The notes below the pieces were generated by a model. The model had not been told where the DNA came from and made no database searches. It saw only the letters and a list, made by a program, of their open reading frames with translations. The position numbers and the translations under genes were made by a program. 52,979 nucleotides of DNA, taken from positions 409,077 to 462,055 of the forward strand of contig JBBTCT010000022.1 of assembly GCA_038060895.1 (NCBI GenBank). Reading direction: 5' to 3'. Within the stretch, counting starts at the first letter, position 1; each line of letters begins with the position of its first letter. Positions 1 through 52,979 of the stretch are shown in pieces. This stretch comes from Planctomycetota bacterium. Its GTDB lineage: Bacteria; Planctomycetota; MHYJ01; WSZJ01.

Positions 1-99
1 CAACCCCCCCAGCCCCCCCAATCCCCATCCCGCCGTCACCCCATCCCCTGCCGTTTTCCTCCCCTTGGTTTCCCCGCTCCCCCGCGTTAATCTCCCCGC

Positions 100-2103
100 A
101 TGCGAATCCTCCCCGCGTTCCTTCTCCTCGCCGCCCTCGTTTCCACCGCGCGCGCCGACGAGAAAGTCAAAGCCCTCTTCCGCAAGTGCGCTCCCGCCAC
201 GGTGTACATCGAGTGCAAACCGGACAAGGACGGCCTCGTCCACCTGGGCTCCGGTTCGATCATCGACGCCGACGGCATCATCCTCTCGAACCGCCACGTG
301 GTCGCCTCGTGCCTCGACGGCGACCGCGAGGTCGCGATTTACCTCTTCGACGGGCGCCGCTTCAATGCGGCGGTCGTGCAGGTCTCCGAAGAGCTGGACC
401 TTGCGCTTCTGCGCCTCAAGGACTCGCCCGGGGAACTTCCGGTCCTGGAATGGGGAGACTCTGAGACGCTGGAAGTCGGCGAGGACGTGATCGCGATCGG
501 GAATCCGGACGGTCTCAAGTGGACGCTGTCGACGGGGATCGTGTCGGGGAAGCGCGACAACATGATCCAGACGACGGCGCCGCTCAACCCCGGGAATTCG
601 GGCGGGCCGCTGATTTCGCCGGAAGGGAAGCTCATCGGCGTCAACACGCTCTCCGCGTACAAGGACCGGAACAACATCGCGTTCGCGCGGACCTCGAACG
701 TCTCGCGCGAGTGGGTGCAGACGCAGCTCGCGGCCGGCGAGGTCGTGACGCCCCGGTTCGAGGACGCCGCGAACGGATTTTCGGTGACGCCGCCGCAGGG
801 CTGGGCGCGGCTGGACGACCGGATCGCATCACAGGCCGTCGCCTGGACCGGCAAGGGCGCCGACTTCCGCGTCTACCTGGTGCCCGGGGCGCCGCGCGAG
901 ATCCACGACCACGCGAAGGAGCAGGAGACCGTTCTCAAGGGGCTGAAGAACTTCGAGCGCCGCAAGCTCGACTTCCTCGAGTTCCGGGGGCAGACCGCGG
1001 CGTACTCGATGACGTACGCGTTCTCCATGGACGGAAAGGACTTCATTTCCTACCAGGTCACCGTCAACGACACGGAAGCGACCTGGACGCTGCGCTTCAC
1101 GTGCCCCGCCGCCGACCATGCGAAGCTTCAGCCCGAATTCGACGCGGCGATCCAGAGCGCGCGCTGGTCCGCGGCGACCGCGGGGCGCGAGACGCCGGAG
1201 AAGGCGATCGAAGCGTGGGTGAAGGCGATCTCGGCGGGAAATCTCGAGGCGTTCCTCTCGTGTCTCGACGTGCCGGCCTGGCTCGACGACGCGACGAAGG
1301 GGGAGTACGGAAAGGCCTCGGAGGCGGACCGGAAGGCGATGGAAGCGCGGTATCGCGAAGTGATGAAAGGCGTGATGGAGAAGGGAGACCTCGCGAAGCA
1401 GGTGGAGCAGGGCGTTCGCATTCTCTCGGCGCGCGTGGACGGCACCGGGGCGACGGTCGGGCTGGTTTCGGTGTCGACGACGGGAATTACCGTCGTGGAG
1501 GACTTCTCCCTCGTCAATTCCGCCACGGGCTGGCTCGTCACCGGCGTCGGCCCCGCGAGGGCGTACGAGGACGCGCCGGATGCGGCCGAGGACGGCGGCA
1601 AGTCGGAAGTGAAGCGGAAGAAATTCCGCGACGAGGCGAAGTCGTTCAGCGTGCAGCTCCCGGCTTCGTGGTCGAAGTCTTCGCAGAAGGCGAGCGAGGT
1701 GGTCGGGTACCACATGTTCAGCGAAACCGGCGCCGCGGATTCCGTCGCGAAGGTCGCCGTCAGCGTCATGGACGTGCGGAAGGACATCGCGCAGGACGAG
1801 CTGTCCGAGGACGACCTGGACATGCTCGCCGAGAAGTTCATGGAAGGCTTCAAGGGGAGCTTCAAGGCGAAATTCGTCGTGCGAGGCAAGGACCAGGCCG
1901 AAGTCGGCGGCCTCCCGGCTGTCCACTTCAAGGTCGCCGCGCAGGTAGACGCATTCAGTCCCCAGATTGAAGCGCAGGTCTGGTTCTGCTTCCGGAACGG
2001 CTGGGCCTACGGCGTGATGTCCGTCACGGCAAAGGGTGAGACGCCGAACCCGGAGTTCGAGCGGATCGTGGGGTCGTTCAAGGCGACCGGGAAGCGGAAG
2101 TAG
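100..2103 (+). CDS. Secreted trypsin-like (S1/HtrA-type) serine protease with C-terminal PsbP-like and NTF2-like domains, no PDZ
   Basis: Signal peptide (MRILPAFLLLAALVSTARA); catalytic triad motifs SNRHVV, DLALL and NPGNSGGPL; AIGNP motif; two 'F.D....FSV.(P)P.GW/SW' PsbP-like repeats. Confidence 0.85.
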   Translation: MRILPAFLLLAALVSTARADEKVKALFRKCAPATVYIECKPDKDGLVHLGSGSIIDADGIILSNRHVVASCLDGDREVAIYLFDGRRFNAAVVQVSEELDLALLRLKDSPGELPVLEWGDSETLEVGEDVIAIGNPDGLKWTLSTGIVSGKRDNMIQTTAPLNPGNSGGPLISPEGKLIGVNTLSAYKDRNNIAFARTSNVSREWVQTQLAAGEVVTPRFEDAANGFSVTPPQGWARLDDRIASQAVAWTGKGADFRVYLVPGAPREIHDHAKEQETVLKGLKNFERRKLDFLEFRGQTAAYSMTYAFSMDGKDFISYQVTVNDTEATWTLRFTCPAADHAKLQPEFDAAIQSARWSAATAGRETPEKAIEAWVKAISAGNLEAFLSCLDVPAWLDDATKGEYGKASEADRKAMEARYREVMKGVMEKGDLAKQVEQGVRILSARVDGTGATVGLVSVSTTGITVVEDFSLVNSATGWLVTGVGPARAYEDAPDAAEDGGKSEVKRKKFRDEAKSFSVQLPASWSKSSQKASEVVGYHMFSETGAADSVAKVAVSVMDVRKDIAQDELSEDDLDMLAEKFMEGFKGSFKAKFVVRGKDQAEVGGLPAVHFKVAAQVDAFSPQIEAQVWFCFRNGWAYGVMSVTAKGETPNPEFERIVGSFKATGKRK

Positions 2104-2162
2104 CTGCGCGCAAAGACCGGGGCCGGGGCTTACCTTAGTTCCCATCTCCCGAGGGTCCTTCC

Positions 2163-3140
2163 ATGACCGCGCCCCGTTCCGGCCTTTCGCCTCTCGTCAC
2201 GGTCGTCGCTTCGATTGTGGCCCTCGCCGCCGGCGGCATGGGCGGCGCCATGTTTGAGCGCGGACGCCACAGTTCCGAAAAAGTCGATTCACCGGAACTG
2301 GCCGGGTCCCCCGCCGCTTCCGCGAGTCAAGCCGGGGAGTCGAGTCCCGCAGCAGGGACTTCCTCCGGCACGGGGACCGCGAACACCGGCGACGCGTCCC
2401 GGAAACTCGCCGATGCCCAGGCCGAAGTCGCGCGGCTGACGCAGCGCGTCGCGGAGCTGGAGAAGCTGGTGCCGAGGGCGAGGACCAGGGAGGACAAGAT
2501 TGCACTCGCGAAGGAAATGCTGGACTGCATGAGGAAGGGGAAGAAGGACGCCGAGGCGTTCCGGAGGATGCTTCAGCTGTTGAGCGATCTTGACCCGGAG
2601 ATGGGGCCGTACTTTCTCGAGCGGCTGGCGGACCCGGAGGAGAAGGCGGACAAGGACATGGTGATCGAGTTCGTGATGGCGTCGGGCGGGCCGGAAGTAG
2701 CGGAGTGGCTGCATGCGCAGCTCGCGAGCCCGGAGACTGGAGAGGATATGAGGCGGCGGCTGCTTCGCATTCTCGGGGGCGGGTCAAAGGAGATTTTCTC
2801 GATACGGAATCTCCCCGTGAAAGGGCCGCTCGCGGACCTGGCGTTTCGGTACGCCTCGGGGGAGAACCAGAACGAGCGACAGGCGGCCGCCGGGCTGTTT
2901 GGCGGGATCGAGACAGTGGAGTCACGCACGGCGCTGTACCGGATGGCCGGGTCCGACACGGACTTCAAAGTGAAGGAGCAGGCGGTGAGGTCGCTGGCTT
3001 TCGTTGGCGACAGGGAATCGCTCACCTGGCTGGATACGTTCCAGGCGTCGATTTCCGGGCTGGGCGAGTGGGAAAAGAAGCGGATGCAGGACGCCGTGGA
3101 CTCCACGCGGGAAAAACTCCTGAACAAGTTCCCGCAGTAG
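2163..3140 (+). CDS. Membrane-anchored hypothetical protein with coiled coil and HEAT-like helical repeats
   Basis: N-terminal hydrophobic helix, Ser/Ala/Gly linker, coiled coil (KLADAQAEVARLTQRVAELEK), HEAT-like segment (VKEQAVRSLAFVGD). Confidence 0.7.
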   Translation: MTAPRSGLSPLVTVVASIVALAAGGMGGAMFERGRHSSEKVDSPELAGSPAASASQAGESSPAAGTSSGTGTANTGDASRKLADAQAEVARLTQRVAELEKLVPRARTREDKIALAKEMLDCMRKGKKDAEAFRRMLQLLSDLDPEMGPYFLERLADPEEKADKDMVIEFVMASGGPEVAEWLHAQLASPETGEDMRRRLLRILGGGSKEIFSIRNLPVKGPLADLAFRYASGENQNERQAAAGLFGGIETVESRTALYRMAGSDTDFKVKEQAVRSLAFVGDRESLTWLDTFQASISGLGEWEKKRMQDAVDSTREKLLNKFPQ

Positions 3141-3264
3141 CCACCGAGCGCGAAGAGAATCCGCGCGAATCGGGCTGCGTCGGCCGGGACAGGGCCTGGA
3201 CAATCGCGGACCTGATATGGGCCGACTTCGCCCGACCCGCACGGTTTCTCTTCGCGTTCGGCGG
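3141..3264. repeat. Imperfect 45-bp inverted repeat (long hairpin) directly after a stop codon
   Basis: 3141-3185 ccaccgagcgcgaagagaatccgcgcgaatcgggctgcgtcggcc pairs with 3220-3264 ggccgacttcgcccgacccgcacggtttctcttcgcgttcggcgg. Confidence 0.8.
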
Positions 3265-3287
3265 CCAGGAACTCAAAAACGATCGTT

Positions 3288-3509
3288 TCAAAAGCCATTG
3301 AAACCCCCACCTTCTTCCGGACGGGCGCGGCGACATCGCCAGCGCCAGGGGTTCTCCCATTCGCGGGCGCGTTCGTTGAGGAAGCGGGCCTCGCGGCGGG
3401 CCTCGGCGAGCGTCGGGAAAAACCGGGTGGGCGTTTCGCGCGGGCCGGCGTTGCCTGCGGGCGGCGGGTCCAGGCGGAGGAGGGCGTAGTGGGGCCGGGG
3501 GCGGGACAT
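3288..3509 (-). CDS. Small hypothetical protein (73 aa)
   Basis: ATG at 3509 preceded by aagga; MSRPRPHYALLRLD...FFPTLAEARREARFLNE; no recognisable family. Confidence 0.4.
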   Translation of the reverse strand: MSRPRPHYALLRLDPPPAGNAGPRETPTRFFPTLAEARREARFLNERAREWENPWRWRCRRARPEEGGGFNGF

Positions 3510-3708
3510 GGGGGGAGTCCTTGAGTTGAGGGGGGAGGCGGGGGGGAAGACGACGCGACGGGCTAGAGAACGACGGTCGCGACTCGAACCGCGCGGAAAG
3601 GCGCGGCGAGGAGGAGGGTAATTCGAAGGCGGGGTGAGGGCATGGCACCCCCTTGATCGTCCGGGCGGGATTGCGGTTCGAACATCCGTGGGTGGTTTCG
3701 GGTTCGGA

Positions 3709-3890
3709 GTTCCGGAAGTTGAGTTCCGGGTTCCGTGTTCCGGGTTCCGTGTGGGGTTCGGGGTTCGGGGTTTCGGGTTTTGCGAAGTTAACGGAGTTGC
3801 GCTTCCGGCGGTAACCCTCAACAGGAAACCCGCAACTCTGAACCCCACCCGGAACCCGGAACACGGAACCCGGAACTCAACTTCCGGAAC
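3709..3890. repeat. 51-bp near-perfect inverted repeat built from heptamer units (GGGTTCC/GGAACCC-like)
   Basis: Arms 3709-3759 and 3840-3890 are reverse complements with one mismatch; degenerate pairing extends on both sides. Confidence 0.9.
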
Positions 3891-3971
3891 CCGCAACCAT
3901 CAACCCCCCCCGCTTCGTTGACACTCCCCGCCCTGCCCCTTAGCCTGCCCTCCCCTCAGCGGGAGAGGGCG

Positions 3972-4310
3972 ATGGGCGAGCGTCCGAAGACCTGGAAAGA
4001 GTGGTTCGCCCACGCGTTCGCGCTGGACGGCGGGGCGGAGCCCCTCGAGGAAAAGGACGTGGCGCTTCTCGAGAAGCTCGCGAAGGGCGTGGTCTCGCGG
4101 CGGATGACGGCGCCGGCGATCCTTTTTCTGGAAAGCGTCAAGCCGCTGTCGTTCGTAGGCGGGCAGGCGCTGGTCTTTTTCGCCCCCGTGCTCGAGGTCG
4201 TCCTCAAGCGGGAAGAAGTCGAGCGCGGCGCGAAGCTGCTGGAGCGGCGGGACGTGCTGGAAGGCCTGGCCCTGAAGATCGAATCCCTGGAGGCGGAGCG
4301 GCGTGGCTGA
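3972..4310 (+). CDS. Small hypothetical protein, first gene of the GlmL-like operon
   Basis: ATG after ggagagg; overlaps the next start; motif MTAPAILFLESVKPLSFVGGQALVFFAP. Confidence 0.75.
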   Translation: MGERPKTWKEWFAHAFALDGGAEPLEEKDVALLEKLAKGVVSRRMTAPAILFLESVKPLSFVGGQALVFFAPVLEVVLKREEVERGAKLLERRDVLEGLALKIESLEAERRG

Positions 4311-6102
4311 CAGGCCGGTCAACGTGGTGATCGCGACCGATTGCGGGTCGACGACGACGAAGGCGATCCTCATCGAGAAGGTGGGGGACGTCTACCGGCA
4401 GACGTTCCGCGGCGAAGCGCCGACGACGGTGGAAGCGCCGTTCGAGGACGTGACGAAGGGGGTGCTGAACAGCATCCAGGAAATCGAGGAGCTCTCCGGC
4501 CGGAAGATTCTCGACGGCGAAAAGATCATCACGCCCGCGAACGGAAACGTCGGCGTGGACATCTACGTGAGCACGAGCTCGGCCGGCGGCGGGCTGCAGA
4601 TGATGGTGGCGGGCGCGGTGGCGGCGATGACCGGGGAGAGCGCGCAGCGCTGCGCCCTCGGCGGCGGGGCAATCGTCATGGACGTGCTCGCTTCGAACGA
4701 CGGCCGCGCGGGATTCGAGAAGATCGAGCGCATCCGGCAGCTGCGGCCGGACATGATGCTGCTCAGCGGCGGAACCGACGGCGGGACCATCTCGCACGTC
4801 GTCGAGATGGCCGAGTACATCAGCGCCGCGGACCCGAAGCCGCGCCTCGGCATCGGCTACAAGCTCCCGATCATCTTCGCGGGGAACAAGGATGCCGCGA
4901 AGCGCGTGCAGGAAATCCTGGGCGAGAAGATGTCGCTCGAGGTCACCGACAACATCCGCCCGACGCTCGAGCGCGAAAACCTGATGCCCGCGCGGCACCG
5001 GATCCACGACCTCTTCCTGCATCACGTCATGCAGCAGGCGCCGGGCTACAAGAAGCTGATCGCGATGTGCGGCGCGCCGATCATCCCGACGCCCGCCGCG
5101 GTCGGCGACATCATCGAGCGCGTCGCGAAGAAGGAGCAGATCAACGTCCTGGGCGTGGACATCGGCGGCGCGACGACGGACGTGTTCAGCGTCTTCCAGA
5201 AAGTCTTCAACCGCACGGTCAGCGCCAATCTCGGCATGTCCTACTCGATCTCCAACGTCCTCGCCGAAGCGGGGCTCGACAACATCATGCGCTGGGTGCC
5301 CTTCGACATTGACGAGCAGGACCTGCGCAACCGCATCAAGAACAAGATGATCCGCCCGACGACGATCCCTTTCACGGTCGACGAGCTGATGATCGAGCAG
5401 GCGATCGCGCGGGAAGCCCTCCGGCTCGCGCTGACCCAGCACAAGATGCTCGCGGTAGGACTGAAGGGCGTGCAGCAGGAACGCTCCATTTCCGACGCCT
5501 TCTCCCAGACCGCCAGTGGCCAGTCGCTCATCAACATGATGGACCTGCACCTCGTGATCGGCTCCGGCGGCATCCTGTCGCACGCGCCGCGCCGGGTGCA
5601 GTCGATGGTGATGATGACGGACTCGTACCAGCTCGAGGGGATCACGCGCCTCGCGGTCGATTCGATCTTCATGATGCCGCATCTCGGCGTGCTCGCGACC
5701 GTGAACGAAAAGGCCGCGACCGACGCGTTCGAGCACGACTGCATGGTGTACCTCGGCACGTGTATTTCGCCGGTGGGCGTGGCGAAGGACGGCGAGAAGT
5801 GCGTCGATCTGAAGATTTCGGGCGACCTGACGGTGAATGAATCGATCCCATACGGCGAGCTGAAGCTCTACAAGCTCGACGTGGGAAAGACGGCGAAACT
5901 CGAAGCGACGCCGGCGCGTGGATTCGACGTCGGAGCGGGCAAGGGGAAGCCGCTCACGACGACGATCCACGGCGGCGTCGGCGGGGTGCTGGTGGACACG
6001 CGCGGGAGGCCGCTGGTGCTCCCGACGGACAAGAAGCAGCGCGTCGCGGTGCTCACGAAGTGGGCGAAGGCGCTCGACCTGTATCCGGAGCTGAAGCGGT
6101 AA
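4303..6102 (+). CDS. GlmL/MutL (glutamate mutase reactivating factor-like) ASKHA-fold ATPase
   Basis: Phosphate-1 motif TDCGSTTTK, SSAGGGL, LSGGTDGG, PTPAAV, phosphate-2 motif VDIGGATTDVFS, RTVSANLGM and IGSGGILSH. Confidence 0.85.
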   Translation: MADRPVNVVIATDCGSTTTKAILIEKVGDVYRQTFRGEAPTTVEAPFEDVTKGVLNSIQEIEELSGRKILDGEKIITPANGNVGVDIYVSTSSAGGGLQMMVAGAVAAMTGESAQRCALGGGAIVMDVLASNDGRAGFEKIERIRQLRPDMMLLSGGTDGGTISHVVEMAEYISAADPKPRLGIGYKLPIIFAGNKDAAKRVQEILGEKMSLEVTDNIRPTLERENLMPARHRIHDLFLHHVMQQAPGYKKLIAMCGAPIIPTPAAVGDIIERVAKKEQINVLGVDIGGATTDVFSVFQKVFNRTVSANLGMSYSISNVLAEAGLDNIMRWVPFDIDEQDLRNRIKNKMIRPTTIPFTVDELMIEQAIAREALRLALTQHKMLAVGLKGVQQERSISDAFSQTASGQSLINMMDLHLVIGSGGILSHAPRRVQSMVMMTDSYQLEGITRLAVDSIFMMPHLGVLATVNEKAATDAFEHDCMVYLGTCISPVGVAKDGEKCVDLKISGDLTVNESIPYGELKLYKLDVGKTAKLEATPARGFDVGAGKGKPLTTTIHGGVGGVLVDTRGRPLVLPTDKKQRVAVLTKWAKALDLYPELKR

Positions 6103-7223
6103 TGGCACACGCGTACACACCCGGCCTGCGAGTCACGGAATCCGCGGTCATCCGCAAGCGCCGGATCCTGCCCATCCAGGGAACGGTGATGGTCAGGGTC
6201 GGCCAGAAAGTTACCGCCAGCGACGTCGTCGCACGCGCCGAAATCCCCGGCAAGGTCCACACCGTCAACATCGTCAACAAGCTCTCCATCGAAGCGAGCG
6301 AGACGAAGCGCTTCATGAAGAAGAAGGAAACCGAAGTCGTGAAGAAGGACGAGGTCATCGCGGAGAACAGCCCGATGATCAAGTGGTTCAAGACGTCGGT
6401 GACGTCGCCGATTGACGGGACAATCGAGAGCATTTCGGACGTGACAGGGCAGGTACTGCTGCGCGAGCCTCCGCGGCCGCTGAATCTGCTGGCTTACATC
6501 GAAGGAACGATCGTCGAGGTGATCGAACGGGAAGGAGTCGTGATCGAGTGCCCCGCGGCGTTCACGCAGGGCATCTTCGGTATCGGCGGCGAGACGTCGG
6601 GGATCATCGAGCCGGTCGCGAAGTCGCCCGACGCGGACCTGACGCCGGCTGAGATCACTTCCGCGCACGCCGGCAAGATCCTCATCGGCGGCCGGCACGC
6701 GAGCATGGCGGTCATCCGCCGCGCAATCGAGGTCAAGGCCGCCGCGATCGTGATCGGCGGCATCCACGACAAGGACCTGCGCGAAATCCTCGGCAAGGAC
6801 CTGGGCGTCGCCATCACCGGCACCGAGAACGTCGGTTTGACTTTGATCATCACCGAAGGCTTCGGTAGCATCCCGATGGCCCGCAAGACGTTCGACCTTC
6901 TCGTGGGGAAGAAGGGCAGGAAAGCCTCCTGCAGCGGCGCCACGCAGATCCGCGCCGGCGTCATCCGTCCTGAAATCGTCATCCCGGCGGACCACGCCGG
7001 AGGCCCGGGGGGGCCAGAGGGAGAACGGACAGGCATGAAGCCCGGCGACCCCGTCCGCATCATCCGCGAGCCCATGTTCGGGCGGCTCGGCGCCATCAAG
7101 TCGCTTCCGCCGGACCTGACGGCGATCCCGACGGAGTCGCACGTGCGCGTGCTTGTCGTGTCGTTCCCGGACGGGAGCGAGGCGACCATTCCGCGCGCGA
7201 ACGTGGAGACGATCGAAAGCTGA
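6102..7223 (+). CDS. Conserved hypothetical protein with barrel-sandwich hybrid motifs (RnfC/NqrA N-terminal-like) and a C-terminal KOW-like motif
   Basis: TAATG overlap with the ATPase gene; GTVMVRVGQKVTASDVVA and SPIDGTIESIS hybrid motifs; GDPVRIIREPMFGRLG KOW-like end; no Fe-S cysteine cluster. Confidence 0.75.
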   Translation: MAHAYTPGLRVTESAVIRKRRILPIQGTVMVRVGQKVTASDVVARAEIPGKVHTVNIVNKLSIEASETKRFMKKKETEVVKKDEVIAENSPMIKWFKTSVTSPIDGTIESISDVTGQVLLREPPRPLNLLAYIEGTIVEVIEREGVVIECPAAFTQGIFGIGGETSGIIEPVAKSPDADLTPAEITSAHAGKILIGGRHASMAVIRRAIEVKAAAIVIGGIHDKDLREILGKDLGVAITGTENVGLTLIITEGFGSIPMARKTFDLLVGKKGRKASCSGATQIRAGVIRPEIVIPADHAGGPGGPEGERTGMKPGDPVRIIREPMFGRLGAIKSLPPDLTAIPTESHVRVLVVSFPDGSEATIPRANVETIES

Positions 7224-8500
7224 TGAAGCGCCTCCTCTGCGTCTCGCTCTTCCTCGCCTCCGCGGCCGTTGCCCAGGAGCAGCCGCCCGCAGGCAAGCTG
7301 GATCCGCCGAAGGACCTGAGCATTGAAGACGCGGGCGAGGACAACGGCGCCGCGATCAACGTCACCTGGAAGCGCATGCCGTACGACGACAAGGCGACCT
7401 ATACGGTCATGGTCTCGCTTCGCAAGGAAGGCCCCTGGTTCAAGGCCGCCGAGGAGCCCGGCATCGGCATGCTCAAGTCCGATCTGCCCCTTCCGTGGTG
7501 GGCGTCGAGCAAGGACGCCGACACGCGGCTGCTCCAGGTGACGAGCCGCGAGTCCATCTCAGGGCCCCGGCCTCTTCTACCTGAAGAGAACGCCGCGACG
7601 AAGAAGCGCCGCCCGACGCCGGAGTACTGGTGGAAGGTGAAGGTCGAGGCCGAAGGGAAGACCTGGGAATCCGAGGTGATGCAGGTAACGCCCGTGGGAA
7701 ACGCGTTCTTCTGGTCGAAGCTGACGACGTTCTTCTACATGTGCTCCTTCACCGGGATCCTCGTCGTTTTCATCCGGATTGCGCGCACGAGGACGCTCTG
7801 GATCCGCCGCATTCCCGGGCTGGACGCCGTGGACGAGGCCGTGGGCCGCGCGACCGAGATGGGCAAACCCGTGTATTACATGACCGGCCGCGACCCGATC
7901 ACGACCGTGAGCACGGTCGCCGCGACGCTGATTCTCGGCGAGATTGCGAAGAAGGTGGCGGCGTACGACACGCAGCTCAAGGTTCCGCACACCGACGCGA
8001 TCGTCATGGCCGTTTGCCAGGAAATCACCCGCGAAGCCTACATCACCGCGGGCCGCCCGGACGCCTACCGCGCCGATTCGAACTTCTTCGTCACCGACGA
8101 CCAGTTCGGTTACACGGCTGCCGTCGACGGCATGATGGTGCGCGAGAAGCCGGCCGCCGTGTTCATGATGGGCTACTACTACGCTGAGTCGCTCCTCCTC
8201 GCCGAGACCGGCGCTTCGACCGGCGCCATCCAGATCGCCGGCACGGATGCGGACGCGCAGCTCCCGTTCTTCTTCACGGCCTGCGACTACACGCTGATCG
8301 GCGAAGAGCTCTACGCTGCGGGCGCCTACCTCTCCAAGGAGCCCGTGCTTGTCGGGACCCTCCGCGGTCAGGACATCGGCAAGGCCATCCTGCTCTTCAC
8401 TATCCTCGGCGGCGCCCTCCTGGCCACTTTCGGCCAGTGGGGCGGCCTCGGCTTCTCGCACTTCGTAAACGGCTGCCTCGAGCTGTTCAAGGGCTACTAA
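7223..8500 (+). CDS. Membrane module subunit A1: signal peptide, Fn3-like extracytoplasmic domain, TM helix, DUF6754-like domain
   Basis: IRRIPGLDAVDEAVGRATEMGKP...IQIAGTD..QLPFF..ACDYTLIGEELYAA; paralog at 11842. Confidence 0.8.
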   Translation: MKRLLCVSLFLASAAVAQEQPPAGKLDPPKDLSIEDAGEDNGAAINVTWKRMPYDDKATYTVMVSLRKEGPWFKAAEEPGIGMLKSDLPLPWWASSKDADTRLLQVTSRESISGPRPLLPEENAATKKRRPTPEYWWKVKVEAEGKTWESEVMQVTPVGNAFFWSKLTTFFYMCSFTGILVVFIRIARTRTLWIRRIPGLDAVDEAVGRATEMGKPVYYMTGRDPITTVSTVAATLILGEIAKKVAAYDTQLKVPHTDAIVMAVCQEITREAYITAGRPDAYRADSNFFVTDDQFGYTAAVDGMMVREKPAAVFMMGYYYAESLLLAETGASTGAIQIAGTDADAQLPFFFTACDYTLIGEELYAAGAYLSKEPVLVGTLRGQDIGKAILLFTILGGALLATFGQWGGLGFSHFVNGCLELFKGY

Positions 8501-9517
8501 ATGATCTTCCTCAAGCGCCAATTTCCTCTCGCCATCTGCTTCGTGGTCGGCATCGCGATGGCGCTGCAGTACTACGTCCCGAGCACTTGGAGCCAGAAGC
8601 TTGGAAGCCAGATGTCCGACTGGTACATCGTCATCTCGATCTTCGCGGCGTTCTTGGGCTTTGGAAGCGTCGCGCACCTGCACTACCGGAAGGTCTCACT
8701 GAAGGCGCACGGCTGGGGCTACAGCGCGCTGGTGTTCGTCGGCCTCGTCCTGATGCTGATCGTGGGGTTCGCGTCGGGCGGAAAGCAGAGCACGGAACGC
8801 CTGCCGGACGAGCAGGGCGAGAACGGCACGCCAGAAGTCACGAAGGGGCCGGACGGGAAGCCGACGAAGCAGATCGAGCGAGTATTCCGGCCGATCCCTG
8901 ACCAGGAAGAGGAAACGGACGAGATGGAGCTGGCGATAACGACGCCGCCGGTGCCGCTTCCGCCGGAGAAGGACCCAAAGAAATTCAAGGTGCTCGAGGT
9001 CGAGATCGACTACGCCGCCGATGGGAAGGTCACGAAGGCCGTTGAGCGCAAGTACGACCGCAAGGGCAACGTGCTCGCGACGCGCGAGCGAGAGATCGAC
9101 AAGGACGGGGCGCTCGTTCCCTACGAGGGCACCCCGACCTCCTTCGAGTGGGTCTTCCGCAATGTGCTCTTCCCCCTCCAGAGCACCATGTTCGCGCTGC
9201 TGGGGTTCTACATCGCGTCTGCCGCGTTCCGGTCGTTCCGGGCAAAGTCGTTCGAGGCCGGGCTCCTGCTGGTGACCGCGCTGATCGTCCTCATCGGCAA
9301 CGTGCCCTTCACCAATCACCTCTGGGCCGAGGGGCTCGGCATTCATCACGCGCACGGCATCCGCATGGAGATGCCGGACATCGTGGCCTGGCTGATGGGG
9401 ACCCCCAACACGGCCGCCCGGCGCGGAGTCGGATTCGGCGTTGCGCTCGGGATCATCGCGACTTCGCTCAAGATCATCTTCGGAATCGAGCGCGGTTACC
9501 TAGGGGGAGGGGACTAG
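8501..9517 (+). CDS. Membrane module subunit B1: multi-pass membrane protein with a charged loop insertion
   Basis: TMFALLGFYIASAAFRSFRAKS and IIFGIERGYLGG shared with the paralog at 13056. Confidence 0.8.
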   Translation: MIFLKRQFPLAICFVVGIAMALQYYVPSTWSQKLGSQMSDWYIVISIFAAFLGFGSVAHLHYRKVSLKAHGWGYSALVFVGLVLMLIVGFASGGKQSTERLPDEQGENGTPEVTKGPDGKPTKQIERVFRPIPDQEEETDEMELAITTPPVPLPPEKDPKKFKVLEVEIDYAADGKVTKAVERKYDRKGNVLATREREIDKDGALVPYEGTPTSFEWVFRNVLFPLQSTMFALLGFYIASAAFRSFRAKSFEAGLLLVTALIVLIGNVPFTNHLWAEGLGIHHAHGIRMEMPDIVAWLMGTPNTAARRGVGFGVALGIIATSLKIIFGIERGYLGGGD

Positions 9518-9518
9518 G

Positions 9519-10361
9519 GTGGAAAACTTCTGCCGCCGCATCCTCGCCCTCGACCGCCGGTGGATTTTCTTCATCCTCCTGGCGACGCTGATCTTCCCGA
9601 TCGCCTGTCCGCTCAATCTCGAGGGCCTCAAGCCGTCGACGGGCGTGAAGAAGATGTACGACTTCATCGAGGCGATGCCTGAAGGGCAGTCGGTGCTGAT
9701 CTCGTTCGACTACGACCCCTCGTCGGCGCCGGAACTTCAGCCGATGGCGGATGCGGTCATGCGGCACGCGTTCCGCAAGAAGCTGAAAGTCGTGGTGGTG
9801 GGGCTGTGGGTGACCGGGGTGCCGCTCCAGAAATCGACGGTCGAGAAGATCACCAAGGAAGCCGGTGCGAAGGAGGGCGAGGACTACACGCACCTCGGTT
9901 TCAAGCCGGGCAACGTGGCCGTGATCTCGGGCATGGGCGAGGATATCTACGCCACCTTTCCGACGGACGCGAAGGGGACGGCGACCAGCACGATCCCGGT
10001 GATGAAGAAGCTGCGGCGCCTCAAGGACTTCGACCTGGTCGTATCGATCTCGGCGGGGACGCCGGGACTCGACACCTGGATCGCGTACGGCGCAGACAAG
10101 TACAAATTCAAGATCGGCGGCGGCGCGACCGCGGTTCAGTCGCCCGTCATGTCGCCCTACCTCCAGGCAGGCCAGCTCGTCGGGCTCATCCCCGCGATGC
10201 GCGGCGCGGCCGAGTACGAATTCCTCATCGACAAGCCGGGCGCCGGGACGAAGGGCATGGACGCCATCAGCCTCGGGCACTACCTGATCATCGCGCTCAT
10301 CCTGCTCGGCAACGTCGCCTACTTCTACACCCGGACCAAGCCCGCGGGAGGCGTCGCATGA
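9519..10361 (+). CDS. Membrane module subunit C1: alpha/beta domain between N- and C-terminal TM helices
   Basis: GTG start after ggaggg; SFDYDPSSAPELQPM and GQLVGLI..MRGAAEYE shared with the paralog at 13685. Confidence 0.8.
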   Translation: MENFCRRILALDRRWIFFILLATLIFPIACPLNLEGLKPSTGVKKMYDFIEAMPEGQSVLISFDYDPSSAPELQPMADAVMRHAFRKKLKVVVVGLWVTGVPLQKSTVEKITKEAGAKEGEDYTHLGFKPGNVAVISGMGEDIYATFPTDAKGTATSTIPVMKKLRRLKDFDLVVSISAGTPGLDTWIAYGADKYKFKIGGGATAVQSPVMSPYLQAGQLVGLIPAMRGAAEYEFLIDKPGAGTKGMDAISLGHYLIIALILLGNVAYFYTRTKPAGGVA

Positions 10362-11845
10362 GCGAAGTCCTCGGGTTCTGGGTCGCCGCGGCCCTGACGC
10401 TGTTCATGTTCTCGTTCCTGTACAAGGACAATCCCTTCTACCGGATGGGCGAGAACCTCTTCGTTGGCGTCACCATCGGCTACAGCATCGTCATCCTGTA
10501 CTTCGAATCGTGGCTCCCGAAGGTGTGGCGCGTCATCCATCCGGAAGCGGGGGTCTGGTTCGAGAACCGCGAGTGGTGGGTGCTCATCTTCCCCGTCACC
10601 CTCGGCGTCCTCGTCCTCACGCGCTTCATTCCCAAGTGGGCCTGGATGTCCCGCTGGACTTTCGCATTCATCGTCGGGTACGCCTCGGGCCTCGCCATTC
10701 CTGCGACCTTGACGACCTCGATCCAGAAGCAGGCCGCCGGGACCGTGCAGCCGCTCTTGACCCGGACGCCGGACCTGGAGGGGGCGGAAGCGGACGCCAG
10801 GGGTGCGGAAGCGGCGGCGGACGAGGCGGCGAGAAAGGACCCGACGTCTGAGGACGCGCGAGAGGCGCGAGTGCGGGCCGAGGAGCTGCGCCAGAAGGCG
10901 GAGGCTGCCCGTGGAGCGGGCGAGGCTGCCGAGGATGCGGTGTCGGTGGCCGAGTGGAACGAAGCCCGGAAGCCCGTGGTGGCGAAGGCGATTGTGCCGC
11001 TCGTGGAACTGGCAGCGATCGTCGAGGCGAAGGCACCGGCAACTTCCGACCAGATATCGAAGGCGAAGGCGGGACAGGAAGGGGCAGCGAAGGAAGCCGC
11101 GGCGGCCCGGAAGTCCGCGGATGACGAGGCGAAGACCGCGCAGGAACTCGGTGCAGCGGCGGGCAAGGCCAGAGCCGAAGCCGACGCCCTGTGGGCGGCG
11201 AGGGGGAAGACGAAGGAATCCGGTGACGCCGCCCGCGCGGCGCTGGAGACGGCCCGCGTCGAGGCCCGAAAGGCCGCGATTGCGGGGAAGCGCGCCGCCC
11301 GCGCGGGACGGCTGGCGCTCGAGGCTGAGAAGCGTTCCGCGGCCGTCGCGGAGCTCGCGGCGATCATCTTGTCCGGTGCCGCCGCCACCGACGACCAGGC
11401 CGCCAAGGCCCTGAACGATCGCGTCGCCGCAACTAAGTCCGCGCTGGATGCCTCCCAGGCTGCCATCGCGACGCGCATCGGCGCGTGGGACGCGGCGAGC
11501 CGGAAGGAGTACATGCTGCTGACGTTCTACCGCGACGTCTCGGCGCTCATCCTTTTCGTCGGCGTCCTCAGCGTGCTCGTCTACTTCTTCTTCTCCATCG
11601 AGCACAGGGGGCCCGTCAGCAAGATCTCGCGCCTCGGGGTGTGGTTCCTCATGGTGTATTTCGGCGCGTCGTACGGCTATACGGTGATGGGCCGCCTCTC
11701 GCTCCTATACGGCCGCATGTCCTACCTCCTGGACGCCAGCGATCCCAAGCAAGCGTGGTGCGCCACCCCGATTCTCCTCGTGATCATCATCGGCGGGCTC
11801 GTCTTCCTGCACTTCAAGAACAAGGGCCAGGAACCCGCCGCGTGA
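10358..11845 (+). CDS. Membrane module subunit D1: multi-pass membrane protein with a ~250-aa Ala-rich coiled-coil insertion
   Basis: ATGA overlap; SFLYKDNP, SRWTFAFIVG, LVYFFFSIEH.G and FGASYGYTVMGR shared with the paralog at 14542. Confidence 0.8.
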   Translation: MSEVLGFWVAAALTLFMFSFLYKDNPFYRMGENLFVGVTIGYSIVILYFESWLPKVWRVIHPEAGVWFENREWWVLIFPVTLGVLVLTRFIPKWAWMSRWTFAFIVGYASGLAIPATLTTSIQKQAAGTVQPLLTRTPDLEGAEADARGAEAAADEAARKDPTSEDAREARVRAEELRQKAEAARGAGEAAEDAVSVAEWNEARKPVVAKAIVPLVELAAIVEAKAPATSDQISKAKAGQEGAAKEAAAARKSADDEAKTAQELGAAAGKARAEADALWAARGKTKESGDAARAALETARVEARKAAIAGKRAARAGRLALEAEKRSAAVAELAAIILSGAAATDDQAAKALNDRVAATKSALDASQAAIATRIGAWDAASRKEYMLLTFYRDVSALILFVGVLSVLVYFFFSIEHRGPVSKISRLGVWFLMVYFGASYGYTVMGRLSLLYGRMSYLLDASDPKQAWCATPILLVIIIGGLVFLHFKNKGQEPAA

Positions 11846-13056
11846 TCCGCGCCGCGGCTTTTGTGCTCCTGGCGGCGACGGCGGCCACGGCACAGGCCCC
11901 CGCGGATTTCAAGGTGTATGACAGGCCCGGCGATGCCGGCGGGGTGATCATCGCGGAGTGGAAGGGACTCCCCGGGGAGGAAATCCCCGAGACCGCCAGG
12001 CGGATCGAGTACGTGATCTCGGTATCCCTCTCGAAAGACGGCGAGTGGAAGGAGATCAAACGATTTCCCGGGACGCTTCAGCACAAGAACGAAGCCCCGG
12101 AGATCTTCGGATTTTCGAAGTCCAATGAGACCGAGCATTTCATCGCGCTGAAGGGCCTCGTGCCGCCTCCCGGCGGGCCTTGGCTCGGGACCGGGAAGTC
12201 GCTTCCAACGTGGGTCAAGCTCGAGGTCATTTCACCCGCGGGGACCGCGATCGCGGGGCCACTGGTTGCGGAGGCGAAGCCGAACTGGTGGGCGTGGAAC
12301 AAGACAAACGTCTTCGTCTTCATCCTGATTTTCGGCGTCGTGACGTTCTGGTTGATCTCCAAGGCGCGGCGCAACCCGAACATATTCGTTCGGCGGATCC
12401 CGGGGCTGGACGCGATGGAAGAAGCCATCGGGCGCGCGACGGAGATGGGGCGGCCGATCCTGTACCTGAACGGTCTCCAGTCCATGGAATCGATCTCGAC
12501 GATCGCCTCGGTGAGCATCCTGGGGCAGATTTCGAAGCGGGTGGCGAGTTACGACTCGCAGATTCTCGTCCCGTGCCGCGACGCGGTCGTGCTGTCAGTC
12601 TGCCAGGAAGTCATGCGCGAGGGATTCACCGCGGCTGGGCGGCCTGACAAGTACCGCGAGCAGGACGCGTGGTTCATCACGCAGGAGCAGTTCAGCTATG
12701 TGGCGTCGGTGGACGGACTCATGATCCGCGAGAAGCCCGCGGCGTGCCTGTACATGGGGTACTACTACGCCGAGTCGCTCCTTCTCGCCGAAACCGGCGG
12801 CGCGACCGGCGCCATCCAGATCGCCGGGACCGACTCCATCACGCAACTCCCGTTTTTCATCGCCTGCTGTGATTACACGCTGATCGGGGAAGAGCTGTAC
12901 GCCGCCAGCGCGTACCTCTCCCGGGAACCGCTCCAGCTCGGATCGCTCCGCAGCCAGGACGCGGGCAAAATCTTCATCATCGCGACGCTTTTCCTCGGGG
13001 CGCTGACGGCCGCCGCAGGCTATCCGTTCGTCAAACACCTCCTGGCGACCTTCTGA
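11842..13056 (+). CDS. Membrane module subunit A2 (DUF6754-like, paralog of A1)
   Basis: GTGA overlap; signal peptide; VRRIPGLDAMEEAIGRATEMGRP...YYYAESLLLAETG. Confidence 0.8.
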   Translation: MIRAAAFVLLAATAATAQAPADFKVYDRPGDAGGVIIAEWKGLPGEEIPETARRIEYVISVSLSKDGEWKEIKRFPGTLQHKNEAPEIFGFSKSNETEHFIALKGLVPPPGGPWLGTGKSLPTWVKLEVISPAGTAIAGPLVAEAKPNWWAWNKTNVFVFILIFGVVTFWLISKARRNPNIFVRRIPGLDAMEEAIGRATEMGRPILYLNGLQSMESISTIASVSILGQISKRVASYDSQILVPCRDAVVLSVCQEVMREGFTAAGRPDKYREQDAWFITQEQFSYVASVDGLMIREKPAACLYMGYYYAESLLLAETGGATGAIQIAGTDSITQLPFFIACCDYTLIGEELYAASAYLSREPLQLGSLRSQDAGKIFIIATLFLGALTAAAGYPFVKHLLATF

Positions 13057-13688
13057 TGGGACACCTGAAGCGCACCGTTCCGCTTGCGATCGCCTTTATT
13101 TTCGGCTTCGGGCTCATCATCCAGTACTTCGTCCCTCACCCCGTGAGCCAGCGGGCGCTCGGGATGACCCAGCGCTGGGTGACGATCGTCGGCTTCGTCT
13201 CGCTGCTGCTCGGCATCGGGTCGCTCTTCCAATCCCACTGGCGGAAGATCAATGCCCAGGTCCCCGGGTGGGGGTATTCCGTGGTCACACTTGGGGTTTT
13301 TCTGCTCACCGTTGCGGCCGGTTTCCACCCGAAGAATGACAAGCCGGGCGGCCCCCTCCTCTGGGCTTTCAACAATACGTACTCGCCGATGTCGGCCACG
13401 ATGTTTTCGCTCCTGGGCTTCTTCATCGCGAGTGCCGCCTTCCGCGCTTTCCGCGCCCGTTCCCTCGAGGCGTCGCTTCTCCTGGTCACCGCCGTCATCG
13501 TCATGCTTGGCCAGGTGCCGTTGGGCGCCCACATCCCCGGGGCCTCAAGTTTCTCGGCCTGGATTCTCGGCGTGCCTCTCACGGCGGCGAAGCGCGCCCT
13601 GACTCTGGGCATTGCGCTTGGCGCCATCGCCACGGCGCTTCGCATCATTTTCGGCATCGAACGCTCCTACCTCGGGGGGCGCGAATGA
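13056..13688 (+). CDS. Membrane module subunit B2 (paralog of B1, no insertion)
   Basis: TGATG overlap; TMFSLLGFFIASAAFRAFRARS; IIFGIERSYLGG. Confidence 0.8.
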   Translation: MGHLKRTVPLAIAFIFGFGLIIQYFVPHPVSQRALGMTQRWVTIVGFVSLLLGIGSLFQSHWRKINAQVPGWGYSVVTLGVFLLTVAAGFHPKNDKPGGPLLWAFNNTYSPMSATMFSLLGFFIASAAFRAFRARSLEASLLLVTAVIVMLGQVPLGAHIPGASSFSAWILGVPLTAAKRALTLGIALGAIATALRIIFGIERSYLGGRE

Positions 13689-14545
13689 CCGACGAGCTGC
13701 GCAAGAACGTCACGCGCTGGGCCATCTTCGCCACGGTCGCGGTCGTGGTCGTCGTTTCGCTCCGCGCCAAGGGCGTCAGCGACTTCAAGGCCACCCCTGT
13801 GGTGATGAAGGTGTACGACGCGATCGAGAGCCTTCCCGACGGGTCCCCGCTTCTCATCAGCTCCGATTTCGACCCTGGAAGCGAAGCCGAGCTTGAGCCG
13901 ATGATGCGCGCGATCCTGGTCCAGTGCTGGCGCAAGAAGCTCCGCGTTGTCGTCATGTCGATCTGTAGCGTCAACAGTCCGCCTCTCGCCGCGCGCATCC
14001 TCAAGGAGTCCGCGGCCGCGCACGGCGCCGTCTACGGCACGGACTACGTGCAGTTCGGTTACCAGGCAGGAGGAACCGCCCCGATCCTCGCGCTCGGGCA
14101 GGACTGGTTCGCCGTGTACCCGAAGGACGAGAACGGGACGCCGTCTCGTGAGATCCCGGCGATGAAGGGAATCACGAAGCTGACTGACTTCCCGTTGTGC
14201 CTCGAAATCGCGGCGGTCACGACCGTGGAGTACTGGCTCCTCGCGGGCAACGCGAAGTACGGTCTGAGGCTCGCTCTCGGCGTCACCGCCGTCATGGCCA
14301 CCGACAATTACCAGTACCTCGCCACGGGCCAGGTCGTCGGGATCATCGGCGGCATCGCCGGCGCTTCGCAGTATGAATCCCTCACCCGCCGCGACGACTT
14401 GAAGACGGCGCGCGAGACCCGCAAGGACGGCGGCCTCGCGTCGTCGCGCATGCCGACCCAATCCGCCATCCACGTCGCGATCATTCTGCTGATCGTGATC
14501 GGGAACATCCTTTACTTCGTGGGCCGGAAAAAGGCGAAGGCATGA
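13685..14545 (+). CDS. Membrane module subunit C2 (paralog of C1)
   Basis: ATGA overlap; SSDFDPGSEAELEPM; GQVVGIIGGIAGASQYE. Confidence 0.8.
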   Translation: MTDELRKNVTRWAIFATVAVVVVVSLRAKGVSDFKATPVVMKVYDAIESLPDGSPLLISSDFDPGSEAELEPMMRAILVQCWRKKLRVVVMSICSVNSPPLAARILKESAAAHGAVYGTDYVQFGYQAGGTAPILALGQDWFAVYPKDENGTPSREIPAMKGITKLTDFPLCLEIAAVTTVEYWLLAGNAKYGLRLALGVTAVMATDNYQYLATGQVVGIIGGIAGASQYESLTRRDDLKTARETRKDGGLASSRMPTQSAIHVAIILLIVIGNILYFVGRKKAKA

Positions 14546-15432
14546 TCCTCCACCTCCTCGCGCAGACCGCCGCCGCCCCCGCCGACAGGGGCTTCTGGGA
14601 AAGCGACGCCATGGGCGTCCTGGGCGTCTGGGCCTCGGTCGGATTCACGCTCGCGCTCTATACCTTCCTCTACAAGGACAACGCCGTCTTCAAGTTCGCC
14701 GAACACGTCTACGTCGGCGTCACCAACGGCTGGATCCTCTGGCAGGCCTGGTTCTCGTCCGTCAAACCCCACCTGGTCTATCCGCTCGGCCGGCTCTGCG
14801 GCCACGATGTCTTCCGGCGCAACCTGAAACTCGAGGAAGGCGACACCTGGTGGCTCCTCGTCCCCGCCGCCTTCTCGATCTTCATGCTCCTTCGCTTCAT
14901 CCCCAAAGCCTCCTGGCTCTCCCGTTGGTCCTTCGCGTTCATCGTCGGCACCACGGCCGGCACCCAGCTTCCCCTGCAGGTCCAGGCGTTCCTCTTCCGC
15001 CAGATGTCCCCCATGCTGGAAAGTCCCCTCAAGCACGGAGACGACGGCGGATTCCTCTTCATGGGAACCCTCTCCGCCATTCTCCTGTTCATCGGCGTCA
15101 TCTCCGTCCTCGTATACTTCGTCTTCGCCATCGAGCACAAGGGCGCCGTCCGCCCCATCGCCCGCACCGGCGTCATCTTCCTCATGATCGCCTTCGGCGC
15201 GCACTTCGGTTACACGGTCATGGGCCGCGAATCGCTCCTCATCGAGCGCGTGCAGTACCTCATCGGGACCGCCGAGGCTGAAGGCGCCAAGGGCAAGCCG
15301 AACCCCCACCACGCCACCCTCTGGCTGCTCCTCGCCGTCGTTGCGGCTGTCGTCGTCCTGGAGGTCCTCCGCGTGAGACGCGAAGAGGAAGCGAAGGCCA
15401 CGGCTGAGCCGGCCCAGGGTCCTCCGGCCTGA
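14542..15432 (+). CDS. Membrane module subunit D2 (paralog of D1, no coiled coil)
   Basis: ATGA overlap; TFLYKDNA, SRWSFAFIVG, LVYFVFAIEHKG, FGAHFGYTVMGR. Confidence 0.8.
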   Translation: MILHLLAQTAAAPADRGFWESDAMGVLGVWASVGFTLALYTFLYKDNAVFKFAEHVYVGVTNGWILWQAWFSSVKPHLVYPLGRLCGHDVFRRNLKLEEGDTWWLLVPAAFSIFMLLRFIPKASWLSRWSFAFIVGTTAGTQLPLQVQAFLFRQMSPMLESPLKHGDDGGFLFMGTLSAILLFIGVISVLVYFVFAIEHKGAVRPIARTGVIFLMIAFGAHFGYTVMGRESLLIERVQYLIGTAEAEGAKGKPNPHHATLWLLLAVVAAVVVLEVLRVRREEEAKATAEPAQGPPA

Positions 15433-15477
15433 CAACTTCCGCGTGCCCGCCGGCCCCGATGCCTACAATGGCCCGCA

Positions 15478-17301
15478 ATGAAGCAGTCCATCCTCGTCGC
15501 CATCCTCGCCGCGAGCCTGAGCGCCGCGGAAACGCAGATGCCTGCGCCCGAACTGTTGTCTGCCGCCGAGATCCAAAAGCGCGCCGCCGCGTTCAAGTTT
15601 GAGAAGGGCCGGGTCGGCGGGACTCTTCACGACTGGATCGATTCGGACGTGACGTCCTGGAACCTTGCGCTGTCGACGGATCACCAGACGAGCAGCGTTC
15701 TGGACGGCAACGTCTTCCAGTCGTTGTTTCGCAGGGATCCGGTCACGTTGGGCTGGCAGCCTTGCCTTGCCGCGGAAGTGCCGGCCCGGAGTGATGACGA
15801 GGACGGGCGCGTGTGGGTCGTGAAACTTCGCCGGGGCGTGACCTGGAGTGACGGCAAGCCTTTCGGCGCGGACGACGTGGTATTCACGATCAACGACATC
15901 GTCCTGAACGAGTCGATTCCCTGCCCGGCGCGACAGGCGCTTCAGATGATGGTGAAGGACGAAGCGACAGGGACGACGGCGAAGGCGAATTTGCGGGTCG
16001 AGAAGATCGACGATCACACCGTGCAGTTCACGCTGCCGAAGCGGACCGCGCTCTACATGAACGCGATCAATGGGACGAACCTGTATCCCAGGCACGTCCT
16101 CGGGAAGCGTGTTGCGGACGGGACGTTCGACTCGGTCTGGGGACTCTCAACGCCGCCCGCAGAAATCGTTGGGACCGGGCCCTTCGTGGTGTCGGAAAGA
16201 CACGAAGGGGAGAAAATCGTTCTCAAACGAAGCCCGCGATATTGGGAGAAGGACGAGGCGGGCGAGTTTCTTCCCTATGTCGAGTCCTGGGAGTTCTCGG
16301 TGGTCTCTTCGCCCGACGCGCAGCTCCGGCGGTTCCAGGAGGGCAAGCTGGATTATTACGAGGCGAGGCCCGTCGACATCGACGTCCTCGCGAAGGGTGC
16401 CGCGAAAGGGAATTACGACCTCGTCTCGATGGGGCCCCGGCCGGCCTGGAGCTACCTTTCGTTCAACCAGAACCCACGTTCGCGTCCGGACGGCACACCG
16501 TACGTCGCGCCGCACAAGTCATCGTGGTTCCGCGACGTGCGCTTTCGGCGCGCCGTGGCCCACTGCGTCGATCGGGACCGGATCGTGAGAGAAGTCCATT
16601 CCGGCAGGGCAACCCCGCTCTGGGGCCCCTATACCCCGAAGTACGCCGAGTTCTACACGGAGGAAGTGGCGAAGTACCCGTTCGACCTGGCGAAAGCGGG
16701 CGCGCTCCTTGATGAGATGGGCCTCAAGGACACGGATGGCGATGGCCTGCGCGACGACGGGCAGGGGAACGCGGCGGAATTCCGGCTGACGGCGGTCGCG
16801 GACCAGCCGACTCTCGTGACGATGGTGACGATCATTGGGGAGAGCCTGAAAAAGGCCGGCGTCCGGCTCGTCCCGGAGTTCATTCAGTTCAACCTTCTGC
16901 TGCGGCGCATTTCGCAGGACTGGGACTGGGAAGCGCTCCTCCTCTCGTATTCCTCCGGCCTCGAACCGCTCCTCGGCAAGACGATCTGGAAAACCGGCGA
17001 GGCGCGCCGGATCTGGAATCCGAAGGCCGACCCGGCCGCTGCCGAAACTCGGGACTGGGAGCGTCGCCTCGACGCGATCTTTGACGAGGCATACACGCAC
17101 TGGGACCCGAAGTCGCGCTCCTTTGGCCGCTCGAAGGACATCGCGCTCGCCCACGAATGGCAGCGGATCTGCGCGGAACAGCTGCCTCACATCTATCTCT
17201 TCGCCGGGACGAGCATCTACGCCATCTCCCGCCGGCTGGGCAACGTTCGTACGACCCTCCATTCCTTGTACGACTCCGAGCGGGTTTTCATCCGGAAATA
17301 G
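15478..17301 (+). CDS. ABC transporter substrate-binding protein, family 5 (OppA/DppA-like)
   Basis: LRRGVTWSDGKPFGADDVVFT, VGTGPF, FRDVRFRRAV; signal peptide. Confidence 0.9.
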   Translation: MKQSILVAILAASLSAAETQMPAPELLSAAEIQKRAAAFKFEKGRVGGTLHDWIDSDVTSWNLALSTDHQTSSVLDGNVFQSLFRRDPVTLGWQPCLAAEVPARSDDEDGRVWVVKLRRGVTWSDGKPFGADDVVFTINDIVLNESIPCPARQALQMMVKDEATGTTAKANLRVEKIDDHTVQFTLPKRTALYMNAINGTNLYPRHVLGKRVADGTFDSVWGLSTPPAEIVGTGPFVVSERHEGEKIVLKRSPRYWEKDEAGEFLPYVESWEFSVVSSPDAQLRRFQEGKLDYYEARPVDIDVLAKGAAKGNYDLVSMGPRPAWSYLSFNQNPRSRPDGTPYVAPHKSSWFRDVRFRRAVAHCVDRDRIVREVHSGRATPLWGPYTPKYAEFYTEEVAKYPFDLAKAGALLDEMGLKDTDGDGLRDDGQGNAAEFRLTAVADQPTLVTMVTIIGESLKKAGVRLVPEFIQFNLLLRRISQDWDWEALLLSYSSGLEPLLGKTIWKTGEARRIWNPKADPAAAETRDWERRLDAIFDEAYTHWDPKSRSFGRSKDIALAHEWQRICAEQLPHIYLFAGTSIYAISRRLGNVRTTLHSLYDSERVFIRK

Positions 17302-17354
17302 GGTACGACTCTCCTTCTCCCTACGTCCCCGGGGGGGCTAGAATCGCCGCCCGC

Positions 17355-19205
17355 ATGAAGCGCCTCCTCCTGCCGCCCGCCATCGTTCTCGCAGGCTTCT
17401 GGTTTTTCATCTGGCTGTTCCGGACGAGCCAGGGAGATCCGCTTCCTGAGAAGGCGCCCGCCACGGTGCAGGAGATGCTGGAAGCGGCGAAGAATTTCAA
17501 GTTTGAAATCGGCACGTACGGCGGCGTGCTGAACGACTGGGTCGATGAGGACATGAAGACGTTCAACTACCTCATGGCCAATGACGCGCAGACGTCGAGC
17601 GTGTTCGGCAACAACATCGTCTTCGAGACGCTGTTTACGTCGGATGCGGTGACGCTGGAAATCCAGCCGCAGCTTGCCGCGGAATTGCCGACCCACAGCG
17701 AAGATGCGGAGGGGCTCGTCTGGCTCCTCAAGCTGCGCAACGACGTCGTGTGGCATGACGGGGCGCCGTTCACCGCGGACGACGTCGTGTTCACATGGAA
17801 CGAAATCATGATGAACGAGACAGTCCCGTACCCGGGGCGTGCCGCTCTTTATGTGCCGGTCAAGGACGAGTCCGGCAAGGTTGTTCCGAAGGCGAACAAG
17901 GTTGAAAAGGTCGACGAATTCACGCTCAGGTTCACGCTTCCCAGACGCCATGCGCTTTACCTCACGCGCATGAACATCACGGTTTACCCGAAGCACGTCC
18001 TGAAGCCGCGGATCGATGACGGATCCTTCACGAGCACCTGGAACGTCGGGACGCCTCCTGCCCAGGTCATCGGGACCGGGCCGTTCATTCCCTCTGAGTA
18101 CGTGCCGGGAGAGCGCTTTATCCTGAAGCGCAACCCCAACTATTGGATGAAGGACGAGGCGGGGAACCGGCTGCCCTACCTCGACCGGATTGTCTTCAAC
18201 ATCATCGCCGGCCCGGAAAAGCAGAAGGAGCGGTTCCTCCTCGGCGAGCTGGACTACTTCGAGGTCAACCCGCTTTCGTTCGCGGAGATCTGGCGCAAGC
18301 GTATCGAAAAGGGTTACGACGTGATCCGCATGGGCCCGCGTCCCGGGTGGGGATACATCGCGTTCAACCAGAACCCGCGGAGCCGGCCGGACGGCAAGCC
18401 ATACGTGAAGCCGTGGAAATCGAAGTGGTTCCGGGACATTCGCTTCCGGCGAGCCTTCGTGCACGCGATGGACAAGGACAGCATCATCCAGGTCTCTTAC
18501 GACGGCTTCGCGTCCCCTATCTGGGCGCCGTACACGCCACGGTTTCCCAAGTACTACACTGACAAAGTGCGGAAGTATCCCTACGACCTGGACGCGTCGA
18601 GGAAGCTTCTGGACGAGATGGACCTGAAGGACCGGGACGGCGACGGGATCCGCGAAGACTCAGAAGGGCATCCGGTCGAGATCATCCTGACTTTGACGAC
18701 GGGTCAGCCCGAGTACGAGCGGATGGTCCCGATCATCCAGCAGGACATGCGCCGCGTCGGAGTCCGGCTGATTCCTGAATTCGTGCAGTTCAACCTGCTG
18801 TTGAACAAGATTTCTGCGGACTGGGATTTCGACGCGGTCATGATGGGCAACAACACGAACGCTGAGCCCCTCCTGAGCGGCAAGATCCTCGTCAATCCCG
18901 GGGACGCCCGGCGCGTCTGGAACCCGAAATCTCCGCCTGGGAGCGCCGAGAACCGCGACTGGGAGCTGCGCCTGCCGCAGATCTTTGACGAGGCCTACAC
19001 GAGCTGGGACGAGAAAGAGAGGCGCTTCCGGTCAGAGCGCGACGTCGAGCTTGCTCATGAGTGGCAGATGCTGTGCGCCGAGAACCTGCCGCACATCTAC
19101 ACGCTGGTGCGAGACCAGGTCTACGCCTTCTCGCATCGCGTCAAGAACCGGCGGTCCACGCCGAACTCGCTTTACGACATCGAGCGGCTGTACACCGACA
19201 AATGA
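17355..19205 (+). CDS. ABC transporter substrate-binding protein, family 5 (second paralog)
   Basis: LRNDVVWHDGAPFTADDVVFT, IGTGPF, RNPNYW; N-terminal TM anchor; ATG at 17355. Confidence 0.9.
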   Translation: MKRLLLPPAIVLAGFWFFIWLFRTSQGDPLPEKAPATVQEMLEAAKNFKFEIGTYGGVLNDWVDEDMKTFNYLMANDAQTSSVFGNNIVFETLFTSDAVTLEIQPQLAAELPTHSEDAEGLVWLLKLRNDVVWHDGAPFTADDVVFTWNEIMMNETVPYPGRAALYVPVKDESGKVVPKANKVEKVDEFTLRFTLPRRHALYLTRMNITVYPKHVLKPRIDDGSFTSTWNVGTPPAQVIGTGPFIPSEYVPGERFILKRNPNYWMKDEAGNRLPYLDRIVFNIIAGPEKQKERFLLGELDYFEVNPLSFAEIWRKRIEKGYDVIRMGPRPGWGYIAFNQNPRSRPDGKPYVKPWKSKWFRDIRFRRAFVHAMDKDSIIQVSYDGFASPIWAPYTPRFPKYYTDKVRKYPYDLDASRKLLDEMDLKDRDGDGIREDSEGHPVEIILTLTTGQPEYERMVPIIQQDMRRVGVRLIPEFVQFNLLLNKISADWDFDAVMMGNNTNAEPLLSGKILVNPGDARRVWNPKSPPGSAENRDWELRLPQIFDEAYTSWDEKERRFRSERDVELAHEWQMLCAENLPHIYTLVRDQVYAFSHRVKNRRSTPNSLYDIERLYTDK

Positions 19206-21205
19206 AGACTTACGCACTCAAGCGCCTCCTCATCAGCGTCCCTCTCGTCTTCATCATGACGTTTGTGGTGTTCTGCATCATCAACATCACGGCGTCCAAG
19301 CACTTTGCGTCGTTCATGAACGACGAAGGGGCAGACCCGCAGGTCATCGAAATCGAGACGCGTCGCTTGCACATGCACGAGCCGGTGCCCGTCCGATACC
19401 TCTACTGGCTGCAGGGCGTGCTGTTCGACGTGCGAGTAACGCAGCAGCGCCGCTATATCGCGACGTTCGAGGACAACGACCCGGGCAAGGGCGACGACCG
19501 GTATCTCTTCGCCGGCACCGTTTCAAAGAAGCCTCTGTCGTCAGTTTCGGGGACGTACGATGTTGGCGGCGAGAAGGGCGCGCCGATGGGCGCGCTGGCG
19601 ACCGCCGAGGGCGTCCGGGCGACGCTGGTCCGGCGGGACGTGCAGTCAATCGAGTTCACGGCCGCCGCTCCGGCGCCCCAGGGACTCGCGCTGATCATCA
19701 ATGCCGGCAGCGGACAGGTGCCGTACCCGTTCACCGCCGAGAAAGACGGATCGGCCAGATTGATTCTCGACCTCGACGAGATGTCCTCGAAGGCCGAAAT
19801 CGAACAGATCCTCTCGATCGAGATCGACTCGGCGAAGCCCGAAAAGGCCGTTGTGACCGCCCAGGCGGTATCTCGGCCGATCTGGCAGGAAGCCTACCCT
19901 GGCGAGCAGCGCAAGCGGACGATCCAGGTCTCTTTTCCCGGGACGCCTTCTTACTACGGCGAACTGGGAGCTCTCAAGTCGCCGTACGTGAGCAAGGGCG
20001 TTGACCGGTCCGACTGGGCCCCCGACTGGAATGCCGTCCAGGCGAAGCTCGACGAAGGTTGGAAGAAGTCAAGCAAGGCATGGGCGGAGTCCGGTAAGCG
20101 CGGACCGGAGCCAGAAAAGGCGCTCGTCGAGCGGATCGATTTCGACCGGCTCGAATTCGAAGCGCGCGCCGTCGAGGGCGGGCCCTTCAAGGCGGAGATC
20201 CAGCTTCTCACCGGCGGACCGGAAAAGGTCACTCCGGTCAGGATAGGTGAGGTGGAGCTCGGTGAGTCCACTCACACGCACATCATCACCTTCGACTCTT
20301 TTCCCAAGGACCTGGACCTGCATCGCGTCACCGGGATCAGGATCGTTTCCGTCGGAAAAGGTCGTGGCGAGTTCGACGACTTCCGTCTGCGCGTCAAGGA
20401 GTCGCCCATCGGCTGTGGAACCCCGAATTTCGGCGAGTCCTGGCACAAGAAGCAGAGCGTCCTCACCCTCATCTTTGGCAAGGTCAAGAACACGATCCTC
20501 CTCACGCTCTGGGAACTCTTCTTCATCTGGCTCATCGCCCTGCCCGCCGGCGTCTACGGGGCCGTTCGCCAGTACAGCACAGGCGACAAGGTCATCTCGT
20601 TCCTCACGTTTGTCGGCATGGCGATGCCCTCCTTCTTCCTCGCGATCCTCATGATCTTCTTCGTTACTCTCACCTATGAGATCCCGAAGGACTCGATGTG
20701 GTTCTGGCTCAACGGCCTCTTTCCGATCGCCGGCCGCACGAGCCAGAACCATTCCGAAATGTCTTTCGGCGCGCAGATGTTCGACGTCGCGCGTCACATG
20801 GTGCTGCCTGCGACGGTGGCCATTCTTGGAGGCATCGGCGGCCTGCAGCGCATCGTCAGGGCGACGATGTTGGAAGAGCGCCGGAAGCTCTACGTAACGA
20901 CGGCGATGGCGAAGGGGTTGCCGCCCTCGAAGGTGCTCTTCAAGCACGCCCTGCGCAACGCGATGATCCCGTTTGTGGCGAGCGCCGGGAGCATCCTGCC
21001 GGGGATGATCGGCGGAAGCGCCTTCATCGAGATCATTTTCGAATACCCGGGAATCGGGAAACAGATGTACGAAAGCGTGCTGACCTACGACGTCCCGGTC
21101 GTGATGGCCAACACGCTGATCGTCGGCCTTCTTCTCGTTGTCGGGAACCTGCTGGCCGATTTCGCGCTCGGCTGGGTGGATCCCCGGATCTCCCTGGAGA
21201 ACTAG
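19202..21205 (+). CDS. ABC permease (OppB/DppB-like) with a large extracytoplasmic insertion
   Basis: ATGA overlap; YALKRLL N-terminus; YVTTAMAKGL...KHALRNA EAA region; VDPRI C-terminus; 667 aa, about twice the usual length. Confidence 0.9.
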   Translation: MKTYALKRLLISVPLVFIMTFVVFCIINITASKHFASFMNDEGADPQVIEIETRRLHMHEPVPVRYLYWLQGVLFDVRVTQQRRYIATFEDNDPGKGDDRYLFAGTVSKKPLSSVSGTYDVGGEKGAPMGALATAEGVRATLVRRDVQSIEFTAAAPAPQGLALIINAGSGQVPYPFTAEKDGSARLILDLDEMSSKAEIEQILSIEIDSAKPEKAVVTAQAVSRPIWQEAYPGEQRKRTIQVSFPGTPSYYGELGALKSPYVSKGVDRSDWAPDWNAVQAKLDEGWKKSSKAWAESGKRGPEPEKALVERIDFDRLEFEARAVEGGPFKAEIQLLTGGPEKVTPVRIGEVELGESTHTHIITFDSFPKDLDLHRVTGIRIVSVGKGRGEFDDFRLRVKESPIGCGTPNFGESWHKKQSVLTLIFGKVKNTILLTLWELFFIWLIALPAGVYGAVRQYSTGDKVISFLTFVGMAMPSFFLAILMIFFVTLTYEIPKDSMWFWLNGLFPIAGRTSQNHSEMSFGAQMFDVARHMVLPATVAILGGIGGLQRIVRATMLEERRKLYVTTAMAKGLPPSKVLFKHALRNAMIPFVASAGSILPGMIGGSAFIEIIFEYPGIGKQMYESVLTYDVPVVMANTLIVGLLLVVGNLLADFALGWVDPRISLEN

Positions 21206-22414
21206 ATGGCCGACCCTGCCCCCAACGCAAAGTTCGTCGAGCAGACCACAGCGGTCCGTTCGCCGAATCAGATTGCCTGGGCAAAGCTGAAGCAGCACAC
21301 GCTCGCAATCTACGGAGGGCTGGTCCTGATCGTGCTGTACCTGGCGGCCCTGTTCGCGGACGTCCTGGCACCCTACGATTTCGAGACGCAGTTCCGGACG
21401 AAGCCCTGGCATCCGCCGAGCGTGATCCACTGGCGCCACGCGGACGGGACGTTCAGCACTCCCTTCGTCTACAACACGGTGAAGCTGCGCGACGAGGCCT
21501 ACCAGGCGCACTTCGTCGAGGTCTCTCCCGAGAACATGGAGTTCCTGAAGGGTCGCATCGGCCCGAGCTTCAAAGATCAGCCGACCGAGTACCACCTGAA
21601 GTTCTTCCCGAAGGGTGACCCGCACAAGTTCCTCGGCGTCATCGCGATGGAGCGGCGCCTCTTCGGCGTCGAGTCGAACGACTCGCTGAACCGGCCGGCG
21701 TTCTTCCTGCTCGGGTCGGAACAGCTCGGCCGCGACCTCTTCAGCCGAATCCTGTACGGATCCCGTGTGTCGCTTTCGGTCGGATTGATCGGCGTGGTCA
21801 TCACGTTCACGCTGGGAATGACGATCGGGGGAATCTCGGGGTACTTCCGGGGCAAGACTGACACGGTCCTGCAGCGGTTGATCGAGATGATCATGCTCCT
21901 CCCGGGCTTTTACATCATGCTGTCGCTCAGGGCGGCGCTACCGCCTGACCTCGGAACCATCCAGACCTACTTCGCGATCATCCTCATCCTGTCGTTCATA
22001 GGCTGGGCGGGGCTGGCGCGGACGACGCGCGGGCTCGTGATGTCGATCTCGCAGAACGACTACATCACAGCGTCGCGCGCGCTGGGCGTGAGCAGTCTGT
22101 CGCTGATCATGAAGCACATCCTGCCGCAGACGTTTTCGTACGCGGTTGTCGTGGCTTCCATGGCGATCCCGGGGTACATGCTGGGCGAGTCGGGCCTGTC
22201 GTACCTCGGGCTGGGGATCCAGGAGCCGTATTCCTCATGGGGAAACATGCTGCAGGCGGCAGGGACCGGCAACGACATCAAGCTGCACCCGTGGGTTCTC
22301 GTTCCCGGTTTCATGATCTTCATCACCATCGTCGCGTGGAACTTCCTCGGCGACGGGCTCCGCGACGCGTTCGACCCGAAGACAATCCTGAACGCGAAGA
22401 AGGGGGGCGCATGA
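21206..22414 (+). CDS. ABC permease (OppC/DppC-like)
   Basis: [46 protein letters not shown]. Confidence 0.92.
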
Positions 22415-23376
22415 CCGACACGCCGCTCCTCGAACTCCGCGACCTCCAGGTGCAGTTCCCGACCTACGACGGCGTCGTCCGCGCCGTGGACGGGGTCTCG
22501 TATTCGATCCCGAAGGGGAAAGTGCTCGGGCTGGTCGGCGAGTCCGGATGCGGCAAGTCGGTGACCGCGTTCAGCACGCTGCGCCTGATCCAGCATCCCG
22601 GGAAGATCACCGGCGGCGACATCCTCTTCGACGGGAAGTCACTCCTCAGCCTGTCAGAAACCGAGATGCGCGCCATCCGCGGCAACCGGATCTCGATGAT
22701 CTTCCAGGAGCCGATGACGTCGCTCAACCCCGTGTTCACCGTCGGGAACCAGATCGCCGAGGCCGTCGTCCTGCACCACCGCGTGTCGTGGAAGGAAGGC
22801 CGGAACCGCGCGATCGAGATGCTGCGGCGCGTCAAGATGCCGAATCCCGAGCAGCGCGTGGACGACTACCCGCACCAGATGTCGGGCGGTATGAAACAGC
22901 GCGTCATGATCGCCATGGCGCTCTCCTGCAACCCGAAGCTCCTCATCGCCGACGAACCCACGACCGCTCTCGACGTCACCATCCAGGCCCAGATCCTCGA
23001 CCTCATGCGCGAACTCCAGAGCGAAACCGGCATGTCCATGCTCTTCATCACGCACGACCTCGGCGTCATCGCCGAAATCGCCGATCACGTCGCCGTCATG
23101 TACGCCGGAAAAGTCGTCGAATACGCCCCCGTCGCCGACCTCTTCGCCAACCCCCTCCACCCCTACACCGTGGGCCTCTTCAATTCCAAGCCCAAAATGG
23201 GCGAACGCCGCGAACGCCTCGAGGCCATCGAAGGCTCCGTCCCCAACCCTCTCAACTTCCCGACCGGGTGCCGCTTCCATCCCCGCTGTCCGAAGTGGGT
23301 CCCCGAGTGCGCCAATGGCGTTCCCCCGCTCCGCGAAATCCGCCGCGGCCACACCGCGGCCTGCATCGTGATCTGA
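22411..23376 (+). CDS. ABC ATP-binding protein (OppD/DppD-like)
   Basis: [39 protein letters not shown]. Confidence 0.95.
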
Positions 23377-23382
23377 GGAAAC

Positions 23383-24789
23383 ATGCCGCTCCTTGAAGTC
23401 AAAGAACTCGTCAAGCACTTCCCCGTGAAGAAGGGCATCTTCTCGCGGACGGTGGGGCACGTCCGCGCGGTGGACGGGGTGAGTTTCTCGATTGCGGAGG
23501 GACGGACGCTCGGGCTGGTGGGGGAGAGCGGCTGCGGAAAGACGACGGTGGGGCGGGCGCTGCTGAGGCTCATCGAGCCGACATCCGGCCAGGTGGCGTT
23601 CCAGGGCCAGCACGTGACGCAGCTGGCGGGCGCGGAGCTGCGCGCGATGCGCCGGCACATGCAGATCATCTTCCAGGACCCGTATTCGAGCCTGAATCCG
23701 CGGATGACGGTGGGCGCGATCGTGGAAGAGGGGATGAAGATCCACGGGCTCGGCGACCGGAACGAGCGCGTTGCGAAGGTGCGCAAGCTGCTGAAGGACG
23801 TCGGGCTGATGGAAGAGCACATCAACCGGTACCCGCACGAGTTCAGCGGCGGGCAGCGGCAGCGGATCGGGATCGCGCGGGCGCTGGCGGTGGAGCCGAA
23901 ATTCATCGTGTGCGACGAGGCGGTGAGCGCGCTGGACGTGTCGATCCAGGCGCAGGTGGTGAACCTGCTGGCCGACATGAAGAAGAACCTCGGCCTCAGC
24001 TACCTTTTTATTTCGCACGACCTGTCCGTCGTCGAGCACATCAGCGACGACGTCGCCGTCATGTATCTCGGCGAAATCGTCGAGACGGCGCCGAAGGACG
24101 CGATCTTCAAGAACCCGCTCCACCCGTACACGCAGGCCCTTCTTTCGGCCGTCCCGCAGCCCGACCCCGCGAACCGCAAGAACCGGATCATCCTCACCGG
24201 GGACGTCCCCAGCCCTGTCAACCCGCCCAACGGGTGCCGCTTCCACCCCCGCTGCCCAAAGGCGATGCCCGAGTGCCAGGTCATGGTGCCGCCGGCGTAC
24301 GACATGGGCGGCGGGCACGTCGTGCGGTGCCTGCTTTACGATCCGAAGTTTGCGGGGTTGCGCACCGGGCCGAATCCCGACCTCATCTCGACCGGGCAGC
24401 TCGCGCCGGGCGTCGCGGAAATGCAGAAGCGCAAGGCGACCGGGATCGCGCGACCTGAGGAGGACAAGCCGCTCGACGGACCCGGTCCGCTGGAGAAGAA
24501 GCTGCCCTCGAAAGAGATCATGGACAAGGCCGTGCGTGTCATCTTCGGCGCCGATCCGTCCGAGAACGCGCCCGTGGTCCCGCCCGACGCCACCGGCCTC
24601 GGCCAGCTGGTCCAGGATTTCCCGGTCGATGAGCCGCCGACATCGGAGACGCCGACCCCGGTCATCCTGCACCCGCCGGACCTGCCGGGAGGCGAGAGAA
24701 AGCCGTCGCTTCTCGACGAAGAACCCGAAAAACCGCCGCCGGGGCCGGGTGAAGAGCCGCCGACGAAGATTCCAGATTGGTTGCAGTGA
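23383..24789 (+). CDS. ABC ATP-binding protein (OppF/DppF-like) with a Pro/Glu-rich C-terminal extension
   Basis: [38 protein letters not shown]; ~140 extra C-terminal residues. Confidence 0.95.
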
Positions 24790-24791
24790 GA

Positions 24792-26456
24792 ATGGGCCCG
24801 GCCGTGCGCGCGTGCCTCGTTGCGGCCTTCGCGGCCCTCGGGATGAGTGTTGGCGGTGAGGAGGCGACGGCCTATCGCCGCTTCGCCGACGTCTCCGCGA
24901 ATCTCAAGGACCGCGCCGCGAATTCGGGCGGCGCCGCGAAGGCTAGCGTCATCGGGAAATCCTTCGGGGGGCGCGACATTCTCCTCGTCACGATCGGGAC
25001 CGGCGAGGGGCTGGACACGCGGCCCGCGCTTCTCGTCGTCGCCGGCGTCGAGGGAGACGGAATCGCCGGAAGTGAAATCGCGGCGACGTTCGCGGCCGAG
25101 CTGATGGCGGCGCAGGACGAGCGGACGCGGAAGCTGCTGGCGGAGCGGACGGTGTACGTGATCGTGCGGCTGAATCCGGACGGGATCGAGCGGTTTTTCG
25201 ACGAGGTGAAACGGCAGGACACGGGGACGGCGAGGAAGTGGGACGAGGACAAGGACGGCGCGGAGGACGAAGACGGCCCGGACGATCTCGACGGGGACGG
25301 GCTGATTCTCGTGATGCGCGTCGAGGACGCGGCGGGGGAGTGGGTCGCCGACGAGAAGGACGCCGGCTTCATGCGGAAGCCGGACGCGGTGCGCGGGGAG
25401 CACGGTGCGTGGAAACTTCTCGCGGAAGGGAAGGACGACGACGGCGATGGCGCGTGGAACGAGGACGGCGCGGGCGGCGTGGACCTGAACTCGAATTTCC
25501 CGTGGAACTACCGCTTCCATGCCCCGCGCTCCGGCGCGTACCAGGCGGGCGAGCCCGAGAGCCGCGCGCTGGCTGAGTTCGTGGCGGCGCACCCGAACAT
25601 CGAGGCGGCGTTCACGTTCGCGTCGAACGACAACGTGATCCGGCAGGTGGCGCCCGCGCCGCCGCCGCACCCGCTTCCGGACCCGGGTAACCCGGTGATG
25701 GCGCTGGACGCGGGAGACGTGCTGCCGCTCGCGAGGTTCGCCGAGAACTACCGGACGAAACTGGGCCGCGAGCGGCGCGACCCGCTGGGGCTGCGCGAAG
25801 GAGGCGTCGCGGAGTGGCTGTACTTCCACTGGGGAATCCTGTCGCTCGGCGGACCGGGGTGGAGCGTGCCGTGGAAGCCGGCGGATGCGAAGGGACTGGC
25901 CCACGAAGACGGGCCGGGGCGTGAAGCGCGCTGGGAGTTCCGATGGATGCGCGAAAACCGGGCGAGCGAGTGGGTGGAGTGGCACGCGGTCGCCCACCCG
26001 GATTTTCCAGGGAAGAAAGTGGAAATCGGCGCGTGGAAACCCTACGCGACGGTGCTTCCGCCCGCGGGCGAGATGGAAGCGCTCGCGGCGAAGCATGGCG
26101 CGTTTCTGCGCGACGTCCTCGACGCATTTCCGCGGGTTGCCATCAAGGGTGTCGCCGCGAAGAAGCTGGACGCCGCGCTCTGGGAAATCACGGCGACCAT
26201 CGCGAACGAGGGCGCGCTTCCGACGGCGTTGCGGCAAGGGGTGCGAACCCAGCGAGCGCGCGCCGTACGGGTCGATTTCGTGTCCGCGACGGGCAAGCTG
26301 ACGGCCGGCGACAAGGTCACGCTGATTCCCGTTCTGGCCGCCGGCGGAGTGAAGGAACTGAAGTGGGTCCTGCAAGCCCGTGAGGGTTCCGAGCTGGAGA
26401 TCCGCGCCGAAACCGATCGCGCGGGTCAAGCCGCCGCGAAGCTGGAGTTGAAGTGA
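24792..26456 (+). CDS. M14 zinc carboxypeptidase-family protein, probably catalytically inactive
   Basis: IGKSFGGRDI, LNPDG, GVDLNSNFP and EPESRAL present, but HxxE reads VEGDG and the third Zn His position reads TFASN. Confidence 0.8.
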   Translation: MGPAVRACLVAAFAALGMSVGGEEATAYRRFADVSANLKDRAANSGGAAKASVIGKSFGGRDILLVTIGTGEGLDTRPALLVVAGVEGDGIAGSEIAATFAAELMAAQDERTRKLLAERTVYVIVRLNPDGIERFFDEVKRQDTGTARKWDEDKDGAEDEDGPDDLDGDGLILVMRVEDAAGEWVADEKDAGFMRKPDAVRGEHGAWKLLAEGKDDDGDGAWNEDGAGGVDLNSNFPWNYRFHAPRSGAYQAGEPESRALAEFVAAHPNIEAAFTFASNDNVIRQVAPAPPPHPLPDPGNPVMALDAGDVLPLARFAENYRTKLGRERRDPLGLREGGVAEWLYFHWGILSLGGPGWSVPWKPADAKGLAHEDGPGREARWEFRWMRENRASEWVEWHAVAHPDFPGKKVEIGAWKPYATVLPPAGEMEALAAKHGAFLRDVLDAFPRVAIKGVAAKKLDAALWEITATIANEGALPTALRQGVRTQRARAVRVDFVSATGKLTAGDKVTLIPVLAAGGVKELKWVLQAREGSELEIRAETDRAGQAAAKLELK

Positions 26457-26460
26457 CTCC

Positions 26461-28188
26461 ATGAAACAAACCCTCGCCTTCCTTCTCCTCTCCTCCCTGG
26501 CTTTCGCGCAAGCCGACCTCGGCGCACTCGGCGCGCCGCCGAACCCGAAAGTGAACGTGCGCTGGAACCGCTTCTATGACAACAAGGAGCTCGGCGAAAT
26601 CCTCGACCAGCTCGGCGCGGCGTTTCCCGGGCTCACGAAGCTCCACACGATCGGGACGTCGGTGGGCGGCCGATCGATCCGGGGAATCGAGATCTCGAAT
26701 CATTCAAAGGGAGAGCCCGCGCGCAAGGCGGGCTTCTACATCGACGGCAACATCCACGGGAACGAGGTCCAGGGGGCGGAAGCGGCGTTGTACACGGCGT
26801 GGTACCTGCTCGAGAACTACGGGCGCGTCGCGAAGATCACGGAGCTGGTGGACGAGCGCGTGTTCTACATTTTCCCGACGATCAACCCCGACGGGCGGGA
26901 CGCGTTCCTGCACGACCCCAACACCGCTCACTCGCTCCGCGGCGGGCTGAAGCCCTGGGACAACGACGGCGACGGGCGAGCGGATGAGGACGGGTTCGAC
27001 GACCTGGACGGCGACGGAAACATCGTGCAGATGCGCCGCCGGAACCCGCACGGGCGGTGGAAGGCGCATCCACAGGAAGCGCGGCTGATGGTTCCCTGCG
27101 AGCCGGACGAAACCGGAGAGTTTGAGCGGCTGGACGAGGAAGGGCTCGACAACGACGGCGACGGGCAGGTGAACGAGGACGGCCCGGGCGGCTACGACCC
27201 GAACCGGAACTGGCCGACCGACTGGCAGCCGCCGTACGTCCAGCACGGGGCGCACGACTTCCCGTTTTCGCTTCCCGAAACCCGCGCCGTCGGAAAGTTC
27301 GTGATGGAACACCCGAACATCGCGGGGGTGCAGACGTACCACAACGCCGGAGGCATGATCCTCCGGCCGCCCGGGCAGCAGGCGGCCAACGTTCCCGACA
27401 GCGACGTCGCCGTCTACGACGCGATCGGGAAACAGGGCGAACAGATGCTTCCGGGTTACCGCTACATGATCCTGTGGAAGGACCTGTACGCGGTCTGGGG
27501 CGGCGAGATCGACTGGTTCTACTTCGGGCGCGGCGCGGTGACCTTCACGAACGAGCTCTGGACGGAGGGAAACCTCTTCCGCACCCCTAACCCGGGGTTC
27601 TTCGCCGACACAAAGGAAGACCGGGCGCGCTTCAACAAGCTCCTCCTGATGAAGGACGCGTTCGTGGAATGGAAGCCCTTCCAGCATCCCGTCTACGGCG
27701 ACATCGAGATCGGCGGGTTCAAGAAGAACTTCGGCCGCACGCCGCCGTCGTTTCTGCTCGAAGAGGAATGCCACCGCAACATGGCCTTCACGCTTTACCA
27801 CGCCGACCACATGCCGCGGCTCACCCTCGATGCGCCGGTCGTCCGCTCCCTCGGCGACGGCCTTTTCGCCGTGCGCGTCACCGCGCGCAACTCGCGCATG
27901 ATCCCTTCCCGCACCGCGCTGGACGTCGCGAACAAGATCTCCCGTCCGGACGAATTCACGCTGGCGGGCGAAGCAGTCACCGTGCTTTCCGCGGGCATCG
28001 TCCGGGACCGCGACTTCAACCGCGTGGAGCCCGCGCCCGGGAAGCCGTCGCGCATCCGGATCAACGCCGTGCCGGGGATGGGGGAAGCGACGGTCGAGTG
28101 GGTGATCAAGGGCGCGGGAAAGTTCCGGGTGACGCTCGATTCGGTGAAGGGCGGAGTATCCATGTCCGGGGGCGAGTGCGGAAAGTAG
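26461..28188 (+). CDS. M14 zinc carboxypeptidase with DxDxDG Ca-binding loops
   Basis: NIHGNE, INPDGR, DPNRNW, PETRA, TYHN, FTNEL; signal peptide. Confidence 0.9.
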   Translation: MKQTLAFLLLSSLAFAQADLGALGAPPNPKVNVRWNRFYDNKELGEILDQLGAAFPGLTKLHTIGTSVGGRSIRGIEISNHSKGEPARKAGFYIDGNIHGNEVQGAEAALYTAWYLLENYGRVAKITELVDERVFYIFPTINPDGRDAFLHDPNTAHSLRGGLKPWDNDGDGRADEDGFDDLDGDGNIVQMRRRNPHGRWKAHPQEARLMVPCEPDETGEFERLDEEGLDNDGDGQVNEDGPGGYDPNRNWPTDWQPPYVQHGAHDFPFSLPETRAVGKFVMEHPNIAGVQTYHNAGGMILRPPGQQAANVPDSDVAVYDAIGKQGEQMLPGYRYMILWKDLYAVWGGEIDWFYFGRGAVTFTNELWTEGNLFRTPNPGFFADTKEDRARFNKLLLMKDAFVEWKPFQHPVYGDIEIGGFKKNFGRTPPSFLLEEECHRNMAFTLYHADHMPRLTLDAPVVRSLGDGLFAVRVTARNSRMIPSRTALDVANKISRPDEFTLAGEAVTVLSAGIVRDRDFNRVEPAPGKPSRIRINAVPGMGEATVEWVIKGAGKFRVTLDSVKGGVSMSGGECGK

Positions 28189-28371
28189 AAGTTCGGCTGT
28201 GGATCGAGCGCGCGGGGTTTCGATTCGACACAGAGATCACGGAGCGCACAGAGAAAAACATTCTGAATTGCCTCTATTCTACTAGCCGTTCGATTCTTTG
28301 AGCGACTGATTGAATCTCAAAACTCCCAGCGGCGGCAACCGAACTCAGCAGTTGACCTGGCGGCGGGTGAG

Positions 28372-28535
28372 ATCTGCGCGAATCCGCGTCGATCACTTTT
28401 TGTCTGCGCGACGCATTTCCTGGTCATCGAAAGCCCCGCCTCGACCGTCTCGTGCTCCCACCGTCCTCGAGCGCACTTCGACTCGTAAAAGTCTCTCGCG
28501 CAGATAAAACACGATCGACGCGGACAGGCGCAGAT
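28372..28535. repeat. Palindromic intergenic element, copy 1 (40-bp imperfect arms)
   Basis: 28372-28411 atctgcgcgaatccgcgtcgatcactttttgtctgcgcga versus 28496-28535 tcgcgcagataaaacacgatcgacgcggacaggcgcagat. Confidence 0.8.
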
Positions 28536-28772
28536 ACTGCCAGATGCCTCCCGTTCTCACTACGTCCGAACCTTTCCCGCGCCCCCGCGATCAACTCCCC
28601 ATGATCCTCTCTCCACGCTGAGGCGATCCGCGCCACGTCGCGGTCGCCTCCCATCCCTTCGCGCGGCCAATCGGCCGGCGCTCCCTCGCACACCTTCGCC
28701 GCCACAAATTGACAGCGGTCCGCACCCCGTGTTGACTGACCCCCCTTCAATTCCAAAACCAAGAGGACTTCC

Positions 28773-30209
28773 ATGGCCGAGCAGAACCTTACGACCCGGG
28801 CGAAAGATTTCCCGGAGTGGTACCAGGACGTCATCCGGGCCGCCGATCTTGCCGAGCCGGCGATCGTCGTGAAGGGCGCGATGGTGATCAAGCCGAACGG
28901 CTACGCGATCTGGGAGAAGATCCAGCGCAACCTCGACGACCGCTTCAAGGCGACCGGCCACCGGAACGCCTATTTTCCGCTGTTCATCCCGGAGTCGTTC
29001 CTGAAGAAGGAAGCGGAGCACGTCGAGGGATTCGCGCCGGAGCTGGCGGTCGTGACGATCGGCGGCGGAAAGGAACTCGAGGAGCGGTACGTCGTGCGCC
29101 CGACGTCGGAGACGATCATCGGGCACTTCTTCTCGAAGTGGATCAAGACGCACCGCGACCTGCCGATGCTGATCAACCAGTGGGCCAACGTCGTGCGGTG
29201 GGAGCTGCGCACGCGGCTGTTCCTTCGCACGTCGGAATTCCTATGGCAGGAAGGGCACACGGCGCACGCGACGCACGAGGAAGGGCTGCAGGAAGTGCTG
29301 CGGATGCTCGACGTGTACGCCGATTTTGCGGAGAACGTGATGGCGATGCCGGTGATCCGCGGCGAGAAGACGATGAACGAGAAGTTCGCAGGCGCGGTGA
29401 AGAGCTACTGCATCGAGGGTCTGATGCAGAACGGGTGGGCGCTGCAGGCGGGGACGAGCCACGACCTGGGGCAGAACTTCGGGAAGGCGTTCGACGTGAA
29501 GTTCCAGAACACCGCGGGGCAGAGCGAGTACGTGTGGCAGACGTCGTGGGGTGTTTCGACCCGGCTGATCGGCGGGATCATCATGACGCACTCGGACGAC
29601 GCGGGGCTGGTCTGCCCGCCGAAGCTGGCGCCGTATCACGTCGTGATCATCCCGATTTTCAAGACGCCGGAGGAAAAGGCGGCGACGACGGAGGTGGGCA
29701 AGAAGCTCGCCGACGACCTGCGTGCGAAGGGCCTTACCGTCGTGTTCGACGACCGGGACGACCGGCCGGGCTCCAAGTACTTCGAGTGGGAGCGCAAAGG
29801 CGCGTGCTGTCGCGTGGAGATTGGGCCGAAGGATCTTGAGAAGAAGAGCTACGCCTTCAAGCGCCGCGACATGGAGAAGAAGGAGTTCGCGCCGCTCGAC
29901 AATGCGGTCGTGCACATCACGGGCCAGATGGACCAGATGCAGAAGGACATGTTCAACAAGGCGAAGAAGTACCGGGATGAGAACACGAAGCGAATCGACT
30001 CGTGGGACGACTTCAAGGCGCTCCACGAAGGCGCAGGTGGTTTTTCGAGCTGCCACTGGTGCGGCGACGGAAAGTGCGAGGCGCAGGTGAAGGAGGAGAC
30101 GAAGGTGACGATCCGGTGCATCCCGCTCGAAAACCCGAAGGAAGACGGAAAGTGCATCAAGTGCGGGAGGCCGAGCGCGCAGCGGGTGTTGTTTGCGAGG
30201 GCGTACTAG
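28773..30209 (+). CDS. proS: Proline--tRNA ligase, archaeal/eukaryote-like type
   Basis: [52 protein letters not shown]; C-terminal Zn-binding cysteines and terminal ARAY. Confidence 0.97.
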
Positions 30210-30259
30210 GGGAGGGGCGCGGTTCATGGTGTGACACGGAGGTCGCGGAGGAGAGACAT

Positions 30260-30405
30260 GATCTGTGTTTCTCTGCGCGACGCATTTCTTTGTACTCAAT
30301 TGCCATGCGGGCGCCGAATCGCACGCAGTCCTTCGCGCAGCGGGCATTGGCCCGCTAAGGGCTATTGCGCAGATAAAGCGAGATTTCCGCAGACAAGCGC
30401 AGATA
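30260..30405. repeat. Palindromic intergenic element, copy 2 (degenerate, same orientation as copy 1)
   Basis: tctgcgcgacgcatttc is identical at 28403 and 30272; gcgcagataaa...gcgcagata follows at the same 95-bp offset in both. Confidence 0.7.
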
Positions 30406-30418
30406 TGGCCAAAGGGAC

Positions 30419-30886
30419 CTACTGTTTCGGGACAATCTGGACATCCGAAATCTTCCAGACTCCGTCGACCCGGCGCATCGTCGCGTGGTGGGTCCAGCGC
30501 AGTTTTTCGTCCGGGGCGAACCATTCGCCGCCGCCGAACATCCATATGAACACGACTTCAAGGGCCTTCCTGCGATCCTCGTATGTGATGGTGACTTCGG
30601 CGCTGAGAGTGATCGAGTCGCCGCGGGCGGACCATGAGTTCCGTTCGATGTCGACGGACTTGATGCGAAATTTCTTCGTCGGCGCCGGGGGTCCCCCGAC
30701 CCGCGGGCTCCAGCCCTGCGGAGCCTTGTGCTCGAGCATATCCCGCGCGGCCTGGAAGTTGCCCGAGTGGATGTTCCCCGCGAAGACTTTGTAGGTGTTT
30801 ACCGCCGATTCATCGACGGGGTCGGAGCAACCGGTGAGGGTCATGAGAGCGAAAGGGAGCAGGAGGAGTGCGGCGGAAGATTTCAT
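30419..30886 (-). CDS. Hypothetical lipoprotein, NTF2-like fold possible
   Basis: Lipobox LTGC; C-terminal MRRVDGVWKI; SD gagga. Confidence 0.7.
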   Translation of the reverse strand: MKSSAALLLLPFALMTLTGCSDPVDESAVNTYKVFAGNIHSGNFQAARDMLEHKAPQGWSPRVGGPPAPTKKFRIKSVDIERNSWSARGDSITLSAEVTITYEDRRKALEVVFIWMFGGGEWFAPDEKLRWTHHATMRRVDGVWKISDVQIVPKQ

Positions 30887-30894
30887 AGTTCCTC

Positions 30895-30918
30895 ATGTGA
30901 GTGAATGTTCACTCACAT
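30895..30918. promoter_or_regulatory. Palindromic operator-like site ATGTGAGTGAA-tg-TTCACTCACAT
   Basis: Perfect 11-bp arms with a 2-bp spacer, AT-rich, directly upstream of the lipoprotein start (30886). Confidence 0.7.
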
Positions 30919-31067
30919 TATCAGACATGCTGATCCCGAAGTCAAGTCCCCGAGACACGGCGGCCTGCCTTGATGGTCACAAGTTATTGACGCATAACGA
31001 CTTGAGGAATCGAATCAATTCTGGATTCGTTCACGATTCCAGATCCCTACCCCCTACTCATCACTCC

Positions 31068-31856
31068 CTACTTCGCTTCCGCCATCATCCACGCCGCCAC
31101 CTTCCTCGCCTTCACATCCACCACGATCAGGTAGTACTCGCCCAGGAAACCGCTCACTCCCTCCCCGCGCTTCCGGATCCCGCGCAGGTGAATCGGCCTG
31201 AGCCCCTTGCCGCCCTTCAACCCTCGCCACCCCGGATTGACGAGTTCCTGCTTCCATGTTTTCGCAAAGAGATCGAACGCGCTCTGCCCCTTGGCGAGCG
31301 GCGCACCGAATTCGATCTCGATGTCCTCGAACCCTGCGTTGGTTTTCCAGGTCCAGACGCCGGGGCGCCACTCGTACAGGGCGGCGAGGACTTCGCTCAC
31401 GACTCCCGAGGCTTCATCCTCGTAAACGAGCGTGAAGACTTCCGACGTCACGCGGTGCGGGCCGACCTCGAGGAAGGGCGCCTCCGTGGACGCCGCGGGC
31501 GGCTTGTCGGCCGAGGGCGTCGCGGTTCCCGGTCCCAGGTCCACCGGGATCGCGAACGGCAGCGGCTCCGCGGGCTTCGCCCGGGGCGGCGGCACCGCGA
31601 TCGGCTGGATCTCCTGCACCTCCGCGCGCCGCGCCACCAGCGGAGCCCACGTGTACGGCGGATCCGGCGGCACCGTGCACGCCCAGTCTGCGCCGCACAC
31701 ACGGCAGCGGTACCGCTCCCGCTGCGTCTCAACGCCGTCCGTCCCCACGTACCGGAACGCCGGCGAAACGCGGATGTCACCCATGAAGTCGTCCGCGTCG
31801 CTCGCCCGCTTGAACGTCCGCGGCGGAAAATCCTTCTCGCAGGTGCAGACGCTCAT
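31068..31856 (-). CDS. Hypothetical protein with an N-terminal CxC...CxxC domain, Pro-rich linker and C-terminal domain
   Basis: MSVCTC...RCRVCG..W; ATGA overlap with the upstream paralog. Confidence 0.7.
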   Translation of the reverse strand: MSVCTCEKDFPPRTFKRASDADDFMGDIRVSPAFRYVGTDGVETQRERYRCRVCGADWACTVPPDPPYTWAPLVARRAEVQEIQPIAVPPPRAKPAEPLPFAIPVDLGPGTATPSADKPPAASTEAPFLEVGPHRVTSEVFTLVYEDEASGVVSEVLAALYEWRPGVWTWKTNAGFEDIEIEFGAPLAKGQSAFDLFAKTWKQELVNPGWRGLKGGKGLRPIHLRGIRKRGEGVSGFLGEYYLIVVDVKARKVAAWMMAEAK

Positions 31857-32134
31857 CGGCGCCTCTTCAGGAGTATGTGCTGCGTGTCATGATCCGGCTT
31901 CTTCTCCTCCTCCTGCACCGGATGCCCTTCAGGGCGCCAGTGAAAGGGGGGCTTGTCCTGAAGAGTCCACGACCACACCTGTCCGCAGCGGCGGCAGCCG
32001 AAGCGCAGGCCGTCGCGGTCGAGCTGCATGAAGTTCGTGGAGAAGCGGACGCGGGACGAGTACTCGTCGGCGTCGCGGAGGCGCTGGAAGTCGCGGGGGG
32101 GGAAGTCGGAGTAGCAGAGGCAGCGGACGCTCAT
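31853..32134 (-). CDS. Small CxC...CxxC protein (93 aa), paralog of the N-domain of the downstream gene
   Basis: MSVRCLCYSDFPPRDF...GCRRCGQVW; aligns with 31068..31856. Confidence 0.7.
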   Translation of the reverse strand: MSVRCLCYSDFPPRDFQRLRDADEYSSRVRFSTNFMQLDRDGLRFGCRRCGQVWSWTLQDKPPFHWRPEGHPVQEEEKKPDHDTQHILLKRRR

Positions 32135-32213
32135 AGCCCGCTGATTATGCGCCGGACGGAGCGCACGAAAAAGATGTTGAGTCACCGGCGTCCGGCGGCG
32201 TTGAATCTCCGGC

Positions 32214-32573
32214 ATGAAATCGCTCGCAATTCTCGTAGTGGCTTCGGCGCTGGCCGGGTGTGCGACCGCCCCCCCGAAGGAACGGCTGGAAGTGAGGCAC
32301 CTCGCGGCGGGGGAGGAGGCGATGGAGGATCTCGTCTGTGTCTCGGTTGAGATCGGGTCGCAGGTGCGGGTGGTGCTGCGAAACAAGCGCGACACCGATC
32401 GGGCGATCGTCTGGTTTCCGCGGTGGCGATCCAACGACGGCTATTCGATCAAGTCGCCCGCCGAACGAGTTCGCGAACTGCTGGTGCCGGCGAATGGAGA
32501 AGCGGCGATCGTGGCGCAGCCGCCGTCGGCCGAGGCACGGCAGTTTGAGGTGCTGATTGGGGATAGACCGTGA
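32214..32573 (+). CDS. Lipoprotein, YcfL/DUF1425-like
   Basis: Lipobox LAGC; VVLRN...W...W.SNDG...AQPPSAEARQF pattern resembles YcfL. Confidence 0.65.
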   Translation: MKSLAILVVASALAGCATAPPKERLEVRHLAAGEEAMEDLVCVSVEIGSQVRVVLRNKRDTDRAIVWFPRWRSNDGYSIKSPAERVRELLVPANGEAAIVAQPPSAEARQFEVLIGDRP

Positions 32574-32638
32574 GTGCAGTTTGGAGTCGGGAGTAGTGAG
32601 TAGGAGGTAGGCGGTAGGAACGACCAGGATGGACCAGG

Positions 32639-35200
32639 TCACGCCAGGGTGATGAGGCCGGAGTCGCCGTCGACCGTCAGCGACTGTCCGTCCTTGACCA
32701 GGTCGAGAAGACCCGGGACGTTGACGACCGCGGGGAGGCCGTACTCGCGCGCTACGATCGCGCCATGCGAGAGCATGCCGCCTACTTCCATGACTACGGC
32801 GGAGGCTCGGAGGAAGAGGGGCGTCCACCCGGGATCGGTGGACGGCGCCACTAGAATGTCGCCCTGTTTCAGTTTTGCGCCGTCGGCGGGATGGCGGACT
32901 ACGCGCGCGATGCCCGACACAACACCTGCGGACACGGCCAGCCCCTTGAGGACGTTTCCTCGCGGAGTCGGCGCGGCTGTTCGGGGCGCGTGCGCCGAAC
33001 CGTCCTCCCGGATCGCGTCCGGCGGCCGCTCCTTCTCCCATTTCGCCATCTGCGCCTTGCGGTCCGCGACCAGCGTGAGCATCGCGCGCCCGTCCCACTC
33101 GTCACGAAGCCACGCTTCCATCTCGGGCCACGCGAGATGAAAGACGTCCTGCGGGCGATTCGCGCATTTCGCCGCGACGAGGCGGCGGCCGCACTCGAGG
33201 AGGGCGCGGCGAAGAGGCTCGATCTGCGCGATCAGCGCGGACTTCGCGCGCTCGCGGAGGGCCGCCCCTTCCCGAGCGCGCCGCGCCAGCCAGTTCACCT
33301 GCGGCCGCCGCCAGAACGTGGCTCGCTTCACTTCGCGCTCCGCCGCCTCGCGCCGCTCCTTCGCCGCTTCGGCCGGACGGCGCCCCTGTCCGTCGAGAAT
33401 GGCGCGGACCTGCTCGAGGAGCCACGACGGGTCCTCGTTCCAGCGTGGCGTCGCGACTTCGGCCTCGTAGACGGCGCGGTGGCCGAAATCGGCGAGGAAG
33501 CGCACGAATTCGCGGCGAAAGGGCGACGCCTCGGGGAGGGAGCTCCAGCCGAGCGGCACAAAGGGTTCGCGCTTCAGCCACTCCATCGCCGCGGCGTCGC
33601 CCCGGGCGGCGTCGGCGACGTCGAAGAGTCGGGTGCCCTGCTGGGCGGAGACGACGTTACCGGAGCCGGCGACGAGGGCGGAGGAGATGGCGATGCCGCG
33701 GCCGGGGGCGACCTTTTCGAGGAGTTTCTCGAGCTCGGCCTGCCAGGCGAGGGCGGAAGCGGTGTACATGAACGGCTCGCCGAAGGCGACCTGGACGAGG
33801 GAGATGCGGACGAGGAGGTCGAGGAGTCCGTTCTTGGTGAGCGGCGCGGGATCCACCGCGAGGAGTTCCTTCGACTGGCGGAACACCTTGTCGATTTCCG
33901 GCGGGACAATTTTCGGGAGCTTGAGGAGCAGGCGCGCGGCCTTGAGGAGCCGCCAGAGGCGCGCCCGGCCCTTGCGGCCGCGAAATGGATTTCCGGGCGG
34001 GACCGGAATCTCGCCGTGGTGTCCCCCCATGCCGCGGTTCGACTCGGCCGGGAGCGAGCCGAAGCAGTCGTAGAACGCCCACTGAAGCGACGTCGAGTCG
34101 AAATAACCGCGGCCCGAGAAGCGCCGGACGACCTCGGTGCCTGCGGGAACCGGGAACCCGATCCGCTTCGGATATGACCACAGCATCATGCGAAGCGCGT
34201 TCTGGATGCACGACCAGGACATCGTGGTCATCACGAACGGCACGGCGTCCTTGATGTTGGCGTTCGACCAGATGGTGGGAAGGTGCGCGGCGCCGTCGAA
34301 CGTCACGCGGGGCACGCGGGTGACGGGACGGGCCTGGAGGAGGTGGAATCGCCTTCCGTCGAAGACCCATTCGATGTCCTGCGGGTCCTGCCCGTCGCCG
34401 AGAGCGTAAGCGGCGCGGAGGGCGACGCGCGAGAGGGCGAGAGTCTGCGCGTCGTCGAGAGTGGGCGGACCGGAGCGCGCTTCCACGGAAAGCCCGAGGT
34501 GCGTCAGCGCTACCGTGATCTCCTCGGGGTTCACGGCGCCGCTCACGACCGCCTCTCCGGCGCCCTTCGTCGCGCTGATGACGATCGCGTCGCGCCGCCC
34601 CGTCCGGGGATCGCAGGTGAACGCGACGCCGGCGGACTTCGCGGCGACCATGCGGCAGACGACGACCGCGCAGGCGACGTCGTCGTCGGGGACGAGGAAG
34701 CGGCGCCGGTACGCGAGGGCCTGGGGGGTCCAGAGCGAGGAGTAGACCTCGCGGACGGCCCGGACGACGTCGTCGGCGCCGCGGACGCCCAGAACGGTGC
34801 GGTGCACGCCCGCGAACGAAGTCGAGCCGCCGTCCTCGGCGGTGGCGCTCGAGCGCACGGCCACGAGCCCGAGGCCGCCCCACTTCAGCGAATGACGCAG
34901 TGCGTCAACGGCCGCGGCGGGAAGCGGCGCCGCTTCCATGGTGGTGCGCAGGAACTGCAGGCGTCCGGCGACGTCGGCGGACGCCGCTTCGTCCGCCCCT
35001 GTCTTTGCGAACTCGCCCGCCAGCCGCTTCAGCGCCCCGGTTCCCGTGAACTCCCGGTAAACGTCCGCCGACAGCACGAACCCGTCCGGCACGTTGAACC
35101 CGTAACGGGCGAGCCGCCCGAGGTTCCATCCTTTTCCGCCGGCGAGGCGAGGGCCGGCGCGGAATGCGTCGTCCCAGGAGAGGGTCGGGGGGGAAGGCAC
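32639..35200 (-). CDS. PEP-utilising enzyme with rifampicin phosphotransferase-like architecture (ATP-grasp, central domain, His-swivel)
   Basis: GGKG..L, VAVRSSATAEDG..SFAG, QDIEW, LLQARPVT, TDPGWTPLF, SHGAIVAREYG; GTG start inferred at 35200. Confidence 0.88.
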   Translation of the reverse strand: MPSPPTLSWDDAFRAGPRLAGGKGWNLGRLARYGFNVPDGFVLSADVYREFTGTGALKRLAGEFAKTGADEAASADVAGRLQFLRTTMEAAPLPAAAVDALRHSLKWGGLGLVAVRSSATAEDGGSTSFAGVHRTVLGVRGADDVVRAVREVYSSLWTPQALAYRRRFLVPDDDVACAVVVCRMVAAKSAGVAFTCDPRTGRRDAIVISATKGAGEAVVSGAVNPEEITVALTHLGLSVEARSGPPTLDDAQTLALSRVALRAAYALGDGQDPQDIEWVFDGRRFHLLQARPVTRVPRVTFDGAAHLPTIWSNANIKDAVPFVMTTMSWSCIQNALRMMLWSYPKRIGFPVPAGTEVVRRFSGRGYFDSTSLQWAFYDCFGSLPAESNRGMGGHHGEIPVPPGNPFRGRKGRARLWRLLKAARLLLKLPKIVPPEIDKVFRQSKELLAVDPAPLTKNGLLDLLVRISLVQVAFGEPFMYTASALAWQAELEKLLEKVAPGRGIAISSALVAGSGNVVSAQQGTRLFDVADAARGDAAAMEWLKREPFVPLGWSSLPEASPFRREFVRFLADFGHRAVYEAEVATPRWNEDPSWLLEQVRAILDGQGRRPAEAAKERREAAEREVKRATFWRRPQVNWLARRAREGAALRERAKSALIAQIEPLRRALLECGRRLVAAKCANRPQDVFHLAWPEMEAWLRDEWDGRAMLTLVADRKAQMAKWEKERPPDAIREDGSAHAPRTAAPTPRGNVLKGLAVSAGVVSGIARVVRHPADGAKLKQGDILVAPSTDPGWTPLFLRASAVVMEVGGMLSHGAIVAREYGLPAVVNVPGLLDLVKDGQSLTVDGDSGLITLA

Positions 35201-35342
35201 GCGGCGATTGTAGCCACGGGTTTGACGGGATACCTTCGGGGGCTGGAAGTTGCCCCTTCGAGTTTCCTTGATAGTTGCCGTCTTGAAAGTTGAAGGTTCG
35301 CGGTAAGATTCCCACCCCACCCCGGGAGAAGCCCCAAGCGCG

Positions 35343-36350
35343 ATGTCCATCCCGTCCGACGACAAATTCCGCAAGCTCGTGCGCAAGATGCTCTTCATGA
35401 CCGACGAGCAACTGGAGAACCTCCGCTCGCTTCAGCTGGAGGCCTCGACTGCCGGCGCGAAGCTGTCGCTGTTCGAGATCGCCTACAGCGACGCGGTGCT
35501 GACGCAGGACCAGCTCGACAAGGTGCAGCTCGCCGGCGAGTACACGGACATGCTCGAGGAGGAGCGGCGCATCGGGGCGCTGGCCGTCAAGAAAGGGCTC
35601 GCGAGCGACGAGGAAATCGCGATCTGCATCGACTCGCAGAAATACGAATTCGCTTCGCAGCGCGCCATTCCGCGGCGCCTGACCGAAATCATGGTTGAAG
35701 CGGAGATCCTGACGGAGGAAACGTCCACGGGGCTGATGCTCGAGTACGCCGAGCGCCCGGCGCCGGCGTCGCCGGGCGCCGCGCCGGCAACGCGAAAGGC
35801 ATCCTCGGCGAGCATGAAGTCGGTGCGTCCCGGGACGGACCCGACGGTTCCGTACGACACGAAGCGGCTGGAGGAAGTGGAGGCGATGGCGGAGCAGGTG
35901 GATGTGCCGCCGGATCTTGCGCCTGACGAGGACACGCAGCACAACGTGGAGCCCGACGCGTCGCCGGCGATGGACACTCCGGTCCAGGGTTCGGACCCGG
36001 CGATCCGGTCGGCGGCGCCCGGCAGGAATTACAGCACGGAAGGCGTCACGCGCCGGTTGACGGCGCGACTGGTTCTCGAGACCGGTGAGTTGGCGGGGCG
36101 CAGCGTGCCGCTGACGGGCCGCGGCCGGATCGGGCGCCAGATGGGATGCATGGTGCGGATCGACGACAGCCGCGCGAGTCGCGAGCACGCGCAGGTCGAC
36201 TACGACCCGCAGCTCAAGCACCACTTCGTGACGGATCTCGAGAGCCGCAACGGGACGTACGTCAACGACACGAAAATCTCCGAAGCGACGGTGCTGAATC
36301 CCGGGGACACGATCCGCATCGGGGATACGGTCATGAGGTATGAAGCGTAG
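35343..36350 (+). CDS. FHA domain protein with an N-terminal helical domain
   Basis: IGR...SREHA...DLESRNGTYVN...LNPGDTIRIG. Confidence 0.88.
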   Translation: MSIPSDDKFRKLVRKMLFMTDEQLENLRSLQLEASTAGAKLSLFEIAYSDAVLTQDQLDKVQLAGEYTDMLEEERRIGALAVKKGLASDEEIAICIDSQKYEFASQRAIPRRLTEIMVEAEILTEETSTGLMLEYAERPAPASPGAAPATRKASSASMKSVRPGTDPTVPYDTKRLEEVEAMAEQVDVPPDLAPDEDTQHNVEPDASPAMDTPVQGSDPAIRSAAPGRNYSTEGVTRRLTARLVLETGELAGRSVPLTGRGRIGRQMGCMVRIDDSRASREHAQVDYDPQLKHHFVTDLESRNGTYVNDTKISEATVLNPGDTIRIGDTVMRYEA

Positions 36351-36366
36351 CCGCCGGAGGAACCTG

Positions 36367-36500
36367 CAACTTCAACGTTTCAATTCTCAAGCAACCGGCA
36401 ACTTCAAAAGGAGAACTTCAAGAGCCCAGAACCTCGCGATGGAGCTTGAAGTTGTCCGTTTGAAGTTGCCGGTTGCTTGAGAATTGAAACGTTGAAGTTG
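36367..36500. repeat. Perfect 42-bp inverted repeat between convergent genes (bidirectional terminator-like or MITE-like)
   Basis: 36367-36408 caacttcaacgtttcaattctcaagcaaccggcaacttcaaa is the exact reverse complement of 36459-36500. Confidence 0.92.
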
Positions 36501-36546
36501 TAGTTGTAATTGCCGGTTTGACGCGCCGCGTAGCGGCGCGTCTCTA

Positions 36547-36978
36547 CTACTCTTCCTCCTTCTTGCGGAAGAAGTACTGATCCACCGCGAACTTCCCCGG
36601 CCCGATCAAGAGCAGCAGGACCGCGATGGCAAGGTAGAGCAGCGCCTTCTCCGAGTCCTGCGACGCCGACTTGATGGTCGCGAACGCATCTCCATGCCCG
36701 ATGTGTTTCGAGGCCTGCAGCGCCATCGTGCATCCGATGGCAAGCGAGGCGAGGGGAGTGAGCAGCCCGAGTATCCACAGGGCGCCGCCGCCGAATTCCG
36801 CGATGACCGTTGCGGCCTGGATCATGCCGGGAATGTCCGATCCCATCCACTCCGTCGGGTGTGAGAGCTTGGGCCCGCCGTGGAACATGAACGCGGCGCC
36901 GGCGACGACCCGGATCGTGAGCAGGCCCAGGGAAGCGCGGGCGCCGGGGGCGGCGGGGAAGAGCAGGTCGCGAAACAT
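36547..36978 (-). CDS. DoxX family membrane protein
   Basis: LLTIRV..G..F.FHG..KL, AEFGGG..ILGLLT, IGPGKFAVD; SD ggagg. Confidence 0.88.
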   Translation of the reverse strand: MFRDLLFPAAPGARASLGLLTIRVVAGAAFMFHGGPKLSHPTEWMGSDIPGMIQAATVIAEFGGGALWILGLLTPLASLAIGCTMALQASKHIGHGDAFATIKSASQDSEKALLYLAIAVLLLLIGPGKFAVDQYFFRKKEEE

Positions 36979-37078
36979 GGAACCTCCGGAAAGGAAGGGG
37001 TGCGTCCCATGGTGCCCGAGCCGGGCGCGGCGCGAAAGTGAGAAAGGACTTTATGAACTTGGCGTAATCTCAACCCCC

Positions 37079-37750
37079 ATGTGGAAGACCCCTTCCGGAG
37101 ATCGCCGCCTCCAGGGCCTGGAGCGGCGGCTCTTCCTCACCGGCGCCGTCGCGCTGGAGGAACTTCTGCGCGTCGCGATCCAGACCGACGACGACGTCGC
37201 GGTCGGGGTGGCGCCGTTCGACGGGCTGGCGCTCGACCGCCGGCGGTGGCTGCTGCTGCAAGTCGCGGTCGCGCTCGGCGGCGACGGGCCCGCGCCGGAG
37301 CTGAACGCGCTCTCCGAGTCGGCCGTGATGGCGGTGTTCTTCATGGTGCGGATCAACGTGGGCGCCGAGGCAGGCGTCGAATCGGCGTCCTCCGACGTGC
37401 GAGCCCGGTGGCGCCACCTCGTGCGCGACGCATGGATGGACCGCTGCTCCGACCAGACGCGCCGCTACGACAGGGACGAGGGATACCGGCAGGCCGAGTC
37501 TTCCTACAACTACCAGGAGTGGAGCGACAAGCTCGAGGACCTCGCCGACCTCATCCTCTGGGACCGCGACTTCGAACTCGATGAGTCCGTCGCCGACCGC
37601 GATCCGCGCCGCGCCGCCGACGCGCGCCACGCGCTCGGAATCGACTCCGGCTACTTTCGCTCCGTCCCAGAGCCGCCGGGAGAAGGGGAGTGCAAGGAAC
37701 TGGAAGATATGTTTGAGCTGTACCGGTGCGAGGTAGAAGAGGCGAAGTGA
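37079..37750 (+). CDS. Hypothetical protein
   Basis: ATG at 37079; MWKTPSGDRRL...LADLILWDRDFE...LGIDSGYF; codon usage typical of the window. Confidence 0.7.
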   Translation: MWKTPSGDRRLQGLERRLFLTGAVALEELLRVAIQTDDDVAVGVAPFDGLALDRRRWLLLQVAVALGGDGPAPELNALSESAVMAVFFMVRINVGAEAGVESASSDVRARWRHLVRDAWMDRCSDQTRRYDRDEGYRQAESSYNYQEWSDKLEDLADLILWDRDFELDESVADRDPRRAADARHALGIDSGYFRSVPEPPGEGECKELEDMFELYRCEVEEAK

Positions 37751-37758
37751 GGACGCCC

Positions 37759-39603
37759 TCAAGCAACGCTCTCCCCCCCGGCGGATTTGGCCCCTTGAAG
37801 CTGTTCCTCGGCGCGATAGATGGCCGACTCCGCCGTTTCGCCGGGCCTCCATTCCACCACGCCCGCGGAGAGCGAGATCCCCGGGGCCTCCTCGAGTTCC
37901 GGGGACTCCAGGTGCTGCGCGGTGCGCTCGGCCACGGCCAGGCCCTCCTCCGCGCGGCAGGCCGGCAGGATCACAAGGAAGTCTTCTCCCGACCAGCGGA
38001 TGACGGTGTCTCCCTCCCGGGCCATCCGGGCGAGCGTCTCGGCCGTCCGCTTCAGCAGCTGGTCCCCGGCGTCGCTTCCGTGATCGCGATTCACGAAGCG
38101 CAGGCCCTCGACGTCGAAGAGCGCGAGGCAGAGCGGCTCCCCGGTCCGGGCGGCTCTTCCGATTTCCCTCTCCAGCGCATCGAGCCCGGCGCGGCGGTTG
38201 GGGAGGTTGGTGAGCGGGTCGACGCACGAGAAGCGCCGGCGCAGTTCGCTCAGCTCGACCTCGGCCGAGATGTCGGAGAGGAGCGCGAGCTGGCCGATGC
38301 CGGAGGGGAGCATGACGGGGCGGCTCACCCACCTGATTGTGCGCGGTCGTGGCCGGGCGAAGGCAAATTCCCCTCGGCTGACGTGCGGGCCCGAGGCGGT
38401 GATGCGGATGCGGCGCAGGAAGTCGTCGGAATTCTCGACGAGCGCGCACACGTGGCTCACGAGCTGTTCGCGCGTCATTTCCTGGAGGTGCGAGGGCGTC
38501 CCATCCAGCATTTCGGCGGCCGCAGCGTTCACGTAGGTCACGCGCCGCTGCGCATCCATCAGGACCACCCCGGACTCCAGGCTCTCCAGCGCCGTGCGTG
38601 CCGCCGCCAGCGTCGCCATGAGCGTCGCTGGTCCTCCGTCCGCCCCCAGCGCGCTTCCGAACCGGTCCGCGTCCTCGGCTGACCTCTTCGCAACTTCACG
38701 GATTTCCAGTTCGCCGGCGACCCGGCGGGCGAAGGCGCCCAGGGTGTCCATTTCGGCTGCGAGGATGTTGAGCCGTTCGGTGGAAGCGACGGCGAGGCTT
38801 CCCAGAGTTTCGCCGGTGGGCGAGATCACGGGTGCGCCCGCGTATCCGCGCACATGCCCGTCCTTGACCAGACGATTGCCTGCGAAAACCGGGTTGGTCG
38901 TCGCTTCCGGGACGACCAGCTCCTGGCCGCCCTCGGTCACGAAGCGGCAGAAGGGCCAGTCTCGCCCCGCGCGCGGCTCGGCGGCGAGCAGGCGGTCCAG
39001 CCCGGTGTGGGCGAGGAAGGAAGTCCGGTCCTGCAGCACGATGGACACGAGACAGGCCGGCGCACCCAGCGCTTGCGCGACTTCCTCGACCAGGCGTTGA
39101 AGCGTTGAGTCGTGCGGGAGCTCCCGGTCGACGCCGAGGCGCTCGATCCGGTTCATGCGCGTCGTCTCGCGCCGGCGCTCGCTCGAGCTGCGTCGGGACG
39201 GGTCCTCGGGATGATGGGCCGGCGCCGTCCGTGAGACGGCACGCCGGATCGCGGCGGCGGTCTCTTCAGGATCCAGGCGCGCGTCGAGCACGTCCGCGAG
39301 GCCGAGGGAGTCGCGCAGCGCCGAGGCCCCCAGGCAGAGCCGGCGGAAGGGGCTGCAGGCCAGCGCGGGAACCTCGTCCGGGCCAAACCGTTTTCTCAGT
39401 GCGCGCAGGACCTCGAATCCGTCGGCGCGAGGCAAGGACAGCCCGGCGATCACCAGCGCCGGCGCTTCCCGCGTTTCCAGCTGGCGCACGGCTTCGTCCC
39501 CGTCGCGCGTCGCCACGACCTCGAACCCCTCCATCTCCGCCGCACTTCGCCACGCATGCAGCCGGTACGGGTTGAATTCAGCCAGCAGGATGAAGGGTTT
39601 CAT
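37759..39603 (-). CDS. Pseudo-REC-GAF-PAS-GGDEF protein with a degenerate active site
   Basis: REC lacks the acidic residues (LLAEFN, LVIAGLSLP); GAF FCRFV...GYAGAP; DPLTNLPNRR; REGD...RWSGEDF. Confidence 0.85.
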   Translation of the reverse strand: MKPFILLAEFNPYRLHAWRSAAEMEGFEVVATRDGDEAVRQLETREAPALVIAGLSLPRADGFEVLRALRKRFGPDEVPALACSPFRRLCLGASALRDSLGLADVLDARLDPEETAAAIRRAVSRTAPAHHPEDPSRRSSSERRRETTRMNRIERLGVDRELPHDSTLQRLVEEVAQALGAPACLVSIVLQDRTSFLAHTGLDRLLAAEPRAGRDWPFCRFVTEGGQELVVPEATTNPVFAGNRLVKDGHVRGYAGAPVISPTGETLGSLAVASTERLNILAAEMDTLGAFARRVAGELEIREVAKRSAEDADRFGSALGADGGPATLMATLAAARTALESLESGVVLMDAQRRVTYVNAAAAEMLDGTPSHLQEMTREQLVSHVCALVENSDDFLRRIRITASGPHVSRGEFAFARPRPRTIRWVSRPVMLPSGIGQLALLSDISAEVELSELRRRFSCVDPLTNLPNRRAGLDALEREIGRAARTGEPLCLALFDVEGLRFVNRDHGSDAGDQLLKRTAETLARMAREGDTVIRWSGEDFLVILPACRAEEGLAVAERTAQHLESPELEEAPGISLSAGVVEWRPGETAESAIYRAEEQLQGAKSAGGESVA

Positions 39604-39625
39604 GGCTCGCCTCCGGTTCGGGGTG

Positions 39626-40519
39626 TCAGGACGTGCGTTTCATCTCTTTGGCCTCGTACATGCGCTTGTCTGCTTCCGTCAGCATGTCCTCCAGCGTCGT
39701 GGCCTCGTTCGACAGCCGCGAAAACCCGACGCTCAGCGACAGTCTCCAGGGACGGGGGGCGCCCGCGTTGAACGCCGCCGTTTCTTCGCGGATCCGCGCG
39801 ACCACCGTCTCCGGCGGACCCAGGCCCGGCTCGAGCCGAAGCGCCGCGAACTCGTCGCCGCCGAGACGACCGACGAGGTCCGAAGGGCGGAAGGCCTTCA
39901 GGAGGACGGCCGCGGCGCCGGCGATCGCGGCGTCGCCGGCGGCGTGCCCGTGGCTGTCGTTGATGAGCTTGAGGCCGTCGACGTCGATGAAGAAAAGGGC
40001 GCAGGACGTCGACGGCGGGCGCAATCCGGAAAAGTGGCGGGCGGCGAGCGCGAGGAACCCTCTCCGGTTGTGGAGGCCCGTCAGTTCGTCGCGCGTCGAA
40101 AGGCCGCGGAGGGCGGAGAGAGTCCTGTGCCGCTCGACGGAATAGCGCAGGACTTTGGCAAGGCGCACCGCGTCGACCTCACCCTTGATGAGGAAGTCCT
40201 CGGCGCCCGCGTTGACGGCGGCCAGACCGGTCGCGTCATCGTTGAGGCCTGTGAGCACGACGATCGGGACGTCGGGGCAGCCCGCGCTCATGGTCCGGAC
40301 GGTCTCGAGCCCATCGGAATCGGGGAGATTGAGGTCCAGTAACACCACGTCCGGCGAGGCCGATTTCGCCCGGAGCACCCCCTCTTCCAGGGTCTTGCAG
40401 ATGCGCAGGCTCATCCCGGCGCACGCGCCACCCGACAGATGGCGCCGGATCGAATCGGCGTCCGCGGCATTGTCCTCGACGAGCAGGATGTCCAGGGGGG
40501 CATCGACCATGGCGATCAC
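39626..40519 (-). CDS. REC-GGDEF diguanylate cyclase response regulator
   Basis: LLVEDN, LLDLNLPD, DELTGLHNRR, RPSDLVGRLGGDEF. Confidence 0.92.
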   Translation of the reverse strand: MIAMVDAPLDILLVEDNAADADSIRRHLSGGACAGMSLRICKTLEEGVLRAKSASPDVVLLDLNLPDSDGLETVRTMSAGCPDVPIVVLTGLNDDATGLAAVNAGAEDFLIKGEVDAVRLAKVLRYSVERHRTLSALRGLSTRDELTGLHNRRGFLALAARHFSGLRPPSTSCALFFIDVDGLKLINDSHGHAAGDAAIAGAAAVLLKAFRPSDLVGRLGGDEFAALRLEPGLGPPETVVARIREETAAFNAGAPRPWRLSLSVGFSRLSNEATTLEDMLTEADKRMYEAKEMKRTS

Positions 40520-40959
40520 TCCGCGGGTAGCCGGGCAATCCGTAGCCAGAAGTCCACGAGGGAACGTACGACGGCGCGGTACTCGGGCAGTTCCGCCGGT
40601 TTCGTGATGAAGCAGTTCGCGTGGCTCCGGTAGGAACGTCGCACGTCGCTCTCCGCCGCCGACGTCGTCAGCACCACGACCGGGATGTGCTTCAGCTCAG
40701 GGTCCTCCTTGATGTCCTCCAGCACCTCGCGGCCGTCCTTTCTCGGCAGATTCAGGTCGAGCAGGATCAGCCGCGGCCGCTTCGTTGCCGCATAGGTCCC
40801 TTTGCGCCTCAGGTAGTCCAGCGCGTCCTCGCCGTTCATCGCGAGGACCTGCCGGATCGGCGGCTCACACCCCGCAATCGCTTCCGCCAGCAGCCTCGCC
40901 TCCGCCGGGCTGTCCTCGACCAGCAGCACATCCGCCGCTTCCTTCTGAGTCGCGATCAT
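40516..40959 (-). CDS. Single-domain response regulator (Rcp1-like)
   Basis: LLVEDS, ILLDLNLPRKDGREVL, VVVLTTS, ANCFITKP, FW. Confidence 0.93.
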   Translation of the reverse strand: MIATQKEAADVLLVEDSPAEARLLAEAIAGCEPPIRQVLAMNGEDALDYLRRKGTYAATKRPRLILLDLNLPRKDGREVLEDIKEDPELKHIPVVVLTTSAAESDVRRSYRSHANCFITKPAELPEYRAVVRSLVDFWLRIARLPAE

Positions 40960-43233
40960 CTAAGCCTCCTTAGCCAGCCTGGACGCGCCCCCTGCGGGCG
41001 CAACCGGCAGGCTGAAGTAAAAGGTCGAGCCCTTCCCGGGCTCCGACCGGACCCCGATGCGTCCCCCGTGCCTCTCCACGATCCGTTTGCAGATTGCCAG
41101 CCCGATGCCCGATCCTTCGCAGATCTCCGACCCCGGGCCACGGCGGAAGGGCAGGAAGATTCGCTCCTGGAAGCGCGACTCGATGCCGATCCCGTTGTCC
41201 GAAACGAAAAACTCCCACGAAGCGCCCTCCTTGCGAGCTTCGATCCGCACTCGCGGCGGCGCTTCGCTGCGGTACTTGAGGGCGTTGACGATGAGGTTCT
41301 GGAAGACTTCCGTCAGCTGGGTCGCATCGGCCGTGACTTCCGGCAGTTCGCCCTGCGCCACGAGGGCGCCGGTTTCCACGATCAGCGGCTTCAGGTTGAG
41401 AAGGGCCTCGCGGAGCGCGTCGGCCGCGAGGACGGGGCGGAGATTCTGCTCCCTGCAGGCACGCCTCGAGAATTCCAGGAGGCTCACGATCAGCGTCCGC
41501 ATCCGCCGGGTGCCGTCGATGGCGTGCCCCATGAACTCGTGCGCGTCCGGCGGAAGCCGGGGGCCGAACTTCTCGTTGAGGAGCTGCACGTAGCTCGTCA
41601 CCATCCGGAGCGGCTCCTGGAGGTCATGTGAAGCGACGTAGGCAAAGCGCTCGAGGTCCTCGTTCGAGCGCTCGAGCTGGAGGCGTTGAGTCGCGAGCTC
41701 CGACGCGACCCGCTGCCGTTCCGCGGCCTCCCGGCTGAGCCGCTCGTTCGCCTCCCGCAGCTCGCGCGTTCGTTCCTCCACCTTCTGTTCCAGCTGCACC
41801 TGCGCGGCGGCGCGCGCCGCTTCCGCAAGCCATCGTTCCGTCACGTCCCGCGCGATGACCAGGACGCCGGCGATCCTTCCGCCGATCACCAGCGGCCGGC
41901 CGATCGATTCGAGATATCGCCAGTGCCCCCCCTTCGTGCGGGCCCGGACGACGGCCGGGGAAGGAGTTTTGCCGCGAAGCGCCATTGCCGTCGACTGCTC
42001 GGCCTTCGCGAGGTCTTCGGGATGAACGAGCGCCGAGTAGTGCTTCCCCAGCCAGTCCTTTGTCTTCCACCCCAGCGTGCGCTCGAAGGCAGGGTTGAGG
42101 GTCGCAATCTGCCCGTCCGGCGAGATCGTCACGATGAGCTCGTCGGCGCTCTCGACGAGCTGCCGGTACTTCTGTTCGGAGTGGCCGAGCAACTCCTCGG
42201 CTCGCCGACGTTCGCTCACGTCGCGCAGGATGTGGATGATGTAGGCGGGTCTCCCATCGCTGTCGAGGACCACGGATGAGCTTGTCGCGGCGTGAAGCGG
42301 TGTCCCGTCCCGCCGCACGCAAGGGACTTCCGAGGGGTAGTCCCCCTTGCGCATCTTCGCGACTTCCGCCGGCGTCAGGGCGGCCCGGTACGACGGCTCC
42401 AGCAGCCGATCGATCGGCGTCCCGACAACCTGCGCTGCGGTGTAGCCGAAGACCTGTGAAGCGCGTCCCATCCACCGGACGATGCGGCCGCCCAGGTCGG
42501 TCAGGACGATGGACTCAGGAAGCTGCAGCAGCAGCTGGTCCGAGAGGCGCAGCTGCGCATCGATCCGCGCCCACTGCCCGGCATCTCTCAACACTCCTGC
42601 GAACTCGGGCCCGTCCTCCCCGTCCCATCCCGTCAGCGCCACTTCGACCGTGATCTCTCTCCCGCTGGACGTCAGCGCCTCGAAGACCCGGGACTCGCCG
42701 ACGAGTCGTGACTCGCCCGACGCCCGCAGGAACGAAAGGCGTTCGAGGAACGCGGCTCGATGACGTTTCGGCATCAGCCGGGTCAGCGGCTGCCCGATCA
42801 TCTGCGCGGCTTTCCAGCCGAACATCTTTTCAGCCGACGGGTTGAAGGACTTGATGATCCCCCGCGCGTCGCAGCCCACGACGGCGTCCGTGCTCGTCCC
42901 AAGGATCGCGTGATAGCTCGCTCGCCAGATGTGTGCGCGCCGCACCCAGCGGGCGAAGACGGCGTGCGACGCTGCAGCCGCGATCGCCCCCGCGACGAAG
43001 GCCAGCGCGAGGCCACGGCGGAATTCGCTTCGCGCGGGCCCTTCAAGCCCCCGCACTCCCGGCACGCCCAGGCCGGCCGCGCCGGCGGCCAGGAACAGCA
43101 CCGCCGCGGCTGCGACGAACCCGCGGTCGATGGCCAGCGACCTGCGCGCGGGCACGAACGCGGACATCCGCGGCATTTGCCGTGGTGCCGAAAATTCGCG
43201 CGGAATGGTCTGCGACGTCGGCATGGGCTTCAT
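40960..43233 (-). CDS. Membrane-bound sensor histidine kinase with three PAS domains
   Basis: Two TM helices; three PAS domains; H-box [10 protein letters not shown]; [10 protein letters not shown]; DNGIGI; [18 protein letters not shown]; exact start uncertain. Confidence 0.92.
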
Positions 43234-43394
43234 TCGGGCGTCCCCCGAAAGGGAAGCGCCCCGACTGGTGGCCCGGGTTCAACAGTGATGGTAAATCCAG
43301 GGAGGGCAGCGAAGAAGCGGTAATCATGCATGGCCGATTCCTCGATAAGACGTGCCCTCCCCGAATCCGTTACTTCACGACCCGCATGGGATCC

Positions 43395-43925
43395 TCACAG
43401 GATCTTGTGCGCGTATCTGCGCCACTCCTTGACGATCGATTCGCCGTCCGCTTCGGACTTCGGCCTGACCGACACCAGGATGTCGCCGGCATGGACTCGC
43501 GTGGAAACCACCTTGATGTGCTTCTCAGGGATGTCCGCGCCGACGAGAGCACCGACAAGCGTCCCGACCGCTCCGCCTGCGCCGGCGCCGGCTAGGGCCG
43601 CCGTGATCGGACCGAGGAAGGCGAAGGCCGCGCCCGGGATGACGAGCGCCGTCCCGACGGAGATCAGGGCCGCGCCCAGGGCGCCGGCCGCTCCGCCGAT
43701 CGTGCCGCCGACCGCGGCGCCTTCGAGCAGCTTGTTGTCCACGGGCTCCTTCACGATTCCGAATAGCCGCTTGCGGGTCTCGTTCGAGAGAAGAACCGAG
43801 ATCTCGGATTTCAGGTATCCGCGGGCAAGCAGGGCCTCGTAGGCACGCTCTCCGGATTCGCGCGTGTCGAAGAGTCCGCTGATCACAGTGCAGGGCGTGG
43901 TCCTGGCCATGGCTCCGCTTTTCAT
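43395..43925 (-). CDS. General-stress-type membrane protein with a Gly/Ala-rich hairpin (YflT-like)
   Basis: ISGLFDT...A...L...GY...ISVL; GAAVGGTIGG...GPITAALAGAGAGG...GALVG; SD aaggag. Confidence 0.75.
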   Translation of the reverse strand: MKSGAMARTTPCTVISGLFDTRESGERAYEALLARGYLKSEISVLLSNETRKRLFGIVKEPVDNKLLEGAAVGGTIGGAAGALGAALISVGTALVIPGAAFAFLGPITAALAGAGAGGAVGTLVGALVGADIPEKHIKVVSTRVHAGDILVSVRPKSEADGESIVKEWRRYAHKIL

Positions 43926-44055
43926 GGGTCTCTCCTTGTTTCGAATGGGTTGCGCCGGACTTAGGTCCGAGTGCGTGTGGGAGTCCCCGGCCTCGTCGCG
44001 AGACTGACAGGAAACTCGCATTTCCCAGCGTCGTGGCCGGGGACACTCTTCCCTT

Positions 44056-44071
44056 TGCAACGCCTGTGCCC
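44056..44071 (-). promoter_or_regulatory. sigma54 -24/-12 promoter motif
   Basis: Minus strand gGGCAC-aggcg-TTGCA, ~130 bp upstream of 43925. Confidence 0.65.
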
Positions 44072-44198
44072 GACCTGTCTGCCCGGCGGGGAAGCAGGGG
44101 GCCCGCAATAAGTACGCGCGACGGGAATAGTTGCGGGCCTCACCGGTCGAATTGGCCGGGGATCCTGCGAGCGGCTCCCCGAACGCCATGGCCTCCGC

Positions 44199-45101
44199 TC
44201 ACTCCCTCCGGCGCCCGGCCTTGTCCTCGTACATGCGGCGATCGGCTTCCTGCATCAGGTCCGCGATCGTCTGGGTGCGGGTGAGGTCGCAGCGGACGAT
44301 CCCGATGCTGAGGGAGAGATTCCAGGGGCGGTGCGCCGCCTCATTGTTCGCGTCGACCGCATCCCGCACACGCCGGGTCAGCGTGATCGCGTCCTCCGCC
44401 CCGGGGCCGGTCGCAAGCACCGTGAACTCATCTCCCCCGATTCGCGCGAGGAGGTCGGATTCGCGGAACGCGCTCCGCAGCGCGCCCGCGGCCGCAACAA
44501 TCGCCCTGTCGCCCTCCGCATGCCCGAACCCGTCGTTGATGCGCTTCAAGCCGTCCATGTCCGCAAATACCACGGAGCAGGGCCGGCCGGAGCGGCGGAT
44601 GAGGCGCATCTGCTGCTCGGCCATCTGGACGAATCCGCGGCGGTTGAAGAGCCCCGTCAGTTCGTCGGTGAGCGAGACGTCCCGGGACTCAGCCTGCATG
44701 CGCGAGCGCTCGATCGCGTAGAGCGCGGCCCGCACCAGGGTTGCCTTCTCTACTTCGTCTTTGGTCAGGAACTCCTGGGCGCCTTCCTGAAGCGCGCGCA
44801 GCCCGACCGACTCGTCCGTCTGGCTCGTCAACACCACGAGCGGGAGGTCGGGATACTGGGCGCGCATCCTTTTCACTCCTTCCATCCCTTGCGCGTCCGG
44901 GAGCCAGAGGTCGAGGAACACGACGTCCGTCGCGCCGCGGGCGAGCGCTTCCATCCCTGCCTCCAGGCTCGCAGCCCACGCAATGTCCGTGGCTACCACC
45001 ATCGTCCGCGTCGCATGGACGTCCGACAGAATCTCCCTCACGAAGCGCGCGTCCGCGGGATTGTCCTCGACCAGGAGCAGGCGCAGTTTCTGGATGTTCA
45101 T
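44199..45101 (-). CDS. REC-GGDEF diguanylate cyclase response regulator (second)
   Basis: LLVEDN, FLDLWLPD, DELTGLFNRR, RESDLLARIGGDEF. Confidence 0.92.
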   Translation of the reverse strand: MNIQKLRLLLVEDNPADARFVREILSDVHATRTMVVATDIAWAASLEAGMEALARGATDVVFLDLWLPDAQGMEGVKRMRAQYPDLPLVVLTSQTDESVGLRALQEGAQEFLTKDEVEKATLVRAALYAIERSRMQAESRDVSLTDELTGLFNRRGFVQMAEQQMRLIRRSGRPCSVVFADMDGLKRINDGFGHAEGDRAIVAAAGALRSAFRESDLLARIGGDEFTVLATGPGAEDAITLTRRVRDAVDANNEAAHRPWNLSLSIGIVRCDLTRTQTIADLMQEADRRMYEDKAGRRRE

Positions 45102-47815
45102 CGGGCCTCGTCTTCCGTCATTTCGACGGCCGGAAGAGTGAACCGGAAGGTTGAGCCTTTCTCCTTCGCCGGGTCAACCCGGATGGTGCCCCCGTGGCGC
45201 TCGACAATGCGTTTGCATAGCGCAAGTCCGACACCCGCGCCCGGCGTGGTGCCGCCGCCGGGGAGGCGTTCGAAGATCGAGAAGATGTGTGCCGCAGTCT
45301 GTTCGGAGACGCCCACACCGTTGTCCGCGACGGAAAACTCCCAGTGGGGCCCGGCCCGGTTCGCCTGCACCTCGATGCGGGGCGCCTCCGGGCCGCGATA
45401 CTTGATCGCATTCCCGATGAGGTTCTGGAAGACCTGGACGAGCTGGGTGAAATCGGCCCTGAGCCTGGGAAGGACACCGTGCGTGACTTCCGCGCCGGAC
45501 TCAACGATCAGCATGCGCAGGTTCGAGACGGCCTGGCGCAGCGCGACTTCGCAATCGACCGGCTCGCGCGGCACTTCCCCGGTCCCGGCACGGGAGTAGT
45601 CCACCAGGTCCGAAATGAGCTGGCGCATGCGCGCCACACCGTCCGTCATGAATCCCAGAAAGTCGTCCGCGTTGGCGTCCAGGCGTCCACGGTAGCGCTC
45701 CGACAACAGCTTTGCGAAGTTGCCGACGACGCGCAGCGGTTCCTGGAGATCGTGCGACGCCACGTACGCGAATTCCTCCAGGTCGTGGTTGGAGCGTCCC
45801 AGCTCGGCGGCCGTATGCGCGACTTCGGCCTCGACCCTCCGGCGCTCCTCTACTTCCAGCCGGAGCCCTTCGTTCGCGGCGGTCAACTGGGCGGTCCTTT
45901 CGGCTACGCGCTGCTCGAGGCTCGCGCGGGCTTCCAGAAGCGCTTCATCGGCGAGCTTGCGTTCGGTGATGTCACGGGCAACCTTCGTGAAGCCCCGGAG
46001 TTTCCCGCCCTCGTCGCGCAGGGCCGAGAGCACGACGCTGGACCAGTAGCGCGACCCGTCCTTGCGCCGGCGCCAGCCTTCCTCGGTGTATCGCCCGTCG
46101 GCAGCGGCGATTTCCAGCTCGCGCGCGGGCTTCCCGTCCTTCACGTCCTCAGGGATGAAGAACACCGAGAAGTGCTGCCCGAGGATCTCCTGGCTCCGCC
46201 AGCCGGTGATTCCCGCGGCCCCGGCGTTCCAGTTCACCACGCGCCCCTCGGGGTCGAGCGCGAAGATCGCGTAGTCGGTGACACTCGAAATGAAAAGGCG
46301 GAAGCGCTCTTCGCTCTGGCGGAGGGCCTCCGCGGCCTGCTTCTTGACGGTGACGTCGCGGCCCACGGCGTAGAGGACGCCCTGGGAGAGCAGGGAGGCG
46401 ACGTTCCACGACGTCCAGCGGTACGAACCGTCGCGGCACATGAGGCGGAGTTCGAAGAGGACCGTGTCCCGTCCCTCCTTCAGCCTCTCGAACTCGATTT
46501 CTGCGGCGGCGCGGTCGTCCGCGTGTACGAACTCCGTGAAGGGCTTCGACTTCAACTCCGCCGCAGTCCAGCCCGTGACCTGTTCGAAGGCGGGGTTGAG
46601 ATGCCGGATCACCCCATCCAGGCCGCAGATGCAGAACATGTCCACGGAGAGCGCGAAAAAGCGGTCGAGCTCTTCCTGGATGGTCTTTCGGTCGGTCACA
46701 TCGCGGGCCACCGCAATCAGGCAGAGCGGCCGGCCCCTCGACTCGACAACCGTGCTGCAGGTCATCTCGATGTTCGCCGGGGCGCCGTTCTTTCGCCGGC
46801 ACAGGAGCTCAGACGTCCAGGAGCCTGTTTCATGGACGCGCTTCCAGAGAGCCTGTGACGACACGGTCGGGTCGCCTGGCTGATGCCTGCCGAGCATCTC
46901 GATGGGTCGCCCGGCGACTTCCTCCGTGGTCCAGCCGAATATTTTCTCCGCGCGGCCAAGCCAGCGGATGATCTTGCCGTCGAGATTCATGAGGATCACG
47001 GCCTCCGGGATCTGCCGGAGCAGTTCGTCGGACAGGTGAAGCTTCTCCTCCGTCCGTCTCCGCTCCGTGAAATCGTGAAGGATTGCCGCTACGGCCATAT
47101 GCCCGTTGCCCGGGGCTGCAGCCAGCGACAGGTGAACCGGGAAGTGCGTGCCGTCGCTGCGAACCCCCGTCAGATCAACCGTGTGGGGCGAATCGCCGGA
47201 CTCGCACGTGGCCACGCAGTGCCTGACGGCAGCGATGGCGCGGGCGTGGTCGGGACCGGTGAAGGGCGTGTCGAACGACTTCCCGACGAGAGAGGCCGCA
47301 TCCCGGCCGAAGATCGCTTCCGCGCCCCGGTTCCACTCCGTGATGACGCCTTCTCCGTCCAGGCAGACGACCGCTTCGTTCGCGCTGGACATGACCGCAA
47401 GGAAGCGTGCTTCCATTCCTGAAGCGGTGCGCAGGGCGCGCCCGACCATGAGGAGGCCGAAGAGGAGGATGGCGAGGCAGGATGCGCCGACGCGCGCCGC
47501 GTAGAAGGACAGCATTTCGATAGGGGCGCCCATCAGCCACCAGCGGCCGTCGATGACGGACCACGCGGCGTAAATGACGGCGGAGAGGAGGAGCGACCCC
47601 AGAACGAAGACGTTCCAGCGGACAGCGAACAGTCTGCCGGTCGACATTTCGCGAGCGATCGCAACCGCGGCGGCGAGGATCCCGCTGGGCTGCGCCCTGG
47701 TCGGCTCCGGGCTCACGGAACGCGCAGCCTGTCCCCGCAGCCTTGAAGGCTCGGTGAGCGCGAGGAACTCCGTCGGATGCAGGCCCGGGTCTCCCGGCGC
47801 CTTGATTTCCGGCAT
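45098..47815 (-). CDS. Membrane-bound sensor histidine kinase with four PAS domains
   Basis: Two TM helices; four PAS domains; [10 protein letters not shown]; QNLIGNAIKY; DNGVG; [16 protein letters not shown]; exact start uncertain. Confidence 0.92.
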   Translation of the reverse strand: MPEIKAPGDPGLHPTEFLALTEPSRLRGQAARSVSPEPTRAQPSGILAAAVAIAREMSTGRLFAVRWNVFVLGSLLLSAVIYAAWSVIDGRWWLMGAPIEMLSFYAARVGASCLAILLFGLLMVGRALRTASGMEARFLAVMSSANEAVVCLDGEGVITEWNRGAEAIFGRDAASLVGKSFDTPFTGPDHARAIAAVRHCVATCESGDSPHTVDLTGVRSDGTHFPVHLSLAAAPGNGHMAVAAILHDFTERRRTEEKLHLSDELLRQIPEAVILMNLDGKIIRWLGRAEKIFGWTTEEVAGRPIEMLGRHQPGDPTVSSQALWKRVHETGSWTSELLCRRKNGAPANIEMTCSTVVESRGRPLCLIAVARDVTDRKTIQEELDRFFALSVDMFCICGLDGVIRHLNPAFEQVTGWTAAELKSKPFTEFVHADDRAAAEIEFERLKEGRDTVLFELRLMCRDGSYRWTSWNVASLLSQGVLYAVGRDVTVKKQAAEALRQSEERFRLFISSVTDYAIFALDPEGRVVNWNAGAAGITGWRSQEILGQHFSVFFIPEDVKDGKPARELEIAAADGRYTEEGWRRRKDGSRYWSSVVLSALRDEGGKLRGFTKVARDITERKLADEALLEARASLEQRVAERTAQLTAANEGLRLEVEERRRVEAEVAHTAAELGRSNHDLEEFAYVASHDLQEPLRVVGNFAKLLSERYRGRLDANADDFLGFMTDGVARMRQLISDLVDYSRAGTGEVPREPVDCEVALRQAVSNLRMLIVESGAEVTHGVLPRLRADFTQLVQVFQNLIGNAIKYRGPEAPRIEVQANRAGPHWEFSVADNGVGVSEQTAAHIFSIFERLPGGGTTPGAGVGLALCKRIVERHGGTIRVDPAKEKGSTFRFTLPAVEMTEDEAR

Positions 47816-47896
47816 GGTGCTGCCGACCCTCCCGAAGTGAGGTCACGCGTCCAAAACACCCTCGCCGCGGGATGCGCGGCGAGGGAGGGTGGGAAT

Positions 47897-48016
47897 CTAG
47901 GTCGACATGATTCTCTTGCCCGCCGGGCGACTCCGGACCTTGCCCTTGCCGCCGGGACTCTTCGAGGCCCGACGCTTGGCTGCCGTCATTCTTCCTCCGC
48001 GTGACTTCTTGGCCAT
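47897..48016 (-). CDS. Possible small basic protein (39 aa)
   Basis: Strong SD aaaggag before ATG 48016; MAKKSRGGRMTAAKRRASKSPGGKGK... Confidence 0.4.
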   Translation of the reverse strand: MAKKSRGGRMTAAKRRASKSPGGKGKVRSRPAGKRIMST

Positions 48017-48080
48017 GGCCCTGCTCCTTTCATGTAAGGGAACGCAATGAACTGCGGACGGGCGCGCCTGCGCCCGCCAC

Positions 48081-48265
48081 CTAGGAAACCGGGGGACGGG
48101 ATCGGGGGCCGTTGAAGAAGCCCCAGAGAAGCGACGCGAGGAAGACGACCACGAAGAAGAAGAACAGGACCTTCGCGACTCCTCGGCGCCGGCGGCGATG
48201 CCACCGAAACCGAAGATGGCCGCCACGATGGCGACGATGAAGAAAACCAGGGACCAGTACAGCAT
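48081..48265 (-). pseudogene. DUF1328 (UPF0391/YtjA-like) small membrane protein with a 1-nt frameshift
   Basis: MLYWSLVFFIVAIVAAIFGFGGIAAGAE continues as VAKVLFFFFVVVFLASLLWG only in a shifted frame; span is 185 nt. Confidence 0.8.
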
Positions 48266-48385
48266 GGGAGCCTCCTTTGTTGGTCTCCCCTGGTTGATTG
48301 CGATCTTCACCGGGGGAGACGTGGAATTCTTCCTGCGCCGCCGTTCAGGGACGGTGCGGAAACAACAACGACCTGGAGCGCAGGA

Positions 48386-48401
48386 AGCAAAGCAAGTGCC
48401 C
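48386..48401 (-). promoter_or_regulatory. sigma54 -24/-12 promoter motif
   Basis: Minus strand gGGCAC-ttgct-TTGCT upstream of the DUF1328 gene. Confidence 0.65.
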
Positions 48402-48529
48402 GTTTGCGCCGCACCCTCGGCTCGAAGGCGCCGGAATTCGCCGGCCCCATCCGGTCATTGATGCCGTTTCAGGTACGCGCTACCGCCGGCGCGCCGGGAC
48501 TTCACGCCGGCTGCCGGTTCCCGCTGCAG

Positions 48530-48545
48530 CGGCACGTTCGTTGCA
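48530..48545 (+). promoter_or_regulatory. sigma54 -24/-12 promoter motif
   Basis: cGGCAC-gttcg-TTGCA upstream of 48651. Confidence 0.7.
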
Positions 48546-48650
48546 ATCGAAAGATGCCGGCATCGCGACGGCTCGAGGCTGCGCGAAGTCGTGGTCGCCT
48601 GGTGACCGCGACATTTCGAAGGTGACTCGACGTTGAAAAGGAGAAGGACC

Positions 48651-48932
48651 ATGAAGAACCACTACGGAAGCCAGTTGCGCCAGAAGGGACACGACATCGT
48701 CGTTGACCTCGCGGACATCCGTGAAATCGTGAAGGAAGCGGTTTCCGCGAAGTTCGAATCCCTCAAGGAAGGCGCGGGGAGTGCTCTTTCTTCCATCAGG
48801 GACAACACGGTGTCGATGGCCCGTGAGACCGGCGAGCGCGCCACGCGCATCGTCAAGAAGTCCCCCTGGAAGGCGATGGCCGGCGCGGCGGCGGCCGGGA
48901 TGCTCGCCGTCTGGCTCTATCGCCGTACGTAG
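48651..48932 (+). CDS. DUF883/ElaB/YqjD-like tail-anchored protein
   Basis: Helical body, then VKKSPWKAMAGAAAAGMLAVWLYRR; SD aggag. Confidence 0.8.
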   Translation: MKNHYGSQLRQKGHDIVVDLADIREIVKEAVSAKFESLKEGAGSALSSIRDNTVSMARETGERATRIVKKSPWKAMAGAAAAGMLAVWLYRRT

Positions 48933-49032
48933 CCTCGACGCCGTCGCCGGGCGACCTCCATTGGCCCTATTCAGAGGAGGGCGCCCGGTCGACGGGCGGT
49001 TCGCCGGAGAACTCACAGGGTGAGGAATAGCC

Positions 49033-49464
49033 ATGAAGCAGATGTTCAACTCGCTGGCGGCGTATGTCGGCGTATCCGGTGAGAGCCTGGCCTCTCTCCT
49101 GTTGATGGCAGCTCTCGCCGTGCTGGCCAGCTTCGCCGTCTGCGCGCTCTTCCTCGTGTACATGCCGGCGGATTATTTCTCGCTGAAGCGCCGCCCGCCC
49201 ACGCCGCGGGTCGGTTTGCGGGGAAACTTCATCTACTGGGCCCGGAACGTCGGCGGGCTCCTCCTGCTGGCCCTCGGCCTCATACTCGCGATTCCCGGCG
49301 TCCCGTTCCCGGGAACTCTCCTCTTCCTGATCGGGTTCTCGATCACGGATTTCCCGTCCAAGAGACGCATGCAGCGCATGATCCTGGAGCGTCCGGCGGT
49401 CCAGGGCCGCATTAACGCGCTGCGCAGGAGATTCGGGAAGGGGCCGATCCTGCTCGGGTGCTGA
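49033..49464 (+). CDS. Membrane protein, PGPGW-like family
   Basis: RNVGG.LLL.LG....IPGVPFPG.L..LIG...DFP.KR; SD gagga. Confidence 0.75.
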   Translation: MKQMFNSLAAYVGVSGESLASLLLMAALAVLASFAVCALFLVYMPADYFSLKRRPPTPRVGLRGNFIYWARNVGGLLLLALGLILAIPGVPFPGTLLFLIGFSITDFPSKRRMQRMILERPAVQGRINALRRRFGKGPILLGC

Positions 49465-49503
49465 AGCCCTTCTTCGCAGGAGCTACCGATGTTTTTATTG
49501 CTG

Positions 49504-49519
49504 AGGCACGGGGTTTGCT
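49504..49519 (+). promoter_or_regulatory. sigma54 -24/-12 promoter motif
   Basis: aGGCAC-ggggt-TTGCT upstream of 49575. Confidence 0.7.
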
Positions 49520-49574
49520 TCGCCGGAAGTGCTGAGCTTTCACGCAAGGCTGATTCCTGCCGAGGAGATCACTC

Positions 49575-50408
49575 GTGAATCGGACTACGCTCGCCGTGCT
49601 CTTGCTTCTCGGGTCCTCGATCTCCTCCTGCACCGCGGGAGGACTCCTCGACCTCGACGGAAAAGCCATCGACGACTTCGTCATCGACGTCGAGGGACGC
49701 TACTGGTTCGGGACGTTGTCGGGCGACCTCAGCGTGGACTCAGAGAACGCGGACGGCACGACGGCCGACTTCCACGGGGACCTCAACCTGGATCAACCCG
49801 AACAGCCGCTCATCGAGGGAGTCGCCCGGCTGCGCCTCTGGCGCGTCCAGGTCCGCGGCTCCTGGTTCCAGGCGCATTTCGAGGACGTGCGTCGCGTCGA
49901 GAGCAGCATCACGTTCCTCGGATTCACGTTCGTGACCGGCAGGGATGTCGAGGCCGAGGCCACGATTCGCGTCGGCGCGCTGGACGCGAACTTCCTGATC
50001 ATCGACGCGGGAAGCGCGGACAAGGTCGGCTTCGAGCTCGGCGCCGGCGTCGGCGGACGATTCCTCGGGTTCGAAGGCAGCCTCCGCGACCGCGGGACGG
50101 GGCGGGAGGAGAGCGTGGACGAGCGCGCCGGGATACCGGTTGTGTCCGCATGCGCCAGCCTCGGCTTCCTGAACGTCTTCCGCATCGACGCAGAGGTCGC
50201 AGGCATGTACCTGCCTGCCTCGTACCCCAGGCTCCATGGGAAGTTCATCGACGCCTCGATCGAAGCGCGCGTTTACCTCCACCACTTCGTCTACCTGGCG
50301 GGAGGTTACCGCATCGTGCTGCTGAAGGGCCGCTACGACTCCGACGAAGACGTGGATCTGGAAGCCCGCCTTCAGGGGTTCTTCGCAGGGATCGGGGTTT
50401 CGTTCTGA
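49575..50408 (+). CDS. Putative outer-membrane beta-barrel protein
   Basis: Signal peptide; alternating amphipathic strands; C-terminal GFFAGIGVSF with terminal Phe; SD gaggag. Confidence 0.78.
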   Translation: MNRTTLAVLLLLGSSISSCTAGGLLDLDGKAIDDFVIDVEGRYWFGTLSGDLSVDSENADGTTADFHGDLNLDQPEQPLIEGVARLRLWRVQVRGSWFQAHFEDVRRVESSITFLGFTFVTGRDVEAEATIRVGALDANFLIIDAGSADKVGFELGAGVGGRFLGFEGSLRDRGTGREESVDERAGIPVVSACASLGFLNVFRIDAEVAGMYLPASYPRLHGKFIDASIEARVYLHHFVYLAGGYRIVLLKGRYDSDEDVDLEARLQGFFAGIGVSF

Positions 50409-50530
50409 AAACGTGAGCAATGACCACCCTTCGGCGTGCGGACAACTTCCAGCTGGAGGAACATCGGCAAAAATGCCCGGCAGTCGGGAGCTTTTGCCCG
50501 GCAGATCCGGTCCGACCCCCATGATCGCGA

Positions 50531-50546
50531 CGGCACGCTCCTTGCT
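50531..50546 (+). promoter_or_regulatory. sigma54 -24/-12 promoter motif
   Basis: cGGCAC-gctcc-TTGCT upstream of 50653. Confidence 0.7.
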
Positions 50547-50652
50547 TTCGCTGATTCGCGCCGCTGACGGCCTTCCCGGATTTCACAACCAGGCTTCCTG
50601 GCGCTCCTCATACAAGTCCTGATTCCCTCCCTCGAAAAGAAAGGAAATCACC

Positions 50653-51051
50653 ATGAAGTACGCCACACGCTTTGTCGCCGCACTCGCCGTGCTCGTGTCC
50701 ACCCTCGGGTGTGAAAAGACGTCCGTTGAAGGCGCGGGCGGAAAGAAGCTGACGCTTCTGGCGCCGGCGAGCCAGACCCTGAAGCGCGGCGAGACGAACC
50801 AGATCGCCATCACGGTCACGCGCTCGAATTTTGAGGATTCGGTCGCGGTGAAATTCTCGAACCTGCCGAAGGGCACCTCGGTCGTCGAGGACAAGAAGAT
50901 CGATGCGGACAAGAACATCGGCACATACACGATTCACTCGGGCCCGGATGCCGACCTGGTCACCAATCATGTCGCGAAAGTGACGGTTGAAGGACCGGGC
51001 GGCATGACGGCCACGGAGAGCTTCCAGATCACGGTGAAGGACAAGAACTAG
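50653..51051 (+). CDS. Lipoprotein with an Ig-like beta-sandwich domain
   Basis: Lipobox TLGC; GKKLTLL.P..QTLKRG.TN...NLPKG...ATESF..TVK; SD aagga. Confidence 0.82.
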   Translation: MKYATRFVAALAVLVSTLGCEKTSVEGAGGKKLTLLAPASQTLKRGETNQIAITVTRSNFEDSVAVKFSNLPKGTSVVEDKKIDADKNIGTYTIHSGPDADLVTNHVAKVTVEGPGGMTATESFQITVKDKN

Positions 51052-51060
51052 CCCCATTCC

Positions 51061-51090
51061 CGGGCCGGGCATTCCGCCCGGCCCGCTTTT
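51061..51090 (+). terminator. Rho-independent terminator-like hairpin
   Basis: cgggccgggc-attcc-gcccggcccg followed by ctttt. Confidence 0.65.
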
Positions 51091-51113
51091 CAGTATTCCA
51101 ACGGAGATCCAAC

Positions 51114-51512
51114 ATGAAGCGCTTCCTGTCCCAGGCCGGACTCGCCGCAGCCCTCCTTGGCGCGTTCCTCGGCTGCAGCTCGACGTCCGCTTCCGGTTCG
51201 AGCGGAAAAAAGATCACGCTTCTCAAGCCGGTGAACCAGACGGTCAAGCGTGGCGACACGAACAAGGTCGCGATCACGATCGTCCGCGAAAACATCGACT
51301 CCGACGTGTCGGTCCGCTTCGACAATCTGCCGAAGGGAGTCAAGGTCATCGAGACCGACAAGAAGGTGAAGGATGACGAGTTCCTCGTGAACTACACGCT
51401 GTTCGCGGCCAATGACGCGGGCCTCGTGTCCGGCCAGGTCGTGAAGGTGACCGCGGAAGGACCGGACGGCCTCGCTGCGACCGAATCGTTTGAGGTGACG
51501 GTGAAGGAGTGA
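51114..51512 (+). CDS. Lipoprotein, tandem paralog of 50653..51051
   Basis: Lipobox FLGC; same 132-aa length and shared motifs. Confidence 0.82.
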
Positions 51513-51850
51513 GCCCAGGAGGCCCTCTTTCGAAATCGGGGGGAGCCGGGACGCGGGTCACCGCGCACGGCGTCCCCCGGTTTGTTTTGTCCATCCACCG
51601 GAATTTCTTACCTGCCTCACCCGCCACTCCCCCGATGCCTCGGTTATACTCCCTGCGAACCCGGGAACCCCGGCGCCCCTTCTGGCGGCGCCCCATTGCC
51701 CGACCGACACCCGTCGGCAGCCGATCGAGTCGTGCCTCCATTTCACCGTGGAACCGCACTTCCGGCCTCCTGCCCGCGAGCCCCGCAATCGACCCCCGGC
51801 TTCGGCATTGCCCGCCCGTTCGCCTTCCCGTACTCCCAAAGGAGTTCCCC

Positions 51851-52979
51851 GTGAGCCAGGCCAATGTGGTTGGGGATCCCATCAACGCACCGGATCTCCT
51901 CTCGACCCTCCGGTCCGTCCGAAGAGGCAATTTTGCAACGCGCTGCCGCGTCCCCCGGGGCGGGCCGGGGCGCGAGATCGCGCGGACGCTCAACGCGATC
52001 ATCCGGCAGAACGAGAAGATGGCGGAGGAGTTCCAGCGGGTGAGTCGCGTGGTCGGCAAGGAAGGGAAGCTCTCGGAGCGCGCAGCCCTCCGGGGCGCTT
52101 CCGGCTCCTGGCTGAAGACCGTGAACGCGGCGAACTCGCTGATTGGCGACCTTGTGCGGCCGACGAACGAGGTGGCGCGCGTGATCGGGTCGGTCGCGAA
52201 CGGCAACCTGTCGCAGAAGATGCCGACGCAGATCGAGGGCAAGCCGGTCCGGGGATCGTTCCTGCAGATGGCGCGCACGGTGAACACGATGGTGTCGCAG
52301 CTCGGGTCGTTCGCTTCCGAAGTAACCCGGGTGGCGCGCGAAGTAGGGACGGAGGGAAAGCTGGGCGGGCAGGCGCAGGTGGAAGGCGTGGCCGGGGTGT
52401 GGAAGGACCTGACGGACAACGTGAACTCGATGGCCGGGAATCTGACGTCCCAGGTGAGAAACATCGCGGACGTGACGACGGCGGTGGCGAAGGGCGACCT
52501 GTCGAAGAAGATCACGGTGGAGGTGAAGGGAGAGATTCTCCAGCTGAAGAACACGATCAACACGATGGTGGACCAGCTGAACGGGTTCGCGGGCGAAGTG
52601 ACGCGCGTGGCGCGCGAAGTCGGGACGGAAGGGAAGCTGGGCGGCCAGGCGCAGGTGAAGGGCGTGGCCGGGGTGTGGAAGGACCTGACGGACAACGTGA
52701 ACTTCATGGCCGGCAACCTGACCAGCCAGGTGCGCAACATCGCGGACGTGACGACGGCGGTGGCGAAGGGCGATCTGTCGCGCAAGATCACGGTGAAGGG
52801 CGAAGGGGAAATCCTGCAGTTGAAGGACACGATCAACACGCTGGTGGACCAGTTGAACGCGTTCGCGGGCGAAGTGACGCGCGTGGCGCGCGAAGTCGGC
52901 ACGGACGGCAAGCTGGGCGGCCAGGCGCAGGTGCGGGGCGTGGCCGGCGTGTGGAAGGACCTGACGGACAACGTGAACT
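51851..52979 (+). CDS. Poly-HAMP protein, N-terminal part of a probable hybrid histidine kinase (Nik1/group III-like); truncated by the window end
   Basis: GTG after aaaggag; open to the window end; repeated [35 protein letters not shown] units at 276-bp spacing (52319, 52595, 52871). Confidence 0.88.

Follow-up and report, generated by a model that had tools for sequence, protein, structure and literature searches.

The window studied here (the whole stretch of 52,979 nucleotides analysed from a Planctomycetota bacterium) raises the question of whether a GlmL-like ATPase, encoded upstream of a series of membrane protein genes, serves a glutamate mutase or forms part of a membrane system of its own. 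The ATPase gene is the second of eleven co-oriented genes on the + strand (3972-15432), arranged as g0, g1, g2, A1-B1-C1-D1 and A2-B2-C2-D2, with the start codons of g0, g2, D1 and A2 chosen by position and by agreement with orthologues. From g0 to D2, the ten junctions are -8, -1, -1, 0, +1, -4, -4, -1, -4 and -4 nt, and the genes are thus as tightly packed as the preliminary description of this locus had stated. The features are:

g0, 3972..4310, + strand: small protein of 112 aa with a hydrophobic hairpin
g1, 4303..6102, + strand: ASKHA ATPase of 599 aa, Pfam MutL/GlmL family
g2, 6102..7223, + strand: constant partner of g1, 373 aa
A1, 7223..8500, + strand: DUF6754 membrane protein
B1, 8501..9517, + strand: predicted six-TM protein with an outward-loop insertion
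C1, 9519..10361, + strand: TM helix, Rossmann-like alpha/beta domain, TM helix; paralogue of C2
D1, 10358..11845, + strand: polytopic membrane protein with an Ala-rich insertion
A2, 11842..13056, + strand: second DUF6754 protein, architecture as in A1
B2, 13056..13688, + strand: compact predicted six-TM protein of 210 aa
C2, 13685..14545, + strand: TM helix, Rossmann-like domain, TM helix
D2, 14542..15432, + strand: polytopic membrane protein of 296 aa
Opp/Dpp-type ABC importer genes, 15478..24789, + strand: associated system, outside the core set

The g1 protein matches the whole 450-position profile of the Pfam MutL/GlmL family (PF13941; residues 9-480, profile positions 1-450, 408.7 bits, family cut-off 27 bits). 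Its motifs DCGSTTTK (13-20), DIGGATTD (286-293) and GSGG (420-423), corresponding to the ASKHA nucleotide-binding motifs DxGxT, DxGGxTxD and GSGG, show no variation among 25 orthologues spanning several phyla, over which g1 has a mean column identity of 72%. It differs from GlmL by an extra C-terminal part of approximately 120 aa beyond the MutL match, and by scoring below all three NCBIfam GlmL cut-offs, including those of the GlmL equivalog NF040745 (216.7 bits vs 475) and of the GlmL-related ornithine degradation protein Or-4, NF040744 (193.4 bits vs 600).

In a figure legend (PMC4682846), MutL/GlmL is described as a chaperone for glutamate mutase reactivation, and membership of this Pfam family speaks for g1 acting as a chaperone that reactivates a coenzyme-B12 mutase whose genes lie elsewhere. 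However, the mutase E subunit (Met_asp_mut_E, PF06368) was found neither in the genome itself (0 matches, 86.5% complete) nor in its relatives (0/31), and there is no B12-binding domain in the window, the nearest of the nine matches in the genome being 56 kb away. Instead, g1 is always found with g2 and DUF6754 membrane proteins: DUF6754 and PF13941 occupy the identical 17 of the 31 relatives, an exact co-occurrence which is near-exact in a phylum sample of 121 genomes, where a strong g1 was present in 31/33 DUF6754 carriers and 0/88 non-carriers. A role as true GlmL is therefore close to refuted. The profiling of the ATPase against DUF6754 and glmE proposed in the preliminary description hence came out in favour of the A-D proteins, and its observations that the window lacks mutase and B12-binding genes, and that the GlmL-like ASKHA protein is an orphan, extend for the mutase to the genome and the 31 relatives.

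We consider it very probable that the cluster encodes a genuine system of an ATPase with membrane proteins, unconnected with B12 mutases. The locus is one copy of a widespread seven-gene system, g0-g1-g2-A-B-C-D, in which the membrane module has been duplicated in tandem. The g0-g1-g2 genes precede A in 50 of the 62 loci having enough upstream DNA, and B, C and D come after A in all loci having enough downstream DNA (68/68), while the carriers include Nitrospira (nitrite oxidisers), anammox bacteria, NC10 methanotrophs, Elusimicrobiota, Latescibacterota, Binatia and Gemmatimonadota, among others. Our literature search found no publication describing the system, and the anti-phage defence profiles of PADLOC matched 0/11 of the cluster proteins. 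Extra genes are located inside the cluster in some loci, i.e. a PMT_2 glycosyltransferase gene together with a B12-radical SAM gene, a DUF445 gene or a toxin-antitoxin-like gene, with the PMT_2 gene placed between g2 and A in the Elusimicrobia loci L060 and L067, and the envelope genes lpxK, cdsA and a SurA-like gene are close to some loci.

A Pfam search of all eleven proteins gave no match reaching the cut-off for the g0, g2, B, C and D proteins, and g0 had no match in Pfam or NCBIfam. The g0 hairpin is conserved (PA..FLES..P..F.GSQ) and flanked by two predicted cytoplasmic helices, with R43, A49, P58, Q65 and P72 invariant in 26 orthologues; it accompanies A-D in the Binatia loci L078/L079 and g1-g2 in L091/L092, and is a candidate membrane anchor or adaptor. 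The g2 protein (mean column identity of 64% in 64 orthologues) probably consists of a barrel-sandwich hybrid domain, an alpha/beta domain and a KOW-like C-terminus, the latter weakly matching Spt5 KOW at residues 315-355 (E 0.0098, 18 bits, profile of 21 sequences). The g2 of the window has no Pfam match at E <= 0.01, its homologue in locus L103 matches NQRA_N (41 bits vs a cut-off of 25), and its Atlas neighbours carry RnfC_N or Biotin_lipoyl in 11-30%, and RnfC_N or NQRA_N in 10-30%, of members. These matches recall NqrA and RnfC, but no redox cofactor motif was seen in g2 and it comes without Rnf/Nqr membrane subunits. The structural matches of g2 in the Atlas include a cluster of 876-aa proteins, 98% of them PF13941-positive, pointing to the existence of fused MutL+g2 forms, and in proteins of about 1054 aa MutL is followed by barrel-sandwich matches. 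There is also a fusion in the Bacillota, where a signal peptide, an M1-peptidase ectodomain and a TM helix precede g1.

For the membrane proteins, topologies were derived solely from hydrophobicity and the positive-inside rule. A1 and A2 match DUF6754 (PF20539) with 367.9 and 380.8 bits, respectively, both above the cut-off of 27 bits, and A1 is predicted to contain a signal peptide, a periplasmic FN3-like domain, a TM helix, the cytoplasmic DUF6754 domain and a C-terminal TM helix. In the AlphaFold2 model of A1, which has a mean pLDDT of 66 and leaves the most conserved stretch (318-380) unmodelled, the FN3 match is a generic fold match (Z 8.9), and the cytoplasmic alpha/beta region (208-342) matches at least eight universal stress protein chains (Z 7.6-8.7, rmsd ~3 Å, 103-113 residues). 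B2 has six predicted TM helices with both N- and C-terminus inside, and belongs to a family of 3165 representative proteins at E <= 0.001; in B1 the outward loop joining TM3 to TM4 is enlarged by an insertion of 130 aa rich in Glu, Pro and Lys, and the protein has a sub-threshold Acyl_transf_3 match (23.1 bits vs 31). The C proteins have a Rossmann-like domain between two TM helices, predicted to be periplasmic in C1, and the AlphaFold2 model of C2 (pLDDT 89.4, pTM 0.83) gave generic fold matches only, the best being 1kjn (Z 9.1), followed by KTN/RCK, transhydrogenase dIII and GT-B halves. D1 contains an Ala-rich insertion of 260 aa (33% Ala), while D2 has a TM-score of at most 0.24 to any named Atlas cluster and was assigned to no named family there; neither B2 nor D2 has a PDB sequence match. 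As anticipated in the preliminary description, no match of A-D to ABC, MFS, TRAP, PTS or ECF components was obtained in Pfam or NCBIfam at E <= 0.01; apart from DUF6754 and the sub-threshold Acyl_transf_3 match of B1, there was also none to any other transporter or enzyme family in these databases.

It is well supported that A combines a variable outward domain with a very conserved cytoplasmic DUF6754 domain, and that the outward loop of B accepts scaffold domains. PQQ-type beta-propeller families occur together with DUF6754 in the same protein in a subset of the 120 proteins listed among 705 longer DUF6754 proteins, and the outward loop of B contains WD40, FG-GAP or TPR in 3/14 long forms scanned. 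Judged from sequence, the outward parts of A and B appear to be interchangeable protein-binding scaffolds swapped between lineages, a property more in keeping with action on macromolecules beyond the membrane than with the uptake of solutes.

The paralogy of the two A-D sets was confirmed by BLASTP for all four pairs: A1/A2 share 44% identity over 386 columns (E 1.7e-106), B1/B2 35-52% (E 2e-28), C1/C2 36% (E 3e-51) and D1/D2 33-56% (E 1e-23), with large insertions in B1 and D1 relative to their paralogues. A2 and the distal copies from five related genomes form one group (support 90/88), and no fewer than four further families of the class also show the A-D duplication. The genome contains one g1, one g2 and two A-D sets, which fits the earlier suggestion of a single ATPase module common to two membrane complexes; likewise, all 17 carrier genomes have one ATPase match each (17/17), and at least two DUF6754 matches are present in 13/17.

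The importer genes start 45 nt past the end of D2, an interval in which no site resembling a terminator was seen on the + strand, and constitute a complete Opp/Dpp-type (PepT-family) set of two SBP_bac_5 proteins, two permeases and two ATPases with oligo_HPY, these two oligo_HPY matches being the only ones in the genome (86.5% complete). Opp/Dpp genes are contiguous, on the same strand and beside or inside the cluster in 13/90 loci, in at least five arrangements, and the cluster-linked genes are the sole oligo_HPY genes in 3/5 other genomes checked. The importer is nevertheless a separate system with its own ATPases. As oligo_HPY is missing from 6/17 related carriers (three of them at least 96% complete) and present in 13/14 non-carriers, peptide import is not an obligate partner. 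The hint at peptides or amino acids given by the neighbouring genes thus survives as a recurring association, but does not extend to these six carriers.

With regard to function, we give a probability of roughly 0.4 to an ATP-driven machine in which hydrolysis in the cytoplasm is coupled to work done beyond the membrane, on polypeptides or on envelope material. In such a machine, g1-g2 would dock at the cytoplasmic face via g0 and/or the DUF6754 domain and hydrolyse ATP, and a conformational change would be relayed through A-D to the outward domains, which would hold or process the polypeptide or envelope material, with the adjacent Opp/Dpp-type importer taking up products in several lineages. 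In this organism, two diverged membrane modules would depend on a single ATPase set, the first module having extra outward insertions. The diol and glycerol dehydratase reactivases DdrAB/GdrAB are ASKHA ATPases with extra domains, which act as ATP-driven switches on a partner domain of Rossmann-like fold, and g1-g2 facing the alpha/beta DUF6754 domain could, likened by description, work in a similar manner, although no B12 enzyme is present here and the partner would be a membrane protein. ABC systems of the MacB, FtsEX and LolCDE type pass cytoplasmic ATP hydrolysis to periplasmic domains, and the proposed logic of a cytoplasmic ATPase, membrane subunits and working outward domains would be shared with these, whereas the fold of the ATPase differs and there is no ABC_tran or FtsX domain in g0-D2. 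A more tentative extension is that this is a new class of envelope machine with an Hsp70/actin-fold engine instead of an ABC, AAA+ or proton-motive one, in which g1-g2, positioned on the inside of the membrane, might pull a polypeptide through A-D or else bring about its capture and processing at the outer face, with an Opp-type importer taking the products and two specialised modules sharing one motor.

A new ATP-driven importer or group translocator, the preliminary suggestion, would have B and D as the pathway and g1-g2 energising uptake or phosphorylating an entering peptide or amino acid derivative. This would be in line with the predicted six TM helices of B, the polytopic nature of D, the many kinases in the ASKHA superfamily, and the Opp/Dpp genes and peptidases neighbouring the cluster in several phyla. 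We consider it unlikely, as no likeness to a transporter family was seen in Pfam, NCBIfam, PDB (by sequence) or the Atlas, solute carriers do not usually have swappable scaffolds such as beta-propellers, TPR and FN3 facing outward, and the adjacent Opp system is complete, with its own ATPases. The variability of the ectodomains would be just as compatible with an outside-in sensor, in which they would bind a ligand or partner and the cytoplasmic domain would control the g1-g2 ATPase acting on a cytoplasmic target: a variable ectodomain with a constant cytoplasmic domain is the usual receptor design, and universal stress proteins, which bind nucleotides, are similar in fold to the cytoplasmic part of A (Z 8.0-8.7, at a model pLDDT of 66). 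Such a sensor is nonetheless improbable, given that the flanks contain no conserved output domain or regulator, that the Pfam and NCBIfam searches returned no known signalling domain, and that a sensor would not usually need as many as four membrane subunits plus an ATPase of such high conservation.

We assign a similarly low probability to a membrane-bound enzyme complex for envelope lipid or glycan, with g1 activating a substrate with ATP and the C domain binding a nucleotide-sugar-like ligand. The weak likeness of the C domain to GT-B glycosyltransferase halves, the PMT_2 gene in the two Elusimicrobia loci and the nearby envelope genes would agree with this, but against it stand the generic nature of the fold matches, the variable neighbours, the failure to identify a catalytic motif and the predicted outward orientation of the C domain, on a side of the membrane where one would not expect nucleotide sugars. 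The ASKHA fold is common to MreB, FtsA and ParM, and together with the very high conservation of g1 and a weak MreB-like_C match in one fused form (18.2 bits vs a cut-off of 27.8) this could suggest a membrane-anchored actin-like filament, with g1 polymerising and A-D anchoring it for cell shape or compartment organisation. This is very improbable, since g1 sits in the hydantoinase/GlmL branch, whose members are not known to form polymers.

New in this analysis are the recurring duplication of A-D, the single ATPase set per two membrane sets (13/17), the apparent scaffold swaps, the Bacillota fusion and the link with Opp/Dpp genes. With its mean column identity of 72% across phyla, g1 roughly reaches the conservation of core housekeeping proteins, while databases name it 'glutamate mutase L' and the other cluster proteins hypothetical; as a minimum, thousands of annotations will have to be corrected. 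If the system is an ATP-driven machine acting across the membrane, it would represent a new kind of engine for cell-envelope biology, and could explain how many uncultured bacteria handle extracellular proteins and peptides.

Eleven plus-strand open reading frames span positions 3972-15432 of the window, throughout which G+C is 62-70%, and the ten junctions between them measure, in order, -8, -1, -1, 0, +1, -4, -4, -1, -4 and -4 nt. The cluster starts with g0 (a small hairpin protein), g1 (a GlmL/MutL-like ASKHA ATPase, PF13941) and g2 (the constant partner of g1), followed by a proximal (A1-B1-C1-D1) and a distal (A2-B2-C2-D2) membrane module, where A is a DUF6754 protein and B, C and D are further membrane proteins. 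The start codons of g0 (ATG, 3972), g2 (ATG, 6102), D1 (ATG, 10358) and A2 (GTG, 11842) were picked by position and orthologue agreement. The final eight genes form two four-gene paralogous sets in BLASTP comparisons, and hhalign profile-profile searches, which compared only these two pairs, gave no relation of B to D or of A to C. The open reading frames, junctions and paralogy together confirm the eleven-gene cluster with duplicated A-D proposed in the preliminary description.

Paralogous pairs of the proximal and distal modules (BLASTP; pair, identity, E-value)
A1/A2, 44%, 1.7e-106
B1/B2, 35-52%, 2e-28
C1/C2, 36%, 3e-51
D1/D2, 33-56%, 1e-23

The cluster lies among the following features of the window:
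3687-3912, 226-nt imperfect palindrome with 93-nt arms (84% complementary) and a 40-nt loop, ending 60 nt 5' of g0
8501-9517, plus strand, B1, with a 130-aa insertion rich in Glu, Pro and Lys
10358-11845, plus strand, D1, with a 260-aa Ala-rich insertion (33% Ala)
22237-24789, two ATPase genes of an Opp/Dpp-type importer
32639-35398, minus strand, 919-aa protein with an ATP-binding PPDK_N domain and, at the C-terminus, a PEP-utilisers mobile domain; Pfam gave no match to a PEP-utilisers C-terminal domain
37759-47815, minus strand, dense signalling block with three response-regulator-GGDEF proteins (one also with GAF and PAS domains), one lone receiver protein and two multi-PAS histidine kinases

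The palindrome was considered as an operon-specific leader and dropped because it is a dispersed genomic repeat, REP- or MITE-like, with 76 strand matches of 67-91% identity on many contigs of its own genome. Neither the window nor the 830-nt leader contains an Rfam family, and a promoter and terminator scan gave no signal above chance.

A pattern scan with one genome per species found at least 622 DUF6754 loci, of which the best 80 were studied. The carriers include Nitrospirota, NC10, Elusimicrobiota, Latescibacterota, Binatia, Gemmatimonadota, anammox Planctomycetota, WOR-3 and others. Wherever the downstream DNA is long enough (68 loci), B, C and D are present. Upstream DNA exceeds 4.2 kb in 62 loci, and in 50 of these g0, g1 and g2 precede A; five of the others (Elusimicrobia, truncated by the end of the contig or locus) have part of g0-g1-g2, two (Binatia) have g0 alone before A, and five have none of the three. 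For three of five genomes in which A-D stand alone, g1 is found elsewhere in the genome. The preliminary description had tied the ATPase to A-D and not to glutamate mutase, and the tests that it proposed favour this link because DUF6754 and PF13941 occur in an identical set of 17 of the 31 relatives and the mutase E subunit in none of the 31. Across the phylum, 121 genomes (120 at least 90% complete, plus the genome under study) have a strong g1 in 31/33 DUF6754 carriers vs 0/88 non-carriers.

Variations on this order were also seen. Tandem C genes (A-B-C-C-D) occur in a Latescibacterota locus (L065, 11808-13447) and in one recorded as Gemmatimonas sp. (L074, 11921-13542). Two Elusimicrobia loci (L060, 6258-9850; L067, 7731-9899) have a PMT_2-type glycosyltransferase gene between g2 and A, accompanied in L060 by a B12-binding radical SAM gene. 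In the two Binatia loci L078 and L079 (1-13500), g0-A-B-C-D lack g1-g2 and follow a complete same-strand Opp/Dpp operon at a distance of about 2 kb; in L078, two minus-strand genes lie in between. PF13941 had no match in the L078 genome, for which completeness is not stated. The membrane module may be functional in the absence of the ASKHA pair.

The ATPase g1 (599 aa) matches the full Pfam MutL/GlmL profile at 408.7 bits and falls below the cut-offs of all NCBIfam GlmL models (216.7 vs 475, 193.4 vs 600 and 164.3 vs 204). Its mean column identity is 72% over 25 orthologues from several phyla, in which DCGSTTTK, DIGGATTD and GSGG are invariant; that of g2 is 64% over 64 orthologues, dozens of residues are invariant in the DUF6754 domain, and some lineages appear to have g1 and g2 in fused form. 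Conservation of this kind is what a working ATPase of a putative core machine would show.

Known families explain little else of the cluster: A1 and A2 are DUF6754 proteins in Pfam, g0, g2, B, C and D have no Pfam or NCBIfam match at cut-off, and PADLOC gave no matches for the cluster proteins. Sequence searches of the PDB produced no convincing match for any of the seven families, with none for A, B, D and g1, chance-level matches only for C, and a weak KOW-like match (E 0.0098) for g2 alone. In the A1 model, which is mediocre (pLDDT 66), a signal peptide precedes an FN3-like domain (Z 8.9); beyond the TM helix that follows, the chain forms a cytoplasmic alpha/beta domain resembling universal stress proteins (Z 8.0-8.7, to be read with this pLDDT), and the stretch between this domain and the final TM helix is extremely conserved and unmodelled. 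Foldseek with the A model returned FN3 matches only. The C2 model is confident (pLDDT 89.4), with two TM helices flanking a Rossmann-like domain, for which fold searches with C gave generic Rossmann-like matches only (best Z 9.1). An Atlas search by structure gave D2 no named neighbour (TM-score ≤ 0.24), and B is predicted from hydrophobicity and the positive-inside rule to have six TM helices with both termini inside.

Tandem A-D-A-D modules are also found in five related genomes (G009, G018, G021, G027 and G029) from other families of the class, and in a single distant locus out of 80. A tree was built from 33 sequences of A, two rows of which are long-branched and unreliable; in it the distal A copies form one group (support 90/88) and A1 groups with the proximal copies and sequences from other phyla (support 88/99). 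The genome under study has a single g2, and each of the 17 carriers among the relatives has one g1 match, with at least two DUF6754 matches in 13 of them; because most carriers thus combine one g1 with two or more DUF6754 genes, one candidate motor serving two diverged modules, as the preliminary description had envisaged, characterises this class. In other parts of the phylum, two or three ATPases accompany two DUF6754 genes in some genomes, a pattern that looks like duplication of the entire system. The big insertions are confined to the promoter-proximal module, and those in B1 and D1 are young and lineage-specific, since the proximal copies in G018 do not have them.

A complete Opp/Dpp-type importer starts 45 nt after D2, and the 5.4-Mb assembly (86.5% complete) has no oligo_HPY match besides its two ATPase genes. 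In 13/90 loci such genes are contiguous with the cluster genes and share their orientation. Their position varies: three Elusimicrobia loci have them between g2 and A, L069 has them on both sides of g2-A-B-C-D, four loci have an ATPase pair behind D, Binatia have them upstream, and L084 and L088 have a binding protein ahead of g0. Of five other genomes checked, three have no ATPase pair of this kind apart from that at the cluster. Peptidase genes are frequent neighbours, including a trypsin-like and an M14 gene in the window, an S55 gene in L070, and in L065 a large gene with PD40 repeats and sub-threshold peptidase-like matches. The idea that Opp/Dpp presence tracks the system was dropped, because oligo_HPY is absent from 6/17 carriers and present in 13/14 non-carriers among the 31 relatives. 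A further point against the peptide link is that some loci have other, unrelated genes within the cluster. Support for the hint of a peptide substrate in the preliminary description is mixed, and we read the association as a recurrent yet optional alliance.

The finding is real. A search mostly outside subscription journals, and of main texts only, found no publication on the system, DUF6754, PF13941 or GlmL in Nitrospira; the one publication found on GlmL with glutamate mutase concerns true GlmL. The mechanism is inferred, with clues from the outward-facing parts. Among the 120 listed of 705 longer DUF6754 proteins, a subset has PQQ-type beta-propeller families in the same protein, irrespective of domain order. 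Many of the 3165 representative B proteins have insertions in the outward TM3-TM4 loop, where the B1 insertion also sits, and 14 long forms scanned gave WD40 repeats, FG-GAP and TPR once each and no Pfam family at cut-off in 11. Bacillota have g1 as the cytoplasmic end of a protein that crosses the membrane once and has an M1 peptidase domain in its outward part; one such fused protein (P0244) reads HEIAH and then Glu 18 residues on, which we take to be the M1 peptidase motif, and another fused form has a TSP3-repeat ectodomain. A Bacillota MAG locus (L103, 4300-15400) has two tandem g1-g2 pairs, in the second of which g1 carries a fused signal peptide, M1-peptidase ectodomain and TM helix. 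An IclR regulator and a two-component pair come next; A-D genes were not found there by tblastn (E ≤ 1e-3). Exchange of protein-binding scaffolds on the outside, with the inner engine kept constant, would fit work on macromolecules better than solute transport.
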